From: a virus
Virus record (IMG/VR): IMGVR_UViG_3300018056_000002
Span: 1 to 44,790 of that record
DNA: 44,790 nucleotides
Reading direction: 5' to 3' (one strand)
The translations under genes were made by a program, and so were the position numbers. The notes under the pieces were generated by a model. The model was not told the origin of the DNA. It saw only the letters and a program-made list of their open reading frames with translations, and ran no database searches. Position 1 is the first letter of the stretch. The number at the start of each line of letters is the position of its first letter. Shown here one piece after another: positions 1 to 44,790 of this stretch.

Positions 1-123
1 AAGAGCTCAATCGTGCGCGCGCCGGCCGGCCCGGCATAGCCGCGCGTCCCCTCTTGCACGAGGCCGCCGAGCTCGCGCACCAGGACCATCGTATTGAGGG
101 CCGCGCTGAGCGCGTCGCGGCCG
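1..123. repeat. Direct terminal repeat copy 1 (identical to 44668-44790)
   Basis: Compared base by base: aagagctcaatcgtgcgcgcgccggccggc...gcgtcgcggccg occurs at both ends of the window. Confidence 0.95.
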
Positions 124-3100
124 ACGTCCTTCACAAACTCCTCGAGGTCGTCGCCGTCCGACTTCCCGAACAGGCGACTTAAGGCGACCGCGCCGACCGC
201 CGGCATCACGTAGAGCAGGGACAGATGGCCGAGGAAGGTCGCGACCGACGCCGGCGATTTGAAATTGGTCGCGCCGGCCTCGCGCGCCGTCGCGTTGAAA
301 ATCGTATTGCCGTAGCTGTAGAAGGTCAGGAACAGCCGCGCGACCGGACTCCCGCGCTGCACCTGCGCCAGGTCCTTGATCTGTCCGCCGCCTTGCGAGT
401 CGAGCACGGCCTGGTCGGCGAGGGCGATCGCGCGGGCTTCGTGCTCGCCGCTGGCCATTGATTTTTCGTACTGGCCGAGCCACGTCGGAATATCCGCGAC
501 GCGCTGCATCAGGCCGATGTGCCAGAGGTAGCTATCGAGGATCGTCTGCTGCGTGAGGGTGTCGAGGCTCACCGTCCGCACGAGCGCGTCGAACCAGCCG
601 CCGGGCTGCTGCAGCACTTTGCGGACGTCGCTCAAGTCCTGCGTCCCGGTCGTCACGCGCTCGCGCATCATCGGCGAGACGCTCGCGATCCAGCCGGCCG
701 TCGACTCCATCGACGCGCTGTCACGGAGCCAGCGGATCATCCCTTTCATGACCCACGTCGGCCCGACGCGGCTCATGCCGTTGAAGAGGCCGAGCGGCTG
801 CTGCGCGCCGGTCCACAGGTTGTAGCCCATCGCCGAGAGCTGCGTCCCGGTCCGCATGAAGGTCGCCGCCTTGTCGAGCGTCGAGATCGCCGGCTGGGTC
901 GACCCGATCGCGACGTCCTGCAGCAGCCGCGTGAACTGGTCGCGGACGAGGTCACCTTTCGTCTCGGTCAGCGCCGCCGACACCTGCCCGTCGCGCAAAA
1001 GCCGCGTCACGTCGATCAGCATCTCATGATGCGTCAGGTCATGGATGACCTGCTCGAGATGTTGGAAGACGACGCCGAGCTCGAGCCGGACCGGGAGCGT
1101 CACGTTCTGCTGACGCGCCTCGACGTGGCCGCGGCGCGTCGTCGAGCGGACATAGGACGCCGAGACGGCGAGCTTGGCCTCGGTCGCCGCGGCGTGCTGG
1201 CCGGCGCGCGCGGAGAGGCGCCCGTCGTAGGCGAGCGGGTAGTAGCCGCCGCGCTGCTCGCCGAACTTCGTCAGGACCGGGATCGCCTCGACCTTCTCCG
1301 GCGCGAGGCCCGTCACGCGCTGCTGCTTGGCGGCAATCTCGGGCCAGAAGGTATTGAGGTAATGCCATGTCGCTTGCACGAAGCGCCAGTCGCGCGCGTC
1401 GAGCGTGTCGAGAATCGCCTGTACCTGCGACCCGCTCCACTTGCGCGACGGATCCGCGAGCAGCCGGTCGCGGCTCGTCTGGTTGCCCCAATTCAGGGCG
1501 ACCGCGAGGCGGCCTTCTTTCGACAGACTGCCCTGGATCGCGGGGATGAACGTCTTCGTATTGAGCGTCGCGAGCTCGCGGCCAGGATAGTGCTCGGCAA
1601 GGATCGCCGTGTAGGCGGTGCCCGCCTCGCGCTTGCGCGTCGCTTCGGCGTCGGCTGCGGCGTTCAGCGGGCGGATGATCGCCTCCCACAGTGCGCCGCC
1701 GTCGACGTGGCCGTCGAGCGCGTGGACGAGCGTCGCGATCTTGGTGTGGCTGGCGAACCAATCGGCGACCTTGCGGTACTTCTCGTCTGCCGGCCGGAAC
1801 TCGAGCGGCATCGCGCGCGCCGTCGTGTGTTCCCGGATCGACGTCACCAGCCCGTCGCGCACGACGGCGAACTCCCGCGCGTCGGCCGCTTTTAAGAGCT
1901 TATTTTTCAGTCGCGCGAGATGCACGATCTGCGCGAGGCCGTCGGTAATGCCGACGAGCTCCTCGACCGTGACTTCCTGGTAGTTGATGCGCCGCGCATC
2001 GTTGAGCACCACCTCGGGCAGATCGTCGACCGGCAACCCTTCGCCCTCGAGCTCGGCGATCCACTTGCGGATCGCGGCCCGCCGCGCGAGCACCTTCGGC
2101 GCGACGGTCGCGAACTCGTAGCGGTCGAGAATGCCGTCGGCCTGGTCGAGATACCCAGCGCCGGCGAGGCCGAGCTGCTGCCGGGCGGGTCCCTTCCCGA
2201 GGGCCTGCGCCCGCGCCACGCGCGCCGCGACGTCTTCCATGACGCGCGCCGCTTCCCGGTAGAGCGCGAGGTTCATCAATTCCTGTTGCTTCGCGGCGAT
2301 CGCGCCGTCGACGTCCTGCCGGGCCGCGCTGTCGATCGCGGTCTGTGCCGCCCGCCGCGAGGCCGACCAGTAGAGCGCCGGCTTGACGGCCTGGATCTTC
2401 GTCTTCGCGATCCGGTCGCGGGCGAAGGCGCGGAGCACGGTCGCCGGCGGGAGGGCCGCCTGGATTCGCGCCGCGGCGCCGCGGGTCTGTTGCTTGAGAT
2501 GGCGGACCTGGTCGCGCAGCTCGTCGACCTCGACCTGCTTGCGTCCTTCGGCGATCGCGATCCGGAGCTTCGCTTCCGCCTCGAGCCAGCGGCGCTCGTA
2601 CGCGCGCTCCGGTTCGTCGACCGCCGCGGCGCTCGCGCGGGCGGTCTGCCGTTTCAGCGCGCCCAGCGCGGCCATCTCCTCGCGGATGACCTCCTCGCGG
2701 CCGTCGTTGGCGACCGCGGCCTGCGCCTTGGCGTGCAGCGTGCCGTCGAGGAGCAGACTCCCGTGCTCGGCGAGCATCCGGCGATCCGTCTCCTGTTGAA
2801 TCACGCCGCGCATCGCCGGCGCCGCGGTGATGGCGGTCAGGAGCTCGTCGGCGGAGGAGAAGCCGAACATCTCGGCGACGAGGGCCGGGTGGAACCCGCC
2901 CGTCACCGTGTAGAGGTACGGTTTGGGCAGCGCCTTGAGCCGCGCCTCGCCGAACTCGGCGACGAGGATCGCCCGCGAGAGCTTGAGCGGTTCCGGGGCG
3001 GCGCCTTCGGTCAGCGGCGAGCCGTCCGGGTTGGTGCCGCGCTGCATCGCCGCGAGCGCCCGGTAGACGGGTTGCTGATGGACGTCGGCGGCGACGGCCG

Positions 3101-6100
3101 CTTCGATCGTGGCGCGCGCGGCCTTCCATGCGGCCGTCTGTGCGCGCTGCACTTCGGCCAGCAGCTTGCGCTCGAGGGTTTCGCGCGCGAGCCGCGAGGC
3201 GTCCTGGACCTTCGCGGCGTAGCGGCTGAATGTCTGCTCGGACATCCCGGCCGCCGCCGCCGTCGTGAACATCGGTTGCACGCTGCCCGCTTGCTCCGCG
3301 TCGGCAATCGCCTGGTCGGTCGCGATCAGCCGGTCGAAGACGCCGCGCACCTCCGGCGACAGGTCCACCTTGAGCGATCGGAGCGACTTGTAGACGCCGA
3401 TCAGCCAGGCGCGGAAATTGGCGAACGCCGAGCGCAATTCGACGGACGGGGCCTTGCCCTCCATCAGGTAGGCTTCAAAGCCGCGCGCGAACTGTTCGTG
3501 CTGCGCGACGTCGATCGCCTGCCCGGTGTCGCCCTCGGGGAACAGCCACGCGCGCAGCGTCGTGAGGTCGCCGGCGATCGGCGGTGACGTCGGGGCGAGG
3601 TCCTGCAGCACCTCGAGGAAGAAATGTCCACTCTCGTGCAGGAAGGTCGAGAGGTCGGCGCGGGCGAAGAGGTTGATCGCGAATTGGCGATCGTCGCCGA
3701 AGGCGATCGAGCCGCGGCGCTCGGGCGTGTCGGCCGCGGCGGCGTTGGGCTGTTGGAAGAGGGCTTGCCCGCCGAGCACGGCGGTCCGGAGCTCGGGCGT
3801 CAGGGCGACCGCCGGCACCGTCACCGCCGCCGCGTGCTCCGCGATCCACGCCTCCGCGGCCGACCCGGACGCGAACACCGGCGCCGCGTCGATAAAGAGA
3901 TTCGTCCGGCGGTCAACCAAGCGCCAGCGTCCGCCGCCGACTTCGGTCAGGTCGTAGGGCGCGACGTCACCGGTTCGGAGGTCGACCGTCGCGACCTTGC
4001 CGCCGTTGCGCTTGACCGCGGGGAGCCCGTTGACGACGTTTTTGAAATCGACGTCATACAGGCGCTTGAGCCCTTCACCGCCGATCTTCAGATTCTCGCC
4101 GGCGAGACTGCGCTGCGGCTCGCTCTTCAGGTCAGCGTTCTGCCGGACCATCTCACCAGCGGCGTCTTCCTGACTGCCGTACGTGCCCATCAGCGTACCG
4201 TCCTGATACCGGATGCCCCATTGCGACCAGGAGCGCGACTCTGGCGTGTGCTCGGAGAGCGGCACTTCGACATAGTGCCCGGTGTCACCGCGGCCCCCCG
4301 CGCCCGCCTCGAACTCCACCGGCACGGCGCCGACGGCGTCACCTCGCGCGCGCAGTCGGGCCATCACGTCGCTTTCCTTGCGATCGCCTTCGCTCTGCTC
4401 GATCCGGTTGACGATCTCCTTGCCGACGAGCGCCTCGAGCTCCTTGAGCGTCGCGCCCATGCGCTCGGCTTGGTCGAGACTTCGGCCGTCTTTCCAGACG
4501 GTCAAGTTGTAGGTCCCATCTGCGCGCTTCGTGTAGCGGATCTCGTCGACCTGCTTCTCGAGTGAGTAGCGCGCCGCCTGCTGCTCACCGGTCGTCCATG
4601 CGACCGCGTCGAGGCCCTGCTCGGCGGCGTGGCGCAGCGCCCACTTGAAGCCGAGCTCGCGCCAGTTCTTCGTGAACAGCGCCGGCATCTTTTTTTGTTC
4701 GTCTTCGTGCGGCGGTTGGACCTCCTCGAGAAAGAGGACCCGCTGCCCGTCGACCGTCGTGCGCGTGTTCAGACGAATCCGGACGATCGGGTTCTCGATG
4801 TTGCTGTATTCCTCGTGTCCGTCCTCCCAGGTGCTCAGATGTCGGCGGCTCTGATGATGCGCCGTCCATTGCTCAAGCGCGTGCGGCACTTTCACGGTAT
4901 CCGCCTCTGCGGCGCCGACATAGAGCTTGCGCGGCTTGTCGTTCTCGAGCCAAGGCTTCCCGTTGACCGACACGGTATACGGAATCATGTTGCTGCCGGT
5001 CGGCTCGAACACCTGATCGACAGTAATAGTTGGCGGCGGCCCCGCAGTCGGATCGACCGGCGGCACCGTCAGGAACACTTCGCGGTAACTGCCAGGATCG
5101 CCGCCCGGCAGCACATATCTCGAATAACGGGTCTGGTCGGTACCATCCATCTCACGCTCAGCCTGTGCGAGGGCCTCGCCCCAATTGGCTGCGCTGCGGG
5201 CGTCCTCGAGCAGCAATTCGCGCCGTTTGTCCTCGAACGCCTCGCGGCGGTCCTCAACCGCGGCGTCGGCCGCCGCCTGCGCCTCGTCCTCGGTGTCGTA
5301 CCACTCGCCGAGGTCATCGCCGTCGACAGACGCCTCGTACTGCTGTTCGTCCTCGTCGAAGTGAATCGCGATCCGTCCATAGTCGTAGTGCGTGCCCTGC
5401 TCCTCGAGCCGGTCAACCTCGGCGTCGACCTCGGCGTCGTACAGCTCGGTCGCACGCACGTGGACAGCGTCCTTGTCCGGCCCCGCGTCGTCCTCGAGCG
5501 TCACGTCCTCGACCGTGACCGCGTTCGCCTGCAGATACTCGAGCACCTCCTGCCGGGTGTAGCTCCGGCCATCCTCGAGGTCGCCGACAGACGCGAGCGC
5601 GAACTCGTCTTTGTTGATCCCGATCTTCGCGTTGCGGATCGTCGCCTTCCACTGCGCGCCGCTCGCCTTCGCTTGCTTCGACTCTTCGACCGCACGGGTC
5701 AGCCGCGAGTAGAAGGTCGGCGCCGTAGACGCCGCCGCCGTCGGCTGCAGCACTTGAAACAGCGTCGTCTGTTTCACCTTCGCCTTTGCCGTCTCGCTCG
5801 TCAGGCTGAAGGGCGCCTCCATCGCCGGCGTCGCGACGTCCGTCTCGCGCACGGCGCCGACGTCGCCGGGAAGGCGCGGCTGCTGCTCGCCGGTGTCGAG
5901 GGTGTCGGCCTTGTCGACCTGTGCTGCCAGCCATCGCTCCCGCCCGGACAGGTCGGCGATGTGCTCGTCGATCTTGCTGAGTGTTGCTCGGGCCGCCTCT
6001 ATCGCCTCGTCTGGCGCGTCACTGACAATGCGCTCGAGCGCCTTGATCCGCTGCGTCCGCCAGGTCGCCAGCTTCGCGCGGACGTCCGCGAGGGTCGCCG

Positions 6101-9100
6101 CGAGTTGGCTCGCCATACCAGGCCCGCGCTCAGGCTCGCGCCCGATGCTCGCCTCATACGCCAGCAGTTGGTCCGCCTGCGACACCCGGCGCGGCTTGAG
6201 CGCCTGATCGAACTCCGTCACATCGAACGACGCATCGCCCTCGCCCTGATCGACCGCGTCGTCGAAGCCCTCCGACAGCGCCTCGATGAACGCCTCCGGC
6301 GCAACCGTCGCGTCCCGATGGGGCAGCGACACCTTCGACAGCAACGAGAAGTCGCCGGCGGCCCGCTGCTCTGCGACCCGGAGCACGCCTTCCTGCAGAT
6401 TGTTTGCGACGTCGGTCGTCGCCATCACGCCGCGGATGGCGGTGAGCACGGCCGCGCGGGTGCCGCGGGCCTGCTTGGCCGGTTTCCCGGCCTGCTTGCC
6501 GCGCTGCAGATTGACCGGCGACCACGCCAGCACGTCGTCATAGACCGGCGCGCCGGCGGCGCCTCCGGTGATGTCTGCGGACCCGCCGGCCGCGTTGCCC
6601 GTCTTCGGTCCCCCCTCCTCGATCCAGTTCCACGACTTACTGACGAAGGGAAAACTTTCCATCTCGTCGAGGATCCGCGCGAGCTCGCGATGGACCTCCG
6701 GCGTGAGACGCGCGCGGTTGGCTTCTAGGGAGTGTCGCTCGAAGACTTCGTCGACGTCGGGAAGTCCGGGGGTCGGTAGTCGGCCAGGATCAGCGCGGTC
6801 GTCAGCGCGTCCTGCTTCGACCAGCCCGCCCGCTTCAGCGTCAGGCTGTTCTGCAGGACGATCTGAAAGTCCTTGCCGGGTTTCAGGTGAATCTGTGGCA
6901 TCGGAAGCTGCTCCAGTCTGCGGTGTCGCAGGAGTCCTGTCAACGACCAATTCTGTCGGTGCCCACTTCGGCGACCGTTTGCGCGCTTCCTTGCGGTTTT
7001 TCAGTTGCACATCGGCGGTGTTGTAATCCGGGCCGATCGTGCCGCTGACGGAGACACTGACGCCATCAGTCGTGCGGGTGCCGACGAGAGCCTCGACACG
7101 GTTCCGGATCTGTTCGGCCACGCGCACGCCCGCGAGCACGGCAAACTCGTCGCCGCCGGTCCGAAACACCCGCTCGCCGAACCCGAACTCCGTCGCCGCC
7201 TGCTTGATGACCGCGGCAATGTCCTTCAGCGCGGTATCGCCGGCGACGTGCCCGACTTCGTCATTGAGCGCCTTGAAATTGTTCACATCGAAGGTGACAA
7301 ACGCCGTCTCAGGGTCGGCTTCCGCAGTCGCCTGCGCCCGTTCAAAGGCCGCGCGATTTGCCAGCCCGGTCAGCGGTTCGATGTCGGCAGTACGCTTGGC
7401 GTCGCGCAGTTCCGTCTCGAGCTGCTGAACATGCGCCTCCGATCCTCGCGCCGGAGCCTCCGCGGCTTGCGCAGGCATCGCCGCAGACGGCGCCGCCGGC
7501 GCCGCTGGCTGCGCCGCGACGGCGGCATCGGCGACAGCCGCGGCCTGCACATCAGGCCGCGCGATCGTGAGCCCGTAGCGCTCGTAGAGGGCCAAGGGGT
7601 CGAGGCCGGCGCGCGCCGCCAACGTGCCGAAGGTCGACTCGTAGAGTGTCGCGTAGCTCTCCGCGGTCGCTCGCGGCACGCCGGCCGCCTCGAGCTGCGC
7701 GAGCACCGCCACGCGCACCGGCGCCGCGGGCTCGGGCTCCGGCGTCGCAATCGCTTCCCCCGCAAGGTTGGCTTCGTACGCGGTCGCCTCGCGGACGTTC
7801 ATCTCGTCCGGACCGGCCCGGAGCTCGTTCACGAAAAACGCGTGATGGTCGGTGCCGGCGACCTTGGCGACGTAGCGCGCGGTCGGGATCGCGAGGTCCT
7901 GCCCGGTCGCCACGGCGGTCTGATACGACGCCGGATCGCCGGTGAGCTCCGCCGCCATCGCCGCCGGGTCGACGCCCTGTCCCTGCCAGTAGGTCGCGAA
8001 CGGGCCGACCGGCGCGTAGACGTGCTCGAGCGGGCCGCCCTTGACCGCCTGCGCGACGAGATCCTGCACCGCCTCCGGCGACCGCTGCAGCGTCTTCGAT
8101 TCACTGGCGGCCTCGCCCAGCTTCTCGAGGACGTGCGCCGTCGCGTGTGCGGCTGATGTCGTCGCGCCGACCGCGACGAGCGTGCTGATTGCGGTCGCGA
8201 CCATTGCGGACGGTTGCTCACGCGCGTAGTCGCCGAGCGTTTTCTCTTTATTCGACGGGAGCGCGGCCCATTCGCCGAGATTCTGCAACACCGTCGCGAC
8301 TTCTTCGGTCGCAATCTCTGGCACGATCTGCCCGATGAGAAGTTTCAGGAACGGGGTTTTCGCCGCGAGGCCGCCAAGGAGTTTCGTCGCCGGGATGTAT
8401 TCGGTCGCAACTTCCACCGCGCCCTGGAATCCGCCGAAGGCGAGCGATTTCTCGACGCCGACCCCTTGCTCGCGCGCCTGCGCGTAGGCTTGGCCGCCCG
8501 TGGTCACGCCGGCCACGCCGAGCATCGGCGCGGCGGACCCGCCCGTCAGCAGTGACAGCGCCAAACCGGGCGCCATCTGGCCGACTGACTCCACGCCGCC
8601 ATAGATGGATCGCTCGACGAAGCCGGCGCCGTGCTGCTCGCCGCGGGCTTTGTCGGCGAGGTATTTTGCGACCGCGGCACTGCCGCGCGCGAACTCGGCG
8701 ACGCGCGCGCTCACCGGCGTCGGCGGGATGAACGTCTCCCCGTCCCAGCGTCCGCCATCGTTGGCGCCTGTGGAGTACTTCGACTCGACCGAGAACGTCG
8801 GATGGCCGTGTTGCTTGTAGGTATCGGGAAAGTGCGGCCCATCCTCGTACGTTTTCCGCTGATCGCCGCCGGCGGAGGCGATGTCCTTCCAATAGCCGCG
8901 GTAGTCGTACTTGCTCTGTGGCGCATCGACATCGGTGATTTTGTTCGCGGTCACCCATGCCCGAAACGCCTGTTCGTCCTGTGGCGCAAGCGTGGTGACT
9001 TCCTTCGCGCCAGTCCCGACGACACCGGCCTGGAGTTCGTCGAGTGCGCTCACACTCTCCGCGCCCGCCTGAATCGCGCCCCAGGCGCCCGCTGAGAAGC

Positions 9101-9530
9101 CGGCGACGCCGGCTGACAGCGCGCCCGCGATGTTCCGGCCGATGCCGAGCGTGCGCTCGAGCGCGGACAGCGGCGTGTGATCGTCCTGCGCGACGGCAGC
9201 ATTCGACGGATTCGCGGCGAGCCATTCGCGGAGCCGCGGCGCCTCCTCGCCGACGCGCGACGCATCCTCGACCGTCGCGCGTTGCTTGAACGCCGTGAAG
9301 TTCTTCTCGACGATCGAGGGCGCCATCCCGAACCGATCGGCCAGCCGCCGCGCTTCGGCCGCCTGGTCCGGCGACTGCTGCCCGGCCTGCAGGACCGTCG
9401 TCCGCAGACGTGCGTCCTGCTCGGTCCGATGCTCACTGACGATGTCGTCGTAGGGGTTCGCGGCGGGCGTGGCGGTGGCCGGCTCGTCGGCGAGCTGCTC
9501 GACCGCGTCGTCGTAGGGGTTGAGCGCCAC
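1..9530 (-). CDS. Giant polyvalent virion/ejection protein, N-terminal 3,176 codons (runs off window start, continues at 44667->44466; 3,243 aa in total)
   Basis: The minus frame with codon first bases at coordinates equal to 2 mod 3 has no stop from about 9554 to 1. The ORF track lists no ORF in that frame here, as expected for an ORF with no stop inside the window. GTG start at 9530 overlaps the TAG of the upstream gene by 1 nt and is preceded by GGAAGGG. My translation reads VALNPYDDAVEQLADEP...; YDYRGYW...HPTFSVES (aa 208-247); GGDEF domain (aa about 711-837); FYSRLTRAVEE...; RVLFLEEVQPPHEDEQKK...WTTGEQQAARYSL; IGGEGLKRLYDVDF; FLHESGHFFLEVL (aa 1965-1969 HExxH); HEQFARGFEAYLMEGKAPS. These motifs are typical of large polyvalent proteins of phages and conjugative elements. 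The position, after the internal virion proteins, matches the T7 gp16 slot. Confidence 0.85.
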   Translation of the reverse strand, partial: MALNPYDDAVEQLADEPATATPAANPYDDIVSEHRTEQDARLRTTVLQAGQQSPDQAAEARRLADRFGMAPSIVEKNFTAFKQRATVEDASRVGEEAPRLREWLAANPSNAAVAQDDHTPLSALERTLGIGRNIAGALSAGVAGFSAGAWGAIQAGAESVSALDELQAGVVGTGAKEVTTLAPQDEQAFRAWVTANKITDVDAPQSKYDYRGYWKDIASAGGDQRKTYEDGPHFPDTYKQHGHPTFSVESKYSTGANDGGRWDGETFIPPTPVSARVAEFARGSAAVAKYLADKARGEQHGAGFVERSIYGGVESVGQMAPGLALSLLTGGSAAPMLGVAGVTTGGQAYAQAREQGVGVEKSLAFGGFQGAVEVATEYIPATKLLGGLAAKTPFLKLLIGQIVPEIATEEVATVLQNLGEWAALPSNKEKTLGDYAREQPSAMVATAISTLVAVGATTSAAHATAHVLEKLGEAASESKTLQRSPEAVQDLVAQAVKGGPLEHVYAPVGPFATYWQGQGVDPAAMAAELTGDPASYQTAVATGQDLAIPTARYVAKVAGTDHHAFFVNELRAGPDEMNVREATAYEANLAGEAIATPEPEPAAPVRVAVLAQLEAAGVPRATAESYATLYESTFGTLAARAGLDPLALYERYGLTIARPDVQAAAVADAAVAAQPAAPAAPSAAMPAQAAEAPARGSEAHVQQLETELRDAKRTADIEPLTGLANRAAFERAQATAEADPETAFVTFDVNNFKALNDEVGHVAGDTALKDIAAVIKQAATEFGFGERVFRTGGDEFAVLAGVRVAEQIRNRVEALVGTRTTDGVSVSVSGTIGPDYNTADVQLKNRKEARKRSPKWAPTELVVDRTPATPQTGAASDATDSPETRQGLSDRPAEQPDAEAGGLVEAGRADDRADPGRLPTPGLPDVDEVFERHSLEANRARLTPEVHRELARILDEMESFPFVSKSWNWIEEGGPKTGNAAGGSADITGGAAGAPVYDDVLAWSPVNLQRGKQAGKPAKQARGTRAAVLTAIRGVMATTDVANNLQEGVLRVAEQRAAGDFSLLSKVSLPHRDATVAPEAFIEALSEGFDDAVDQGEGDASFDVTEFDQALKPRRVSQADQLLAYEASIGREPERGPGMASQLAATLADVRAKLATWRTQRIKALERIVSDAPDEAIEAARATLSKIDEHIADLSGRERWLAAQVDKADTLDTGEQQPRLPGDVGAVRETDVATPAMEAPFSLTSETAKAKVKQTTLFQVLQPTAAASTAPTFYSRLTRAVEESKQAKASGAQWKATIRNAKIGINKDEFALASVGDLEDGRSYTRQEVLEYLQANAVTVEDVTLEDDAGPDKDAVHVRATELYDAEVDAEVDRLEEQGTHYDYGRIAIHFDEDEQQYEASVDGDDLGEWYDTEDEAQAAADAAVEDRREAFEDKRRELLLEDARSAANWGEALAQAEREMDGTDQTRYSRYVLPGGDPGSYREVFLTVPPVDPTAGPPPTITVDQVFEPTGSNMIPYTVSVNGKPWLENDKPRKLYVGAAEADTVKVPHALEQWTAHHQSRRHLSTWEDGHEEYSNIENPIVRIRLNTRTTVDGQRVLFLEEVQPPHEDEQKKMPALFTKNWRELGFKWALRHAAEQGLDAVAWTTGEQQAARYSLEKQVDEIRYTKRADGTYNLTVWKDGRSLDQAERMGATLKELEALVGKEIVNRIEQSEGDRKESDVMARLRARGDAVGAVPVEFEAGAGGRGDTGHYVEVPLSEHTPESRSWSQWGIRYQDGTLMGTYGSQEDAAGEMVRQNADLKSEPQRSLAGENLKIGGEGLKRLYDVDFKNVVNGLPAVKRNGGKVATVDLRTGDVAPYDLTEVGGGRWRLVDRRTNLFIDAAPVFASGSAAEAWIAEHAAAVTVPAVALTPELRTAVLGGQALFQQPNAAAADTPERRGSIAFGDDRQFAINLFARADLSTFLHESGHFFLEVLQDLAPTSPPIAGDLTTLRAWLFPEGDTGQAIDVAQHEQFARGFEAYLMEGKAPSVELRSAFANFRAWLIGVYKSLRSLKVDLSPEVRGVFDRLIATDQAIADAEQAGSVQPMFTTAAAAGMSEQTFSRYAAKVQDASRLARETLERKLLAEVQRAQTAAWKAARATIEAAVAADVHQQPVYRALAAMQRGTNPDGSPLTEGAAPEPLKLSRAILVAEFGEARLKALPKPYLYTVTGGFHPALVAEMFGFSSADELLTAITAAPAMRGVIQQETDRRMLAEHGSLLLDGTLHAKAQAAVANDGREEVIREEMAALGALKRQTARASAAAVDEPERAYERRWLEAEAKLRIAIAEGRKQVEVDELRDQVRHLKQQTRGAAARIQAALPPATVLRAFARDRIAKTKIQAVKPALYWSASRRAAQTAIDSAARQDVDGAIAAKQQELMNLALYREAARVMEDVAARVARAQALGKGPARQQLGLAGAGYLDQADGILDRYEFATVAPKVLARRAAIRKWIAELEGEGLPVDDLPEVVLNDARRINYQEVTVEELVGITDGLAQIVHLARLKNKLLKAADAREFAVVRDGLVTSIREHTTARAMPLEFRPADEKYRKVADWFASHTKIATLVHALDGHVDGGALWEAIIRPLNAAADAEATRKREAGTAYTAILAEHYPGRELATLNTKTFIPAIQGSLSKEGRLAVALNWGNQTSRDRLLADPSRKWSGSQVQAILDTLDARDWRFVQATWHYLNTFWPEIAAKQQRVTGLAPEKVEAIPVLTKFGEQRGGYYPLAYDGRLSARAGQHAAATEAKLAVSASYVRSTTRRGHVEARQQNVTLPVRLELGVVFQHLEQVIHDLTHHEMLIDVTRLLRDGQVSAALTETKGDLVRDQFTRLLQDVAIGSTQPAISTLDKAATFMRTGTQLSAMGYNLWTGAQQPLGLFNGMSRVGPTWVMKGMIRWLRDSASMESTAGWIASVSPMMRERVTTGTQDLSDVRKVLQQPGGWFDALVRTVSLDTLTQQTILDSYLWHIGLMQRVADIPTWLGQYEKSMASGEHEARAIALADQAVLDSQGGGQIKDLAQVQRGSPVARLFLTFYSYGNTIFNATAREAGATNFKSPASVATFLGHLSLLYVMPAVGAVALSRLFGKSDGDDLEEFVKDVGRDALSAALNTMVLVRELGGLVQEGTRGYAGPAGARTIEL
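3624..3638 (-). other. HExxH zincin-like metallopeptidase motif (HESGH) in the giant protein
   Basis: CAC GAG AGT GGA CAT on the minus strand, in the context ADLSTFLHESGHFFLEVLQDL, followed by HEQFARGFEAYLMEGKAPS. This module recurs in polyvalent proteins. Confidence 0.55.
6725..6901 (-). CDS. Embedded 58-aa ORF in an alternative frame inside the giant ORF
   Basis: ATG at 6901 is preceded by GGAG 9 nt upstream, with TAG stop at 6725-6727. Peptide: MPQIHLKPGKDFQIVLQNSLTLKRAGWSKQDALTTALILADYRPPDFPTSTKSSSDTP. Third-position G+C is 51/58 codons (88%) in this frame, against roughly 50% in the giant-ORF frame over the same bases. Confidence 0.5.
   Translation of the reverse strand: MPQIHLKPGKDFQIVLQNSLTLKRAGWSKQDALTTALILADYRPPDFPTSTKSSSDTP
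7020..7400 (-). other. GGDEF (diguanylate cyclase) domain within the giant protein
   Basis: Translation: DIEPLTGLANRAAFERAQ...AFVTFDVNNFKALNDEVGHVAGDTALKDIAAVIKQAATEFGFGERVFRTGGDEFAVLAG...VSVSGTIG...ADVQLKNRKEA. GGDEF is encoded at 7143-7157 (aa 792-796). All hallmark blocks are present: LTGLxNR, DxxxFKxxNDxxGHxxGD and RxGGDEF. There is no RxxD I-site five residues upstream. Confidence 0.8.
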
Positions 9531-11239
9531 TAGCCGCCCTTCCGGCCCTGACTCTTAAGCCAGATGGTCAGCACGGCCTCATCGGTCACCGTCTGCCCGT
9601 GGCGCTTGAGGGCGTCGGCGATCTGCGTCCGGTCCGTCGCCGGGACATCGGCCGCCGTCGCCGTCATGATCGAGCGCGTGGTGTCTGACGAGAACCAGCC
9701 GCCCTTATCGGTGATCTGATGCGCGAGCAGACGGTTGGCGATAGCCTCGACGTCGTCGTTCGTCGCTTTCTTTTTCGTGACGTCCTGCACGCGGCGGACT
9801 TCGGCGGCGACCAGGCCGCGGAACCGTGCGACCCGTTTCAGCCCTTCCGCGTCGGTGTCCTTGGGTTTGGGGTCGAGGCCCGCGAGGGTGAGCGCGTTGT
9901 CGATCACGCCGCTCTCGGTCCGGAAATCGTCGAGCTCCTTGTCCGCTTTCTTCGTGTCGCCCGCGCGCATCGCCCGCTGCAGGGTGTCGAGATGCTTGTA
10001 GTCGTTCTCGTCGAGTTTCCCCATCAACGGGCGGAGGTTGAGCGTGACGAAGTTCGCCGGTTCCTTTTCCGCCTGGTCGAGCATCGTGTAGTAGGCGACT
10101 TCGTCGGACTTGCGCGGCACGCCGCGCGCGAGGTCCTGCGAAAAGTTGGTGAGGCCCGGCAGATGCCGACCGAGTTTGACTTGCTCCGACGCCGTGAGGC
10201 TCGAGAGGTCGCCCCCGTTCTGTTTCAGCCGCGCGTAGACGGTATCGAGCAGGGACTCGTCGGCCTCCCGCTCACTCGCTTTCCGTTGCGCGTCGAGATG
10301 CTCGAGGCGCCGCTGCGCATCGTCCCGGACGTCGCCCTCGGCCTGCGCCTTCACCTTCGCGAGCTGCTCGGTCAGCGTGCCGCCTTCCGCGCTGATCGTG
10401 TCCGCGAGCTTCTGGCCGTCGGCCTTCGTCTGCCCGACCTTCAGCATGTCCGTGACGCGCGCGCGCGCTTTCGGGTCGGTAATCTCAGCGCCCTTCTCCT
10501 CAAAGTAGACGCGTGCCTCCATCGTCAACTTATCGTCAAGGAGTCGCTCGATCACCGCCGTGTGCGTCGCGCTCTGCATGTCGCCGACTTTCTTCGCGAC
10601 GACTTCCGGTGACCAGCCTTGCGGCTTGGCCGAGAGCTGGATCGCCGTGATGCCCTTGTGGAGCTCGACCCCGACCCGCCGCGGGTCGCTCGCATTCGCG
10701 ACGGCGGACTCGTAGGCGGTTTCGACGGTCGCCTGCACGACGCCGGCGTCATACTCTTGCTTCTCGCGGAACGTATGCCGGTAGAGGGTCCCGTTGAGGT
10801 TCTGCGCGTGCTGGGCTCGAATGCGTTTGGCTTGCGCGAGCTGCCGCGGGTTCATCCCCTGTTCATGGGCATCCGCGATTTGGTCAAACTCGCCGAGGAC
10901 CTGCTCGGGGAGGACCATCGCGTCCTTCCCTTTTACCGTCAGCGCGCCCGTCTCCGGATCGTAGACACGCTTATTGCCCCATTGGCCGAGCGCCGTGTCG
11001 TATTCCATCGCGGCGACGTCGTCGGCCCGCTTCCGTTCCTCCGCTTCCATCTCCGCGATCTGCCGGGTCGCGATGTGCGTGACGGTCGCGCCGAGCTCGC
11101 CGATGGCCTGCGCCTGGCGACCCTGCGCCTCGGCGAGGCCGGCGCCCATCGACGTGGCCGTCTCGGCCGCGGACTTGCGCACACCGGGGAGCGCCTCGGT
11201 GACGACCTTACGTTGACCGTAGCGACTGACCGTCGGCAT
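9530..11239 (-). CDS. Internal virion / ejection protein (569 aa, helical)
   Basis: ORF track. Natural composition with coiled-coil-like repeats. Lies between a small internal virion protein and the giant protein in a podovirus-type order. Confidence 0.6.
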   Translation of the reverse strand: MPTVSRYGQRKVVTEALPGVRKSAAETATSMGAGLAEAQGRQAQAIGELGATVTHIATRQIAEMEAEERKRADDVAAMEYDTALGQWGNKRVYDPETGALTVKGKDAMVLPEQVLGEFDQIADAHEQGMNPRQLAQAKRIRAQHAQNLNGTLYRHTFREKQEYDAGVVQATVETAYESAVANASDPRRVGVELHKGITAIQLSAKPQGWSPEVVAKKVGDMQSATHTAVIERLLDDKLTMEARVYFEEKGAEITDPKARARVTDMLKVGQTKADGQKLADTISAEGGTLTEQLAKVKAQAEGDVRDDAQRRLEHLDAQRKASEREADESLLDTVYARLKQNGGDLSSLTASEQVKLGRHLPGLTNFSQDLARGVPRKSDEVAYYTMLDQAEKEPANFVTLNLRPLMGKLDENDYKHLDTLQRAMRAGDTKKADKELDDFRTESGVIDNALTLAGLDPKPKDTDAEGLKRVARFRGLVAAEVRRVQDVTKKKATNDDVEAIANRLLAHQITDKGGWFSSDTTRSIMTATAADVPATDRTQIADALKRHGQTVTDEAVLTIWLKSQGRKGG

Positions 11240-11782
11240 CTACTTGTAACCGTATTTCGCGGAATAGAGATTGGCGCCTTGCGCCAGCAGATTGCTCGCG
11301 CCGAGGATATACGCGGCGTTCGCGTTCGCTTTGCCGGCCGCCTCGAGGTTGACGCCTTCCTTGCGCATGATCGCCGCGCGGCGCCGGGAGTCTTCCGCCT
11401 GCACTTTGTAGCCCCAGCTCTCGCGCGCCGCATTGGTCCGGATCGTGATCGCGTCGAGCTCGCCGAGGAAGGCGACGTCGGCCTGCACGTCGACCGCGCT
11501 GCCGTAACCGACGTCGATGTTGCCGGCGGCGAAGCCGGTGCGCTGCGCGCCGATCATCCCGCGCACGCCGGTCCGAAAGCGGGACTCCTCCTCCGCGCCG
11601 CGCGCGACGGCGTCCTCCGCCTGCACCTCGGCGACTTCGGCGTTGTAATCCGCAAGGCCGGCGGAACTATCGGCGGCGCCCTTCTGTGCCTGCCCGGCTT
11701 TTTTCGTGGCCGACCCCTGCTTGTACGCCCCGTAGGCGGACATCGCGAGGCCGGCGAGCGCGATCGCGGTCATCGCAGCCAC
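11240..11782 (-). CDS. Internal virion protein (180 aa)
   Basis: ORF track. N-terminal hydrophobic segment, then ...RTGVRGMIGAQRTGFAAGNIDVGYGSAVDVQADVAFLGELDAITIRTNAARESWGY, a pattern I associate with podovirus internal virion proteins. Confidence 0.55.
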   Translation of the reverse strand: MAAMTAIALAGLAMSAYGAYKQGSATKKAGQAQKGAADSSAGLADYNAEVAEVQAEDAVARGAEEESRFRTGVRGMIGAQRTGFAAGNIDVGYGSAVDVQADVAFLGELDAITIRTNAARESWGYKVQAEDSRRRAAIMRKEGVNLEAAGKANANAAYILGASNLLAQGANLYSAKYGYK

Positions 11783-11784
11783 GG

Positions 11785-12117
11785 CTAGCCCTTCTTTCCG
11801 TAGAGCGCGTCTTCGACCTTCTCGCGCGTCTTTTCCGGCTCGAGACAGAGGTCGGTGATCTGAAGTGACACGCTCTGACGCTTCTGTTTGTCCGGCCCCT
11901 GATTGCTCGAGACGCTCGTCACTTCGACGCGCGCGATGAGCATCTGCGCGGTGCCGACCTTCGGCAGCGTGTCGATCCCGAGCTTCTCGAGCGCGTCGTC
12001 GTCGAGACTCAGACTCAGGCCCCAGGGATAGATCGGGCCATCCTTCTCGACCATCGACGGCTCGGCCATCTTCGTCCGCGCCTCGGCGGTGATCTTCATG
12101 CTCACGAGCTCAGACAT
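11785..12117 (-). CDS. Hypothetical virion-module protein (110 aa)
   Basis: Internal ATG of ORF 11785..12177 (offset 20 codons), preceded by GAGGAGAG. MSELVSMKITAEARTKMAEPSMVEKDGPIYPWGLSLSLDDDALEKLG... Confidence 0.55.
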   Translation of the reverse strand: MSELVSMKITAEARTKMAEPSMVEKDGPIYPWGLSLSLDDDALEKLGIDTLPKVGTAQMLIARVEVTSVSSNQGPDKQKRQSVSLQITDLCLEPEKTREKVEDALYGKKG

Positions 12118-12289
12118 GGTCGCAACTCTCCTCGCCTTCGTCAGTGACCGGCGTATCAATTCCCAAGGACGCCGCAATGTGCATCATACCGAGTGCCTGC
12201 ACCACAGCATGAGCCCCGTATCTGTCAACGAGCGGACCGAGCAATTCGCCGCGGTCGCGTTCGCAACGGATCTCTTCGTCTAACGTCAT
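12110..12289 (-). CDS. Hypothetical protein (59 aa)
   Basis: The real-looking C-terminal part of the R-rich ORF 12110..13066. ATG at 12289 overlaps the TGA of the upstream 740-aa gene by 1 nt. MTLDEEIRCERDRGELLGPLVDRYGAHAVVQALG... Confidence 0.45.
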   Translation of the reverse strand: MTLDEEIRCERDRGELLGPLVDRYGAHAVVQALGMMHIAASLGIDTPVTDEGEESCDHV

Positions 12290-14511
12290 CAGCCTCCCGC
12301 TTCGACATTGGGAATCACGGCAAGCACCGTCAGCGGGAGCGGCTCCGTCTGCCGGATGACGATCCGCCCGTTGTCGTTGTAACGCGCCGTCAGCCGCATC
12401 TCGACGGGGCCGGTGTACTGATCGCTCGCCGCCTCGTAGGGCGGACGCACGTACTGCGTCAGATGCGCGGTGTCTGGCCCCGCCCAGAGCACCCGCGAGC
12501 TCGCGTCGAGGAGGATCGTCACGCTGCCGACCCGTTTCTTTTTGTCGCGAATGCTCGACCCTTGGACGTCGAGATCGAGCGTCTCGAAGTCCGCGAAGCG
12601 AATCGCGAGCCCCGCGTGGATCACGCTGTAACTCCCCGGCAGCGCCACGGGGAGCGTGCCCGCCGTGACCGTGAAGTTCGCGGCGTTGGCCGCGGCCGGG
12701 TCGCCGTTGAAGACCACCGCCCCGTCGCCGACGACCGCGACCACCTGGCCGTTCAGGTGCGCGAGGCCCGCGATGTTCGACACGGGCGCGCCGTTGTAGG
12801 TCAGGCCCGAGTCGACGAAGAACGCGTCGAGGTCGAAGGTCGCCGGCAGGAGGGTGCGCCGCTCCAGCCGTTCGATATACCGCTTGAACACGCCGCCGAT
12901 CGTGCGCCTGACGATCACGTAGAGCGCATCTTCCCCGACCTCCGGCACGACACAGACATGCTCGACGCGCCCGGCCGCGCCCGTGTCGTGCCGATGCCAG
13001 CCCCAGATCTCCTGTTCCCGGATATAGGTGAGGCCGAGCAGCGTCCCGTCCGAGCGGACCGCCCACACAATCGAGTGCGGCGTCTGCTGGTAGTCGATCT
13101 CGGTCAGCGTATAGCCGTCCATCAGATGCGCCGCGAAGAGCGAGAGGTCGCGCCCGGCGAGCCCTTCGACCTGTTGGTCGAATTGCAGATCGCGCAAGAT
13201 GGCGCCGCGGGCCTGCACATAAAGGATCGAGTTGCCGACAATGACCGGCGGCGCCTCATTCGCGCCGACATAGGTTTCCTGGTCGGCCGGGAGATAGCTC
13301 GGGGTCAGCGGCACCTTCGGTTCGCCGACCGTCCACTCGCCCGCGCCGGTCATGACGTTCAGAGTCTTCAGCGCGACCAGATGGCGGACTGGGTTGTGAT
13401 TGTTGCCCGCGATCCGAAAGTTCAGCGAGTCATCATCCTGCAGCGGAGAGCTGATCCCGAAGTTCGACGGGAAGCCCGTGCGCGAGGCCCAGACCGCGTC
13501 AGGCTCGTCGTTGGTGTAGGCGAAGAAGCGCCGCTGCTGATGGTAGGCGGCGACGTTCGGGTACGTGTCCGTGGCGGCAAAGAGCACGCGCGCAACGGGC
13601 GGCGTCAACGCGAAGTCCGGGTCGATCCCGGGGTCGTTGAACGTCGCGGCCCCGGTCGCCGTTCCAATGAAGCCGTACGTGCCGTTCCCCCACGGGTCGC
13701 CATAGACGTAGTATTCGACGGCGCCGGCGACGGGCGTCCACGTCAACACGTTCGGCGCGGCCGGCGTGGGCGTCGCGCACGCGCCGTTGATCGCCTGGTT
13801 GCTCGCGGCCGACTCTTCGTAGGTGTCCGCCATCGCCGCCGTCACGACATAGCCCATCGTCCGCGCGCCCGCGCCCCCTGGCACGAAGCCGAGGCCGCTC
13901 GGGGCGGTGACAGTGCTCGCCGTCGTGATCGCCCGCAGAATCCAGCGGGTCAAGGTGAGGAAGACAAGCTCGTAGGGCGCCTCATCCTTGTGCGTCAAGG
14001 TGATCGTGCGCCCGCTCTGCACCCAATGCATCAGATGCGTAAACGGCGTCGGCACTTCGTAGACGAGGCCGGTGAACGGATGCCAGGTCGGGGCGTCCGG
14101 CGGCGCGACGGCGACGTTGTCGACGATCGCGTAGTAGACGATCCCGGCGTCCTGCACGAGATCCCCCTGCACGAAATTGGTCGCGATGTCCCACGCGGCG
14201 ACGGTGCCCAGATCCACGGTGAGCGGTGCGCCGTTTATGAAAAAGCGCAGATACCCGACCCCTTCCTCGACGAGCACGCTCTCGCCGGCGATCTCCGACA
14301 CGTAGCGCCGGAGCTGCACGGTCGCGCTGGTCGTTTTGCACGCGCTGATAAACCGCAGCCCGGCGCGGTTCGCCACGCCGCCGTGCCGCTGCACGAGGAA
14401 GTTGCGACAGGTGCGCAGCGCCTGCTGATACTTCGCCGTGTCGGCGCGGGCCGCCAGCGCGGGCGCAATCTCGCCCGACGCGAACGACCGCTGCATGACG
14501 GACTCGCCCAT
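12289..14511 (-). CDS. Tail tubular protein B / nozzle-like protein (740 aa)
   Basis: N-terminus MQRSFASGEIAPALAARADTAKYQQALRTCRNFLVQRHGGVANRAG matches the conserved start of podovirus gp12-like (stabilisation/nozzle) proteins. Size and position also fit. The start may instead be the second Met at 14496. Confidence 0.65.
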   Translation of the reverse strand: MGESVMQRSFASGEIAPALAARADTAKYQQALRTCRNFLVQRHGGVANRAGLRFISACKTTSATVQLRRYVSEIAGESVLVEEGVGYLRFFINGAPLTVDLGTVAAWDIATNFVQGDLVQDAGIVYYAIVDNVAVAPPDAPTWHPFTGLVYEVPTPFTHLMHWVQSGRTITLTHKDEAPYELVFLTLTRWILRAITTASTVTAPSGLGFVPGGAGARTMGYVVTAAMADTYEESAASNQAINGACATPTPAAPNVLTWTPVAGAVEYYVYGDPWGNGTYGFIGTATGAATFNDPGIDPDFALTPPVARVLFAATDTYPNVAAYHQQRRFFAYTNDEPDAVWASRTGFPSNFGISSPLQDDDSLNFRIAGNNHNPVRHLVALKTLNVMTGAGEWTVGEPKVPLTPSYLPADQETYVGANEAPPVIVGNSILYVQARGAILRDLQFDQQVEGLAGRDLSLFAAHLMDGYTLTEIDYQQTPHSIVWAVRSDGTLLGLTYIREQEIWGWHRHDTGAAGRVEHVCVVPEVGEDALYVIVRRTIGGVFKRYIERLERRTLLPATFDLDAFFVDSGLTYNGAPVSNIAGLAHLNGQVVAVVGDGAVVFNGDPAAANAANFTVTAGTLPVALPGSYSVIHAGLAIRFADFETLDLDVQGSSIRDKKKRVGSVTILLDASSRVLWAGPDTAHLTQYVRPPYEAASDQYTGPVEMRLTARYNDNGRIVIRQTEPLPLTVLAVIPNVEAGG

Positions 14512-14691
14512 TTAGCGATACAGGTAGCGCGCGGTGAACCGATCCGCCAGCACATCGCCGCCGTGCTCAATCGTGAACGCCTGCCGCCGCAGCCAGGCCG
14601 CGATCGCCTTGCGGCCCTTCATCGTCATGTCTGGCACGCGGCGCACCGTGAGCACCGCGGCCGATTGCTCTTTTGTGGTCTTCGTACGCAT
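14512..14691 (-). CDS. Hypothetical protein (59 aa)
   Basis: C-terminal part of ORF 14512..15045. ATG at 14691 overlaps the upstream TGA by 1 nt. MRTKTTKEQSAAVLTVRRVPDMTMKGRKAIAAWLRRQAF... Confidence 0.45.
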   Translation of the reverse strand: MRTKTTKEQSAAVLTVRRVPDMTMKGRKAIAAWLRRQAFTIEHGGDVLADRFTARYLYR

Positions 14692-14873
14692 CAGACCCTC
14701 CTCAACTGCCGACCAAGCACCACGGCTCGCGTCCCGTCGGCGAAGCACACGAGCATCGACCCATTGCGCCCGCGTATACACTTCCCGTCCGGCCGCCGCA
14801 CAGCCTCGCACCGCTGGCCCTTGAACGCCTGGTCGGTCCAGCGATCGCCGCGATAGACGTACTGCTGCGCCAT
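14691..14873 (-). CDS. Hypothetical protein (60 aa)
   Basis: ORF track. MAQQYVYRGDRWTDQAFKGQRCEAVRRPDGKCIRGRNGSMLVCFADGTRAVVLGRQLRRV. Abuts the stop of the 1,222-aa gene. Confidence 0.5.
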   Translation of the reverse strand: MAQQYVYRGDRWTDQAFKGQRCEAVRRPDGKCIRGRNGSMLVCFADGTRAVVLGRQLRRV

Positions 14874-17800
14874 TTAGTCCCGCCCCGCAATCCACGGCGG
14901 ATCCCCTTGCGGCGGGTCCTGCTGCGATTCGTTCGCGGCCACGACTTGCGCCGTGGCGATCTGCCGCTCGTACATCGCCCAGCAAAACGCGACTTTCTTC
15001 TCGTCCCTCGAGAGCCCCGGCGCCAAGGCGTGCGCCATGCGCCACGCGAACGCCGAGCGGAAGAGCGCGTCGCCCTGGCTCGCGGGACAGTCCAGCCGAA
15101 TGGTGTATTCAAGCCTGGCGTCGGCAATCGCGACGTCGCTGTAGAGAAGCGGCCCCGTCGTGTCACGCCCGACGCGGAAGGTAATCGGCGCCGGGTCATA
15201 GGCGCGCTTCTTCCCGCCGGCCGTCACAAACCGCCGCGCGAAGAGCATGTCGGCCGGCGCGCGGTAGGCGAAGGTCCAGTCGTCATTGACCGGCACGGCG
15301 TCGCTGCCGGCGACCCACACCGGCGTCGCGTACTTCGTCGCAAACGGCCACGGGAACGCGCGCAGCACCGCCTCGAGCTCCTGGCTGTAGTGCAGCCGGC
15401 AGAGCGTCGCCTCCGGCGTCAGGTCCGTCGACACATTGACCATCGGTTGCGAGATCCCGAGATGCGAGAGCGCGATGTTGCACACGAGCGTCGTCGCGCC
15501 GATACAGTCGAGCGGGATCCCCGGCACGGGCTCAACCGGCACGACTGGCGGCGGCTCGACCTCGGGCGGCTCGGGCTCCTCCGGCGCGGGCGCATCCGGC
15601 GGCGGCTCCGGCGGCACCGGGTAGAACGTGCCGGGAATGCTGAACCCGCCGTTACCCGCGATGTCACTCCCCGGAATGACGAACACGTCATAGACGATCG
15701 CGTTCGTGTTCAGCACGCTGCCGACGAGCAGCGTGTCAATCCCACCCCCGGTGATGCCGGTCGACGCATTCGCCGCGCCCGCCACGGTGCTGCTCGTCAC
15801 CGTTGTATGCGCATGGTCGCGCATCAGGGCCGCCGCGTTATGCGGCATGACCATCGCGAAGAGCGGACGCTTACCGCTCGCCGGCGTGAGCGCGATCGAG
15901 CGCGAGGCCGCGCCGTCGCCGACATACGACATCAGTTGCACGACCTTGCCGGCGTGCCCGCTGCCGTCGTCGGTGCGCCACAGATTGAACGGGACGTTCA
16001 TCTTGGACGTCGAGCCGATCGCCGTATGGAACGCCGACTGACTCGTGAGGAGCGCCTCGGCGAAGGTGAGATAGTTCGCGACTTCCGCGAGCGCGATCGG
16101 CGACATCGACGCCGCGGCGTGCCCCGGCCCTTTGTAGTGCAGGGTGTCGGTCGCCGAGATACTGATCGGCTCCGGCCAGAAGAACCCCGCCTGCGGCGTG
16201 AACGTGGGATGGAGGAGCGTCGTCGGCTTGTCCACTGCGCCGGTCGGATCCGCGAGCCCGGCGTTCAGCATGAAGCGCTGACCGGGGTCGCCGATCGCCA
16301 GATACACGTACGTCACGCCGACGGCGTTGTTCTGCGTGTCGGTGCCGATCAGCCGGAGGAGCGTCTGCCCCTGCTGCGTGCCGGTCCCGCCCGGTTCGTC
16401 GTCGCCCGGATCGATCGCGGGCGTCACGTTCGCCGGGTCGATCGGCCCGATCAGCAGCCATTGCGGATCGTTCGTCGTGCCCGCGTTGCCGATGATGTCG
16501 TATTCCTGCCCGTTGACGTCGATCACGTCCGTCGAGTACCCGTCGCAGTTGACACCGACGAGCTTCTGGCGCAGGCCGATGCCTTGCGCCCGCAGCGTCC
16601 ACGCGACGCGCTTGGTAATCTCGAAGGCGCCGCAGTCGCCGAGGATACTGACCCCGGCCGCGACGAGCGCCGCCTTCACCTGATGCACGACGCCCACCTG
16701 GTCGCCGGCCGCCGGCGTCTCGCCGGGCACGCCGGGCACGAAGGCCCCGTCGATGCCGGCCTGCACCATCAGGTGTGCCTTCGGTCCCATGATCGCCGCT
16801 TGATGCGGACCGAGCAGGGTGGACCACCATTTCGTCCCGCCCGTGTTGCCGGTGACCGGCCGGATCCAGAGGAAATGCACCGGCACCGAGAAGGCGAGGT
16901 CAAGAAAGGTGCCCGTGCCCACATACGACCCGCCGACGACGACGACCGGCTGGATCGGCGGCTTCGTCAGCGTCGCCCACGGTGTGCGCGGGTAGGGCGC
17001 ATTGTGCTGACCAAGATGGGGCGGCGGGGCGACGCCGGCATCCGCACCGACCGGCACATCCTCCGGACCGAAGACGCCGAGGACTTCCGCGACCGCGCCG
17101 AGCGTCGTCACCGTCGACGCGCCCGCGGCGCCATGCACATGGATCAGCAGCAGCGGCGCGTTGGGCGTCTGCGCGAGCGGCTGACCCGTCACGCGGAAGA
17201 ACGCCGTATACCACCCGGAGTTAGCGAGCAGCGAGGCCGTCAACACTTCCGCGGCGGCGCCGAACTTGTAGCCGAGTGTTGAGCCGGCGGTAATCACCGG
17301 CGACTGCAGCGCGACCACCATCGCGGCAATGCCAATACTCCCAGGCACCGCGTCGATCGAATCCTCCGCGTCGGTCGTCATCGCGAGCCGCGCCGCGGCG
17401 ACCGCCGTCGAGAGCGTCATCGTCGCGCCGATATTCGGATTCTGCAGCGCCGTGCGCCAGTCGCCCGTCCAATCCGTCGTGCTCGGGTCGAAGCCGGTCG
17501 GCGAGACGACGAGCATCGCCGATCCGCTATTCCAGTCCGGCCCTTGCGCGGTTTCGACCGGCCCCGGATAGTCCGCACACATCCAGTCGTCGACATCCAT
17601 CGCCATGGTGTAGTCGCCGACCGATGGCCCGACCTGAGACTGGTTATGGAGGGCCGCGCCGCCGTTGACGTTTCCCCCGGACACAACGAGCGTCAGCTTT
17701 TCGACGCCATTGACGAAGATCCGCAGGTTCGGAAACGTCAGCACAGACCCGAAGCGGAGCAACACGTCGATCCGGACCCAGGTGTTGAGCACCAGGGCCG

Positions 17801-18542
17801 GCGTCGTCCCCAGGAGCGCCGCGAACTTGGTCGCGGAGCCGCCCGAGCGGAACGCCGCGATCTGTCCCGTCGGCGTGAGTGCGAGCACGTACCCCTCGCC
17901 GGCGTTGCCGCCCGACATCTCGGATTGCCAGAAATCAACCGTGCCAGTCGGCAACGTGACCGGCCGCACATAGAACCGTTCCCACGAGGTCGTCGGATTC
18001 GGGCCGCCGATCTGCGCGTTCGGCACATGGAGTTTGATCGTGGTCGCGCCCGGACGGATGGCAAACCCGAACCCCTGCACATGGCGCGAGGCCAGGCGGG
18101 AGACGTGCTGGCTTCCGGTCCCGGATCCCTCGCCGTTGGCCGGGAACTCAAACCCATCGACCCAGCGACGCGGGAGAATATTGGGCGGCGCCGCGGGACC
18201 GCCCGGACCGTCTGGCGGCGGCACATAGGTAAAGATGCCGCGCCAGTGATACCGGATCTTGTCGCCGAAGAGCCAGCAGACCCCGAACCAGCCGCCCGAG
18301 CAGCGCGTGAAGTCCGCGACGTTGGTCGGGAAGTCCCCACCGAACCAGGACGACGTGATCGAGGGCGCCTCGAACGGATCGTGTACCCCCGCGACGGGCG
18401 CGCTGTAGGTGACCGCCGCGGTATCGGGCGCGGCGAGAATCGCGCCGACCACGCCGCCGAACGGCGTCCCCTGCAAGGTCGCGACGAGCGCCGCGTCCGT
18501 CAGGTTGATCGAGAACGTCAGGTATTGGTCGGTCGTCGCCAT
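14874..18542 (-). CDS. Tail protein: large N-terminal region (LamG-like jelly-roll and other domains) fused by a Pro-rich linker to a gp11-like tail tubular A/adaptor domain (1,222 aa)
   Basis: The C-terminal ~230 aa (about 14874-15575) read ...NIALSHLGISQPMVNVSTDLTPEATLCRLHYSQELEAVLRAFPWPFATKYA...WTFAYRAPADML, the usual N-terminal signature of podovirus tail tubular protein A. Before that lies the linker PPEPPPDAPAPEEPEPPEVEPPPVVPVEPVPG. Region aa ~200-330 (FWQSEMSGG...NTWVRIDVLLRFG...IFVNGVEKL) looks LamG-like. Confidence 0.65.
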   Translation of the reverse strand: MATTDQYLTFSINLTDAALVATLQGTPFGGVVGAILAAPDTAAVTYSAPVAGVHDPFEAPSITSSWFGGDFPTNVADFTRCSGGWFGVCWLFGDKIRYHWRGIFTYVPPPDGPGGPAAPPNILPRRWVDGFEFPANGEGSGTGSQHVSRLASRHVQGFGFAIRPGATTIKLHVPNAQIGGPNPTTSWERFYVRPVTLPTGTVDFWQSEMSGGNAGEGYVLALTPTGQIAAFRSGGSATKFAALLGTTPALVLNTWVRIDVLLRFGSVLTFPNLRIFVNGVEKLTLVVSGGNVNGGAALHNQSQVGPSVGDYTMAMDVDDWMCADYPGPVETAQGPDWNSGSAMLVVSPTGFDPSTTDWTGDWRTALQNPNIGATMTLSTAVAAARLAMTTDAEDSIDAVPGSIGIAAMVVALQSPVITAGSTLGYKFGAAAEVLTASLLANSGWYTAFFRVTGQPLAQTPNAPLLLIHVHGAAGASTVTTLGAVAEVLGVFGPEDVPVGADAGVAPPPHLGQHNAPYPRTPWATLTKPPIQPVVVVGGSYVGTGTFLDLAFSVPVHFLWIRPVTGNTGGTKWWSTLLGPHQAAIMGPKAHLMVQAGIDGAFVPGVPGETPAAGDQVGVVHQVKAALVAAGVSILGDCGAFEITKRVAWTLRAQGIGLRQKLVGVNCDGYSTDVIDVNGQEYDIIGNAGTTNDPQWLLIGPIDPANVTPAIDPGDDEPGGTGTQQGQTLLRLIGTDTQNNAVGVTYVYLAIGDPGQRFMLNAGLADPTGAVDKPTTLLHPTFTPQAGFFWPEPISISATDTLHYKGPGHAAASMSPIALAEVANYLTFAEALLTSQSAFHTAIGSTSKMNVPFNLWRTDDGSGHAGKVVQLMSYVGDGAASRSIALTPASGKRPLFAMVMPHNAAALMRDHAHTTVTSSTVAGAANASTGITGGGIDTLLVGSVLNTNAIVYDVFVIPGSDIAGNGGFSIPGTFYPVPPEPPPDAPAPEEPEPPEVEPPPVVPVEPVPGIPLDCIGATTLVCNIALSHLGISQPMVNVSTDLTPEATLCRLHYSQELEAVLRAFPWPFATKYATPVWVAGSDAVPVNDDWTFAYRAPADMLFARRFVTAGGKKRAYDPAPITFRVGRDTTGPLLYSDVAIADARLEYTIRLDCPASQGDALFRSAFAWRMAHALAPGLSRDEKKVAFCWAMYERQIATAQVVAANESQQDPPQGDPPWIAGRD

Positions 18543-18564
18543 GATGCTGTGCTCTCACAAGGTA

Positions 18565-18598
18565 GACCCGACGCGATCAGCCAGACACGCGTCGGGTC
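18565..18598 (-). terminator. Perfect 11-bp inverted repeat (GACCCGACGCG / CGCGTCGGGTC, 12-nt loop) upstream of the tail gene; terminator or attenuator candidate
   Basis: Seen in the 99-bp intergenic gap 18543-18641. A second imperfect hairpin follows at about 18603-18637. There is no clear U-tract, so the function is uncertain. Confidence 0.35.
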
Positions 18599-18641
18599 CA
18601 GTCCGCCCGTGGTGCAGCCGCTTGGACCACGGGGCGGAAAC

Positions 18642-18980
18642 CTACTCGCCGAGGACGTCCTTCGCGCCGGTCGGGGTGTCGGGGCCGACGCGCTCGCCGG
18701 GTTGCCGTCGCGCCGCAATCTCCGCCTCGTGTTGCTGGCGCAGCGCCTCGGCGCCGCTCGTGATGCGCTCGGGCGTGTCCGGCGCCACGCGCTCCATCCA
18801 CGACTCGGCGAAGTCCTGCTCGTCGTAGATCGTGAACACGTCGCCGGGGCGGCGGCGCGCTTCGCCGTAGTAGCCGAGCGCGGTCGCGCGCACTTTGATC
18901 GGGACACCGCGCGGCTTTCGGTCGCCCCGCTCGGCGGCGGCGGCCACGGTGTCACGCGTCGTCGTTGCTGATTTCGCCAT
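18642..18980 (-). CDS. Small basic protein, paralogue B (112 aa)
   Basis: Internal ATG of ORF 18642..19028 (offset 16 codons). MAKSATTTRDTVAAAAERGDRKPRGVPIKVRATALGYYGEARRRPGDVFTIYDEQDFAESWMERV... shares the core RATAxGYYGxxxRxxGxxFTIxDxxDFxExWMERV with 19010-19210. Confidence 0.6.
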   Translation of the reverse strand: MAKSATTTRDTVAAAAERGDRKPRGVPIKVRATALGYYGEARRRPGDVFTIYDEQDFAESWMERVAPDTPERITSGAEALRQQHEAEIAARRQPGERVGPDTPTGAKDVLGE

Positions 18981-19009
18981 TGCTCGTTCCTCCCAACAGC
19001 ACACGAGAG

Positions 19010-19210
19010 TTAGACCCGTTCCATCCACGTCTCGGAGAAGTCCTTGACGTCCTGGATCGTGAACTCCTCGCCGATGGCGCGCTGCGCGTCACCGTAGTAG
19101 CCTTGCGCCGTCGCCCGTACTGTGATGAGCCGACCCTGCGGCTTCTTCTTTCCACGCGCCGCGGATCGTTTTGCCGTGGCCGCGCGCTTGGTCGCTTTCT
19201 TCTTGGCCAT
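19010..19210 (-). CDS. Small basic protein, paralogue A (66 aa)
   Basis: ORF track. MAKKKATKRAATAKRSAARGKKKPQGRLITVRATAQGYYGDAQRAIGEEFTIQDVKDFSETWMERV. GAGGAGAA Shine-Dalgarno upstream. Confidence 0.6.
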   Translation of the reverse strand: MAKKKATKRAATAKRSAARGKKKPQGRLITVRATAQGYYGDAQRAIGEEFTIQDVKDFSETWMERV

Positions 19211-19230
19211 CGCTGATTCTCCTCACCGCG

Positions 19231-19265
19231 AAAAGGCGCCGGCCGCCCTCGAGGACGACCGGCGC
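19231..19265 (-). terminator. Rho-independent-like terminator after the capsid/decoration genes
   Basis: On the minus strand, stem GCGCCGGTCG / CGGCCGGCGC (10 bp, 1 mismatch) with a 10-nt loop, followed by CTTTT. Lies in the gap between the decoration-gene stop (19273) and the next start (19210). Confidence 0.45.
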
Positions 19266-19272
19266 ATCACAC

Positions 19273-19701
19273 TTAGACCGCGAAGCCCTTCGGATAGGCA
19301 CGCGGCGGGATCGAGAGCATGGACAGCGGAGCGAGCCACACCGTCGCCGAGATCGTGCCGCCGGCCGTGGTGAGACGCACGCCGAGGTAGCGCTGGGTCG
19401 GCGTGCCCGGCGGCAGGCCGATGATATGGATCGAGCCGAGGACCGTCTCCGCGAGCGGGATGTCCCGCACCGCATGGACGAGAATGCCGGCCGTCAGCGC
19501 GGCGTCGGTCGCGCTGATGATCTCGATCTTCGTCGCCGCGACCGTGCCCGCGACGTCGACCTGCACGGCAAACGCCATCGGCTCACCCGTGCCGATCTGA
19601 CGGCCCGGTGTCGTGAGCTGCGTGTCAATCGAATTGGTCGACACCGCCGCCGCGCCGAACGCCTGCGCGTCTGACACGAGGTTGAGCGCATCAATAAACA
19701 T
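19273..19701 (-). CDS. Capsid decoration / cement protein (Bbp16-like, 142 aa)
   Basis: C-terminal part of ORF 19273..20067. ATG at 19701 is preceded by AGGAGA. MFIDALNLVSDAQAFGAAAVSTNSIDTQLTTPGRQIGTGEPMAFAVQVDVAG... resembles the decoration proteins encoded just after BPP-1-type capsid genes. Confidence 0.6.
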   Translation of the reverse strand: MFIDALNLVSDAQAFGAAAVSTNSIDTQLTTPGRQIGTGEPMAFAVQVDVAGTVAATKIEIISATDAALTAGILVHAVRDIPLAETVLGSIHIIGLPPGTPTQRYLGVRLTTAGGTISATVWLAPLSMLSIPPRAYPKGFAV

Positions 19702-19739
19702 GGAATCGTTCTCCTGAAATGACGGTTGATCGGACCGGC

Positions 19740-20888
19740 CTACGCGACCAGCGCTTCGGTGTTGAGGATCGCGTCGACGGTTTTGATCGGCACGTCGCCG
19801 AACATCAGCACCGGCTTGCCGTTCACGTTCTCGTAGGTCAGCCCGCCGCCGCCGGCCACCGCCGTACGCGTGAACTTGCGCATGTAGCGGCGCGCGGTCC
19901 GGTTCGCATAGAAGACCGCCTTGCCGAGCCGATTCGGGATCGTCTCGACCGCCTGCTCCATGAGCGCGATGATGTCGATCGTCACGCCGCCGTTCATCAG
20001 CGAGACGTCGAGGTTGCAGATCCGGACGACGTAGCGCCAATCCTTCAGCACCAGGCCGGCCTTCCATTGCCAGCGCTCCTGGAGCGCGCGCATCCTGGCG
20101 CCGGGCAGGCCGGCGGTCATTTCCACGGTGACCTCGCCGAAGTCCTCGTGAATGAGGCCGGCCTTGCTGCCTTTCGGGAAGACGCCGCTGACGGTTTCGT
20201 CGCCCCAGGCCACAAGCAACACACTCGTGTTGTCGGTGTCGACGCCGCCCGCCTTGATCACGTTGCTGCCATTGGGCGCGGTCGACAGCGAATAGCGCGG
20301 CATAAACCCCGTGAACTCCTCGGGCGCGATCCCGCCGTTGCCATAGACCAAGGTTTGCGAAAACTCCTGATTCATGGCTTCGATGAAGGCGCGCGCCTCG
20401 GACAGCCGGAACGCCGCGACGTTGCCGTTGAGGAGCGCGAGGTCCTTGTCCACCTCGGACCAGGCCTCGAGCATCCCGGCCTGCTCGTCGATCTGCGCCG
20501 TCGTCGACTTACTCGGCACGACGCCGGCATTGAGGAGACGCCAGGCCACGGTCGGCAACCCGGTGCGAACCGTCGTGCGGTGCCCGGTCGGGAGGTTGCC
20601 CTCGCGGAACACCATGTCATCGAGGATCTCGTTGCTCTGATTGAGCAGTTCGATGATCGTCGGCACCTTGCCGTCCGGGTCGAGCCGCTTGCCCCAATCG
20701 GCGAGCGTCAGGTTGCCGGTGCCGAGCGCCGCGCCGACGACGAGGGCCGACAGGCCGAGGTAATAGAGCACGCCCGATCCGCCGAGGGCGTGCTGTGTGA
20801 GGGTCGCGGCCATCGCGCCCACGTCGAGCGCGAGGACCAATAGGAGCGTCATCAGGATCCACGTCACAGACCGTCGCATGTCACTCAC
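19740..20888 (-). CDS. Major capsid protein (HK97-fold, BPP-1/Bbp17-like) with a hydrophobic N-terminal extension
   Basis: TLADWGKRLDPDGKVPTIIELLNQSNEILDDMVFREGNLPTGHRTTVRTGLPTVAWRLLNAGVVPSKSTTAQIDEQAGMLEAWSEVDK is a capsid signature I recognise. The start is uncertain: GTG 20888, ATG 20879 or the Met at codon 26. Confidence 0.8.
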   Translation of the reverse strand: MSDMRRSVTWILMTLLLVLALDVGAMAATLTQHALGGSGVLYYLGLSALVVGAALGTGNLTLADWGKRLDPDGKVPTIIELLNQSNEILDDMVFREGNLPTGHRTTVRTGLPTVAWRLLNAGVVPSKSTTAQIDEQAGMLEAWSEVDKDLALLNGNVAAFRLSEARAFIEAMNQEFSQTLVYGNGGIAPEEFTGFMPRYSLSTAPNGSNVIKAGGVDTDNTSVLLVAWGDETVSGVFPKGSKAGLIHEDFGEVTVEMTAGLPGARMRALQERWQWKAGLVLKDWRYVVRICNLDVSLMNGGVTIDIIALMEQAVETIPNRLGKAVFYANRTARRYMRKFTRTAVAGGGGLTYENVNGKPVLMFGDVPIKTVDAILNTEALVA

Positions 20889-20909
20889 TGACTTTCCGAT
20901 GCGTGGCGG

Positions 20910-21539
20910 TCACGACTTGCCGTAGAGGACGGTCGCGGGATCGCGTGAGCTCCCGCCGCCGCCGCCGCCGGCCGTGGTGTCTTCCGCCATCATCTTGCCG
21001 AGGTCCGCAAGCAAGCTCACGACCTCGAGATGGTTGCCATAGCCCGACTTGTCGAGGAGCGCGCGGAAGTTGTCGCCGCGCGGGGTCCCCTTCGGTCGGA
21101 GTTTCTCGAGCGCGGCGTTGGCGTGCTTGAGCGTCTCCGTGAGGCGCTCGCCGCCGTACACCGTGTCCGTCTTCGTGTCCTCGAGGAAGCGCGCACTCTG
21201 CGCGTCGATCGCCGCCGCGTGCTCGGTCACACGCTTCTGGGCTTCGTCATTGGTCCAGTTGTTTGCACGGGCGATTTTTTCGATCGCGCTGAGGTCGGCG
21301 TCGTCGAGGCGTCCACCGTCCGGGAGTGTGAGCGTGTACTTCTCGGGAGCCTTTGACTCAGGCTTAGCCTGGTCGTCCTTGCTCGCCGGTTTCTCCGCTG
21401 ACTTGTCGCCGGGTGTCGTCTCGCCCGCGGGTTTCGTGTCGCCGGCTGGCTTGGTGTCGCCGGCGGGCTTGGTGTCGCCTGCGGGTTTCGTGTCGCCGCT
21501 ACCGCTGTCAGGCTTCGCGGCTGTCGCTGTCTCCGCCAT
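20910..21539 (-). CDS. Scaffolding protein (209 aa)
   Basis: Lies between the portal-side genes and the capsid gene. AGGAGGG Shine-Dalgarno. Acidic and helical, with PEKYTLTLPDGGRLDDADLSAIEKIARANNWTNDEAQ typical of podovirus scaffolds. N-terminal GDTKPA x4 repeat. Confidence 0.65.
   Translation of the reverse strand: MAETATAAKPDSGSGDTKPAGDTKPAGDTKPAGDTKPAGETTPGDKSAEKPASKDDQAKPESKAPEKYTLTLPDGGRLDDADLSAIEKIARANNWTNDEAQKRVTEHAAAIDAQSARFLEDTKTDTVYGGERLTETLKHANAALEKLRPKGTPRGDNFRALLDKSGYGNHLEVVSLLADLGKMMAEDTTAGGGGGGSSRDPATVLYGKS
21426..21497. repeat. 18-bp tandem repeat x4 encoding (GDTKPA)4 in the scaffold gene
   Basis: Codons 15-38 of the scaffold ORF. The units differ only at synonymous or near-synonymous positions. 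Confidence 0.85.
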
Positions 21540-21909
21540 CGTCCTGCCCTCCTGTCGCCGCGGCGGTCGCCGCCGCGTCGTTCTGTCCCTGCTCCCGCTT
21601 GGCGCGCGTGCGCGCCTCGCGCTCCATCAACTCGTAGAGCGTCTCGTCGGCCTCGAGCAGGTCCGCCATGAGCTCATGGCCGAAGTCCTGCCGGCCGGCG
21701 TTGTAGTGAATCGCCGCGCTCGGATTCCAGATCGACTCGAAGACGCGCGCCTTGCACAGCAAGTCCCACATCACGCGGCGGCCGGCCGGCGCCTTCATGA
21801 CTTCGGCAATCGCGCCGAGCCGCTGCCGCTCCGCCTCGCGCGTTTTGCGCCGCGCGCGGTTGACCTGGTCCGGGTCAGAGCCGTTCCGGACGAGGGCGCG
21901 GTCGCTCAT
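21508..21909 (-). CDS. Bbp19-like protein (133 aa)
   Basis: ...RRKTREAERQRLGAIAEVMKAPAGRRVMWDLLCKARVFESIWNPSAAIHYNAGRQDFGHELMADLL resembles the Bbp19 family found near portal and scaffold genes of BPP-1-like phages (from memory). Confidence 0.5.
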   Translation of the reverse strand: MSDRALVRNGSDPDQVNRARRKTREAERQRLGAIAEVMKAPAGRRVMWDLLCKARVFESIWNPSAAIHYNAGRQDFGHELMADLLEADETLYELMEREARTRAKREQGQNDAAATAAATGGQDDGGDSDSREA

Positions 21910-22293
21910 CTACAGCGTCGCCGCTTTCGCGCGCACCAGGGCCGCCATCTGCGCCGGGGTCTTCGTCGGCAACGCCGCCGCGGTGCGCAGCGCGTTCAGC
22001 TCGTCGTTGATCGTCAGAAGGATCGCCTTCTGAAAGATCGACATCGCATCGGCTTCGTTCTGCGCGTCTGTCTGCGCCGTGGCCGCTGCCGCCGCGGTGA
22101 CGGCCGCTTGTACGGTCGCGATCTGCGGCGCCGTCCACGCCGTCAGTTTCTCGATGGTGACGCTGACGACACCGCTCGACTGCTGCGCGTTCACGTAGAA
22201 CGGGTCACCAACCGTCGGGCGGATCGTGTTCGCGAGCGCGGTCAGATCCGGTGCGGCGCCGGCCCTGGCGAAGGTCTGTTGAAAGAGAGCCAT
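21910..22293 (-). CDS. Hypothetical structural-module protein (127 aa)
   Basis: C-terminal part of ORF 21910..22887. ATG at 22293 overlaps the upstream TAA by 1 nt. MALFQQTFARAGAAPDLTALANTIRPTVGDPFYVNAQQSSG... Confidence 0.5.
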   Translation of the reverse strand: MALFQQTFARAGAAPDLTALANTIRPTVGDPFYVNAQQSSGVVSVTIEKLTAWTAPQIATVQAAVTAAAAATAQTDAQNEADAMSIFQKAILLTINDELNALRTAAALPTKTPAQMAALVRAKAATL

Positions 22294-22862
22294 TACGGCA
22301 ACACCTCGACGAGTAACTGCACACACGTAATGTCCGCGTTGACGCCGCCCTTGCCGGTCGTTTTGATCACGACGGCGCCGCTCAGCGTTTCCGCGGGGGC
22401 TGTGACTTGGGCATTGCCGTTGCCGAGCGTGGCGCCCACGTGCTCGTCCGTCAGCACCGACCCGAACTGCGTCGCCGCCCCGGTCCGGAACACATAGCCG
22501 GTCATCCGGATCTGCGCGCTCACGCCGGTATCGCCGATGAGCGACCCGATCACCGTCCCGCCAAAATACCATTTGGCGTCCTTCGCCGTGGCATTCGCCG
22601 CCGTCGTCCACGTCGCCGTGATGCGGAGCCCTTGCGCATGGGTCGCCAACGACCCGCCCGGCAGCGTGTAGGTCATCAGGTCGGTTTCGATCGCCCCGCT
22701 GTTGGCGACCGCCGTCACGTTGCTCGAGATCACGCCGCCGATCCGTACGACCGCGCCGCCGCCGCCCGGCCCCCCGACCAGGTAGTAGGTTTGGTCGACG
22801 CCGACCGCGCCCACCGTCACCGCCAGCGCCCCCACGACGAGCGCGAGTATCAACCGTCGCAT
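22293..22862 (-). CDS. Secreted or membrane-anchored beta-rich protein (189 aa)
   Basis: ATG at 22862 is preceded by GAAGGAGGAG. MRRLILALVVGALAVTVGAVGVDQ is a signal-peptide-like N-terminus, and the rest is G/T/A-rich and beta-strand-like. Confidence 0.55.
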   Translation of the reverse strand: MRRLILALVVGALAVTVGAVGVDQTYYLVGGPGGGGAVVRIGGVISSNVTAVANSGAIETDLMTYTLPGGSLATHAQGLRITATWTTAANATAKDAKWYFGGTVIGSLIGDTGVSAQIRMTGYVFRTGAATQFGSVLTDEHVGATLGNGNAQVTAPAETLSGAVVIKTTGKGGVNADITCVQLLVEVLP

Positions 22863-22876
22863 CACTCCTCCTTCTG

Positions 22877-24616
22877 TCACAGCACACCGCCCGCGTCCGC
22901 GCCGCCGGCGCCGCCGACCAGCCGCGAGAGCGCCGTGTCGCCCTCCATCGGCGTCTGCCCGGCGCTCTTCATCGCCGCCGCCATCTGTTGCGCCTGCTTC
23001 GCCTCGGCGTCGCGCTGCGCGGCTTGTGCTTCGGCGTTCGCGAGGGCGTCGGCGTCGTCGTCGGTCCGGATGATCGACGGGTCGACGCCGAGCGCGTCGC
23101 CGTAGAGGTCGACGACGCGGTTGCTGTCGATCTTGTGGCGCACGGCGGGGAACGTTTGCGCGAGCGCAGTCACGGCCATATTGAAGCGATCGAGCCCAAC
23201 GACGCCGACCAGCTTTTGCGCCTGCGCCATGATCGAGGTGTATTCAGCCTTGATCGTGACGCCCTCGAGCTCCTCCGGCGGGACCGGGATCAGGCCGCCG
23301 GCCTCCATCATCTGATAGACCCGATCGATGAGCGGCTCGAGGAGCTCGTCGTTGGTGCGCTCGAGCACGGGACCAAGCGCGAGGAGCTTCTCTTCGTGGC
23401 GCTCGCGGACCTCTTCGGCCGTGATCGGCTGCGCGCTGCCGTTCTCCGACTGCGCGAGCATGAGAAAGAGATCCTCGAAAAAGGCGCGCTGGATCCGGTA
23501 CTGCGTCTGTCCGATGTCCTGCACGAAATGCTGCAGGTTGATGTTCAGCTCGTAGACCGCGCGCATCCCCGCCATGCCGGCCGGGACGTCGACGTACGTG
23601 ATGTCGCCCGGCAGGAGCGAGGTGTGTTGCGTGCGCAAGGACGTCGGCGCCATCACCGGCGGGTCGATCTGTTTCTGCATCGCCTTCGCTTTGGCGCGCT
23701 GCTGATCCTGGAGTTGCTTGATGTCGGGCAGGGCGGTCATGCCCGGACAGTCGGTGCCGTAGGTGTCCTCGCCGGTCACGTCCCAGCGCGGCGCGAGAAT
23801 CGGAAACGTGTCGAAGCCCGACTCGCGCAGAAACTTGTGCTCGTGCGCGGTGTCCTCCCAATGGCAACTCGCAAACGGCTTGTATTTCGCCTCGAAGCGC
23901 GTCGGGTCCGGGAACGGATTCGGCAGCACGAGCCAGGTCAGATCGATCGGCTCCTCATACTGCGCGCGTTCCCAGGCGGTTCTGACGCGCGTCGAGAGCT
24001 TCGACCAGTCGATCGTCTTTTTGTCCGGCTCGAGCCCGAACGTCTCAACCACCTGACGGACCGAGAGCTGGTATTCGCGCATGAAGGCCGTCGCGAGGCC
24101 GCGCTTATCGAGGCCGAGCGCGTAACTGCCGATCGGGTACGGGTAGCAGCGAAACAGATCTTTCGTGTCTTCGACGATGCCCATGCAGCCCGTCGCGAAC
24201 ACGCCCATATCGCCGTAGATCGTCGGCAGCGAGTTATAGAGGTTGGTCTGCTGAAAGACGACGAGCATCCGCTGCGTGACCACGCTCAGCCACGCCTTGA
24301 CGGCTGGACTCTTCGCCAGATCCGGATCCGGTGTGGTCAGCTTCATCCACGGACGCGCGGGCGAGGTCAGCCCGGCGTGCAAGCCGGACTGCAGCGTGCG
24401 GACCGCGAAGCGCGCCGTCGAGTCGAGGATCTTCTGGTTGCGCTTGTCGCCGCGGTTTCTGTCGCCGGTCCAGAAGCGCGTCCGCCGCGGCAGCAGGTAG
24501 TCGCCGAGCTCGCGCCAGTGCGCCTCGAAACTGCTGCGATCACTTTTCAGCGCGGCCTTGATCGTCTGGTAGCGCGTGCGCTTGTCGGCCGGGTCGGCGC
24601 CGAAGTAGTCGCCCAC
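22877..24616 (-). CDS. Portal (head-to-tail connector, T7 gp8-like) protein (579 aa)
   Basis: ...RSSFEAHWRELGDYLLPRRTRFWTGDRNRGDKRNQKILDSTARFAVRTLQSGLHAGLTSPARPWMKL is the conserved N-terminal block of podovirus connector proteins. GTG start directly after the TAG of the upstream gene. Confidence 0.8.
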   Translation of the reverse strand: MGDYFGADPADKRTRYQTIKAALKSDRSSFEAHWRELGDYLLPRRTRFWTGDRNRGDKRNQKILDSTARFAVRTLQSGLHAGLTSPARPWMKLTTPDPDLAKSPAVKAWLSVVTQRMLVVFQQTNLYNSLPTIYGDMGVFATGCMGIVEDTKDLFRCYPYPIGSYALGLDKRGLATAFMREYQLSVRQVVETFGLEPDKKTIDWSKLSTRVRTAWERAQYEEPIDLTWLVLPNPFPDPTRFEAKYKPFASCHWEDTAHEHKFLRESGFDTFPILAPRWDVTGEDTYGTDCPGMTALPDIKQLQDQQRAKAKAMQKQIDPPVMAPTSLRTQHTSLLPGDITYVDVPAGMAGMRAVYELNINLQHFVQDIGQTQYRIQRAFFEDLFLMLAQSENGSAQPITAEEVRERHEEKLLALGPVLERTNDELLEPLIDRVYQMMEAGGLIPVPPEELEGVTIKAEYTSIMAQAQKLVGVVGLDRFNMAVTALAQTFPAVRHKIDSNRVVDLYGDALGVDPSIIRTDDDADALANAEAQAAQRDAEAKQAQQMAAAMKSAGQTPMEGDTALSRLVGGAGGADAGGVL

Positions 24617-24898
24617 CTAGTAGCCCACCAGACTTTTCGGCGCGAGGACCGCGGGCGGATTGATGCCGGCGCCAGTTGGTTGGCCGGTCACGAGCGTCGA
24701 CGCGGCGCCGCGCTTGCGCGCGCGCTTGGCCGCCAAGAGCGCCTCGGCGGTCGCGTTCGACCTGGTCTGACTGGCATCGGGCGGCGCCAGGCCGCCCAGC
24801 AGACTCGCCGGCGCGACCGGCGGCGGCGACTTCAAGCCTTTCCCCGGCGGCAGCGCGCCCTTGGTGACGGAATTTTGCGAGCCGAACCACGCCATCAC
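24617..24898 (-). CDS. Hypothetical protein (93 aa, P/A/G-rich)
   Basis: ORF track. ATGA overlap with the upstream GNAT gene. Ends ...ASTLVTGQPTGAGINPPAVLAPKSLVGY. Confidence 0.45.
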   Translation of the reverse strand: MMAWFGSQNSVTKGALPPGKGLKSPPPVAPASLLGGLAPPDASQTRSNATAEALLAAKRARKRGAASTLVTGQPTGAGINPPAVLAPKSLVGY

Positions 24899-25356
24899 GC
24901 GACTCGTTTCATGAATGCGGTTTCAATCGGCTGATAGCCGCGCCGCTCGTAGAAGGCGCCGACCGTCGTCCCGATCGGCGCGACCATTTTCAGGAACGCA
25001 CAGCCGTGCGCGCTTGCCCACTCTTCGGCGAGGGCCAGGAGGCGCGGCCCAAGCGTGCCCGAGCGATACTCGGGCTCGACCCACCAGGCGACCTCTTCGG
25101 CGTAGCGGTCGCCGGACAAGGTGTGCTCGAGAACGACCAGGCCCAGGAAGGCGACGAGCTCCGGACCGGCCGGACCGGGGACGGTGTCGCGCTCCGCCAC
25201 GAACACAACGCCCTGGTCGAGCGCGAGATCAAACAGAACGCCGACGCGCTGCGGATCGACGGCGAGGAGATACCCGTAGGCTGACTCCGCGTGAAAGTTG
25301 AGCGCGAGAGCGACCACGTCGGCGCGGTCGGCGGCGGTCGCCGCGCGGAGAATCAT
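24895..25356 (-). CDS. GNAT-family N-acetyltransferase (153 aa)
   Basis: Typical GNAT layout: ...VVFVAERD...LVAFLGLVV...VEPEYRSGTLGPRLLALAEEWASAHGCAFLKMV...AFYERRGYQPIE. This covers the acetyl-CoA-binding R/Q-x-x-G-x-G/A-like segment and a C-terminal YxxxGF-like motif. Confidence 0.7.
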   Translation of the reverse strand: MILRAATAADRADVVALALNFHAESAYGYLLAVDPQRVGVLFDLALDQGVVFVAERDTVPGPAGPELVAFLGLVVLEHTLSGDRYAEEVAWWVEPEYRSGTLGPRLLALAEEWASAHGCAFLKMVAPIGTTVGAFYERRGYQPIETAFMKRVA

Positions 25357-25556
25357 CGCGTGTCGTCCTCGGAAAACCCGTGCCGGTCCATCGCGGTTGC
25401 CGCGCGCGTGTGCGCGGACTCAGGCGCCCGCGCCGCTTCGATCAGCGCATCCACACAGCGCTCGAGGTCGAAGACGCTCGGGTCCTCGACGAGACAGCGC
25501 GTCAGCAACCGCACCGCCTTGTCTCGCGCGCTTTCGCTCACTTGATCCACCGCCAC
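25353..25556 (-). CDS. Hypothetical protein (67 aa)
   Basis: ORF track. Natural acidic composition. Overlaps the TerL 3' end by 19 nt and has an ATGA overlap with the GNAT gene. Confidence 0.45.
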   Translation of the reverse strand: MAVDQVSESARDKAVRLLTRCLVEDPSVFDLERCVDALIEAARAPESAHTRAATAMDRHGFSEDDTR

Positions 25557-27070
25557 GGATCGCCTCCTTCCTCCTCACGCACGACAGGCGGCAGCCGCGA
25601 GGCGGCCGGCATGTCGACCATGCCGAAGGTCAGCGCGAGCGCGTCGGCCAGATCCGGCGAGCGCCCGAGCCGCTTCTTGACCTGGTCCTTGTCCTCGAGC
25701 AGGAACTTGCCGCCCACAAAGGTGTAGGTCGGCGTCGTGAGCTCGCCGACCAGCTCCGGCACCGGCGGCATGGCGCCGCCGCGCTTCACCCACTCCGACA
25801 TCGCAAACCAGATTTCCGCGCGGCGATTTTTATAGCGCGGGTCGAGGCCGGGCGCCGCGAACTGCACGTCGGTCGGGCTGTAGCCGTTGGCGCGCATGAC
25901 ATCGACCGCGCCGGCCGCCCAGCCGCCAGTCGCGTCGAAGAGCTCGAGCTCGCTGCCCCAGAGCGCTTTCCCGCTCATCACCGCGGACGCGATGTCGGTC
26001 GACACCGCCGAGTCGCGCGCGTGGCGCATGATCTTCGGCCGGAAGGCGGCGAGGCCCTGCCGCGGGAAAATCACCGTGCGGTCATCGCCGTAGCGCGCGA
26101 CGTCGACGCCGAGGCGTTTCTGCGCCCACTCGTACTCATCGATCCGCAGATGGCGCGCCATCGCGCGCTCGACATCCTCGACGCCGAGCAGCGCATTGAG
26201 CGACTGCGGCGGGAACTGCCCGAGGATCTGCGACATGACCCACGGGTTCTCGCGCCCGTAGGTTGCAATCTGCTGGCGTGCCCACGCGGCCGGCTCCGGC
26301 CCGACCCGCGGCGAATGCACCCACGCGTGCGGATCATCCGGGTCGCCGGTAATCCGGATGACGAACCATTGATCGCGGAGCGGGCCGGCCGCGGCGTAGA
26401 GCATCCCCTCGAGCGAGATGGGATTGCCGGCCTGCAGAATCTTGCCGAAGATCGGGCCGGTCGAGAGCACCTGGTCGGAGGCGCGGAGCAGCGGCACCGG
26501 AATCGCGCCCGACTCGTCGGCGAAGATCGCGACGTATTTCGAGTGCAGGCCCGACACCGTCTTCCCCTGCTCGTCCGGCGAGGCGGTCTTCGGAAAGGTG
26601 CGCGCGGAGAGGAACCAGGTTTCGGGATGATGGTTCGCGAAAATCGTTTCCGCGGTGTGCGTGAACGCGGTCCGGAGATACTCCGAGCGCTGTTGCCACT
26701 TCGCGAGCTCGGGCCACAGGTTATCTTTGAGGTTGTCACCGGTGATCGAGAAGGCGACCGCCTTCGGATGTTCGCCGCGGTCGCCCCAGCAACTCAGGAA
26801 GTGCCACGCGCACCACGCGAGCACGGTCGTTTTGCCGGGGCCTACGCACGCCTGCAGGCTGATGCGGTGCTGCGCCGGGTCGCCCCAGGCCGCGAGGGCG
26901 GCGCGTTGCCACGGGTCCGGCTCGGCGCCGAACTGCTCGACGACAAACTGCTCGGGATGCGCGCGCCAGCGGCGAATGTTCTGGGCCGCCTGGAGGAGCG
27001 CGCTATCCACGCCGACGACCAGGGCGAGCGCGAGGACCAGCCGGCGCCATGTCACGCCGCGGCTCCCCAT
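25538..27070 (-). CDS. terL: Terminase large subunit (510 aa)
   Basis: PDPWQRAALAAW...ISLQACVGPGKTTVLAWCAWHFL (Walker A), ...YVAIFADESGAIP (Walker B-like DE), and a C-terminal nuclease-like region. Lies downstream of TerS. Confidence 0.8.
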   Translation of the reverse strand: MGSRGVTWRRLVLALALVVGVDSALLQAAQNIRRWRAHPEQFVVEQFGAEPDPWQRAALAAWGDPAQHRISLQACVGPGKTTVLAWCAWHFLSCWGDRGEHPKAVAFSITGDNLKDNLWPELAKWQQRSEYLRTAFTHTAETIFANHHPETWFLSARTFPKTASPDEQGKTVSGLHSKYVAIFADESGAIPVPLLRASDQVLSTGPIFGKILQAGNPISLEGMLYAAAGPLRDQWFVIRITGDPDDPHAWVHSPRVGPEPAAWARQQIATYGRENPWVMSQILGQFPPQSLNALLGVEDVERAMARHLRIDEYEWAQKRLGVDVARYGDDRTVIFPRQGLAAFRPKIMRHARDSAVSTDIASAVMSGKALWGSELELFDATGGWAAGAVDVMRANGYSPTDVQFAAPGLDPRYKNRRAEIWFAMSEWVKRGGAMPPVPELVGELTTPTYTFVGGKFLLEDKDQVKKRLGRSPDLADALALTFGMVDMPAASRLPPVVREEEGGDPWRWIK

Positions 27071-27378
27071 AAAACCTTACACGCAACATGCAACGCTTGG
27101 TCGATGTGAAACGCCCGCTCCGGCCTCCCACCGAATCGCCCATCGCACTTCAGATAGTCAATGACCATGTGCGCGACGGTTTCCGAGAGCCCGAAGGCGA
27201 CCGACTGCGTCACGAACGCAACCGCTCCCCCGTGGAGGAGCGCGTGCCAGAACAGTCCATGCATCCACGGCACGCCAGGGATCGGCGCGCGGTGATTCTT
27301 CGCGCGGGCGAGAAAATCGCCCTGGAGCGGATAGTCCATCAGGCCGTGACCGACCAGCAGCCAGAAGAACAGCATCAC
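27052..27378 (-). CDS. DUF3307-like membrane protein (108 aa)
   Basis: MMLFFWLLVGHGLMDYPLQGDFLARAK...HALLHGGAV...VAHMVIDYLK. The HxxxD(F/Y)xLQ motif and hydrophobic helices are typical of DUF3307 (from memory). Confidence 0.5.
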   Translation of the reverse strand: MMLFFWLLVGHGLMDYPLQGDFLARAKNHRAPIPGVPWMHGLFWHALLHGGAVAFVTQSVAFGLSETVAHMVIDYLKCDGRFGGRPERAFHIDQALHVACKVLWGAAA

Positions 27379-28052
27379 GCGGCGGCTCCCGGATCCGGCC
27401 GATTCGACATCGCGAGAATGTCCTCGAGCGTGTGCTCGACCTTGACGGTGTCTTTCAGCCGGCCGTCGACCTTCGCCATGAGCTCGCGGGCGTGGAGCTT
27501 GTCGTACATCTCGATCCGATAGCCGTACTTGTTCGGCGTGACGGCCTTGATCGCATCGGCGACGTCGGCGGGGAGCTTCGCGATGTGACTGTCCGGCGGG
27601 AACACCTTGCGGATGTCGATGCGCCCCATGTTCGAGATCCCCTCGAGCGCTTCGTCGCCGTCCATGATCCGGAGCGCGCGGACCCGCGCGGTCAGGAGCG
27701 CCGCGATCGCCGCCGCGACGCGCTCGCGCGTCAACATCCGGCTCGCGTTCGCCCGGTGACTCGCGCCGGTCACCTTGTAGCCGGCCAGCTCGTAGGCTTT
27801 CGCGGCGCGGAACTGCGCGGCGCCGACAAACGCCTCGACGAAGAGGAGCTCGCGCGGACTCAAGCCGAAGGGGTTGTCGACGGGCGCGACCTCGGGAATC
27901 GGGTCGAGGATTTCGAGCAGGTCGGCGGGTGGACTAGTATGCTCGGCCGCGTCCGGAACTAGTCCACCGTCGGGCTCAAGGGCGGGCGGCTCAGCGGGCG
28001 GCGACGTCAGCAGCGTCGCGGGCGGGACGTTCGGTCGTATCGGCGGGCGCAT
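27375..28052 (-). CDS. terS: Terminase small subunit (225 aa)
   Basis: LSPRELLFVEAFVGAAQFRAAKAYELAGYKVTGASHRANASRMLTRERVAAAI matches the HTH core of Terminase_2-type small subunits. Lies two genes upstream of TerL, with the DUF3307-like gene 27052-27378 in between. Confidence 0.7.
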   Translation of the reverse strand: MRPPIRPNVPPATLLTSPPAEPPALEPDGGLVPDAAEHTSPPADLLEILDPIPEVAPVDNPFGLSPRELLFVEAFVGAAQFRAAKAYELAGYKVTGASHRANASRMLTRERVAAAIAALLTARVRALRIMDGDEALEGISNMGRIDIRKVFPPDSHIAKLPADVADAIKAVTPNKYGYRIEMYDKLHARELMAKVDGRLKDTVKVEHTLEDILAMSNRPDPGAAA

Positions 28053-28093
28053 GAACGCCGCCGAGTCTGCGCCCGGAACGGATTTTGCCGTGA

Positions 28094-28129
28094 CCGATAA
28101 TGCCGATAATGCCGATTATGCCTATGAGG
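28094..28129. repeat. 9-bp tandem repeat (CCGATAATG x2, CCGATTATG, CCTATGAGG) in the gap upstream of terS
   Basis: Read directly: ccgataatgccgataatgccgattatgcctatgagg. This is an AT-rich island in a GC-rich genome, and its last unit overlaps the stop of the upstream HTH gene. Confidence 0.8.
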
Positions 28130-28343
28130 ACGCGTCGGGCGGTTCGCGCTGATAGCGGACCAGCGCGGCGACGCTGATGCGGTAGACCTTGCCGTCGCGA
28201 TACGCCGGCAGGAGGCCCTCTTCGATGCGCCGCCGGAGCGTGCGCTCATGCACGCCGAGGAAGTCCGCGGCCGCGGCAAGCCCAACCGCGCGCCGCGGGT
28301 GCTTGGCAGGGTCGACGATCGGCGGTTCGCGGCGGCGGCTCAT
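28122..28343 (-). CDS. Excisionase-type HTH DNA-binding protein (73 aa)
   Basis: Internal ATG of ORF 28122..28400 (offset 19 codons), with an ATGA overlap to the upstream gene. ...RAVGLAAAADFLGVHERTLRRRIEEGLLPAYRDGKVYRISVAALVRY resembles an HTH_17/MerR-like excisionase fold. Confidence 0.6.
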   Translation of the reverse strand: MSRRREPPIVDPAKHPRRAVGLAAAADFLGVHERTLRRRIEEGLLPAYRDGKVYRISVAALVRYQREPPDASS

Positions 28344-28465
28344 GTCCGTTCTGCGCGCCACACCCGAAGCGCGTCCGCGATGATCTTCCGCAGGGTCCAA
28401 TTTATCGACCCGAGCGGGCCTCGTGAGATGCGCGGATAGAACGGCGGCTCGCGGTGTCGGCTCAT
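28340..28465 (-). CDS. Hypothetical small protein (41 aa)
   Basis: ATGA overlaps on both sides. MSRHREPPFYPRISRGPLGSINWTLRKIIADALRVWRAERT. The N-terminus MSR(H/R)REPP is duplicated in the next gene. Confidence 0.35.
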   Translation of the reverse strand: MSRHREPPFYPRISRGPLGSINWTLRKIIADALRVWRAERT

Positions 28466-28764
28466 GGACCGTGCGGTCCTTCGTGACCCGCCTTCAGCCC
28501 GCAGCGATACGTGACCTCGAAGGGTTCCTCGCGCGGCGGTGACGTGCCAGGCACGGAATAGCGCCCCTCGCACCGGAGCGGAAACGTCCAGTAGTCCTCG
28601 GTATATTGCCGCTCGAGCTGCTCGATCTCGTCCTCCGCCTTCAGATGTTGATGGCCGTCCCAATCGCGCCCGTTCAAGCCGTCCACCGCGCGCAGGCGCC
28701 GATAGACGGCGAGCAACGTGTGCAAAAACGCAATCCGGTCACGGTCCGTCGCTTTGTCACTCAC
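28462..28764 (-). CDS. Hypothetical protein (100 aa)
   Basis: GTG at 28764 in a GTGA overlap with the upstream small ORF. VSDKATDRDRIAFLHTLLAVYRRLRAVDGLNGRDWDGHQHLKAEDEIEQLERQYTEDYWTFPLRCEGRY... The upstream part of ORF 28462..28941 is R-rich shadow. Confidence 0.45.
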   Translation of the reverse strand: MSDKATDRDRIAFLHTLLAVYRRLRAVDGLNGRDWDGHQHLKAEDEIEQLERQYTEDYWTFPLRCEGRYSVPGTSPPREEPFEVTYRCGLKAGHEGPHGP

Positions 28765-28883
28765 AACTCCGTCTCCATGTCCGCCTCGTCGAGGTCGACG
28801 TCGTCCTCCCAGCACGGCTCGGTCCCGTCGAGCGCGCGCCGCTCCTTCCGCACTTCCCACACGCGATCGCGGCGCCGCCTCAT
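28761..28883 (-). CDS. Hypothetical small protein (40 aa)
   Basis: Not in the ORF track because it is too short. ATGA overlap with the upstream gene. MRRRRDRVWEVRKERRALDGTEPCWEDDVDLDEADMETEL. It fills an otherwise uncoded gap in a translationally coupled chain. Confidence 0.35.
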   Translation of the reverse strand: MRRRRDRVWEVRKERRALDGTEPCWEDDVDLDEADMETEL

Positions 28884-29065
28884 GCCGTTGCCGTCTCGCG
28901 CAGCCGGTCGATCGCCTCACGCACCGCATCGCGCAACACACACCGCATGGAGTCGGTCAGATCGGAGTCGTAAGGGTCGTCGATCTCCTCCGCGACCTGG
29001 TCGAGCAAGTCGAGCAATGCGCCGAGCGGCAGACGCGCCGGCTGCTCCGTCAAGTCGTCGCTCAT
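28880..29065 (-). CDS. Hypothetical acidic protein (61 aa)
   Basis: Internal ATG of ORF 28880..29206 (offset 47 codons), with an ATGA overlap. MSDDLTEQPARLPLGALLDLLDQVAEEIDDPYDSDLTDSMRCVLRDAVREAIDRLRETATA. Confidence 0.5.
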   Translation of the reverse strand: MSDDLTEQPARLPLGALLDLLDQVAEEIDDPYDSDLTDSMRCVLRDAVREAIDRLRETATA

Positions 29066-29271
29066 GTCGTCGCCTCCTTGCGCAGCCGCGCGAGCTCCCA
29101 CGCCTCCGCCCGCCGCTGCTCGGCTTGCCGCGCCCGCAAGTCCCGCATGTAGGCGCGATGACAGGCCCGGCAGGTCGCCTGACCCGGCCGCGCGGCGTTG
29201 TGACACGAGCTGCAGCCGCCGCGACGTTTGCGCGGTGTTCCACGCGTTCCACGGGGAACAGTGGCAGTCAT
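29062..29271 (-). CDS. Basic Cys-rich (zinc-ribbon-like) protein (69 aa)
   Basis: C-terminal part of ORF 29062..29625. MTATVPRGTRGTPRKRRGGCSSCHNAARPGQATCRACHRAYMRDLRARQAEQRRAEAWELARLRKEATT (CxxC...CxxC). Confidence 0.5.
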   Translation of the reverse strand: MTATVPRGTRGTPRKRRGGCSSCHNAARPGQATCRACHRAYMRDLRARQAEQRRAEAWELARLRKEATT

Positions 29272-29399
29272 CACACCCGCACCCCGGTCACGAGCCAGTA
29301 GCCGACGAGCAGCCCGAGGACGACGGCGATCGTCACCAGGAACAGCCCCCACACGATCAGGGCGCCGGTCAGTTGCAGCGGGACAAGGACCCGCCTCAT
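29271..29399 (-). CDS. Small single-pass membrane protein (42 aa)
   Basis: Internal ATG of ORF 29271..29498 (offset 33 codons), with an ATGA overlap. MRRVLVPLQLTGALIVWGLFLVTIAVVLGLLVGYWLVTGVRV. Confidence 0.45.
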   Translation of the reverse strand: MRRVLVPLQLTGALIVWGLFLVTIAVVLGLLVGYWLVTGVRV

Positions 29400-29710
29400 G
29401 CCGCGCCCTTCTCCGGCACGAGCGCGACGGGAATCGGCAGGCGGCGCCGCGAGAAGCCGTACTGCCCCGACTCGAAGAGCCCCGCCGCGCGCCCGCACGC
29501 CGCCGGCGTCTCGTAGCCGAGCGAGTTGCCGATCGAGTCATCGACGCCGCGAACCCAGAAGCGCCGATCGATGACGGTGTAGAGGACCGTGTGCCGCGCG
29601 GCGAAGGGCTTGGTACAGACGACAAAGCGCCCGCTCGCGCTGACGGCCTGCACCGTGTAGGGGCGCGCTTCCTCCTGAAAGCGGAGCGTGTCGCCGACCT
29701 GCCAGCTCAC
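29396..29710 (-). CDS. Hypothetical protein (104 aa)
   Basis: ORF track. GTG start in a GTGA overlap with the methyltransferase stop. MSWQVGDTLRFQEEARPYTVQAVSASGRFVVCTKPFAARHTVLYTVIDRRFWVRG... Confidence 0.55.
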   Translation of the reverse strand: MSWQVGDTLRFQEEARPYTVQAVSASGRFVVCTKPFAARHTVLYTVIDRRFWVRGVDDSIGNSLGYETPAACGRAAGLFESGQYGFSRRRLPIPVALVPEKGAA

Positions 29711-30807
29711 GTCAGCCTCATGTCGAGATACGCTTCGATGAAGACTTGCGCGACTTGCGGGACGATGGCATTGCCGTAACCGCGCAGGCGTCCCACGCGG
29801 GCGGATACCCCATGAGCCACCGGGTATGTGCCGGGTTCAACTGGCCGCGCTTTCCCGTCCGCGCAGGGGAGCCAGTCGCATACCGACCAGTAACTTGATT
29901 CGTGAGTGATGGATGATGTGGACCGCCCGCCCCTTCGCAGTCCGCTGCCATCGGCGTCGCCCAACTCGCGAGCTGCGCCTGCAGGTTCAACGCGGTCACC
30001 GACGCGCCGAGTTGCTTCCCGCGTGCCTGCGCCTGCCGCTTGCGCGCGATCATCTGCTCCGCCGAGCCGCCCGCTTCGTCCGCGGTCGGCGTGTTCCAGC
30101 CGGCCAGGTTCGCCGCATCGGTCAACGTCAACCCCGGCGAGTGCGTCGCCGTTTTCTCGTAGCCGATCGAGGCCGACGAACACGCGTCCTGCCTCGTCGT
30201 CGTCGGCCAATGCGCCAGCATCGCGAAGTCCTGCAGGTTTGATCCGTGGCGCGTCTCGCCCATCGCGCGCTTCGCCTGCCCGTCGCGATGGGCATCGTGA
30301 ACCGTCGCGGTCGGCCACGAACCAGAGTCGCTGCCGGATGTGGAACGCGCCGACGCCCGCAGCCGGCAGACTGACCGCCCCGAGGGCGTACCCTTCCGGC
30401 TCCACGTCAGCGCAAACACGATCGAGCCATCCGTGCTTAATCGCTGCCTCAACCTGCTCACCAAAGACGACGCAAGGGCGGCACTCGCGCCAGAACTCGA
30501 ACCAGACAGGCCAAAGATCGCGCGGATCGTGCCCGCCAGCTTGGGCGCCAGCGCTCGAGAACGGCTGGCAGGGACAACTCCCGGTCCAGACTTCGCGATC
30601 ATCGGGCCAGCCGGCGAGCTTGAGCGCGTAGGCCCATCCGCCGATCCCGGCGAAGAAATGGCATTGGCCGAATCCTCGCACGTCGTCTGGCCGAACAAGT
30701 TCGATTGACCGTTCGTCGACTTCGCCATCAGGTATCTGCCCCGCCTTCATCAGTTCGCGCAGCCACGCCGCCGCGAACGGATCGACCTCGTTGTAATAGA
30801 CCGTCAC
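29707..30807 (-). CDS. Phage-type DNA (cytosine-5) methyltransferase (366 aa as a single frame; the central part is probably read in another frame, see findings)
   Basis: GTG 30807 in a GTGA overlap with the upstream gene. VTVYYNEVDPFAAAWLRELMKAGQIPDGEVDERSIELVRPDDVRGFGQCHFFAGIGGWAYALKLAGWPDDREVWTGSCPCQPFSSAG (PCQ motif IV), FGEQV (motif VI), FHIRQRLWFVA (motif VIII), C-terminal RLRGYGNAIVPQVAQVFIEAYL (motif X). Confidence 0.7.
   Translation of the reverse strand: MTVYYNEVDPFAAAWLRELMKAGQIPDGEVDERSIELVRPDDVRGFGQCHFFAGIGGWAYALKLAGWPDDREVWTGSCPCQPFSSAGAQAGGHDPRDLWPVWFEFWRECRPCVVFGEQVEAAIKHGWLDRVCADVEPEGYALGAVSLPAAGVGAFHIRQRLWFVADRDGSRCPSRRAGEARDGRDAPRIKPAGLRDAGALADDDEAGRVFVGLDRLRENGDALAGVDVDRCGEPGRLEHADRGRSGRLGGADDRAQAAGAGTREATRRVGDRVEPAGAARELGDADGSGLRRGGRSTSSITHESSYWSVCDWLPCADGKARPVEPGTYPVAHGVSARVGRLRGYGNAIVPQVAQVFIEAYLDMRLT
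29718..30728 (-). other. 336-codon open frame (+1 relative to the C5-MTase frame) with coding-like codon bias in its centre
   Basis: ORF-track entry 29718..30728. The central 132 codons (29922-30317) have third-position G+C of 116/132, against about 60% in the MTase frame. It encodes repeated W-x-T-(P/A/T) motifs (WPTAT, WPTTT, WNTPT, WATPM) and GQLNPAHTRWLMGYPPAWD, which resembles the methyltransferase LTPRE..LQGFP motif. Confidence 0.5.
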
Positions 30808-31064
30808 GCCGCGTGCCCCGTCGCCGGCGCCGGCATGAGCGTGTTGACCCGCCACACGCGGCGCGGAAACCCCTCAACTGACGCGTCGAGGCCGCAGACA
30901 ATCAGCCCGCGCGCCTGCAGGCGGAGCAGGGCGTTTCTCACGCCGTGCTCACTGATCGTCAAGGTCACGACGAGCTGACTCGCACTCTGCGGGCCGCGCT
31001 GCAGCCGCGCGTAGAGCAGGCGCTCAATTTGCCGGCCGCGTCTAGTCTGGGAATGGTTCTTCAT
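30804..31064 (-). CDS. Winged-helix (MarR/ArsR-like) DNA-binding protein (86 aa)
   Basis: ORF track. GGTGAGGTGA Shine-Dalgarno. ...LYARLQRGPQSASQLVVTLTISEHGVRNALLRLQARGLIVCG... Confidence 0.55.
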   Translation of the reverse strand: MKNHSQTRRGRQIERLLYARLQRGPQSASQLVVTLTISEHGVRNALLRLQARGLIVCGLDASVEGFPRRVWRVNTLMPAPATGHAA

Positions 31065-31073
31065 GTCGTCACC

Positions 31074-31988
31074 TCACCATCGCAAGCCCCGCTGCGCGGT
31101 CCGCGCGCTCGCGAGCGGCTGATAGCTCAGGTCGGTGCCGACCCACCGCCGCCCGAGGCGCTCGGCGACCGCGCCCACCGTGCCGGAGCCGAGGAACGGG
31201 TCGAGGACCAGGCCGCCGACGGGACACCCGGCGAGGATGCACGGCTCGACGAGCGCCTCCGGCATCGTCGCGAAGTGCGCGCCCGCGTAGGGCATGGTCG
31301 GGATCGTCCAGACCGATCGCTTGTTGCGCCCGCCTTGGCCGCCGTACGCAATCACACCGTTGCCCTGGCCGCCGCCTTTCACGTCGATGCCCGGCCGCGC
31401 CGAGTACAACTTTTTCATGATCCCCGCCGCGATCCGCCGCTTCGTGTCGCTCGGATTCTGCACACCGGCCGCTGCGTAGTCCTTCGTCCCCTCGCCGTCA
31501 TAGAACCCGCGGTCCGCCTCGCGGTCCTTGAGCGTCTGCTCGGCGTAAGGCTCGAAGATGGCCGGCGCGTCGTAGTGGTAGCGCTCGGACTTCGCGAGCA
31601 GGAACAGATACTCGTGCGCCCGCGTCGGCCGGTCCGTCACGCTCTCCGGCATCGGGTTCGGCTTCGACCAGATCGTGTCGGAGCGCAGATACCAGCCGTC
31701 CTCCTGGAGTGCGAACGCCACGCGCCACGGGATCCCGAGGAGGTCCTTCGGCTTGGTGTCGAGCACGAATCGCCTCCGACTGAACATCTGATGACCGATG
31801 CTCACCGCCGCAGTCGTCAACTGTTGCGTCTCTTTCCGACCGTCCCGCATCAATCCGCTCTTTGCAGTGCCGCCGCTGCCCTTCGTGGACGCAGCGTAGC
31901 TATCTCCCAAGTTCAGCCACACCACGCCATCGGCCGCGAGCACGCGCCGCACAATTCGGTCCGATCTGCGATCTTTTGTTATCAACAT
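31074..31988 (-). CDS. N6/N4-type (beta-class) DNA methyltransferase homologue lacking the N-terminal DPPY motif (304 aa)
   Basis: VVWLNLGDSY...DTIWSKPNPMPESVTDRPTRAHEYLFLLAKSERYHYD...RNKRSVWTIPTMPYAGAHFATMPEALVEPCILAGCPVGGLVLDPFLGSGTVGAVAERLGRRWVGTDL (AdoMet motif FxGxG at the C-terminus). No D/S-PP-Y/F motif occurs anywhere in the ORF, and the ORF opens only about 20 aa before the WxNxGD block. Confidence 0.65.
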   Translation of the reverse strand: MLITKDRRSDRIVRRVLAADGVVWLNLGDSYAASTKGSGGTAKSGLMRDGRKETQQLTTAAVSIGHQMFSRRRFVLDTKPKDLLGIPWRVAFALQEDGWYLRSDTIWSKPNPMPESVTDRPTRAHEYLFLLAKSERYHYDAPAIFEPYAEQTLKDREADRGFYDGEGTKDYAAAGVQNPSDTKRRIAAGIMKKLYSARPGIDVKGGGQGNGVIAYGGQGGRNKRSVWTIPTMPYAGAHFATMPEALVEPCILAGCPVGGLVLDPFLGSGTVGAVAERLGRRWVGTDLSYQPLASARTAQRGLRW

Positions 31989-32230
31989 GCCCGTGTTTTT
32001 TCCCGCCGCGCCGCCCGCCGCTCGAGACAGTCATGGCGATCGCTGCGGTCGAGGACGACAAACTGCGCCCGCGTCCGCGGGTCGACGACCGTCTCGCGGA
32101 CGGTGAAGCCCAAGTCGAACGGGAGATACTTCCCCTTGTCGGTCACGACCCACACGAACGGCCGGTGACAGTAGGTGCAGCGGCCCGGCCGCGCGGAGCC
32201 CGCCCAGGCGCGGACGGTGACCCATGTCAC
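31982..32230 (-). CDS. Hypothetical Cys/His-containing protein (82 aa)
   Basis: GTG 32230 in a GTGA overlap with the replication-gene stop. VTWVTVRAWAGSARPGRCTYCHRPFVWVVTDKGKYLPFDLGFTVRETVVDPRTRAQFVVLDRSDRHDC... Confidence 0.45.
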   Translation of the reverse strand: MTWVTVRAWAGSARPGRCTYCHRPFVWVVTDKGKYLPFDLGFTVRETVVDPRTRAQFVVLDRSDRHDCLERRAARREKTRAC

Positions 32231-33210
32231 GCGAACTTTCTCGCCCGCAGCCGCGCAGCACTCCGGCGCAGACAGGCCTCGTTGTCGCGACACGTCGGCG
32301 TGTGCGGGCACTGCGTCAAACTGCCGTAGGTGCGAAACCGCCACTCGAGCACCGCGGCGCGGTCCGCCTCGCTCAGGTGATCATCGTAGAGGCCCTCGAG
32401 CGCTTTCATCGCCGGCTCGGGGGACCTTATGTACCAATCGAACGAGGCGACAAAGCCGCGCGACCCCTCGCCCCGACAGAAGCCCGAGTCGTTGATGCGG
32501 AGCATCGCCTCGCGGTGCTCGTCGAGCGGCCGGTCGACCAGGCGCCGCCGCACGAAGCGTCGCCGTTTTTGGGTGAGCGCCTGGACCTCCGCAAGGGGCG
32601 GCGTCGTCAGCTCATTCCACGCGTTCAGAAATGCCAGGCCCGCCGCCGCCGCCGCCGCGGCTGCTGCTGACGGTCGACCTGACGGTCTCCCTGACGGTTG
32701 AGTACATAGACAGGAATCGGCGGATTGGACTACCTGCGCGGTGCCGATTGGACTACCTGCGCTCGCGGATTGGACTACCTGCGACGGATCCGCGGTCGGC
32801 AGGTGGTCTGAGGCTTGGACTACATGGTGGTCTGACGATTCGACTACCTGCCCAGCCGCCGGCGGATCGCCCAGGTGGTCCGTCTTCTGGACTACCTTGG
32901 TGCGCGGCCGGACGAGGGTAATCAGATACTCATTGCGCCACTGCGACCGCACGTTCGCGGGCGCCTCCTCGTCGTGCCCGCTCGGCGCATGGCCGCGCTC
33001 GACCCGCTCGAGCTCCCGCAAGCCGAGGAGCTCGTTGACCGCCTGGATCGCCGTCGCGCGGGACACGCGCGCCTTCGTGGCAATTTGTCCGTAGCTCGGG
33101 TAACAGCGTCCGTTGTGGTCCGCCCAATCGGCCATTGCCAGAAGCACCGTGAAGGCCGAGCCTTTCGCGCGACTGTCGTCGAACGCAGCCGAGAGCGCCT
33201 TGACGCTCAC
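32227..33210 (-). CDS. Replication initiator (lambda O-like architecture: N-terminal winged helix, iteron-encoded linker, C-terminal domain; 327 aa)
   Basis: N-terminus MSVKALSAAFDDSRAKGSAFTVLLAMADWADHNGRCYPSYGQIATKARVSRATAIQAVNELLGLRELERV is the HTH_36-type motif of phage replication and DnaD-like loaders. The middle of the gene carries DNA iterons. Confidence 0.65.
   Translation of the reverse strand: MSVKALSAAFDDSRAKGSAFTVLLAMADWADHNGRCYPSYGQIATKARVSRATAIQAVNELLGLRELERVERGHAPSGHDEEAPANVRSQWRNEYLITLVRPRTKVVQKTDHLGDPPAAGQVVESSDHHVVQASDHLPTADPSQVVQSASAGSPIGTAQVVQSADSCLCTQPSGRPSGRPSAAAAAAAAAGLAFLNAWNELTTPPLAEVQALTQKRRRFVRRRLVDRPLDEHREAMLRINDSGFCRGEGSRGFVASFDWYIRSPEPAMKALEGLYDDHLSEADRAAVLEWRFRTYGSLTQCPHTPTCRDNEACLRRSAARLRARKFA
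32723..32899. repeat. Iteron cluster (candidate ori) inside the replication initiator gene
   Basis: GATTGGACTACCTGCG occurs perfectly at 32723, 32746 and 32768 (22-23 bp spacing). Degenerate copies are at about 32814 (TTGGACTACATGG), 32837 (GATTCGACTACCTGCC) and 32888 (TGGACTACCTTG). Inverted-orientation relatives CAGGTGGTC(T/C) are at about 32800, 32824 and 32871. Confidence 0.75.
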
Positions 33211-33455
33211 GCGCGGCGCCTCCGCTTCGGTCGCCTCATGCCGATCGGCTGGCGCTTGGGGAGCGCGGCGAGTTGGAGAGTGTGCGCGGCGATCTGCGCG
33301 TGGACCGCGGCGAGCACGGCGTCGGCGAGTGCGAGCTTCGGAAGCTCGACGACGGCCGCCGACTCACGGCCGGGCCGATACATGTGCTGCGCATACTCGA
33401 CGTCGGCCAGGCGCGCCAGCAGGTCGTCGGTTAGCTCGAGACGTCGGAGTGTCAT
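33207..33455 (-). CDS. Hypothetical protein (82 aa)
   Basis: Internal ATG of ORF 33207..33479 (offset 8 codons), with an ATGA overlap. MTLRRLELTDDLLARLADVEYAQHMYRPGRESAAVVELPKLALADAVLAAVHAQIAAH... Confidence 0.5.
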   Translation of the reverse strand: MTLRRLELTDDLLARLADVEYAQHMYRPGRESAAVVELPKLALADAVLAAVHAQIAAHTLQLAALPKRQPIGMRRPKRRRRA

Positions 33456-33712
33456 CGCTCGTCGGCCGTTGCCGGACAAGTCCCGGAGCCCGTGCCCGCG
33501 CTCACCGCAAGATTACGGCGACCACGCGAGGTGTCATCGGCATCGGGTTGAGACTCGTCCGGCAAACTCGCGCGCACGATCGCCAGCCGCCGGCACGGAA
33601 GCGGCTGCAGGACGATCGCGATGAGCGTCCGGCCACAGCGGACGCAGCGCGGATTCATCTGGCCGACCAAGTCGTGCTCGCGCGCCGCCGGCGGTCGGGC
33701 CGTGGTTCGCAC
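33452..33712 (-). CDS. Hypothetical protein (86 aa; start uncertain, GTG 33712 or ATG 33658)
   Basis: ORF track. Contains CVRCG. The composition is only moderately protein-like. Confidence 0.35.
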   Translation of the reverse strand: MRTTARPPAAREHDLVGQMNPRCVRCGRTLIAIVLQPLPCRRLAIVRASLPDESQPDADDTSRGRRNLAVSAGTGSGTCPATADER

Positions 33713-33715
33713 CGG

Positions 33716-33880
33716 CTACCCCCGCCACCACGCTTCAATCCGCTCGAGGTCCAGCCCGACGCTTTTGTCGGCGCGCTCCGCCGCGCGGACCCACCAATTC
33801 CGCCACGCCGTCTCGAGGGCCTCGACGATCTGCGCCCACCCGGACGCGGACGGCACGAACACCGCCGGCCGCAGCGTCAT
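33716..33880 (-). CDS. Hypothetical small protein (54 aa)
   Basis: Internal ATG of ORF 33716..34096 (offset 72 codons), with an ATGA overlap. MTLRPAVFVPSASGWAQIVEALETAWRNWWVRAAERADKSVGLDLERIEAWWRG. Confidence 0.45.
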   Translation of the reverse strand: MTLRPAVFVPSASGWAQIVEALETAWRNWWVRAAERADKSVGLDLERIEAWWRG

Positions 33881-34089
33881 CCGAAGCGCCGCTCCGCGCA
33901 GCGATCGATTGCTTTGACCGCGACCGTCCGCAGCGCGTCGAGCGCCTCGCTGTAACTGAGCTCGCCGATCGCCAGTCGCACCGAGGCGGCGAACGCTGTC
34001 ATCTCCGCGAGGATCTGATCGACGTCGCGCGCGTAGTCCTCTTGCGCTTCGCGGACCTGGCGGCGGATCGTCTCGAGGTCGGTGCTCAC
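33877..34089 (-). CDS. Hypothetical helical protein (70 aa)
   Basis: ORF track. GTG start in a GTGA overlap. MSTDLETIRRQVREAQEDYARDVDQILAEMTAFAASVRLAIGELSYSEALDALRTVAVKAIDRCAERRFG. Confidence 0.5.
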   Translation of the reverse strand: MSTDLETIRRQVREAQEDYARDVDQILAEMTAFAASVRLAIGELSYSEALDALRTVAVKAIDRCAERRFG

Positions 34090-34292
34090 GCGTCACCTTT
34101 CGCGAGCGCGGCCCGCGCCTCGCGTCCGTGCTCCTGCGCCAAGGCTTCCTCCGCGTAGCTGAAGGCGAGCCGTGCCGCGTGCAACGGATCGCGCCCGGCG
34201 CGCATCCGGGTTAAGGCGAGCTCGCCGAAGCGCCCCGCCATCGCGCGCGGGCTGGTATCGAAATGCGCGTGGTTCTCGTCGTGGTCAGTCAT
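34086..34292 (-). CDS. Hypothetical protein (68 aa)
   Basis: ORF track, with an ATGA overlap. MTDHDENHAHFDTSPRAMAGRFGELALTRMRAGRDPLHAARLAFSYAEEALAQEHGREARAALAKGDA. Confidence 0.5.
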   Translation of the reverse strand: MTDHDENHAHFDTSPRAMAGRFGELALTRMRAGRDPLHAARLAFSYAEEALAQEHGREARAALAKGDA

Positions 34293-34597
34293 GCGAAGTG
34301 CCCCGCGCCGGGAAGCTGCGCGATGCGGTCATCGATGGAGGGGCGCGGCGTCGCCGGCGTCGCCGCCGCGCGGTGCGTGGCGAGCCACGCGTCGCAGTCG
34401 TGCTCGTAGACGCCCTCGAGCCGGCCGCGGGCATTACGGACCGCGACGAGCTCGCCGCGGGCGATGAGCGTGCGCGCGCGGCTTTCCTTCAGGCCGAGAT
34501 ACTGCGCGGCGCCGCGGACGCGGAACAGGCGCCCATAGACCGGCGCGACCGGATCCGGCGCCGGGTTGCGGCCGTTCTGGCCCTTCGCGAGCGTCAT
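34289..34597 (-). CDS. Excisionase/AlpA-type HTH DNA-binding protein (102 aa)
   Basis: ...RLFRVRGAAQYLGLKESRARTLIARGELVAVRNARGRLEGVYEHDCDAWLATH is an HTH_17-like motif. Second gene of the cro-side operon. Confidence 0.55.
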   Translation of the reverse strand: MTLAKGQNGRNPAPDPVAPVYGRLFRVRGAAQYLGLKESRARTLIARGELVAVRNARGRLEGVYEHDCDAWLATHRAAATPATPRPSIDDRIAQLPGAGHFA

Positions 34598-34794
34598 GCC
34601 CGTTCCGGTCCGGTCGGTTGGAGTTCTTCGGGCTCGAGGTTGAGCGCCCGCGCCAGCCGCACGATGCTGTCGTAGGACCCGCGCAGCCGCTTGCCGCGCT
34701 CAAGTTTAGAAATGACCGTCGCATCCACGCCGGATTTCGCCGCTAACTGTTCCTGCGTCAAACCGGCAATTCTTCTGAATTTTTCGAGTTCCAT
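34594..34794 (-). CDS. Cro-like XRE-family HTH regulator (66 aa)
   Basis: MELEKFRRIAGLTQEQLAAKSGVDATVISKLERGKRLRGSYDSIVRLARALNLEPEEL. The ATG at 34794 lies about 25 nt downstream of a TTGACA-N17-AATAAT promoter, while the longer track start (34848) would fall on the -35 box. Confidence 0.7.
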   Translation of the reverse strand: MELEKFRRIAGLTQEQLAAKSGVDATVISKLERGKRLRGSYDSIVRLARALNLEPEELQPTGPERA

Positions 34795-34819
34795 TGCGCG
34801 TTTTCTGCTCGTGACGCGC

Positions 34820-34848
34820 ATTATTAATGAGTCCTTGCCGATTGTCAA
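34820..34848 (-). promoter_or_regulatory. Leftward early promoter candidate (TTGACA -35 at 34848-34843, AATAAT -10 at 34825-34820, 17-nt spacer)
   Basis: Read on the minus strand: TTGACAATCGGCAAGGACTCATTAATAATGCGCG. Located in the AT-richer divergent gap between the cro-like and CI-like genes. Confidence 0.55.
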
Positions 34849-34863
34849 CTAGTAGAGTAAAAC
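34835..34863 (+). promoter_or_regulatory. Rightward promoter candidate for the CI-like gene (TTGCCG -35, 17 nt, TAAAAC -10)
   Basis: TTGCCGATTGTCAACTAGTAGAGTAAAAC on the plus strand. Its -35 box overlaps the -35 of the leftward promoter (back-to-back arrangement). The hexamers are weaker matches. Confidence 0.3.
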
Positions 34864-34944
34864 CTTGTTGTGCTGAACAGCCATTCTTCCTTCCCCACGG
34901 CGCCTCATGTTGCTCCGCACGACGTCGGCCCGAACAATCCCGAC

Positions 34945-35475
34945 ATGTCAAAGATCCACGCGCGCAAAGCGCTGCAGGTTCTCGGGAAAAAAGTCGAGCA
35001 ACTCCGACTGGCGAAAGGGTGGAACCGGACCACGCTCGCGGCGAAGGCCGGCGTCACCGTCACCACCGTGCGCGGGCTCGAAGAGGGCACCAAGGTGACG
35101 CAGCCGAAGCGCCTGCGCCTGATCGCGACCGCGCTCAGCGTGAGTGTCAAGAAGCTGGAATCCGACGACACGAAGGATCCGCGCGTGCGGAACTGGTCCG
35201 ACGAAGACTACACGGTTGGCAATTGGTATCACGACGCGCCGCGCCCCCTCAAAAATCAGATCTGGGCGCTGCTGGAACTGCCCGACGCCGGCGCGGCGCT
35301 GCTCGACCCACAGTTCACGCTCCTGCTCGAGGGCTGGGCGAAGCTCGAACAGGATCAGAAGAACTTCGTCCTCAACAGCTACCGCTACATCACGAAATCC
35401 CGCACAGGTGACGACGCAGGAGGAGTTGATGCTATCGCTTCGATTGACCCAAAAGCTCGAGGGCCTGCGCGATGA
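34945..35475 (+). CDS. CI-like repressor (XRE HTH plus C-terminal domain, 176 aa)
   Basis: MSKIHARKALQVLGKKVEQLRLAKGWNRTTLAAKAGVTVTTVRGLEEGTKVTQPKRLRLIATALSVSVKKLE, then a ~100-aa C-terminal domain with no obvious S24 Ser/Lys motif. Divergent from the cro-like gene. Start taken at the first ATG (34945) rather than the GTG at 34870. Confidence 0.65.
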   Translation: MSKIHARKALQVLGKKVEQLRLAKGWNRTTLAAKAGVTVTTVRGLEEGTKVTQPKRLRLIATALSVSVKKLESDDTKDPRVRNWSDEDYTVGNWYHDAPRPLKNQIWALLELPDAGAALLDPQFTLLLEGWAKLEQDQKNFVLNSYRYITKSRTGDDAGGVDAIASIDPKARGPAR

Positions 35476-35806
35476 GGCCCTGGCGCATCTCGAAGCGCAA
35501 GCCGACCTCTTGTTGGCGATGCCAGCGCAGTGTCGCGACACGCGCCCGCTCCTGCACATCGTTCCCGCGGCGCACCCGCACCCGCGCCCGGAGCCGGCGC
35601 ACGCGCCGCGCGTCCTCGTGAGCGCGGCCGTCGCGGCGACGACCGCCGCCGTCATGGCGGCAGACACGGAGCGGCAACACCAACTGCGCGCGGACACCGA
35701 GCAGCGGATCGACCAGGCGCGCCGGCTGCTCGCGGCGCTGCGCGCGAACGAGGCGGCGGCCGTCCCGCGCCGGCGGCGGTTGACCGCCGTACGAAAGCAG
35801 GGCTGA
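35429..35806 (+). CDS. Hypothetical protein (125 aa)
   Basis: ATG is preceded by GCAGGAGGAG (strong Shine-Dalgarno). Overlaps the CI 3' end by 47 nt. High third-position G+C. MLSLRLTQKLEGLRDEALAHLEAQADLLLAMPAQCRDTRPLL... Confidence 0.55.
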   Translation: MLSLRLTQKLEGLRDEALAHLEAQADLLLAMPAQCRDTRPLLHIVPAAHPHPRPEPAHAPRVLVSAAVAATTAAVMAADTERQHQLRADTEQRIDQARRLLAALRANEAAAVPRRRRLTAVRKQG

Positions 35807-35807
35807 C

Positions 35808-36158
35808 ATGACCCCACAATCCCAAGTCGTCGACTTCATCGCCGACCTTCGCTCTGTGACCCCAGGAGAGGATCGCCCGCGCATGGCCCCAGCCCCCAAC
35901 ACCCCGGACGCGGATGCCCGCGAGAGCGTGCGACGCCTGATCGACCTGATTCAGGTGTTGCTCCCCAAGCGGCCCAACGTCGCGCTCGCGATCGAACGGT
36001 GCGTGCTCGCGCTCGTGGTGGACGAGATGCGCCAGCGGATTATGGAGCGGCTGCAGCACTTCAGTCCGGAGGACGTCGCCACGGTCGAGTCCATGACGGC
36101 GCATCTGGCGGCGCGCCAGCGCGGCGAGGAGCCGCCGAACGACGACCATGCGGCCTAA
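35808..36158 (+). CDS. Hypothetical protein (116 aa)
   Basis: ORF track. Starts 1 nt after the upstream TGA. MTPQSQVVDFIADLRSVTPGEDRPRMAPAPNTPDADARESVRRLIDLIQVLLPKRPNVALAIERC... Confidence 0.55.
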   Translation: MTPQSQVVDFIADLRSVTPGEDRPRMAPAPNTPDADARESVRRLIDLIQVLLPKRPNVALAIERCVLALVVDEMRQRIMERLQHFSPEDVATVESMTAHLAARQRGEEPPNDDHAA

Positions 36159-36161
36159 GTT

Positions 36162-36386
36162 ATGAGCATCGATGAGGAGTTGTTCGTCATCTGGTCGATT
36201 CAGCATCAACTGTGGTGGGCGCCAGGCGAGGCCGGTTACTGCGGGCTCGTCCGCGACGCGGGCACCTACACCCGCGGCCACGCCGAGCGCATCGTTCGGG
36301 CCGCGAACCTCGTCAAGTTCCACGAATGCATGATTCCGCTCGCGGCCGTCCGCCGTCAACGACCGTCAACGACCGTCGACCGCTGA
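36162..36386 (+). CDS. Hypothetical protein (74 aa)
   Basis: ORF track. MSIDEELFVIWSIQHQLWWAPGEAGYCGLVRDAGTYTRGHAERIVRAANLVKFHECMIPLAAV... Confidence 0.5.
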   Translation: MSIDEELFVIWSIQHQLWWAPGEAGYCGLVRDAGTYTRGHAERIVRAANLVKFHECMIPLAAVRRQRPSTTVDR

Positions 36387-36394
36387 CTAATGCC

Positions 36395-36652
36395 ATGAAG
36401 ACGAAGCCCTGTCACTACTACGGCCGCACATGGGACGGCCGTCTGATCGAGGCGCTGCCGAGTGACCCCGACGCGGTCATTTGTCGGCGCGTGGCGGATT
36501 ATCCCGGCGGCCAACCGCCGGCCGCGGCGACGCTGACCGCCTGCCGGGACTGCGAAGCGCTCGTCGCCTTCAATCCGACAGGGCCGTACCTCGACCGCCC
36601 GCGCGTCTGTCTGCAGTGCGCCGGCATTCAACCGTTGCCAATGGACTCATGA
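36395..36652 (+). CDS. Cys-rich (zinc-ribbon-like) protein (85 aa)
   Basis: C-terminal part of ORF 36212..36652. MKTKPCHYYGRTWDGRLIEALPSDPDAVICRRVADYPGGQPPAAATLTACRDCEALVAFNPTGPYLDRPRVCLQCAGIQPLPMDS. Confidence 0.5.
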   Translation: MKTKPCHYYGRTWDGRLIEALPSDPDAVICRRVADYPGGQPPAAATLTACRDCEALVAFNPTGPYLDRPRVCLQCAGIQPLPMDS

Positions 36653-37140
36653 AAATCGAAACCGTTGCTGAGGCGTTCGCCGACTACCAAGAGCGGGTCA
36701 TTCCCACGAACGCGCCGCACATTCAGATCGACGAATGCCGGCGCGCGTTCTTCGCCGGCGCGTATTTCCTGCTGATGGAACTCGCGACCGGCATCGGCGA
36801 CGACTCCACGTCCGAGGAAGACGGCATCGTCGCGCTTGAGCAATTGAAAATGGAGTGCGAGGCGTTCGCGGTCAGCGTGCGGAACGACCCCGCGCCGGCC
36901 GCTCCGTCTGTGCCCGAGATGCCCGACATCAGCTACAACGTTGACAACGCGGAGATCCGCCCGCTGCTGCAGGAGCTCGGCGACCGGATCGGGTCGGGCC
37001 TGCCGGACGGCTGGGGCTTCAACTTACTGCTGTTTGAATACGGTGAGGGCGAGGGCAAAGGGTTGTTCTACATCTCGAGCGCCAGGCGCGCCGACGTGAT
37101 CGCGGTCATGAAGGAATACATCAAGAGGCAGACGCAATGA
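36649..37140 (+). CDS. Hypothetical protein (163 aa)
   Basis: C-terminal part of ORF 36481..37140, with an ATGA overlap. MKIETVAEAFADYQERVIPTNAPHIQIDECRRAFFAGAYFLLMELATGIGDDSTSEEDGIVALEQLKMECEAF... Confidence 0.55.
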   Translation: MKIETVAEAFADYQERVIPTNAPHIQIDECRRAFFAGAYFLLMELATGIGDDSTSEEDGIVALEQLKMECEAFAVSVRNDPAPAAPSVPEMPDISYNVDNAEIRPLLQELGDRIGSGLPDGWGFNLLLFEYGEGEGKGLFYISSARRADVIAVMKEYIKRQTQ

Positions 37141-37577
37141 CATCGAAGGACAGCGGCACCCCGGATAGTTACCTCGAGAACGCCGACGTATGGACCGTGA
37201 TCGACCTGATCGCGGCGGAATTTCAGAGCGACCTGCGGGCCGCGCAGTGTTTCGATCTCCGTCTCGTCAGGCGCGCGATCGAGCTCGCGCAGCATGGGCA
37301 AGCCCAGCTCCTGAAAGACATCGTCGACGAGAACAACGAGGCGCACCAGGTCCTGAACACGTACGGGGCGCCGAAGGTGGACGCGGACGGGCGCATCCTC
37401 GGACTCCGCGACCGCCTCGCGCGGCTGCGCACACCGGCCGACGCGGAAATGATGCGACAGGCCAAGGAACTGACGCGGTGGATCCTCGGACAATACGAAA
37501 CCGTGTCGCTCTCGTCCGCGGAACTGGCGATGTTGTCGATCCTCATGGGGAAACGCGGCCGGGACGTGAGGTCATGA
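37137..37577 (+). CDS. Hypothetical protein, paralogue 1 (146 aa)
   Basis: ORF track, with an ATGA overlap. ...YLENADVWTVIDLIAAEFQSDLRAAQCFDLRLVRRAIELAQ...TRWILGQYETVSLSSAELAMLSILMGKRGRD. Paralogous to 37762-38055. Confidence 0.6.
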   Translation: MTSKDSGTPDSYLENADVWTVIDLIAAEFQSDLRAAQCFDLRLVRRAIELAQHGQAQLLKDIVDENNEAHQVLNTYGAPKVDADGRILGLRDRLARLRTPADAEMMRQAKELTRWILGQYETVSLSSAELAMLSILMGKRGRDVRS

Positions 37578-37765
37578 CGATCGCCGTCACCTCGACGATC
37601 GTCTTTGAGGTGCCGGCCGGCACCGATGTTGCCAGCGTGCGGGAGCAGTTTTTGAACGCGCATATGCTCGCCATCGGTCGCCCGATGGAGACACAGACCG
37701 GCCAGCGCTACGTGCTCCGCGCGATCGAGCGGCTCGACGTCGTGGAGCGAGTGAGGACCTCATGA
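37574..37765 (+). CDS. Hypothetical small protein (63 aa)
   Basis: C-terminal part of ORF 37190..37765, with ATGA overlaps on both sides. MTIAVTSTIVFEVPAGTDVASVREQFLNAHMLAIGRPMETQTGQRYVLRAIERLDVVERVRTS. Confidence 0.5.
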   Translation: MTIAVTSTIVFEVPAGTDVASVREQFLNAHMLAIGRPMETQTGQRYVLRAIERLDVVERVRTS

Positions 37766-38055
37766 GCGACGACTACCTCGCGAAGGCCAGCGTCTGGACG
37801 GTGTTGGATCTGATCGCGGCGGAGTTCGAGAGTGACCCGACGTCGGTCGCGTGTTTCGATTTGCGCCTGGTCGCGCGCACGATCGAGCTCGCGAAGGCGG
37901 GGCGACCAACTAACGCGGAGCTGATGGAACAGTCCGAGCACCTGCTCGACTGGATCATCACCCAATACGAAACGGTGTCGGTGGGGTCAGCGCGGCTTGC
38001 GGTCCTGTCGATCTTGATGGGTGTTCGCGATCGTGGCGATCGGCGGCCGACATGA
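37762..38055 (+). CDS. Hypothetical protein, paralogue 2 (97 aa)
   Basis: ORF track. ...YLAKASVWTVLDLIAAEFESDPTSVACFDLRLVARTIELAK...LDWIITQYETVSVGSARLAVLSILMGVRDRGD. It is the same two blocks as 37137-37577 without the central ~50 aa. Confidence 0.6.
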   Translation: MSDDYLAKASVWTVLDLIAAEFESDPTSVACFDLRLVARTIELAKAGRPTNAELMEQSEHLLDWIITQYETVSVGSARLAVLSILMGVRDRGDRRPT

Positions 38056-39341
38056 CCGTCTACAAACCGAAGCGCGGCATTACCTACCGCTACGGCTTCC
38101 ACTACGGCGGGCTCCCCTACCGCGGCAACACCAAGCAGCGCACCAAGGAACAAGCGGAGGCCGTCGAGGCCAGGCTCAAAGAGGCGCTCCGCCAGAAGGC
38201 GGGCGGCCTCACGCCGGCCGTCGCGCCCAGCGAGACGCCGACCTTTTCCGCGTGGGCGGGCACCACCCTCGCCTATCAGGCGAAATACATTAAGCGCCCG
38301 GCGATCCTCGAGCGCACGCTACGGATGGTGCTCGCGTTTTGGGGCGCCGCGCCGAGGAAGCCGGTCGGGCCGGCGGCCGTCGCGCGCATCGAAGCCGCGC
38401 CGCGGCCGTATCACAATCTCCGCCTCGGCGATCCGATCGCGGATCCGCGCTGGCTCGAGAAGTTCGAGCAATGGATGGACGCCCGCAAAATCAGCGGGTC
38501 GACGCGCAACACCTATCTGAGCGCCTGCTCGGACCTCTACACCTGTGCGCTGCAGCCGCAGTACCGCGCGACGACCGGCATCGCGAGTAACCCCTTCGCC
38601 GGCATCCGCCGCAGCCCGACGCGAGCGCGCGTGGTCACGCTCACGCCCAACCAGATCCTCGCGCTCGTCGCCGACGCCGGTCAGCACATCGCGCACGCGC
38701 TCTGCATCGCGGCGCTTGCGCCGAAGCTCCGCGTGGCGACGATCCTCGCGCTCGAGTGGGCGACGCACTTCGATCCGGAGCTCACGAGGATCACGGTCGC
38801 GGACCACAAGACGAGCGGCACCGCGGGCGCGCAGACGGTGCCTGTCAGCGCGCAACTGCGCGCGCTGCTGCTCGACATCCGCGCCGCGCAGGATCCGCCG
38901 CGCGCGTATGTCATCACGTGGCGCGGCCGGCCCGTGCGCTCCATCAAGACCGGCCTGCGGCGCGCCGTCGAGGCGATCGGGCTGCGCTGGGGCCTCAAGG
39001 ACGGCGTGACCTTTCACGTCATGCGGCACTCGGTCGCGACGATCCTCGCGACTCCGCAGATGGTCGGCACGCTCACCGAGCGGCTGCGCGCCGACGTGAT
39101 GGGGCATCGCGAGCTGCGGACAACGCAGAAATATACGCACCTGAGCACGGCCATCCAGGAGGCGCCGCATGAGGCGCTGTCGGCCGTGCTGCCGGGCCTG
39201 CGCGCGGCGGCGACCAGGCCACCGCGGCAGGCGAAAGTCAGTATGGTGAAAAGTATGATCCTGGCAGGCGGCGCGAACGCAAAACCCCAACAAAAGCGCG
39301 TCGTACGATTTACACCCTCACCACTCACCAAGCGCGCATAA
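38052..39341 (+). CDS. int: Tyrosine integrase (429 aa)
   Basis: ...FHVMRHSVATILA...ADVMGHRELRTTQKYTHL gives the R...HxxR...Y catalytic signature. N-terminal arm-binding-like domain. attP lies immediately downstream. Confidence 0.85.
   Translation: MTVYKPKRGITYRYGFHYGGLPYRGNTKQRTKEQAEAVEARLKEALRQKAGGLTPAVAPSETPTFSAWAGTTLAYQAKYIKRPAILERTLRMVLAFWGAAPRKPVGPAAVARIEAAPRPYHNLRLGDPIADPRWLEKFEQWMDARKISGSTRNTYLSACSDLYTCALQPQYRATTGIASNPFAGIRRSPTRARVVTLTPNQILALVADAGQHIAHALCIAALAPKLRVATILALEWATHFDPELTRITVADHKTSGTAGAQTVPVSAQLRALLLDIRAAQDPPRAYVITWRGRPVRSIKTGLRRAVEAIGLRWGLKDGVTFHVMRHSVATILATPQMVGTLTERLRADVMGHRELRTTQKYTHLSTAIQEAPHEALSAVLPGLRAAATRPPRQAKVSMVKSMILAGGANAKPQQKRVVRFTPSPLTKRA
39241..39262. repeat. 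22-bp direct repeat copy 1 (GTATGGTGAAAAGTATGATCCT), candidate integrase arm-type site
   Basis: Identical string at 39485-39506. The two copies bracket the tRNA-like attP core. This copy lies in the 3' end of int. Confidence 0.6.
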
Positions 39342-39391
39342 CGGCGGATTTACTCAGCAAATCGGCGCGTTTCGAGGCCATGCCCGCCGAT

Positions 39392-39436
39392 TTCGTAATC
39401 AGCAGGTCACCAGTTCAAGTCTGGTCGCCGGCTCCA
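39392..39436 (+). other. attP core: 3' half of a tRNA-Thr(CGU)-like gene (anticodon loop to CCA)
   Basis: TTCGTAA (anticodon loop, CGT) TCAGC AGGTC (variable loop) ACCAG TTCAAGT CTGGT (T arm) CGCCGGC T CCA. The upstream bases cannot form the anticodon-stem 5' strand, D arm or acceptor 5' strand, so only the 3' half is present, as in tRNA-targeting phage attP sites. Confidence 0.7.
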
Positions 39437-39484
39437 ATCCACTCAATAACTTACAGGCAAGTGTGGTGACCGCAATCAGTTGGT

Positions 39485-39506
39485 GTATGGTGAAAAGTAT
39501 GATCCT
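39485..39506. repeat. 22-bp direct repeat copy 2 (GTATGGTGAAAAGTATGATCCT)
   Basis: Perfect copy of 39241-39262, 49 bp downstream of the tRNA-like CCA end. Confidence 0.6.
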
Positions 39507-39517
39507 CGGCGCGGGTT

Positions 39518-39712
39518 TCACTTTCGCTTTTCGTCCTTGATCACGCCGTCGCGGATCATCTGCCAAGCGCGCCGGCGATCGGCACAGATGCGTCGCTCAG
39601 GGGCGATCGCCTGCGGCGCCGTCGGATGCCGACAGGGTTCGCCGCGTGGCGCGCCGCACGTCGGACAGGCCACGGCAGCGATCGCTTTCTCCTCGCGGTG
39701 CTTACTCGCCAT
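39518..39712 (-). CDS. Small zinc-finger protein (64 aa)
   Basis: ORF track. MASKHREEKAIAAVACPTCGAPRGEPCRHPTAPQAIAPERRICADRRRAWQMIRDGVIKDEKRK. Confidence 0.5.
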   Translation of the reverse strand: MASKHREEKAIAAVACPTCGAPRGEPCRHPTAPQAIAPERRICADRRRAWQMIRDGVIKDEKRK

Positions 39713-40076
39713 CTGTCACGCCTCCCAGCGCGTCCTCGAGCGCATCTGAATCGAGGGCCGCGAGCTGCCGCCAAATCTCCTCTTCGTGGCCCCAATCGAG
39801 CACATGCGGAATGCCCGCTTTCGCCAGATGCCGCGTCGACGGCTGCATCGCCTTCACGGTGTAAGCCATCGCCAGCAGCGCATTGCGGCAGCCGTCCTCA
39901 TCGCTGCTGCCCCAGAGCCGGACCAGGTGCAGGAACGCCGACAGCGCGCGCGCATCCTGCCCGGTGAGCGGTGCGAGGGCGGACTTGTTCCCGGTTTCCC
40001 GCGCGATCCGATCGCCGATCCACCTCGGCCCGGTCTGACACACTGGCTTCTCTTCCGGCCATCGTTTCGCTTTCAT
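39702..40076 (-). CDS. Hypothetical protein (124 aa)
   Basis: Internal ATG of ORF 39702..40286 (offset 70 codons). MKAKRWPEEKPVCQTGPRWIGDRIARETGNKSALAPLTGQDARALSAFLHLVRLWGSSDEDGCRNALLAMAYTVKAM... Confidence 0.55.
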   Translation of the reverse strand: MKAKRWPEEKPVCQTGPRWIGDRIARETGNKSALAPLTGQDARALSAFLHLVRLWGSSDEDGCRNALLAMAYTVKAMQPSTRHLAKAGIPHVLDWGHEEEIWRQLAALDSDALEDALGGVTDGE

Positions 40077-40096
40077 CGCTCGAGCGCGAGCCGCGT

Positions 40097-40324
40097 TCAC
40101 GACTTCACCGCGGCCTTCGGCTTTCGCGATCGCGGCGTTCTTCCGAGTGTCACGACTTCGTAGACGTAGCCAGGACCGGCCACCAGTCGCGTGAGAGCGG
40201 CGCCGCAATCCGCACAGGAGATCCGCCGCAAGCCGGTTTCCTCGCTGCCGATCCGATTCAGGTTGCGATGCGCACACGCGATCCACCGAGTTTTCAGTTT
40301 CTTCTTGCTCATCGTTGTAGCCAT
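40097..40324 (-). CDS. Small basic Zn-ribbon-like protein (75 aa; alternative start at 40312)
   Basis: ORF track. ...MSKKKLKTRWIACAHRNLNRIGSEETGLRRISCADCGAALTRLVAGPGYVYEVVTLGR... Confidence 0.45.
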   Translation of the reverse strand: MATTMSKKKLKTRWIACAHRNLNRIGSEETGLRRISCADCGAALTRLVAGPGYVYEVVTLGRTPRSRKPKAAVKS

Positions 40325-40327
40325 TCC

Positions 40328-40363
40328 TTCCAGAGCGTCAGGGTTTTCCAGAGCGTCAGGGTT
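40328..40363. repeat. Perfect 18-bp tandem duplication (TTCCAGAGCGTCAGGGTT x2)
   Basis: Read directly in the gap between the exonuclease stop (40362-40364) and the next start (40324). The second unit overlaps the TAA stop. Confidence 0.85.
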
Positions 40364-41006
40364 AAGCTGCCCCCTGTCGTAGTTCCTCAGTGTCGACCTC
40401 GCGCAGGAACAGCGCCGCGGCGAGCGCGTAGCTCGCGACCTCGCGCTCGTCGCGCTCGACCCGGACCACGAGCGCGCGCAGCGCCGGCGGAAACTCCGGC
40501 TGATACGACATCCAATCGCACCAGCGCGCGCCGGTCAGCCAGAGCGCATGGATGATCTGCTTGCGGTGCGGGCCGGGCAGCGTGCCGGCCGTCAGGTAAT
40601 CGGCGTGCGTGAGCGCCAGCGGGCATTTGAGCTCGAGGAGGCCCTGGTAATCCCCGACGTGGCCGTCGAGCGAGACGCCGACCGGGAGCGTACGATGCGC
40701 GAGGAACCCGGTACGCGTGACAAACGTCCCGGTCACGGCTTCGTACCAGTCGCGCGCCGCGGGTTCGCGCTCGAGCGCGGTCCGCATCGCCGCCGACTCG
40801 TAGGTCGGCCCGTGCGGCCGGCCGGTCAGGCGCTCGCGCGCGAGCTGCTCGCGCAAGGTCCGCCGGCCGATCGACTCCCCGCCCTTGACCGTCGCGAGCA
40901 TGTCGGCGGCGCGACTGCCGGTGAGCCGGCCGAGCCGCGCCGCGACCCAGGCCGGCGACAGTTGCGGCGCCTCGAGCACCGTGAAGGCGTGCGCGCGGGT
41001 AATCAT
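40362..41006 (-). CDS. YqaJ-type (lambda-exonuclease-like, PD-(D/E)xK) recombination exonuclease (214 aa)
   Basis: Internal ATG of ORF 40362..41129 (offset 41 codons), in an ATGA overlap with erf. MITRAHAFTVLEAPQLSPAWVAARLGRLTGSRAADM...VSLDGHVGDYQGLLELKCPLALTH... Confidence 0.7.
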   Translation of the reverse strand: MITRAHAFTVLEAPQLSPAWVAARLGRLTGSRAADMLATVKGGESIGRRTLREQLARERLTGRPHGPTYESAAMRTALEREPAARDWYEAVTGTFVTRTGFLAHRTLPVGVSLDGHVGDYQGLLELKCPLALTHADYLTAGTLPGPHRKQIIHALWLTGARWCDWMSYQPEFPPALRALVVRVERDEREVASYALAAALFLREVDTEELRQGAA

Positions 41007-41710
41007 GACGCGCGGCCGTTCCCGCGGGGCGCCGTGACCATGCGCGCTGCGATCGCCTTGAGCTCGTCCTTCAGGGCCGGCGCCGTCAGCGTCATGTGCT
41101 GACGATACTCCTGCGGGGCCGCGAACCACACATGCTCGAGGTTCGCCGGGCCGAGCATCGCCGCCGCGCGAAAGACGTCACACCAGGCGAGATACCCCTC
41201 CGGGTGCTGCAGGCGCGCCAGCCGCGCGGCGATGTCGCGGGCGTCTGCTGTCGGCGCCGCCGGCGCCGGCGCGACGTCGTTCGTCGTCCGGTCGGCATCG
41301 TGGTCGCCCTCGGTCGGAATGCAGAAGGTTTGCACCGCGGCGTATTTGTAGGCGGCGCTCATGGCTTTATTCGTCGCCTTGTCGGCGCTATCCATCGCTT
41401 CCCCGAACATCTTGACCGTGTGCCGCGACCCGTCTGCGGCGGACACGAAATCAAATTCCGCTTCGACGGTGACGTAAAACAGCACGCCGCCGTTGCGCGA
41501 GGCGCGCTCGACGAGTGTGCGCGCGAGCACCCGCGGCAGAATCACGAGCCGGTGTTTCGCGAGCAGCGGCGACAGCGCATTCATGACGTCCTCGATACCG
41601 CGGAACGTGTAGCCCTGTTGCTCGTTGCGCCGCGTTTTCCCGATGCCCCCCTGCGCGATGTCGCGGGCCACGTTGACGATGCAGTCGTAGACCGTGCTGC
41701 CGGCGCTCAT
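41003..41710 (-). CDS. erf: ERF-family single-strand annealing protein (235 aa)
   Basis: Internal ATG of ORF 41003..41902 (offset 64 codons), with an ATGA overlap. ...NEQQGYTFRGIEDVMNALSPLLAKHRLVILPRV...MFGEAMDSADKATNKAMSAAYKYAAVQTFCIPTEG are ERF hallmarks. Confidence 0.8.
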   Translation of the reverse strand: MSAGSTVYDCIVNVARDIAQGGIGKTRRNEQQGYTFRGIEDVMNALSPLLAKHRLVILPRVLARTLVERASRNGGVLFYVTVEAEFDFVSAADGSRHTVKMFGEAMDSADKATNKAMSAAYKYAAVQTFCIPTEGDHDADRTTNDVAPAPAAPTADARDIAARLARLQHPEGYLAWCDVFRAAAMLGPANLEHVWFAAPQEYRQHMTLTAPALKDELKAIAARMVTAPRGNGRAS

Positions 41711-42021
41711 GAGCACCGCCCGCAGTAGCCGCAGTTCGCGCCGCACTCGGCGCCGCAGAGCTCCTCGCGCTCGTCGTCGTGCTCGCGCTCCTGCTGGCGC
41801 TTCATCGCCTCGAAAATCATCTTGTCGCTGCACGCCTGGCACATGCCGTGCGAGGCGCGCGCGCTGTCGACGGTCGGGTCGAACGTCGGGCACCAGGCGC
41901 AAATGACGGGCCGCGGCGGCGCGCTGTCGGTGAGGCGGGCGACGAGACGCTCGGCGGACGCCGGAACACTCTCGACGCTCTCATAGGGGAAATATTCGGA
42001 GCGCAGGAACTTCGGCATCAT
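41707..42021 (-). CDS. Cys-rich hypothetical protein (104 aa)
   Basis: Internal ATG (offset 25 codons), with an ATGA overlap. MMPKFLRSEYFPYESVESV...VICAWCPTFDPTVDSARASHGMCQACSDKM...ELCGAECGANCGYCGRCS. Confidence 0.5.
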   Translation of the reverse strand: MMPKFLRSEYFPYESVESVPASAERLVARLTDSAPPRPVICAWCPTFDPTVDSARASHGMCQACSDKMIFEAMKRQQEREHDDEREELCGAECGANCGYCGRCS

Positions 42022-42371
42022 CGGCCCACCCGCGCATTCCGCGCGCCCAAGGACGCGAGCGCGATGCCGGCGGAGTAGCCAAGCACGGCCGCCCATCGGG
42101 GATGCCCTTCCGCCGCGAGTTTTTTCATGATGAGCGCGAGGCCCGCGGTTGCCGCCAGCTTCCCGCCGATAAGGCCGGGCGTGCCGCCCACGGCGAGGAA
42201 GGGGTTGCCTTCCTTGGCGCGCCCGCTGCCGACCGCCTCGAGCGACGTCGCCAGGTCGACGCTCGAGCCGATGGTCATCACGAGATACGGGGCTGGGCCG
42301 AGGGACTGTGCGGAGGCGGGGACCGCGGCGACGAGGAGCGCGACGACGAGGAGGAGGATACGTGGACTCAT
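42018..42371 (-). CDS. Secreted/membrane protein (117 aa, DUF5658-like)
   Basis: MSPRILLLVVALLVAAVPASAQS is a signal peptide, followed by ...VDLATSLEAVGSGRAKEGNPFL...GLALIMKKL... First gene of the leftward operon. Confidence 0.55.
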   Translation of the reverse strand: MSPRILLLVVALLVAAVPASAQSLGPAPYLVMTIGSSVDLATSLEAVGSGRAKEGNPFLAVGGTPGLIGGKLAATAGLALIMKKLAAEGHPRWAAVLGYSAGIALASLGARNARVGR

Positions 42372-42505
42372 GGAGCGCCTCTTTTGCCGGCGAGAGGCGT
42401 CCCCATTTACACTACGGGGAGCCCGCTCGACCGAGCACTAGTCGGTTGACGGGTGAGGCGCCGGTCGGTGCTACTAACACCGGGCGGCGCCGTTTGAACT
42501 TTTGA

Positions 42506-42535
42506 AGTCTACGGCATTGCCGTATGGGTTGTCAA
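42506..42535 (-). promoter_or_regulatory. Leftward promoter candidate (TTGACA -35 at 42535-42530, 18-nt spacer, TAGACT -10 at 42511-42506)
   Basis: Minus strand reads TTGACAACCCATACGGCAATGCCGTAGACT. The spacer and -10 coincide with operator copy 1. It drives the 42371->39518 operon. Confidence 0.5.
42508..42524. promoter_or_regulatory. Operator-like palindrome 1 (TCTACGGCATTGCCGTA)
   Basis: Arms TACGGCA/TGCCGTA form a perfect 7-bp inverted repeat. It matches 16 of 17 bases to the reverse complement of the site at 42555-42572. Confidence 0.6.
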
Positions 42536-42554
42536 GCGGCATCCTTTACAAGAA

Positions 42555-42572
42555 CTACGGCAATGTCGTAGA
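42555..42572. promoter_or_regulatory. Operator-like palindrome 2 (CTACGGCAATGTCGTAGA)
   Basis: Second copy, centre-to-centre spacing about 47 bp. Lies 10 nt upstream of the HTH gene ATG. Confidence 0.6.
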
Positions 42573-42582
42573 CTGGCAAGGC

Positions 42583-42774
42583 ATGACGACCGCCGACGAA
42601 GTCCGCGCCCTGCGCGCCGCGCTCCACGAAGACACGGCGACCTTCGGATTGCGCTGGCATCGGTCGGGCCGCACGATTGAAGATTGGGAGCAGGGCCGCC
42701 GCCAGCCGGACGCGCTCGCGCTCGACGGGATCCGGAAGCTCGCGGCGCGGCGGGCGAAGAGGAAGCAGGAGTAA
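42583..42774 (+). CDS. Small HTH regulator (63 aa, MqsA/HigA/XRE-like WEQGRRxP type)
   Basis: MTTADEVRALRAALHEDTATFGLRWHRSGRTIEDWEQGRRQPDALALDGIRKLAARRAKRKQE. First ATG inside ORF 42502..42774. The upstream part of that ORF is the operator region. Confidence 0.65.
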   Translation: MTTADEVRALRAALHEDTATFGLRWHRSGRTIEDWEQGRRQPDALALDGIRKLAARRAKRKQE

Positions 42775-42897
42775 ATGGACTGGCTGTATTACGCGATCGT
42801 CTACGGCGTCGGCACCGTCAACGGCTACTGGCTCGGCGAGATGTTCTGCGGCAAGTGCGCCGCGGCACGTCGCGCAAAGGCGCACCCGATCGACTGA
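42775..42897 (+). CDS. Small membrane protein (40 aa)
   Basis: Not in the ORF track. ATG directly follows the TAA of the HTH gene. MDWLYYAIVYGVGTVNGYWLGEMFCGKCAAARRAKAHPID. Confidence 0.35.
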   Translation: MDWLYYAIVYGVGTVNGYWLGEMFCGKCAAARRAKAHPID

Positions 42898-42899
42898 GC

Positions 42900-42926
42900 G
42901 CCGCCGGTCCCCGTCAGGCCGGCGGC
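42900..42926. terminator. Hairpin between convergent genes (GCCGCCGG / CCGGCGGC, 11-nt loop), bidirectional terminator candidate
   Basis: Seen between the stop of the 40-aa ORF (42897) and the stop of the 203-aa gene (42914-42916). Only a weak T-tract (TT) follows. Confidence 0.3.
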
Positions 42927-43525
42927 TTCGCGAGCCCCAGGTAGGGCACCTGGAGCCCCTTCTTCTGCATCCCCGCGATCTGCTGGAGGCCGGCGAGGAT
43001 CACCGCCCGGTCGAGCGTCAGGGCGCGATTCAAAATCCGGAGCTCCTCGAGCTGCAGACCGATCTCCTTCGCCAGTCCTCCCAGCGCGACCGCCATCGTT
43101 TCAAGGTGATGCACCTCGGCGTCCGACACGGCGGGCGGGAGCGGGATCTGGGGCGGCGCCGGCGTGCCGGGGACGGCATCGATCGGGAACGGCGGCGCCC
43201 AGCGCGTCGGATCCACCTTCACCGGGTTGACGTTCCACGCCGGGCCGTTGCCGGTGCCGGGGATCGCATTCCCGTACGCGTCCTCGTCGCCGCCGCCGTT
43301 CACGAGGATGTCGACGACCGTGCCGTCGCGGTAGGCGATGATGTCGACGGCGTAGCCCAGACAGTTGTTGCCGCCGTTTTTCAGCAGCAAGCCGGCGCCG
43401 TCCGCGCGCAGCGCCCACGCCACGCGCTTGGTCACCTCGAAGGCGCCGCACGGGCCGACGAGTGAGACACCGCGGGCCGTCAGATCCGCTTTCACCTGCA
43501 CGACGACGTCTGCGTGATCAGTCAT
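42914..43525 (-). CDS. Hypothetical protein sharing a conserved module with the 1,222-aa tail protein (203 aa)
   Basis: ATG 43525 is preceded by GGAGGGACAG. It is the C-terminal 203 aa of ORF 42914..44449, and the rest of that ORF is R-rich shadow. MTDHADVVVQVKADLTARGVSLVGPCGAFEVTKRVAWALRADGAGLLLKNGGNNCLGYAVDIIAYRDG... with a C-terminal coiled-coil-like tail. Confidence 0.6.
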   Translation of the reverse strand: MTDHADVVVQVKADLTARGVSLVGPCGAFEVTKRVAWALRADGAGLLLKNGGNNCLGYAVDIIAYRDGTVVDILVNGGGDEDAYGNAIPGTGNGPAWNVNPVKVDPTRWAPPFPIDAVPGTPAPPQIPLPPAVSDAEVHHLETMAVALGGLAKEIGLQLEELRILNRALTLDRAVILAGLQQIAGMQKKGLQVPYLGLAKPPA

Positions 43526-43566
43526 CTGTCCCTCCACGTGCCACTCGTCCTTCATCCGCCGCTCAG

Positions 43567-44049
43567 TCAGTCCGCGCGCTCCACGATCCGCCACGCCGCC
43601 GTGAAGTTCGCCGGCCAGTCGGCCGGCCGCGGCGTGCCGGGCCGCCATGCGTCGATGTACTGCGCGTACGCGTCCTTGGGCTCGTGGCGCGTCGGCAATC
43701 GGACCGGCAATGTCCAGAGCAGCAACCGGGCGAACCCGACCGCGAGGACGTCGTGATACTCGATCGCGCGATGCACCTGCCCGACCGTCGGCGCCAGATC
43801 GAGCGCGCCGCAGACCGCGCGGGCGAGCTCGGACGACACGCGATGCTTCAGCACGCCGGTGACGCCTGCGCGCTCGAATTGAAAGTACCCGCGCGCCGGT
43901 CCGCCACTCATCTGCCGCCGGTTGCGGAGCTCGGACTCCTGCAGCGCAATCGCGACCAGCAGCGCGCGGGCCTCCGGCGTGTCCATCTTCGGCGGCAACA
44001 TCCGCAAGGCCGGCGAGAGCGCGACGTCGAGGAACAGCGCCGGCGTCAC
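43567..44049 (-). CDS. Lytic transglycosylase-like (SLT-type) endolysin candidate (160 aa)
   Basis: ...ARALLVAIALQESELRNRRQMSGGPARGYFQFERAGVTGVL has the catalytic-Glu context (QES...GxxQ) of SLT domains. Located after the virion genes, next to a membrane protein. Confidence 0.5.
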   Translation of the reverse strand: MTPALFLDVALSPALRMLPPKMDTPEARALLVAIALQESELRNRRQMSGGPARGYFQFERAGVTGVLKHRVSSELARAVCGALDLAPTVGQVHRAIEYHDVLAVGFARLLLWTLPVRLPTRHEPKDAYAQYIDAWRPGTPRPADWPANFTAAWRIVERAD

Positions 44050-44469
44050 TCAGACATCCTTCTTTTTCCGCCGGTCGATGGCGGGCGCTTCCGCGGGACG
44101 GTCCGAGGCCCGGAGCTTCAGCAAGCCCGTCAAGACGGCAATGGTTTTCCGGTCCTCTTCGCCCGATGCCATCAACCGGGTAATCTCCGCGGTCATGCGG
44201 GCCAGATGTCCGTTGGTTTGCTGGGCGGCCTGCGCGCTGGTTTGCACGATGGCGTCCACATTCGCCGCGACGGCTTCCGCTTTCGCGGCCACGCCGATCG
44301 CCTTCGTCGCCGCGGCCGCGACCTGTTGCTTTGTCTCGATGGTGACGGCCGTGTTCTCCTCGACCTTGCCCTTGATCTTGAATTGCTGCACGAGTCCGGT
44401 CAGCATCGTCCCGAGCGACGCGATGATCAGGAGGACCCCACCCACCCACAGCGGATCATCAAACTTCAT
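44050..44469 (-). CDS. N-terminally membrane-anchored coiled-coil protein (139 aa; holin or i-spanin-like candidate)
   Basis: MKFDDPLWVGGVLLIIASLGTMLTGLVQQF is one TM helix, followed by an Ala/Gln-rich helical region and a basic tail. ATGA overlap with the stop of the giant gene. Confidence 0.5.
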   Translation of the reverse strand: MKFDDPLWVGGVLLIIASLGTMLTGLVQQFKIKGKVEENTAVTIETKQQVAAAATKAIGVAAKAEAVAANVDAIVQTSAQAAQQTNGHLARMTAEITRLMASGEEDRKTIAVLTGLLKLRASDRPAEAPAIDRRKKKDV

Positions 44470-44790
44470 CGCGCGCCTTTCTTCGGCGCCCCGAACAGGA
44501 GCGCCGCGGGGTTACTGGTCCGCCCTTCCTGGAGCGCGACAAACCCATCGACGGTCCGCTGCACCTGCCCCGCGGGATAGCGGAAGAGCACACCCGCCGC
44601 CTGGTTGAGCGCCTTGACGAGCCCTTCGTCGATGGCGCCTTGTTTCGCCTGTTTGCCCAGGTTGTAAAAGAGCTCAATCGTGCGCGCGCCGGCCGGCCCG
44701 GCATAGCCGCGCGTCCCCTCTTGCACGAGGCCGCCGAGCTCGCGCACCAGGACCATCGTATTGAGGGCCGCGCTGAGCGCGTCGCGGCCG
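44466..44790 (-). CDS. C-terminal end of the giant polyvalent virion protein (same gene as 1-9530, joined through the terminal repeat)
   Basis: ORF-track entry 44466..44756 (MVLVRELGGLVQEGTRGYAGPAGARTIELFYNLGKQ...) is in the same phase (2 mod 3) as the ORF leaving position 1. The peptide ...NTMVLVRELGGLVQEGTRGYAGPAGARTIEL is encoded at both ends of the window. TGA stop at 44466-44468. Confidence 0.85.
   Translation of the reverse strand, partial: GRDALSAALNTMVLVRELGGLVQEGTRGYAGPAGARTIELFYNLGKQAKQGAIDEGLVKALNQAAGVLFRYPAGQVQRTVDGFVALQEGRTSNPAALLFGAPKKGAR
44668..44790. repeat. Direct terminal repeat copy 2 (identical to 1-123)
   Basis: Same 123-nt string as 1-123. The repeat lies inside an ORF and keeps its frame (44,667 is divisible by 3), which fits an assembly overlap of a circular or permuted genome. 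Confidence 0.95.

Follow-up and report, generated by a model that had tools for sequence, protein, structure and literature searches.

Enzymes that are delivered in virions and are active before phage gene expression include the N4 virion RNA polymerase, P1 DarB and the T4 ADP-ribosyltransferase Alt. These three act on nucleic acids or proteins and, to our knowledge, none of them makes a second messenger. Comparative genomics has nevertheless placed GGDEF domains in polyvalent proteins, which are predicted to enter the host together with the DNA, and has proposed that they interfere with host nucleotide signalling (Iyer, Burroughs, Anand, de Souza & Aravind 2017, J Bacteriol 199:e00245-17, PMC5512222). 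An initial, sequence-only reading of the locus described here had regarded cyclase fusion to a capsid-ejected protein as an undescribed strategy, a view that the 2017 study overturns by already describing GGDEF domains in such proteins; the design reported below is real but was predicted then, and amounts to a well-supported candidate, not to a discovery. Our literature search found no experimentally tested GGDEF domain that is virion-borne or phage-encoded. Phages also raise host c-di-GMP by other means, as YIP peptides do via YfiN (PMC8085984).

The proteins with which the present one is most directly compared are Bbp10 of phage BPP-1, identified with customised methods as a divergent homologue of the T7 internal virion protein IVP-D (gp16) in a study that also assigned Bbp13 as tail tubular B (Hardies et al. 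2016), and gp35 of the Cp2-like phage PhiXacm4-11, a syntenic protein of 2,300 aa proposed in a preprint to be a core protein. The preprint reports detection of 15 of the 18 structural-cluster products, and its supplementary text carries no detection data for gp35. A search of the virion proteomics literature on Bbp10 and Cp2 returned nothing usable.

Genome and extent of the giant gene

The window, that is, the whole stretch of 44,790 nucleotides analysed (IMG/VR record IMGVR_UViG_3300018056_000002), begins and ends with the same 123 bp, positions 44668-44790 duplicating positions 1-123. This duplication is the assembly overlap of a circular genome, and removal of one copy of the terminal repeat leaves a complete circular genome of 44,667 bp. 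Its source is a temperate, high-GC, BPP-1-like podovirus assembled from a metagenome; the window's own circular, metagenomic contig of 44.8 kb carries no host flanks. A record search showed that no near-identical phage record exists, the closest genome match being a contig of a Steroidobacteraceae MAG (51% identity).

In the linear window, the giant open reading frame begins on the minus strand at a GTG at 9530, which overlaps the TAG of the upstream gene by 1 nt, and stays open for 3,176 codons (positions 1-9530, GC3 0.86) until it runs off the end at position 1. When the window is circularised without the 123-bp repeat, the frame crosses the junction and continues on the same strand through its last 67 codons and stop (44466-44667), giving a protein of exactly 3,243 aa with its stop at 44466-44468. 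The length of 3,243 aa originally given for this frame is thus correct for the circularised genome but not for the linear window. The same 3,243-aa gene call, with LPD22 and GGDEF domains, appears on a public contig of independent permutation (ENA ERZ27268075 k141_1023319; 44,808 bp). The giant gene is the largest of the genome. Among the other ORFs scanned for a c-di-GMP effector or phosphodiesterase, none had a PilZ, EAL or HD-GYP domain.

A compact GGDEF domain with an intact active site

The sequence-only reading had located an intact GGDEF domain in this frame and had proposed a profile search and a structure prediction as checks, both of which bear it out. The motifs LTGLANR (aa 720-726, starting at 7373), FDVNNFKALNDEVGHVAGD (aa 747-765, with GHVAGD within it at 7253) and FRTGGDEF (aa 789-796) all lie in the giant frame on the minus strand, and the GGDEF signature itself (aa 792-796) occupies exactly 7157-7143. 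Against the Pfam GGDEF profile (PF00990; gathering cut-off 23.8 bits), the whole 3,243-aa protein scores 60.6 bits (E 2e-16) and the excised region 66.6 bits (E 2.8e-18), the match spanning profile positions 3-128 of 161, and a PDB sequence search returned 48 diguanylate cyclase sequences at E<=1e-3. The AlphaFold2 model of aa 697-860 has a mean pLDDT of 94.2 and a pTM of 0.85; Foldseek aligns it with structures of WspR, DgcB, SadC and PleD at E 1e-11 to 1e-8, a probability of 1.00 and TM 0.6-0.76 (WspR and DgcB at E 1e-11), the best matches being the coiled-coil-GGDEF constructs 3i5c and 6ttr. The concordance of these four approaches takes the identity of the domain far beyond chance, and a chance or artefactual origin of the GGDEF motif is excluded by E values of 1e-16 to 1e-18 combined with a pLDDT-94 fold.

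Pfam, the PDB sequence search, AlphaFold2, Foldseek and the clade alignment together confirm aa 716-852 (6975-7385, minus strand) as a complete GGDEF domain with its palm-like nucleotide-cyclase fold and active site intact. It is preceded by a predicted N-terminal 'stalk' helix at aa 698-715 (7386-7439, minus strand; model residues 2-19, pLDDT >90). The interval first assigned to the domain, 7020-7400, covers most of it, but the limits had to be moved to those given here, with the helix added. The terminal beta-strand of canonical GGDEF domains is absent.

The key residues of the active site are D748, K753, N756, D765, R790, the signature G792-G-D-E-F796, K847 and K851, and the motifs FKALND and GHVAGD are both canonical. 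We take N756 and D765 to be the guanine-specifying pair, equivalent to N335 and D344 of PleD; with residue roles transferred from PleD, D748, N756, D765, R790, the GGDEF motif and K847 together make up the metal, guanine and phosphate residues. The position of the R446-type Arg of PleD is occupied by Lys (K851). In place of the RxxD primary inhibitory site, the domain has GFGE (aa 783-786; 7173-7184, minus strand), which the PDB sequence search aligns to RESD of TpbB, and the consensus throughout the clade described below is G-[VF]-G-E. The absence of the I-site, noted early on, is therefore borne out; the accompanying description of the cyclase as feedback-insensitive would apply to the primary I-site only. 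GGDEF enzymes require dimerisation for activity and, judging from the model, the stalk helix together with the oligomeric context expected of the protein may provide for it.

A Bbp10-family protein in the gp16 position

The gene order of the genome runs terminase, portal, protease, capsid, tail, gp14-like, transglycosylase and giant gene. The ejection cassette, all on the minus strand, opens with a 740-aa tail protein (12289-14511; phrog_376), the counterpart of Bbp13, followed by a 180-aa T7 gp14-like internal virion protein (11240-11782), whose match to Pfam T7_gp14 aligns over the full length at E 8.8e-6 and 26.2 bits against a cut-off of 27, and by a 569-aa internal virion protein (9530-11239) with matches to transglycosylase and 'endolysin' PHROGs, an analogue of Bbp11 and of muralytic T7 gp15-16. 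The giant gene comes last and is the largest of the cassette, after the tail-tube-B-like, gp14-like and transglycosylase genes, which is the position of gp16 when the T7 and epsilon15 maps are compared. The order in BPP-1 is identical, and its annotation names bbp12 an internal virion protein, bbp11 a transglycosylase and bbp10 'part of the structural protein cassette'.

The Bbp10 family profile, phrog_9880, matches the giant protein at E=0 and 1,193.8 bits over aa 5-670, 1937-2304 and 2340-3159, and BLASTP matches to Bbp10 and to gp040 of Caulobacter phage SR18 are likewise at E=0; on sequence similarity, the protein is a member of the BPP-1 Bbp10 family. An hhalign comparison of an 18-sequence profile of the family's C-terminal block (block B, below) with single sequences gave no significant match to T7 gp16 (E 0.23, C-termini co-linear) or to epsilon15 gp17 (E 0.41), nor to T7 gp15 or epsilon15 gp16. 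The ejection-protein assignment consequently rests on synteny and literature. The proposal of a polyvalent-type giant within a virion-structural cassette agrees with the LPD22 domain, the gp16 position and the homology to Bbp10. From synteny, homology and the literature on relatives, we infer that the protein is probably packaged, ejected into the cytoplasm and enzymatically active.

An interchangeable slot between conserved blocks

All features of the protein described here are encoded on the minus strand. Near the N-terminus, aa 45-128 (9147-9398) form an LPD22 domain (Pfam E 2e-18 to 3e-19; cut-off 28.6 bits), a marker of polyvalent proteins that also occurs in Bbp10, SR18 gp040 and the relative L015. 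The conserved N-terminal block A (aa 269-680; 7491-8726) is common to Bbp10 and SR18 gp040; two hydrophobic, glycine-rich stretches lie within it, at aa 324-342 and at aa 443-461. The conserved C-terminal block B (aa 1908-3176 at 1-3809, continuing to aa 3243 at 44469-44667) is homologous to Bbp10 aa 778-2047 and contains a further hydrophobic segment (aa 3099-3121). A PDB sequence search with the N- and C-terminal blocks returned nothing meaningful. Family-wide alignment shows an HExxH motif, STFLHE[ST]GHF, represented here by HESGH (aa 1965-1969; 3624-3638) and kept in Bbp10, SR18 gp040 and 14 other family giants, with a conserved QHE ~50 aa downstream. The HExxH region of the giant protein has no Pfam peptidase match, and we treat the module as a candidate zincin-like processing peptidase.

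The GGDEF domain opens a ~1,230-aa insertion between the N-terminal block and the HExxH-bearing C-terminal block. The cyclase module is flanked by low-complexity linkers, an Ala/Pro-rich one upstream (aa 653-697; 7440-7574) and another downstream (aa 853-922; 6765-6974). The rest of the variable cargo insertion (aa 923-1907; 3810-6764) includes a conserved module at aa 1256-1730, for which the AlphaFold2 model is mediocre (pLDDT 67) and Foldseek gave only weak GNAT-like matches (E>=0.013). Pfam, PHROG and PDB sequence searches with the insertion (aa 860-1907) produced no match, and the homologues found carry no annotation.

The same slot holds PBECR1 in Bbp10, ART-PolyVal in SR18, and GGDEF plus ART-PolyVal in L015, and at least 7 distinct Bbp10-like giants share the order block A, GGDEF, block B. 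In 17 further giants, GGDEF is accompanied by LPD22, LPD38, ART-PolyVal, SNF2, Sno-type helicase, Zeta toxin or 2H phosphoesterase domains. Polyvalent proteins are large multi-domain proteins of phages or conjugative elements with LPD-type domains, as this protein is (3,243 aa, LPD22), and combine unrelated effector domains in a repertoire that varies among homologues, for which the GGDEF domain, the HExxH module and the slot swaps are the counterparts here. The Bbp10-family slot, with its GGDEF, ART or RNase occupants, looks like a modular effector delivery site.

The compact GGDEF clade

The domain falls in a compact, I-site-less clade of 427 clusters (E<=1e-30), whereas Iyer et al. (2017) considered GGDEF 'not very widespread' in this setting. 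We examined 158 clade sequences, made up of the best profile matches, the first close homologues and the window; 81 of the 158 are stand-alone phage genes (<400 aa) and 69 lie inside polyvalent proteins of 800-6,158 aa. Across embedded and stand-alone forms alike, D748, N756, D765, R790, GGDEF and K847 vary little or not at all (D765 in 145 of the 150 sequences scored, those of >=800 aa or <400 aa), and K851 is retained in about 86% (59/69 embedded, 69/81 stand-alone). Near-invariance of the catalytic residues in both forms argues for selection on catalysis. In two thirds of the clade, F-G-x-x-N-K replaces F-K-x-x-N-D, so that the chemistry of the active site varies within it. No activity assay of any compact-clade member was found in the literature.

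The closest metagenomic stand-alone members are 48-58% identical to the giant-protein domain. Genes of ~167-250 aa that stand alone are among the closest homologues; they lie in non-structural, replication or early-type regions, both on phage contigs and in Pseudomonas phage WP2, so that virion delivery is not required for function. The compact, I-site-free domain of ~137 aa may represent a natural minimal constitutive cyclase and a possible tool.

Proposed mechanism and alternatives

The reading that we favour, and consider reasonably probable, is that a Bbp10-family core/ejection protein has been built out to a polyvalent protein with GGDEF in its effector slot, and that the injected, active cyclase raises host c-di-GMP. 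A few copies would be packaged in the capsid core and ejected through the tail at infection, with unfolding and refolding on the route, and the cargo part would enter the cytoplasm, perhaps once the candidate zincin-like domain of the same protein had cleaved it off. The GGDEF domains would then pair up via the oligomeric ejectosome, the stalk helix or both, and convert 2 GTP to c-di-GMP, presumably free of product inhibition since there is no RxxD site. The level of c-di-GMP would rise before any phage gene is expressed and push the host towards sessility, in which type IV pili and flagella are shut down and matrix is made; the outcome would be the exclusion of competing phages, a reset of host physiology, or both. 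That type IV pili are switched off by c-di-GMP has been described for a pathway through PlzR (PMC11461919).

Several points weigh on this mechanism. The shortened domain, with its partial profile coverage, Lys at the PleD R446 position and lost terminal strand, may tell against activity. GTP is present only in the cytoplasm. A preprint assigns the muralytic (transglycosylase) portion of T7 gp16 to the section of the ejectosome that tunnels through the periplasm, so that a domain lying 22% into the chain need not reach the cytoplasm. About 3 copies of T7 gp16 are present per virion; by analogy, few copies of the giant protein would be expected, while a GGDEF enzyme must dimerise.

The confinement of GTP to the cytoplasm lends some weight to a cyclase that acts in the producing cell: the protein would be made late, with c-di-GMP synthesised before packaging or by unpackaged surplus, stopping progeny capture by pili or flagella or tuning lysis and lysogeny, and the fusion would give only late co-expression. 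The stand-alone homologues point the same way, as cytoplasmic expression alone suffices for the function of the family. We nonetheless regard this as rather unlikely. The slot in relatives is filled by a PBECR1 nuclease-toxin-type domain or an ADP-ribosyltransferase, and members of the clade turn up again in classic polyvalent proteins alongside SNF2/methylase anti-restriction modules, a pattern best explained by delivery at entry (Iyer et al. 2017); the flanking disordered linkers and the conserved HExxH domain also fit release after ejection.

Another reading differs in the product, which could be cGAMP, c-di-AMP or a linear pppGpG-type molecule that jams, decoys or prematurely triggers cyclic-nucleotide-based immunity such as CBASS or type III CRISPR instead of reprogramming c-di-GMP signalling. 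Hypr GGDEFs do make cGAMP, but they carry Ser for the guanine-specifying Asp, and the domain here has canonical FKALND and GHVAGD motifs with both guanine-specifying residues, Asn756 and Asp765, the latter kept across nearly all of the scored clade. We therefore consider another product improbable, even though the F-G-x-x-N-K variant prevails in the clade, a 2H phosphoesterase is found among the co-cargo of related giants, and Iyer et al. suggested that host responses based on similar nucleotides may be disturbed. A catalytically dead domain, serving the capsid core as a nucleotide-binding, structural or spacer module, is very improbable. The domain is shorter than canonical ones, and degenerate GGDEF domains commonly serve as receptors, but such domains lose the signature and metal ligands, whereas here all catalytic positions are intact and near-invariant across the 158 relatives; the element that is missing is the receptor-type RxxD site, and BPP-1 and SR18 do without a GGDEF domain, which is thus not structurally required.

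With an injected cyclase as the preferred reading, a wider hypothesis can be offered tentatively, at slightly less than even confidence: a phage-specific 'mini-GGDEF' lineage may shuttle between stand-alone non-structural genes and the interchangeable slot (GGDEF, ADP-ribosyltransferase or PBECR1 RNase) of gp16-position ejection proteins, the form found here being a feedback-free, constitutive cyclase that is injected pre-made and raises c-di-GMP in the first minutes with no need of phage transcription. If this is true, it would be the first demonstrated virion-delivered second-messenger synthase. An injected cyclase that is active could, ahead of all phage gene expression, rewrite a global second messenger on which motility, pili, matrix and the cell cycle depend; superinfection exclusion, receptor display and biofilm behaviour would be affected, and the 2017 prediction of nucleotide-signalling enzymes in polyvalent virion proteins would gain its first experimental footing.

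Comparison with known systems

The protein resembles the polyvalent proteins of Iyer et al. (2017) in being a phage giant with LPD-type domains, a putative zincin-like motif and GGDEF among unrelated effectors, and Pfam polyvalent families from that study co-occur with the compact GGDEF clade. It differs from their example from Acetonema longum (WP_004096050.1), a Firmicute prophage protein that joins GGDEF to SNF2, methylase and ART domains, in being a predicted core protein in the Bbp10/gp16 position. With BPP-1 Bbp10 (NP_958679) and SR18 gp040 (genus Rauchvirus), it shares the N-terminal block at 28-32% identity, the C-terminal block at 35% (E=0), LPD22, the HExxH motif and the gene position; these relatives, however, are ~2,000 aa long, and their slot of ~170-180 aa holds PBECR1 (Bbp10) or ART-PolyVal (SR18) and no GGDEF domain. 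The likeness to T7 gp14-gp15-gp16 (IVP-B, -C and -D) lies in a cassette placed between tail tubular B, which it directly follows, and the tail-fibre region, and made up of a gp14-like protein, a transglycosylase-bearing protein and a very large last protein, but the giant is 2.5 times larger than gp16, the muralytic domain sits on the neighbouring protein, and gp16 lacks cytoplasm-directed cargo.

Among cyclases, WspR, Caulobacter crescentus DgcB, PleD and TpbB/YfiN share the fold (TM 0.6-0.76), the catalytic motifs and an N-terminal helix like a dimerising stalk, whereas the giant's domain lacks a sensor or receiver, RxxD and the C-terminal strand, has shortened loops and is embedded in a virion-type protein. 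Among phage genes, phrog_5594/WP2_064 of Pseudomonas phage WP2 belongs to the same compact lineage (about 33% identity over the aligned part), while Bordetella phage CN1 and Bacillus phages G (gp350) and SP-15 match in fold only (20-32% identity). The stand-alone phage GGDEF genes encode separate small proteins in non-structural regions, are not virion-borne, and are listed in PHROGs as 'unknown function'.

A complete temperate phage genome encodes the giant

The window is 44,790 bp long with a G+C content of 67.7%. The GGDEF motifs described in the sequence-only reading are present on the minus strand, all in one frame; the motif search places the start of LTGLANR at 7373, that of GHVAGD at 7253, and GGDEF at 7157–7143. 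The open frame begins with a GTG at 9530 that shares one base with the stop codon of the upstream gene, and after 3,176 codons it exits the window on the left. A 123-bp direct repeat occurs in identical copies at 1–123 and 44668–44790, and removing one copy and circularizing the window gives an ORF of exactly the 3,243 aa first reported. The same integrase is found on an independently permuted public contig, ENA ERZ27268075 k141_1023319, together with a gene called at 3,243 aa whose annotation lists LPD22 and GGDEF; the 44,808 bp of this contig consist of 44,667 bp and an assembler overlap of 141 nt. Together, the circularized ORF and the permuted contig identify the window as a phage genome that is circular and complete at 44,667 bp; the 123-bp repeat arises from overlap in the assembly and is not a proven physical terminal repeat. 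The phage is temperate. Its lysogeny/recombination module (29707–30855, 31074–31988 and 40362–41902 on the minus strand; 34870–35475 and 38052–39341 on the plus strand) contains a tyrosine integrase, a CI-like HTH_3 repressor, an ERF annealase and a YqaJ exonuclease, together with C5-cytosine and N6/N4 DNA methyltransferases. Between the genes for the portal and the large terminase, on the minus strand at 24895–25356, is one for a 153-aa GNAT acetyltransferase (Pfam E = 3.7e-10).

The GGDEF domain occupies an effector slot within the ejection cassette

The minus-strand structural operon runs from small terminase through large terminase, portal, protease and major capsid to the tail and ejection genes, with the giant last. 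Sixth, after the major capsid, is a 1,222-aa tail protein (14874–18542, minus strand), of which the last ~200 aa match the known tail protein family phrog_394 and the first ~1,000 aa have no match in Pfam or PHROG; for the tail-adaptor/tube-A position, this fusion is unusually large. It is followed by a 740-aa tail protein (seventh; phrog_376), the counterpart of Bbp13, which is listed as tail tubular B (Hardies 2016), a small phrog_825 protein (eighth), a 180-aa T7 gp14-like protein (11240–11782, minus strand), a 569-aa protein with transglycosylase/'endolysin' matches (tenth) and the giant gene (eleventh). Pfam T7_gp14 aligns with the whole length of the 180-aa protein (E = 8.8e-6; 26.2 bits, slightly short of the cut-off of 27), and this match anchors the synteny of the ejection cassette, with the operon order being that of gp12 to gp16 in T7 and of bbp13-bbp12-bbp11-bbp10 in BPP-1. 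RefSeq labels bbp12 an internal virion protein, bbp11 a transglycosylase-bearing member of the structural cassette, and bbp10 (2,052 aa) part of the structural protein cassette.

Two parts of the giant are conserved with Bbp10 and Caulobacter phage SR18 gp040, namely block A (aa 269–680, ~30% identity) and block B (aa 1908–3240, 35% identity, E = 0), and a phrog_9880 match spans the same two parts. Hardies et al. (2016) count Bbp10 among the divergent homologues of internal virion protein D of T7 (gp16), and for the Cp2-like phage PhiXacm4-11 a 2026 preprint takes the syntenic 2,300-aa gp35 as a candidate core protein; the Cp2 protein aligns with the last 1,000 aa of the giant, at ~30% identity. 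As block B showed no significant similarity to T7 gp16 or epsilon15 gp17 in our profile comparison, the label 'ejection protein' rests on position and on the analyses of others.

The stretch between the blocks measures ~170–180 aa in Bbp10 and SR18 gp040 versus ~1,230 aa in the window protein. By Pfam, it holds PBECR1, a barnase/EndoU/colicin-E5/RelE-like nuclease, in Bbp10 (aa 643–729); an ART-PolyVal ADP-ribosyltransferase in SR18 gp040 (aa 575–740); GGDEF (aa 617–752) and then ART-PolyVal in L015, a 3,319-aa IMG/VR relative (L015:8195–18151); and GGDEF (aa 717–833) followed by ~1,050 aa of modules without assignment in the window giant. All four share an N-terminal LPD22, which Iyer et al. 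defined among their 'large polyvalent protein' domains. These assignments point to an interchangeable effector slot in the Bbp10 family, and it is in this slot of a polyvalent protein, encoded within the ejection cassette, that the GGDEF domain lies.

Low-complexity linkers, Ala/Pro- and Asp/Glu/Pro-rich, flank the GGDEF module (aa 653–697 and 853–922), as expected for a releasable or flexibly tethered cargo domain. Every Bbp10-family giant inspected carries an HExxH motif, 'STFLHE[ST]GHF', with a conserved QHE ~50 residues downstream (in the window giant, HExxH at aa 1965–1969, positions 3624–3638). The region matched no peptidase profile in Pfam; the motif would fit a candidate zincin-like self-processing peptidase, a theme of Iyer et al. 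GC3 is 0.78 in the GGDEF module (6975–7439), 0.79–0.83 in the following insertion and higher, 0.86–0.91, in the conserved blocks, a pattern compatible with the cargo having been acquired later. A further cargo module (aa 1256–1730; 4341–5765) is conserved, being 52–70% identical to L020, another GGDEF-bearing giant, with homologues P0268–P0279, one of which also has ART-PolyVal; its AlphaFold2 model reached a pLDDT of only 67, with weak GNAT-acetyltransferase-like Foldseek matches (E ≥ 0.013).

The GGDEF domain is intact and lacks the I-site

The proposal of an intact GGDEF domain was borne out by both profile search and structure prediction. Pfam PF00990 matches aa 717–833 of the giant (E = 2e-16) and, when the region is excised, reaches 66.6 bits (cut-off 23.8; E = 2.8e-18); 48 solved diguanylate cyclase sequences also match the region in sequence searches. 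An AlphaFold2 model of aa 697–860, built from 27 sequences (mean pLDDT 94.2, pTM 0.85), shows a leading helix followed by beta-alpha-alpha-beta-beta-alpha-beta-beta-alpha, and Foldseek matched it to WspR, Caulobacter DgcB, SadC, SiaD and PleD (E = 1e-11 to 1e-8, TM ≤ 0.76). The domain is compact, with short loops, covering Pfam profile positions 3–128 of 161; it lacks the final strand of canonical GGDEF domains and keeps the 'AD..L...K...K' C-terminal helix.

Each residue with a chemical role in PleD has its counterpart in the domain. With roles and numbering drawn from the literature, we take D748, K753, N756, D765, R790, K847 and K851 to correspond to PleD D327, K332, N335, D344, R366, K442 and R446, respectively, and G792-G-D-E-F796 to correspond to the GGEEF signature. 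The RxxD I-site is absent, as originally noted, with GFGE aligned to RESD of TpbB. The GGDEF domain is intact, lacks the I-site and carries specificity residues of the guanine type.

A compact clade alternates between stand-alone genes and giants

A profile of the window domain and its 10 closest homologues, searched against 1.84 billion representative proteins, retrieved 427 clusters at E ≤ 1e-30. We examined 158 clade sequences (the best 150 matches, the first close homologues and the window), of which 81 are from proteins of <400 aa, 69 from proteins of 800–6,158 aa and 8 from proteins of intermediate size. In both size classes D748, N756, D765, R790, GGDEF and K847 show little or no variation; K851 is conserved in ~86% and the RxxD site is missing throughout. 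About two-thirds of the clade has F-G-x-x-N-K versus the F-K-x-x-N-D of canonical cyclases and the window (aa 753, 757), the Lys apparently being shifted by four positions.

In giants of ≥1,500 aa, the median domain start lies 23% of the way along the protein (22% in the window). A Pfam scan of 17 GGDEF giants found LPD22 in five, LPD38 in three, ART-PolyVal and SNF2 helicase in two each, and a Sno-type AAA_34 helicase, a Zeta toxin and a 2H phosphoesterase in one each, which is the polyvalent repertoire. The order block A–GGDEF–block B recurs in at least seven distinct Bbp10-like giants (L009/L010/L011, L015, L020 (matched by L075), P0157, P0159, P0172 and P0218). GGDEF is absent from 19 other Bbp10-like giants in bacterial genomes and is therefore optional cargo. 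One 2,385-aa giant, P0121, has two tandem compact copies (aa 804–959 and 980–1169), which could give an intramolecular dimer.

Stand-alone members on phage-like contigs neighbour RusA, DNA methylase and small genes of unknown kind. A ~190-aa receiver-domain (Response_reg) gene lies 0.8–3.8 kb upstream of the closest stand-alone GGDEF genes, on the same strand, in phage-like contigs (L001:5641–6216, L004:8636–9202 and equivalents in L002, L005 and L006); the two genes may form a split, PleD-like phage signalling pair. PHROGs labels the stand-alone families 'unknown function', and UniProt/BFVD names a few phage proteins as GGDEFs. WP2_064 of the cultured P. aeruginosa phage WP2 (L098:8878–9342), a 154-aa stand-alone member (phrog_5594) annotated as hypothetical and directly upstream of an 'anti-restriction protein' gene, offers a tractable experimental model.

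Possible mechanism and benefit

We propose that the giant is packaged in a few copies (T7 gp16 is annotated at ~3 per virion) and ejected at infection, and that the cargo would reach the cytoplasm, perhaps following cleavage, where two GGDEF domains may pair via an oligomeric channel or stalk helix and produce c-di-GMP without feedback. Cyclase turnover is typically of the order of 0.1–1 per second, and within minutes a handful of dimers could raise c-di-GMP in a cell-sized volume by an amount of micromolar order. Such a gain is plausible, but would be marginal in a host with active phosphodiesterases. Alternatively, the cyclase could act before packaging, inside the cell that produces the virions; in favour of this, the stand-alone homologues show that expression in the cytoplasm is enough for the function of the family. 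The domain could also be a non-catalytic module, but its catalytic residues are strictly conserved and the one site lost is the receptor-type site. The alternative of Iyer et al., that such domains make another nucleotide aimed at cyclic-nucleotide immunity, is at odds with the canonical N756/D765 pair of the window copy.

For delivered c-di-GMP synthesis, the benefit is speculative. Other phages raise c-di-GMP via YfiN-binding peptides (PMC8085984), the c-di-GMP-induced PlzR blocks type IV pilus assembly (PMC11461919), and the related PhiXacm4-11 infects through type IV pili (2026 preprint); our favoured guess is therefore that pili or flagella are shut down to exclude competitors. As a temperate phage, it could equally influence the decision for lysogeny or how its lysogens behave.

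Relation to known systems

The sequence-only reading knew of no earlier description of a cyclase in an ejected protein. The strategy had already been described by Iyer et al. (2017, PMC5512222), who counted GGDEF among the domains of polyvalent proteins predicted to be injected along with the DNA of phages or plasmids, gave a prophage example and suggested interference with host nucleotide signalling; our literature search found no paper testing GGDEF in such proteins. What is added here is a concrete, complete podovirus genome with GGDEF inside a gp16-position core protein, evidence for an interchangeable effector slot at the GGDEF site, and evidence for a large, compact, I-site-free clade that alternates between stand-alone phage genes and polyvalent proteins. 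The design itself is known, having been predicted computationally, and the window phage adds one case.

Follow-up and report, generated by a model that had tools for sequence, protein, structure and literature searches.

A conserved small open reading frame, probably a gene, nested in the +1 frame of a giant phage gene of internal-virion-protein-D type

The locus raises the question of whether a 58-codon open reading frame, contained within a giant phage gene on the same strand, is a gene in its own right, and how the giant frame accommodates it. The window, i.e. the whole stretch of DNA analysed, comprises positions 1 to 44,790 of IMG/VR record IMGVR_UViG_3300018056_000002 (44,790 nt). A preliminary description had noted two open minus-strand frames just after a GGDEF domain, with GGAG-N9-ATG at 6901 and TAG at 6725, all of which were present, and had proposed a nested or overprinted gene in a linker, a cassette brought in with the GGDEF domain, or a site of recoding. 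The relevant parts of the host gene are the following.

3..9530, minus strand: giant ORF (host gene), GTG start at 9530, free of stops, running off the start of the window.
7032..7382, minus strand: GGDEF (diguanylate cyclase) cargo domain, aa 717-833 (PF00990, E = 2e-16; GGDEF motif present), directly upstream of the nested ORF.
5991..6758, minus strand: conserved giant-frame domain (DEVFER...ARLTPEV.RELERI.DEL..FPF..RTW.W..KTGNAAGG...), without a Pfam name, always downstream of the nested ORF.

The full-length giant protein, read on the source contig, has 3,243 aa. It carries LPD22 at aa 45-128 (Pfam) and inserted cargo at about aa 680-1908, and its C-terminal 830 aa were 34-38% identical to SR18 gp040c and BPP-1 Bbp10 over about 810 aa; an LPD-type domain, enzymatic cargo and an IVP-D-like C-terminus are joined in one giant polypeptide. 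Judged from sequence, the host gene is a polyvalent protein of IVP-D type (for internal virion protein D; T7 gp16/BPP-1 Bbp10) and the source phage, in which an integrase is present, a temperate podophage resembling BPP-1 and SR18. Bbp10 is listed among the IVP-D homologues in PMC4819975. Exhaustive HMMER searching for the domain at 5991..6758 gave 74 hits, 29 of them at E < 1e-30 and mostly in giant proteins. The same domain had no match in INPHARED or PLSDB, and word-index searches with segments of the giant protein returned no matches, relatives being found only by exhaustive HMMER.

Codon usage was compared between the two frames over the nested ORF and the surrounding spacer.

6725..6901, minus strand: nested ORF (putative gene), 58 codons and TAG, in the +1 frame of the giant ORF, product MPQIHLKPGKDFQIVLQNSLTLKRAGWSKQDALTTALILADYRPPDFPTSTKSSSDTP; distinguished by GC3 (51/58), codon-usage likelihood and homologous ORFs in 14 further distinct IMG/VR loci.
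6759..6941, minus strand: giant-frame spacer, about aa 864-924, of low complexity and rich in P/A/G/D/E/R, GC3 about 0.35-0.45, free of stops.

The +1 minus-strand frame is open from 7002 to 6728, with the ATG at 6901-6899 and the TAG at 6727-6725, and the ORF 6901-6725 lies wholly within the giant ORF 9530-3 in another frame. The predicted +1-frame product includes the sequence DFQIVLQNSLTLK. Third-position G+C over the nested span was 51/58 (88%) in the +1 frame, exactly as first described, versus 27/58 (47%) in the giant frame; the whole giant gene has 0.857, and the earlier figures of about 50% locally and 85-90% elsewhere were borne out. A sliding analysis of codon-position G+C, which had been suggested as a check, was run and gave both a GC3 dip in the giant frame and a gain in the +1 frame at the locus. 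Giant-frame GC3 dropped to 0.27-0.35 in windows of 30 and 40 codons, the sole strong dip in the 3,243 codons of the gene. With a codon-usage likelihood trained on the other genes of the window, the +1 frame was favoured by up to 1.3 bits per codon, an advantage found in none of the other gene-interior 58-codon windows (about 8,300); further +1-positive windows were artefacts at the upstream ends of two stop-to-stop frames. Cumulative likelihood placed the switches of coding frame at 6941-6920 and 6761-6759. The giant-frame bias is therefore back by about 6760, some 35 nt short of the TAG, whereas the preliminary description had placed its return immediately beyond that stop. On these data the giant-frame sequence of the spacer appears to be dictated by the nested gene, yet kept stop-free. 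The linker of the preliminary description holds as to its position; its giant-frame peptide is not unique, a weak motif recurring in relatives as an out-of-frame shadow of the +1 peptide.

The same +1-frame peptide, with the consensus MP..LxPGxSFxxVLxNSLxLxRxGxSKxxALxxALNxAGYRPP, was found in 15 distinct loci (the window and 14 IMG/VR loci), each time a short way upstream of one and the same main-frame domain, and the nested ORF was present in 15/15 members with the downstream domain. Its most conserved part is as follows.

6767..6886, minus strand: conserved 40-aa core (L6-P45) of the nested product, predicted to form two helices (residues 10-24 and 29-39), delimited by tblastn and pN/pS.

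The core was matched by tblastn in the +1 frame at 36-60% identity in 14 of the 15 relatives having the domain, the copy in L009 being seen only by translation. This identity equals that of the giant-frame domain among the loci (41-55%), and the nucleotides of the core differ by about 40% on average among the 15 loci. L024 was recovered at E = 4e-14 by an HMM built without it, and pattern scans of IMG/VR, which added L024 and L027, returned nested copies only. Among close relatives that do not cover the region, L002 (an identical phage) breaks off at aa 741, L004 begins near aa 1060 and L005 is without it. Retention of the nested ORF in place in at least 14 other divergent phage genomes makes it look like a real gene and not a chance open frame. 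The preliminary description had held that the small frame would fall if relatives kept the giant-frame peptide and had stops in the 58-aa frame; the opposite was found, with no stop in any relative. Entry as a cassette together with the GGDEF domain did not survive the comparison: the ORF always accompanies the 'ARLTPEV...KTGNAAGG' domain, and relatives exist without GGDEF upstream.

Selection was estimated separately for the two frames. The pN/pS ratio was 0.76 (bootstrap 0.59-0.94) in the +1 frame versus 1.32 (1.06-1.73) in the giant frame, with P(alt >= main) = 0.002; that 0.76 falls no more than moderately short of 1 reflects saturated divergence and the dual coding of the frame. A control block coded in the giant frame (the domain at 5991..6758) had a ratio of 0.49 when read in frame and of 1.39 when read in its +1 frame. 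Across codon positions 1, 2 and 3 of the +1 frame, nucleotide variability was 0.40, 0.32 and 0.45, respectively, so that the wobble position of the giant frame is the least variable; synonymous change in the host frame is suppressed, as purifying selection on an embedded frame would have it. Mean amino-acid identity was 0.50 for the +1 frame versus 0.33 for the giant frame, and BLOSUM62 scores averaged 2.40, 1.08 and 1.24 per column for the +1, giant and third frames, respectively. These comparisons point to selection acting on the +1 frame and not on the giant frame. The giant frame was nevertheless open in 15/15 loci, with 0.53 expected per locus, which looks like true dual coding over a low-complexity spacer. 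Because the 15 loci share ancestry, probabilities that take them as independent err on the optimistic side.

Signals for initiation were sought upstream of the nested start.

6938..6943, minus strand: promoter-like -35 hexamer TTGACA, read in the sequence, exact consensus.
6915..6920, minus strand: promoter-like -10 hexamer cAgacT, 17 nt after the -35 hexamer and ending 13 nt before the ATG.
6911..6914, minus strand: Shine-Dalgarno (SD) motif GGAG, 9 nt before the ATG; other genes of the phage match in motif and spacing, e.g. caGGAGaacgattccATG.

An ATG or GTG preceded by an SD is conserved in the relatives, 2-18 codons ahead of the core. An SD 4-mer was present upstream of the nested start in 10/14 loci versus a background of 13% (P = 8.5e-7, which is optimistic, as it treats related loci as independent), and the second codon was Pro, giving a Met-Pro start, in 9/14 loci. 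In L007, L012 and L021, +1-frame stops stand just 2-4 codons before the start, leaving room for initiation only. TTGACA occurred at an equal distance from the nested start in L006, L007, L009 and L010, and TCGACA in L014 and L016; in relatives the hexamer is built from rare T-ending giant-frame codons. A sigma-70-like element (TTGACA-17-nAnnnT) located 7-14 nt before the start scored at least 9.5 in 7/15 loci, the window among them, versus 0/5,318 control windows, with the A at position 2 and the T at position 6 of the -10 hexamer constant in all seven, and was absent or weak in the other 8/15. A stricter generic promoter scan did not flag the element at 6915-6943, and no terminator-like site was seen within 6300-7500. 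Since the -10 hexamer ends 13 nt before the ATG, a very short leader is predicted; the promoter, where present, would set the transcription start downstream of the SD, and one transcript cannot use both.

The product was searched for by sequence and by structure. Eleven of 14 nested peptides matched phrog_2423 (PHROGs v4; 52-position profile, function not assigned) at E values from 3e-6 to 0.02, those of the relatives aligning to profile positions 3-38, and the length of this family (52) is near that of the nested ORFs. The window's own peptide did not match phrog_2423 at E <= 10. Neither the 58-aa nor the 91-aa peptide gave a hit in Pfam, PHROGs, INPHARED (tblastn), IMG/VR or a word-index protein search, and for the 58-aa sequence the word-index search covered a collection of 5.8 billion protein clusters and gave no candidate. 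An AF2 single-sequence model predicted a two-helix hairpin (core pLDDT about 78), in which the helices are separated by a 4-residue Gly turn. The window's peptide had no match in Pfam, the PDB or Foldseek (against PDB and BFVD), and no helix-turn-helix profile or fold was matched in the Pfam, PDB-sequence or Foldseek searches; a weak resemblance to the C-terminus of HemK methyltransferase (E = 1.5) was judged spurious. PADLOC found nothing. No free-standing copy was present in BPP-1, the examined part of SR18, L004, L005 or the rest of the window, and no case was found of the +1 peptide being encoded in frame within homologous proteins. A GTDB genome scan for the nested peptide returned chance motif hits only, and INPHARED, PLSDB and GTDB yielded no cultured phage or sequenced lysogen with the locus. 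A 118-nt direct repeat, considered as a frame-offset duplication, came to a 20-nt match at 80% and was judged to be chance.

Taken together, the results make it probable that the ORF from ATG 6901 to TAG 6725 is a real gene for a protein, contained in a giant IVP-D-type gene but read in its +1 frame, with start signals of its own and with the giant frame kept open across it. The idea of a nested or overprinted gene in a linker is in this way strengthened by a +1 peptide that is the better conserved one in 15 loci, and by a start, an SD and often a promoter that are kept. To ribosomes on the giant mRNA the stretch would be a low-complexity spacer, passive in role, that links the GGDEF cargo to the conserved domain after it. 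Other ribosomes, initiating on their own, would make a small soluble protein of about 58 aa that is rich in Pro at its N-terminus, forms a two-helix hairpin over a 40-aa core and has a tail free of constraint. These ribosomes may initiate via the SD on the late mRNA, or else the internal promoter may supply them with a transcript that has a short leader or none. Such a promoter would allow host RNA polymerase to transcribe the small gene separately from the late structural operon, in the manner of a moron in a prophage or of an early gene. Our best guess is that the product may be a small binding protein, regulatory or directed at the host, and possibly helix-turn-helix-like to judge from the predicted helices and a reading of the motif; less probably, it serves the giant ejection protein as an accessory factor. 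More tentatively, and with the odds against it, the giant gene may have 'swallowed' a working small gene of the phrog_2423 kind, which would keep its own promoter, SD and start and its own schedule, being expressed in the prophage or immediately on DNA entry from a leaderless or short-leader mRNA as an HTH-like regulator or host-directed factor, in effect a hidden moron.

The +1 peptide might instead be joined to the giant protein by programmed frameshifting and never be released as a free protein, a reading we regard as unlikely. Either a +1 shift would end a truncated N-terminal (LPD22-GGDEF) product with the +1 peptide, or internal initiation would be followed by a -1 shift near 'YRPP' that attaches the C-terminal 2,300 aa to the peptide. 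Stimulation of frameshifting by SD-like motifs is established for prfB and dnaX. In all the loci, conserved coding does switch at YRPP itself from the +1 frame to the giant one, and the window has a C5 run at the junction (cgaCCCCCgg). Across loci, however, no X XXY YYZ heptamer or homopolymer is shared at or after YRPP, where the sites read, for example, CGGCCGCCG, CGACCACCC and CGTCCCTCA, and the tail from core to stop varies from 11 to 50 codons and in sequence, without a conserved element. The recoding site first proposed accordingly lacks a conserved signal at the frame junction; conserved in its place are the start codon and the SD, with stops 2-4 codons before the start in L007, L012 and L021, and the giant frame being open, the full protein needs no shift.

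Conservation at the level of DNA or RNA, through an internal promoter, a regulatory site or an RNA structure to which the +1 ORF would be incidental, is very unlikely. It would draw on the significant enrichment of the sigma-70-like promoter just upstream and on the unusual conservation of synonymous sites in the giant frame. The promoter, however, lies upstream of the conserved 120-nt core and not inside it, variability in the core repeats every three nucleotides and peaks at the +1-frame wobble position, and the replacements are conservative (L/I/V/M, K/R). No Rfam match was obtained for the locus, whereas relatives match a protein family profile.

Highly improbable, and largely refuted, is a fossil, in which a small gene that once stood apart, or a double frameshift that was compensated, has left a remnant translated today in the giant frame alone, the +1 signal being decaying history or an assembly error in the contig. 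The +1 frame does use codons in the 'older' way that is typical of the genome and the giant frame uses them atypically, and changing one base in the C-run would bring the two frames together. Frame and bias would, however, have been lost in such a remnant, whereas ORF, start and SD are intact across 15 loci that differ so widely in the core. This conservation also rules out a single-base frameshift or compensated indel at the C5 run, and the same arrangement in independent assemblies excludes an assembly error.

A compositional artefact, in which a G/A/D/E/P/R-rich linker puts G/C at first codon positions of the giant frame and so yields a high +1 'GC3', and the +1 likeness is the shadow of a giant-frame motif (EQPGAD..EG.GDG..RRLP.P), is already refuted and scarcely tenable. 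In its favour, exhaustive searching did align the giant-frame peptide with relatives, and chance leaves the +1 frame open in 46% of the 50-codon windows of these GC-rich genes. Against it, conservation of that motif falls short of that of the +1 peptide and does not exceed that of the third frame; third positions of the giant frame are the least variable and are A/T-rich (the reverse of a coding frame here); a pN/pS of 1.32, as obtained for the giant frame, is what a shadow frame gives; and the conservation of start, SD and promoter is left unexplained.

The host gene shares its embedded-cargo architecture with polyvalent proteins (Iyer et al. 2017, PMC5512222) and IVP-D proteins (Hardies et al. 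2016, PMC4819975), and the nested gene would be an addition to the picture given there. In a term search, PMC5512222 gave neither 'overlapping' nor 'frameshift', and PMC4819975 no 'frameshift' and one unrelated 'overlapping'; a literature search found no description of the nested gene.

Fully nested same-strand genes are never reported by gene callers, so the whole nested family is missing from databases. The in-silico support for this one is unusually complete, extending over codon bias, direction of selection, start codon, SD and promoter across divergent genomes, and suggests that 'linkers' in giant polyvalent or ejection proteins can be dual-coding. The locus offers a clean model for studying how a long ORF copes with a segment whose sequence another gene dictates, and whether nested genes are expressed apart from the late operon, and knock-outs of the nested gene can be designed to be silent in the host frame. 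If the giant gene did swallow a small one, giant polyvalent and ejection-protein genes could generally hide unannotated genes, and a moron could sit in the second frame of a structural gene, invisible to standard annotation.

Among known systems, the lambda pair Rz/Rz1 is close in layout. There Rz1, with a translation start of its own, occupies the +1 frame inside Rz, both frames are translated and related phages keep the layout; the present locus likewise has a small same-strand gene inside a larger phage gene, in the +1 frame and with its own start. Unlike Rz1, the 58-aa product is without a signal peptide, lipobox, Cys or hydrophobic N-terminal segment, and is therefore not an o-spanin; its host is a putative giant virion or ejection protein gene and not a lysis gene, the overlapped part of the host is an unconstrained spacer, and the nested gene often has its own candidate promoter. 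Morons such as lambda bor and lom or HK97 gp15 are extra late-region genes with their own promoter. The nested gene resembles them in being a small gene in the late structural region of what appears to be a temperate phage, and may do so in its own sigma-70-type candidate promoter, an element that scored in 7/15 loci; it differs in lying inside a coding sequence, in having no terminator-like site within 6300-7500 and in being conserved across a phage group and not sporadic. As in the overprinted genes of phiX174 and RNA viruses, synonymous variability in the annotated frame is suppressed and the second frame is codon-like. In the usual picture of overprinting it is the new frame that is disordered. 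Here, unlike in small viruses, the nested frame has genome-typical codons and encodes a foldable peptide, and the long annotated frame is the disordered and atypical one.

The second open frame claimed in the preliminary description, with its GGAG-N9-ATG and TAG, was found on the minus strand within the giant ORF. The features concerned are:

Start GTG at 9530, extending past the window start, minus strand: giant ORF, 3,243 aa on the source contig
Giant-protein aa 45-128, minus strand: LPD22 (Pfam)
Giant-protein aa 717-833 (window 7032-7382), minus strand: GGDEF (Pfam)
7002 to 6728, minus strand: open +1 frame, each codon beginning one base into a giant-frame codon
6943-6938 and 6920-6915, minus strand: -35 and -10 of the predicted promoter of the nested gene (sigma-70-like score)
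6914-6911, minus strand: Shine-Dalgarno GGAG, 9-nt spacer to the ATG
6901-6899, minus strand: nested ORF start, ATG
6727-6725, minus strand: nested ORF stop, TAG

Third-position G+C (GC3) was 51/58 in the nested frame and 27/58 in the giant frame across this stretch, matching the 88% and roughly 50% reported beforehand. In sliding windows, giant-frame GC3 dropped here to 0.27–0.35 (whole gene 0.857), the sole strong dip among the 3,243 codons of the giant ORF. Codon-usage likelihoods, trained on the window's other genes and calculated in 58-codon windows, gave the +1 frame an advantage of as much as 1.3 bits per codon at the nested ORF, and no +1 preference was found in any other gene-interior window of that length (approximately 8,300). 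By cumulative likelihood, the coding signal passes to the +1 frame at approximately 6940–6920 and back to the giant frame at 6761–6759, that is, approximately 35 nt before the TAG and not directly after it as had been described. A far weaker second GC3 dip (minimum 0.57) was seen at window 5073-5177 (minus strand, giant aa 1452-1486), where the likelihood scan gave no advantage to an alternative frame.

Searches with the 58-aa peptide gave no match in Pfam, PHROGs, INPHARED, IMG/VR or a word-index protein database, and giant-protein segments gave none in the word-index search. Exhaustive HMMER searching with giant aa 841-1180 returned 74 matches (29 at E < 1e-30), nearly all of them giant proteins of 1.6–4 kaa, which shared a weak giant-frame 'linker' motif, ..EQPGAD.GG..EG.GDG..EP.RLP.P.., a conservation that at face value spoke against the nested frame. 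Searching with an alignment (A1) of the domain directly downstream of the nested gene yielded 18 IMG/VR loci with DNA, and a DNA pattern scan added one further distinct family member on two contigs (L024/L027); the comparison set was defined as the 15 distinct loci with the domain in a giant ORF. This domain (approximately 250 aa, without a Pfam name; window 5991-6758, minus strand) is well conserved among the giant-protein homologs P0001-P0037, with the consensus ARLTPEV.RELERI.DEL..FPF..RTW.W..KTGNAAGG.A.I..G.AGA.VY.DVL...P.N...NL.EGA.RVAE.R, and is found in dozens of giant phage proteins as well as in shorter ones of 800–960 aa (loci L020, L022 and L023). At these three distant loci codon bias was normal and no +1 signal was found upstream of the domain, so the nested gene is particular to the giant-protein subfamily.

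In 15/15 loci giant-frame GC3 dipped (0.47–0.67 versus approximately 0.73–0.94 in the flanks), and in all of them the +1 frame encoded a clearly homologous peptide ending just before the giant-frame domain, with the consensus (alignment A2) (M)P..LxPGxSFxxVLxNSLxLxRxGxSKxxALxxALNxAGYRPP. Identity to the window's copy was 36–60% for the nested peptides, equal to that of the adjacent domain (41–55%). On the ungapped 40-codon core, mean pairwise nucleotide difference was 0.40/0.32/0.45 at +1-frame positions 1/2/3, with least variation at the position that is third in giant-frame codons; the values for a control block whose coding frame is the giant frame were 0.20/0.16/0.48. Core pN/pS was 0.76 in the +1 frame (bootstrap 0.59–0.94) and 1.32 in the giant frame (1.06–1.73), compared with 0.49 in the true frame of the control block and 1.39 in its +1 shadow. 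Mean amino-acid identity (0.50, 0.33 and 0.36) and BLOSUM62 score per column (2.40, 1.08 and 1.24, for the +1, giant and third frames, respectively) also favoured the +1 frame, which is therefore the one that relatives conserve better. The giant-frame linker motif is thus a shadow of the nested peptide: for example, its 'EQP' is forced by +1-frame 'NSL', and its 'EG.GDG' by 'SKGQAMA'. An antisense frame of 160 codons (window 6544-7023, plus strand) also covers the region; by its coordinates, its wobble falls on the least variable, A/T-richer position, and it was rejected as a GC-rich shadow ORF.

Across the nested gene the giant frame has no stop in 15/15 loci (in these genes, frames offset in this way from a coding frame run for 60 codons without a stop in only 53% of cases), and in Caulobacter phage SR18 and Bordetella phage BPP-1 both flanks of the region belong to one protein. 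From these two observations we conclude that the stretch is probably dual coding, for the nested gene and for a giant protein that would read it as a low-complexity spacer. With the +1 peptide conserved and start and Shine-Dalgarno signals kept, this upholds the earlier suggestion of an overprinted gene in a linker. The recoding site suggested as an alternative, by which a frameshift at the YRPP junction would join the nested frame to the giant frame, is opposed by the lack of a conserved slippery heptamer or homopolymer at that junction and by a distance from core to stop that varies from 11 to 50 codons. Arrival as a small cassette together with the GGDEF domain, also put forward earlier, is not supported, since in most relatives that carry the nested gene the sequence upstream is a different one. 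The direction of selection rules out a compositional by-product of the giant frame, and retention of the arrangement in genomes that were assembled independently and diverge by approximately 40% in core nucleotides rules out a fossil or assembly error.

Relatives have an ATG or GTG 2–18 codons before the core, and the second codon is Pro in 9/14 loci with a usable start. A Shine-Dalgarno 4-mer (GGAG, GAGG or AGGA) lies 4–16 nt before the start in 10/14 loci, compared with 13% of background positions (P = 8.5e-7); the GGAG-N9-ATG of the window has the motif and spacing of other genes of the same phage. In three loci (L007, L012 and L021) a +1-frame stop codon stands 2–4 codons ahead of the start, which leaves initiation, or a shift inside some 12 nt, as the only way into the frame there. 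Sigma-70-like promoters (TTGACA or TCGACA, 16–17-nt spacer, nAnnnT) were predicted in 7/15 loci, the window among them, and end 7–14 nt ahead of the start codon; of the control windows (70 nt each, taken from these loci), 0/5,318 scored as high. In different lineages the exact TTGACA is made up of rare T-ending giant-frame codons (GTT, ATT, CTT), which points to selection for the hexamer as such. Given the predicted leader of 0–7 nt, transcripts from this promoter would be leaderless or nearly so, and the Shine-Dalgarno sequence may serve translation off the long late mRNA.

AlphaFold2 (single sequence) predicted two helices for the nested product (residues 10-24 and 29-39, core pLDDT approximately 78) followed by a disordered tail; in our reading of the motif, the two modelled helices with a Gly turn between them are similar to a helix-turn-helix unit. 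Foldseek (PDB, BFVD), a PDB profile search, Pfam and PADLOC returned nothing meaningful. The function-unassigned phrog_2423 (52 positions) was matched by 11/14 family members at profile positions 3-38 (best E = 3e-6), the window's own peptide falling below threshold. No free-standing copy of the gene was found in BPP-1, the fetched part of SR18, the JGI metagenome contigs L004 and L005, the rest of the window, or IMG/VR or GTDB genomes.

The window represents approximately the entire 44.8-kb metagenome contig ENA ERZ27268075 k141_1023319 (67.7% G+C), and its genes (major head protein, portal/adaptor, terminase subunits, two DNA methyltransferases, replication initiator, Erf-like recombinase and integrase) point to a temperate tailed phage. 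The two methyltransferase genes adjoin (window 29707-30855 and 31074-31988, both minus strand) and contain 140–225-nt stretches that share 76–86% DNA identity with methyltransferase genes from widely differing phages, a Methanoculleus virus among them. A contig from another sequencing run (L002, Logan SRR7006849_7329, 6,745 nt) shows 100% identity across the 6.7 kb that lead up to and enter the giant gene, so a second dataset holds the same phage; it stops at giant aa 741, short of the nested gene. The C-terminal ~830 aa of the giant protein are 34–38% identical to SR18 gp040c and BPP-1 Bbp10, the latter placed among the homologs of T7 internal virion protein D by Hardies et al. (PMC4819975), according to whom proteins of this type carry cargo domains bound for the cytoplasm. 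Only aa 312-680 and 1908-3240 could be aligned with SR18 gp040c, so that aa ~680-1908, with the GGDEF domain and the nested-gene region, are inserted cargo. Between conserved N- and C-terminal parts the cargo varies in L004 and L005, which indicates modular exchange; the L005 protein (2,640 aa) is without the entire GGDEF/nested-gene/domain block. The GGDEF motif is present (RTGGDEFAVL; window 7032-7382, minus strand) in this virion/ejection-type protein and GGDEF occupies an equivalent place in several relatives (P0003, P0005 and P0021), so a diguanylate cyclase might enter the cell together with the phage DNA; polyvalent proteins with GGDEF are mentioned by Iyer et al. 2017.

Literature searches found no description of such a nested gene, and term searches of the polyvalent-protein paper and the internal virion protein D paper (PMC4819975) gave no mention of one. 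The closest architectural precedent is Rz1 inside Rz, likewise in the +1 frame with its own start, but the nested product here is no lipoprotein, and its host gene encodes a virion or ejection protein. An internal predicted promoter in a temperate phage is reminiscent of morons; unlike these, the nested gene lies inside coding sequence, is without a terminator and is present throughout the subfamily. On the sequence comparisons, we would rate it as an embedded overlapping gene, a known class, with unusually complete comparative support.

Follow-up and report, generated by a model that had tools for sequence, protein, structure and literature searches.

The C5-cytosine methyltransferase (C5-MTase) M.EcoHK31I of E. 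coli HK31 (Lee, Kam & Shaw 1995) is described in published accounts as an enzyme of two polypeptides, the beta chain being nested within the alpha gene in another reading frame (PMC2836561, PMC3404938). Its beta chain carries motif IX (PMC2836561). Activity needs both chains, silent removal of the beta starts abolishing methylation and beta supplied in trans restoring it, and association with alpha is driven by the N-terminus of beta (PMC2836561, PMC3404938). In M.AquI, the alpha chain holds motifs I-VIII and the beta chain motifs IX-X, with the break falling inside the variable region, and fragment complementation of M.HhaI, M.BspRI, M.BsuRI and M.SssI has shown that such enzymes, once divided into separate N- and C-terminal parts, can still assemble in active form (PMC3404938). 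In genes that use programmed frameshifting, such as those of the tail chaperone G/GT, dnaX and prfB, the slippery or shift site is conserved, and the second frame is required only beyond that point (PMC5009743). M.EcoHK31I and M.AquI were the only relevant precedents found, and the literature on nested or overprinted methyltransferases and on heterodimeric C5-MTases in prophages yielded no account of the phage family that bears the nested frame considered here. Overlap of a different kind occurs in phage lambda, where the spanins Rz and Rz1 act as a complex, Rz1 being a short second protein (about 60 codons) encoded in the +1 frame and wholly nested.

The viral DNA analysed here (IMG/VR record IMGVR_UViG_3300018056_000002, 44,790 nucleotides; the window) contains a methyltransferase gene in which two frames of about 1 kb overlap. 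It had been the subject of an original prediction made from the letters alone, from which the M.EcoHK31I precedent was absent. The locus is best read as encoding a heterodimeric C5-MTase like M.EcoHK31I, the beta gene lying inside the alpha gene.

Organisation of the locus

The two frames and the candidate start of the inner one are placed as follows.

29707-30807, minus strand: frame A ORF (alpha-like subunit), 366 amino acids plus stop; C5-cytosine methyltransferase large domain, linker and motif X
29718-30728, minus strand: frame B ORF (beta-like subunit), 336 amino acids plus stop; +1 relative to A
30726-30747, minus strand: frame B start, with ATG at 30726-30728 and a Shine-Dalgarno-like purine/G-rich sequence AAGGCGGGG at 30739-30747

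Frame B lies wholly inside frame A and covers 92% of it. Both frames, with the coordinates given in the original prediction, were reproduced exactly on the minus strand from the ORF list, in which frame A is open over 29707-30855. The furthest-upstream candidate start for frame A is the GTG at 30855; more likely, translation begins at the GTG at 30805-30807, in agreement with the 'xxYYNE' start position of homologues and overlapping the TGA of the upstream ORF. The third-position G+C counts on which the codon-bias switch had been proposed also came out again, at 116/132 (0.88) for B and 78/131 (0.60) for A in the centre (29922-30317), and at 0.71 for A and 0.73 for B in the N-terminal part, previously put at 72-73%. 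In a sliding profile, G+C is about 0.9 at position 3 of B across 30315-29926. The gene region of the window has 68% G+C, the antisense ORF 29906-30631 being an example of a spurious high-G+C ORF, and the gene itself is an orphan phage methylase that adjoins a second methylase. The exact A and B proteins were absent from the public protein collection searched, and the phage collection searched held no near-identical DNA relatives, which had been sought for locating indels.

Across homologous loci, the open stretch of frame B begins about 80-120 nt past the start of A, and an ATG stands near the beginning of the open frame in 76 of 77 loci, with a Shine-Dalgarno-like motif at -15 to -6 in 45 of them. 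Where the ATG occupies the '..IED' position (+100 to +109), GGAG is found at about -13 to -10 in 17/17 listed loci, made from AGG/CGG arginine and AGY serine codons of frame A; AGG accounts for 26% of arginine codons at the GGAG column, compared with 8% overall. These sequence signals suggest that beta is translated independently, from its own Shine-Dalgarno sequence and ATG.

The frame A protein

Frame A is divided into a catalytic part, a centre and a C-terminal block.

30313-30807, minus strand: frame A catalytic part, motifs I-VIII, delimited by motif coordinates, AF2 pLDDT and profile match
30637-30657, minus strand: motif I, FFAGIGG, AdoMet binding; invariant in the family
30565-30573, minus strand: motif IV, PCQ, with the catalytic Cys; invariant in the family
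30451-30462, minus strand: GEQV, an E-Q-V variant of the motif VI ENV
30313-30339, minus strand: IRQRLWFVA, motif VIII (QxRxR)
29902-30297, minus strand: frame A centre, residues 171-302; R/G/D/A-rich, stop-free, predicted disordered
29710-29901, minus strand: frame A C-terminal block, with beta-hairpin CDWLPCADGKARPVEPG at 29830-29880 and the motif X helix
29749-29781, minus strand: motif X helix, GYGNAIVPQVA, at the C-terminus

When the coordinates were rechecked, PCQ, GEQV, IRQRLWFVA and GYGNAIVPQVA all lay where they had been predicted. Frame A matches PF00145 (E=1.3e-11, 44.9 bits against a cutoff of 22) and phrog_363 (E=1.8e-78), and the profile of the A family matches M.HhaI residues 75-174 (E=1e-13). 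The best Foldseek matches for the A model are M.HhaI and M.HaeIII (E about 1e-7, about 190 columns), over the large domain only. By its motifs I, IV, VI, VIII and X and its large-domain fold, frame A is thus a member of the PF00145 superfamily.

The AF2 model of A has pLDDT 82-96 over residues 1-168 and is also confident over residues 343-366. Amino-acid identity across distant loci is 0.54-0.97 per block in the catalytic part and falls to 0.09-0.28 in the centre, where residues 171-302 are modelled at pLDDT 37-45 without secondary structure. The columns of the C-terminal block are nearly invariant in alignments of the frame A family, G345, N346 and I348 of motif X being invariant, and its pLDDT is 64-82 in the hairpin and 88-93 in the helix (residues 350-365). 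Neither a folded variable region (TRD) nor motif IX was found between motifs VIII and X of the frame A chain, whether by AF2, amino-acid identity or synonymous sites, and frame A is therefore incomplete as a canonical C5-MTase by itself.

The frame B protein

Three regions can be distinguished in frame B.

30351-30485, minus strand: B N-extension, with helix SAALASSLVSRLRQRL at 30438-30485 and hairpin GSIVFALTWSRKGTPSGRSVCRLRAS at 30351-30428; overlaps frame A motifs VI-VIII
29952-30317, minus strand: B central repeat region, four W-x-T-P/A/T units, each preceded by an L..a.LA segment
30306-30317, minus strand: W-x-T-P-like unit WPTA
30198-30209, minus strand: W-x-T-P-like unit WPTT
30087-30098, minus strand: W-x-T-P-like unit WNTP
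29952-29963, minus strand: W-x-T-P-like unit WATP
29790-29846, minus strand: motif IX-like block GQLNPAHTRWLMGYPPAWD, directly upstream, on the DNA, of frame A motif X

Frame B matches phrog_1008 (E=1.1e-28) and has 2,246 homologues, every one of them 'hypothetical' and without a Pfam domain; the family as a whole comprises 26,167 representative clusters at E<=1e-3. No informative match was obtained for B in Pfam, NCBIfam or PDB sequences, whether with single sequences or with a profile: a Pfam search with 61 family members gave a match for 0/61, and the family profile found nothing among PDB sequences. The beta subunit has no Pfam model, is missing from NCBIfam, and is left unannotated in the PGAP records checked. 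The AF2 model of B alone shows no compact fold (pLDDT 59, pTM 0.24), the only confidently predicted parts being the helix and hairpin of the N-extension (pLDDT 70-87), whose columns are nearly invariant in the B-family alignment.

The repeated WxTP-like motifs reported in the original prediction are present at all four positions. In the family, the repeat consensus is LxxxAxLAxWPTPxxxD, and members carry 0-6 units, with at least one in all but one of the members listed. The repeat region is probably the DNA-recognition region of the enzyme, equivalent to a TRD. The most conserved part of B is the motif IX-like block, nearly invariant in the family alignment. Its LNP..WLMGYP sequence had been likened to the LTPRE..LQGFP block that precedes motif X in C5-MTases, a resemblance now supported by an hhalign match (E=0.001, probability 21%) between GQLNPAHTRWLMGYPPAWD and the in-chain EFYEWLMGLPRGWVTD of mycobacteriophage Chanagan gp83, a single-chain protein in which motif X comes after the motif IX block at the canonical distance. 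In phmmer, GQLNPAHTRWLMGYPPAWD is placed on M.HhaI 272-289 (RKLHPRECARVMGYPDSY), a stretch that is below significance by itself. The assignment of motif IX to this block of B, which is short and matched with modest statistical strength, thus appears likely from the sequence comparisons.

Conservation and selection in both frames

Of 85 homologous loci that could be evaluated, 78 have both frames open, at G+C 0.49-0.69; the third frame (+2) is interrupted by a median of 14 stops per gene. In tblastn searches, frame B matches the +1 frame of the genes of epsilon15, EBPR podovirus 2 and AeroV_348 (E=4e-32 to 4e-45). The layout is seen in Salmonella phage epsilon15, in Paenibacillus phage Diva gp49/gp50 (gene G+C 0.47) and in coliphage K1ind2 ORF29/ORF28, as well as at loci where the gene callers picked B, and frame A accompanies B in every locus examined. 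The Mycobacterium and Gordonia phage matches are distant C5-MTases that align to frame A only over motifs IV-VIII, and were used as outgroups only. Single-frame homologues of an A-B-A chain, suggested at one stage by near-complete coverage of a chimera, were rejected, the top hits being frame A proteins that bridge a non-homologous centre.

The original prediction held that the openness of frame A by itself is not significant. In the window alone the double openness is not decisive, shuffles leaving the N-terminal part of B open in 30% of trials and the centre of A in 24%, but among the homologues it exceeds chance. Synonymous-codon shuffles give a chance of openness per locus of about 0.22 for the N-terminal part of B and about 0.13 for the centre of A; since the latter is nonetheless open in 78 of the 85 loci, it must be kept free of stops. 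Frame A is broken or shifted in the remaining 7/85 loci, and in-frame A/B fusions, which are heterogeneous and lack motif X, make up 11/240, so the arrangement is not rigid and some fused products are possible.

Selection was followed by positional profiles of synonymous sites, which replaced a test of alternative-frame identity that could not separate B (0.427) from the control +2 frame (0.398), as the control also exceeded the synonymous shuffles (about 0.31). Synonymous-codon identity in frame A stays at 0.95-1.09 times the expected value until the B ORF begins, rises to 1.8-2.0 times over A residues 109-156, where the N-extension of B overlaps, reaches 2.9 times over the B motif IX block and returns to 1.07 past the B stop. 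In frame B, the observed/expected ratio at synonymous sites is 1.8-3.4 over the A catalytic domain, 1.06-1.30 in the centre, that is, free of frame A constraint, and 1.6-2.5 over the A C-terminal block. Purifying selection therefore acts on both frames at either flank, over about 110 codons towards the N-terminus and about 55 towards the C-terminus. The centre is effectively single-coding: its DNA codes for B only, and A is there merely held stop-free. The earlier proposal that selection in the centre acts on frame B is borne out by these ratios together with the low amino-acid identity of A, and the alignment of homologues with its per-frame test places constraint on both frames at the flanks. 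The contrary pattern, with stops in B and a conserved centre in A, is not the one displayed by the homologues, in which both frames stay open and the centre of A is unconserved.

A probable two-subunit methyltransferase and the alternatives

We consider it likely, with a probability of roughly 0.7, that a single stretch of DNA is read here in two frames to give the alpha and beta subunits of one DNA cytosine-5 methyltransferase. Alpha would be translated from the GTG at 30807, yielding the large catalytic and AdoMet domain with motifs I-VIII, then a disordered linker of about 130 residues, unconstrained in sequence. A small hairpin would follow, and after it motif X, whose helix would complete the large domain. 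Beta would start from its own Shine-Dalgarno sequence and ATG at 30728 and consist of the N-extension, the four W-x-T-P units and the motif IX block. On the model of M.EcoHK31I, the two chains may associate non-covalently, the N-extension of beta mediating the binding to alpha, and B may be needed for methylation. Such a non-covalent arrangement is mechanistically plausible, as shown by the fragment complementation of monomeric C5-MTases. Beta would contribute motif IX and, most probably, target recognition, and would thus supply the small domain missing from alpha. Alpha is modelled as a large domain only, and the likely motif IX lies in B, not in A. The possibility, raised second in the original prediction, that another protein is overprinted on the methyltransferase gene is upheld by the ATG and Shine-Dalgarno sequence of B and by purifying selection in both frames, and can be sharpened: the overprinted protein carries the motif IX that the methyltransferase itself lacks and its probable recognition region.

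Overprinted accessory genes are common in viruses, and frame B might be one whose function is unrelated to methylation, for instance anti-defence or regulatory, with frame A working alone. The lack of any Pfam or NCBIfam match for B would suit such a role, as would its repeat-rich and, by prediction, mostly non-globular sequence with a repeat number that varies from none to six. This explanation is nevertheless unlikely, as it leaves A without a motif IX and with nothing constrained or folded from the end of motif VIII to the C-terminal hairpin, whereas the most conserved part of B resembles motif IX and sits exactly where that motif belongs relative to motif X. In addition, the B-type ORF of a relative, Gordonia phage GordDuk1, also bears motif X, and B has always been found together with A.

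The original prediction favoured a single A-B-A chain made by double programmed frameshifting, +1 after motif VIII and -1 before motif X. The spliced product would have the canonical order of motifs I-VIII, variable region, IX and X, its C-terminus aligns to M.HhaI 262-312 in phmmer, mycobacteriophage Chanagan has motifs I-VIII, IX and X all in one chain, and natural in-frame A/B fusions do occur, if rarely. However, B is constrained from about residue 85 of A onward, well before the A-to-B junction at residue 165; it has a conserved ATG and Shine-Dalgarno sequence and is open and under purifying selection about 110 codons upstream of the supposed shift, and the stop-free centre of frame A is not required by frameshifting. 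No conserved slippery site was found at the frame junction in a scan for classical -1 heptamers over the last 50 B codons of 77 loci, XXXYYYZ occurring in 6/77 and at the junction in none, and the positions at which the frames join vary between lineages. M.EcoHK31I, the precedent studied by experiment, functions as two separate chains (PMC2836561). The frameshifted product is accordingly improbable, considerably more so than an unrelated overprinted gene.

That the overlap is an artefact or a product of decay, through two compensating indels of sequencing or assembly or a pseudogene whose A centre is open only by virtue of 68% G+C, has next to no probability, for although chance openness in the window alone is 0.24-0.30, high-G+C DNA is rich in spurious ORFs such as the antisense one, and some homologues in E. 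coli appear in PGAP records as partial pseudogenes, the layout is shared by dozens of independent and distantly related loci, down to 49% G+C and including isolated phages, which refutes the paired indel errors also raised in the original prediction, while purifying selection in both frames argues against artefact and decay alike and the top full-length matches of the A-B-A chimera are proteins of frame A type rather than the rare in-frame fusions.

Implications

A nested layout previously described once, in M.EcoHK31I, turns out to be common to thousands of phage genes annotated as a single methylase. Phage and prophage genes labelled 'DNA cytosine methyltransferase' are in thousands of cases entered as one protein whose centre is treated as junk, and in some as two partial pseudogenes, the nested partner being 'hypothetical' or absent. 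Expressing the annotated ORF alone for work on specificity would probably give an inactive or non-specific enzyme. The findings suggest that a heterodimeric C5-MTase design known from one restriction-modification (R-M) enzyme is common in phages, and that recognition may reside in a module separable as a subunit, a point that bears on the engineering of split methyltransferases.

The chances are about even that this very large and ancient phage and prophage family consists of obligate alpha/beta C5-MTases, with a DNA-recognition subunit whose coding sequence, in the +1 frame, takes up about 90% of the catalytic gene. The members named for it are epsilon15-like, K1-type, Burkholderia, Rhodobacter and Paenibacillus phage genes. 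If so, these would be among the longest dual-coding genes with purifying selection in two frames in bacterial viruses. Some 165 codons are under measurable two-frame purifying selection and some 130 have one frame only held open, and as this pattern is replicated across very divergent genomes, it offers a well-controlled natural system for the sharing of DNA by two proteins.

Comparison with known systems

As in programmed-frameshift genes, two frames of one locus feed protein products, but neither a conserved slippery site nor a constraint confined to the downstream part of the alternative frame was found here. Lambda Rz/Rz1 offers the likeness of a nested +1 gene; the nested ORF of the present locus is about 1 kb, however, and would complete an enzyme. 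The fragment complementation experiments differ in being artificial splits of single-chain enzymes, with no overlapping coding.

M.AquI is likewise a naturally split C5-MTase in which two chains rebuild one enzyme, the split lying in or around the variable region (PMC3404938), but in the window motif X remains with alpha, in frame A. Closer to the M.AquI split is the GordDuk1 relative, whose alpha ends after motif VIII and whose beta has motifs IX and X; its B-like ORF has four homologues only, all of them stand-alone.

M.EcoHK31I, as it is described in print, shares with the window locus the two polypeptides of a C5-MTase and a beta ORF that lies wholly within alpha. In both, motif IX is placed in beta, in the window through the short GQLNPAHTRWLMGYPPAWD block with its modest statistics, and in both the N-terminus of beta matters, there for association with alpha and here as a target of purifying selection. 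Unlike the window gene, an orphan, M.EcoHK31I belongs to an R-M system, and its beta is reportedly much shorter than alpha in the original paper, whereas here it spans nearly the whole of the alpha gene. The TRD of M.EcoHK31I has been published as lying in alpha; in the window, the centre of alpha is disordered and unconstrained, and the conserved repeats are in beta. If M.EcoHK31I belongs to the same family, the textbook view that its TRD lies in alpha would have to be revised.

Locus and reading frames

The methyltransferase gene of this phage genome (G+C 67.7%) probably, at roughly 0.7, encodes a heterodimeric C5-methyltransferase whose beta subunit has a nested frame and a translation start of its own. 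The products of frame A, which carries the C5-methyltransferase motifs, and of frame B would be the alpha and beta chains of one enzyme, with beta translated separately. The core of the original prediction, two open overlapping frames, was confirmed, and each motif it quoted was found in place. Its third-position G+C counts for 29922-30317 match exactly (frame B 116/132, frame A 78/131), and both frames are similar in the N-terminal part (A 0.71, B 0.73).

30855 to 29707, minus strand: open stretch of frame A
30805-30807, minus strand: GTG, almost certainly the true start of frame A
30726-30728 (ATG) to 29718-29720 (stop), minus strand: frame B, +1 relative to A and wholly within it
30804-31064, minus strand: upstream 86-aa ORF, ending in TGA 30804-30806
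29396-29710, minus strand: small ORF on the other flank
31074-31988, minus strand: N4/N6-type DNA methyltransferase (phrog_67, E=4e-44)
29906-30631, plus strand: antisense ORF of 241 aa, open over the A/B DNA, as expected at 68% G+C

The GTG is assigned as the start because all homologues start at the equivalent 'xxYYNE' position and because it shares bases with the upstream ORF's TGA, in a GTGA junction of a kind typical of translational coupling. The minus-strand gene order is O-like replication initiator, N4/N6 DNA methyltransferase, small ORF, A/B gene, small ORF, small terminase, large terminase and portal; neither small flanking ORF has a PHROG match. In E. coli prophages (L088, L089) the homologous A/B gene is immediately preceded by an MT-A70 methyltransferase gene, and the tandem methylase pair may thus be a conserved module.

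Conservation of the two-frame layout

Frame A matches PF00145 and phrog_363, and frame B matches another phage family, phrog_1008, across almost its full length. Annotated homologues have conserved N- and C-termini and an R/G/D/E-rich, non-conserved centre of variable length. A search with an A-B-A chimera, in which frames A, B and A are joined as one chain, gave apparent end-to-end matches to phage methylases which, as annotated, proved on alignment to be frame-A proteins. We regard one tblastn search as decisive, with frame B as the query and three annotated homologues as target DNA: in the methylase genes of Salmonella phage epsilon15, EBPR podovirus 2 and Aeromonas phage AeroV_348, the +1 frame is homologous to frame B (E=4e-32 to 4e-45) and open for ~300-350 codons. 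Loci in which metagenome gene callers chose the frame-B ORF have an intact frame-A reading at -1.

Among 88 loci taken, 85 were evaluable, and 78 of these show the full layout at G+C of 0.49-0.69. In all 78, the N- and C-terminal blocks of A share one uninterrupted frame with B at +1, B opening ~80-120 nt past the start of A and closing a median of 26 nt before its stop; stops in the third frame number a median of 14 per gene. The layout is shared by Paenibacillus phage Diva, whose gene has a G+C of 0.47 and in which gp50 was annotated as 'g49 internal gene', and by coliphage K1ind2, where ORF29 ('C-specific methylase') encloses ORF28 ('Mte8-like protein'). Paired assembly indels, one of the explanations offered originally, are therefore excluded.

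Selection in each frame

When one frame's protein and codon set were held and synonymous codons permuted, the other frame stayed open in ~22% of trials per locus for the N-terminal part of B and ~13% for the centre of A; since zero observed stops are partly due to how the regions were defined, the useful comparison is of the 78/85 open loci with these expectations. Alternative-frame identity against shuffles was elevated in the control frame too, and so does not tell the frames apart. Synonymous-codon identity was profiled over identical-residue columns in ~2,900 locus pairs with protein identity <70%, with the expectation taken from each gene's own codon usage.

Synonymous-codon identity, observed/expected
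Frame A, residues 1-36 (before the B ORF): 0.95-1.09
Frame A, residues 37-84: 1.16-1.20
Frame A, residues 85-108: 1.37-1.47
Frame A, residues 109-156: 1.82-2.00
Frame A, over the DNA coding B's LNPAH.RWLMGY: 2.89
Frame A, past the stop of B: 1.07
Frame B, over A's catalytic domain: 1.8-3.4
Frame B, W-x-T-P centre: 1.06-1.30
Frame B, over A's C-terminal block: 1.6-2.5

From these profiles it follows that the gene centre is single-coding for B, frame A being merely kept open there, and that dual coding under purifying selection in both frames spans ~110 codons towards the N-terminus and ~55 towards the C-terminus.

Division of the motifs between the two predicted proteins

Modelled by AF2 on a 61-sequence family alignment, frame A has a confident Rossmann-type domain (residues 1-168, pLDDT 82-96), a region without secondary structure (171-302, pLDDT 37-45), a small hairpin (311-323), a stretch over B's motif IX with pLDDT <50 (328-342) and a confident motif X helix (350-365). 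Foldseek and profile searches match A to M.HhaI and M.HaeIII across the large domain only; structure and profile searches found no solved structure from the A family itself.

The family alignment of frame B comprises an S-rich leader; a helix (SAALxSSLxSRLRxRL) and hairpin (GSTLFxLTWKxxxTPSGRxxxxLRAS); 0 to 6 LxxxAxLAxWPTPxxxD units, at least one being present in all listed members except one; and a near-invariant C-terminus (GSPAxTxKxGQLNPAHSRWLMGYPPxWDxCA). Apart from the helix and hairpin, B alone is predicted with low confidence, and it has no matches in Pfam, NCBIfam or PDB sequences. Its C-terminal block looks like canonical motif IX, the counterpart in M.HhaI being RKLHPRECARVMGYPDSY; phmmer places it there, the stretch by itself not being significant, and hhalign aligns it to EFYEWLMGLPRGWVTD of mycobacteriophage Chanagan gp83 (E=0.001), where the aligned block shares a chain with motifs I-VIII and is followed by LLGNGVVPQQA at canonical spacing. 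With a motif IX-like block in B and motifs I-VIII and X in A, the canonical order of I-VIII, variable region with IX, and X would run A / B / A on the DNA, but on two polypeptides.

Family size, annotation and variant arrangements

In a set of 1.84 billion representatives, a threshold of E<=1e-3 gives the frame B profile 26,167 representative clusters (50% identity), and one of E<=1e-30 gives it 8,735; the match almost always begins at the first residue of a predicted protein that stands alone. Curated annotation likewise misses the architecture: the PGAP entries checked for E. coli prophages show frame A only, sometimes as two partial pseudogenes. In L088 (NZ_CP041110.1), CI675_RS25670 and CI675_RS25665 are the N- and C-terminal pieces of a 'DNA cytosine methyltransferase' and the nested frame-B ORF is without annotation, a split that we attribute to a frame-A centre similar to nothing.

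The positions of the frame junctions vary between lineages. Ralstonia phage phiRSP (L093) has the layout of the window; in Gordonia phage GordDuk1 (L094, gp28 region) the annotated methylase ends past motif VIII and the +1 ORF has the repeat, IX and X; in Mycobacterium phage Chanagan (L092, gp83) frame A contains both IX and X, leaving the +1 ORF with the N-extension and one LLPTP unit only. These distant genes thus divide motifs IX and X differently, and in all three a conserved ORF in the +1 frame, with an LLPTP or W.TP unit, spans motifs IV-VIII, which suggests that the dual-frame design is ancient and superfamily-wide.

A 1-nt shift or stop in the centre, either a real variant or a sequencing error, occurs in several loci: in L040/L043 and L055 a shift fuses the B N-extension with the A C-terminus, in L067 and the P0086 group the A N-terminus runs into the motif IX of B and motif X has a small ORF of its own, and in L059, L069 and L070 the centre of A has stops while B is intact. 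Variant arrangements are seen in the predicted proteins P0024, P0060, P0074, P0075, P0086, P0087, P0106, P0110 and P0116; in-frame fusions are rare, with heterogeneous junctions.

Two proteins or one frameshifted chain

The originally preferred mechanism, a single A-B-A chain, is not supported as the main species, although a minor frameshift product is possible. An ATG lies close to the start of the B open frame in 76/77 loci, with an SD-like motif at -15 to -6 in 45/77. Where the ATG coincides with the '..IED' position of A (+100 to +109), as in 17 listed loci, a GGAG stands in every case around -13 to -10, formed by frame A codons AGG or CGG (Arg) and AGY (Ser); AGG makes up 26% of codons at the Arg column vs 8% overall. 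Selection on B starts far upstream of the motif VIII junction, A is kept open across a centre whose sequence it does not use, and a classical -1 heptamer is present within the final 50 codons of B in only 6/77 loci, at the junction in none. Taken together, these features fit two independently translated full-length proteins, and the plasticity of the junctions among lineages fits non-covalently assembling parts better than a fixed frameshift mechanism. Of the options first put forward, it is the overprinted second protein that the start codons and the two-frame purifying selection support.

Comparison with known two-chain C5-methyltransferases

The architecture itself is already known but obscure; in the literature searched, no paper describes this phage family in two-frame or two-subunit terms. 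According to PMC2836561 and PMC3404938 (citing Lee et al. 1995), M.EcoHK31I is an experimentally characterised precedent of a nested beta: activity requires both chains, in vivo methylation is lost when the beta start codons are silently removed and restored by beta in trans, and N-terminal truncation of beta weakens association with alpha. M.AquI is a second natural two-chain enzyme, and artificial fragments of several monomeric C5-methyltransferases complement one another (PMC3404938). The new elements here are the size of the family, selection measured in both frames, and a recognition region probably placed in beta. The window's gene is like M.EcoHK31I in architecture and unlike it in one tested respect: between motifs VIII and X its alpha chain is unconstrained and disordered, so that the recognition region most likely resides in beta.
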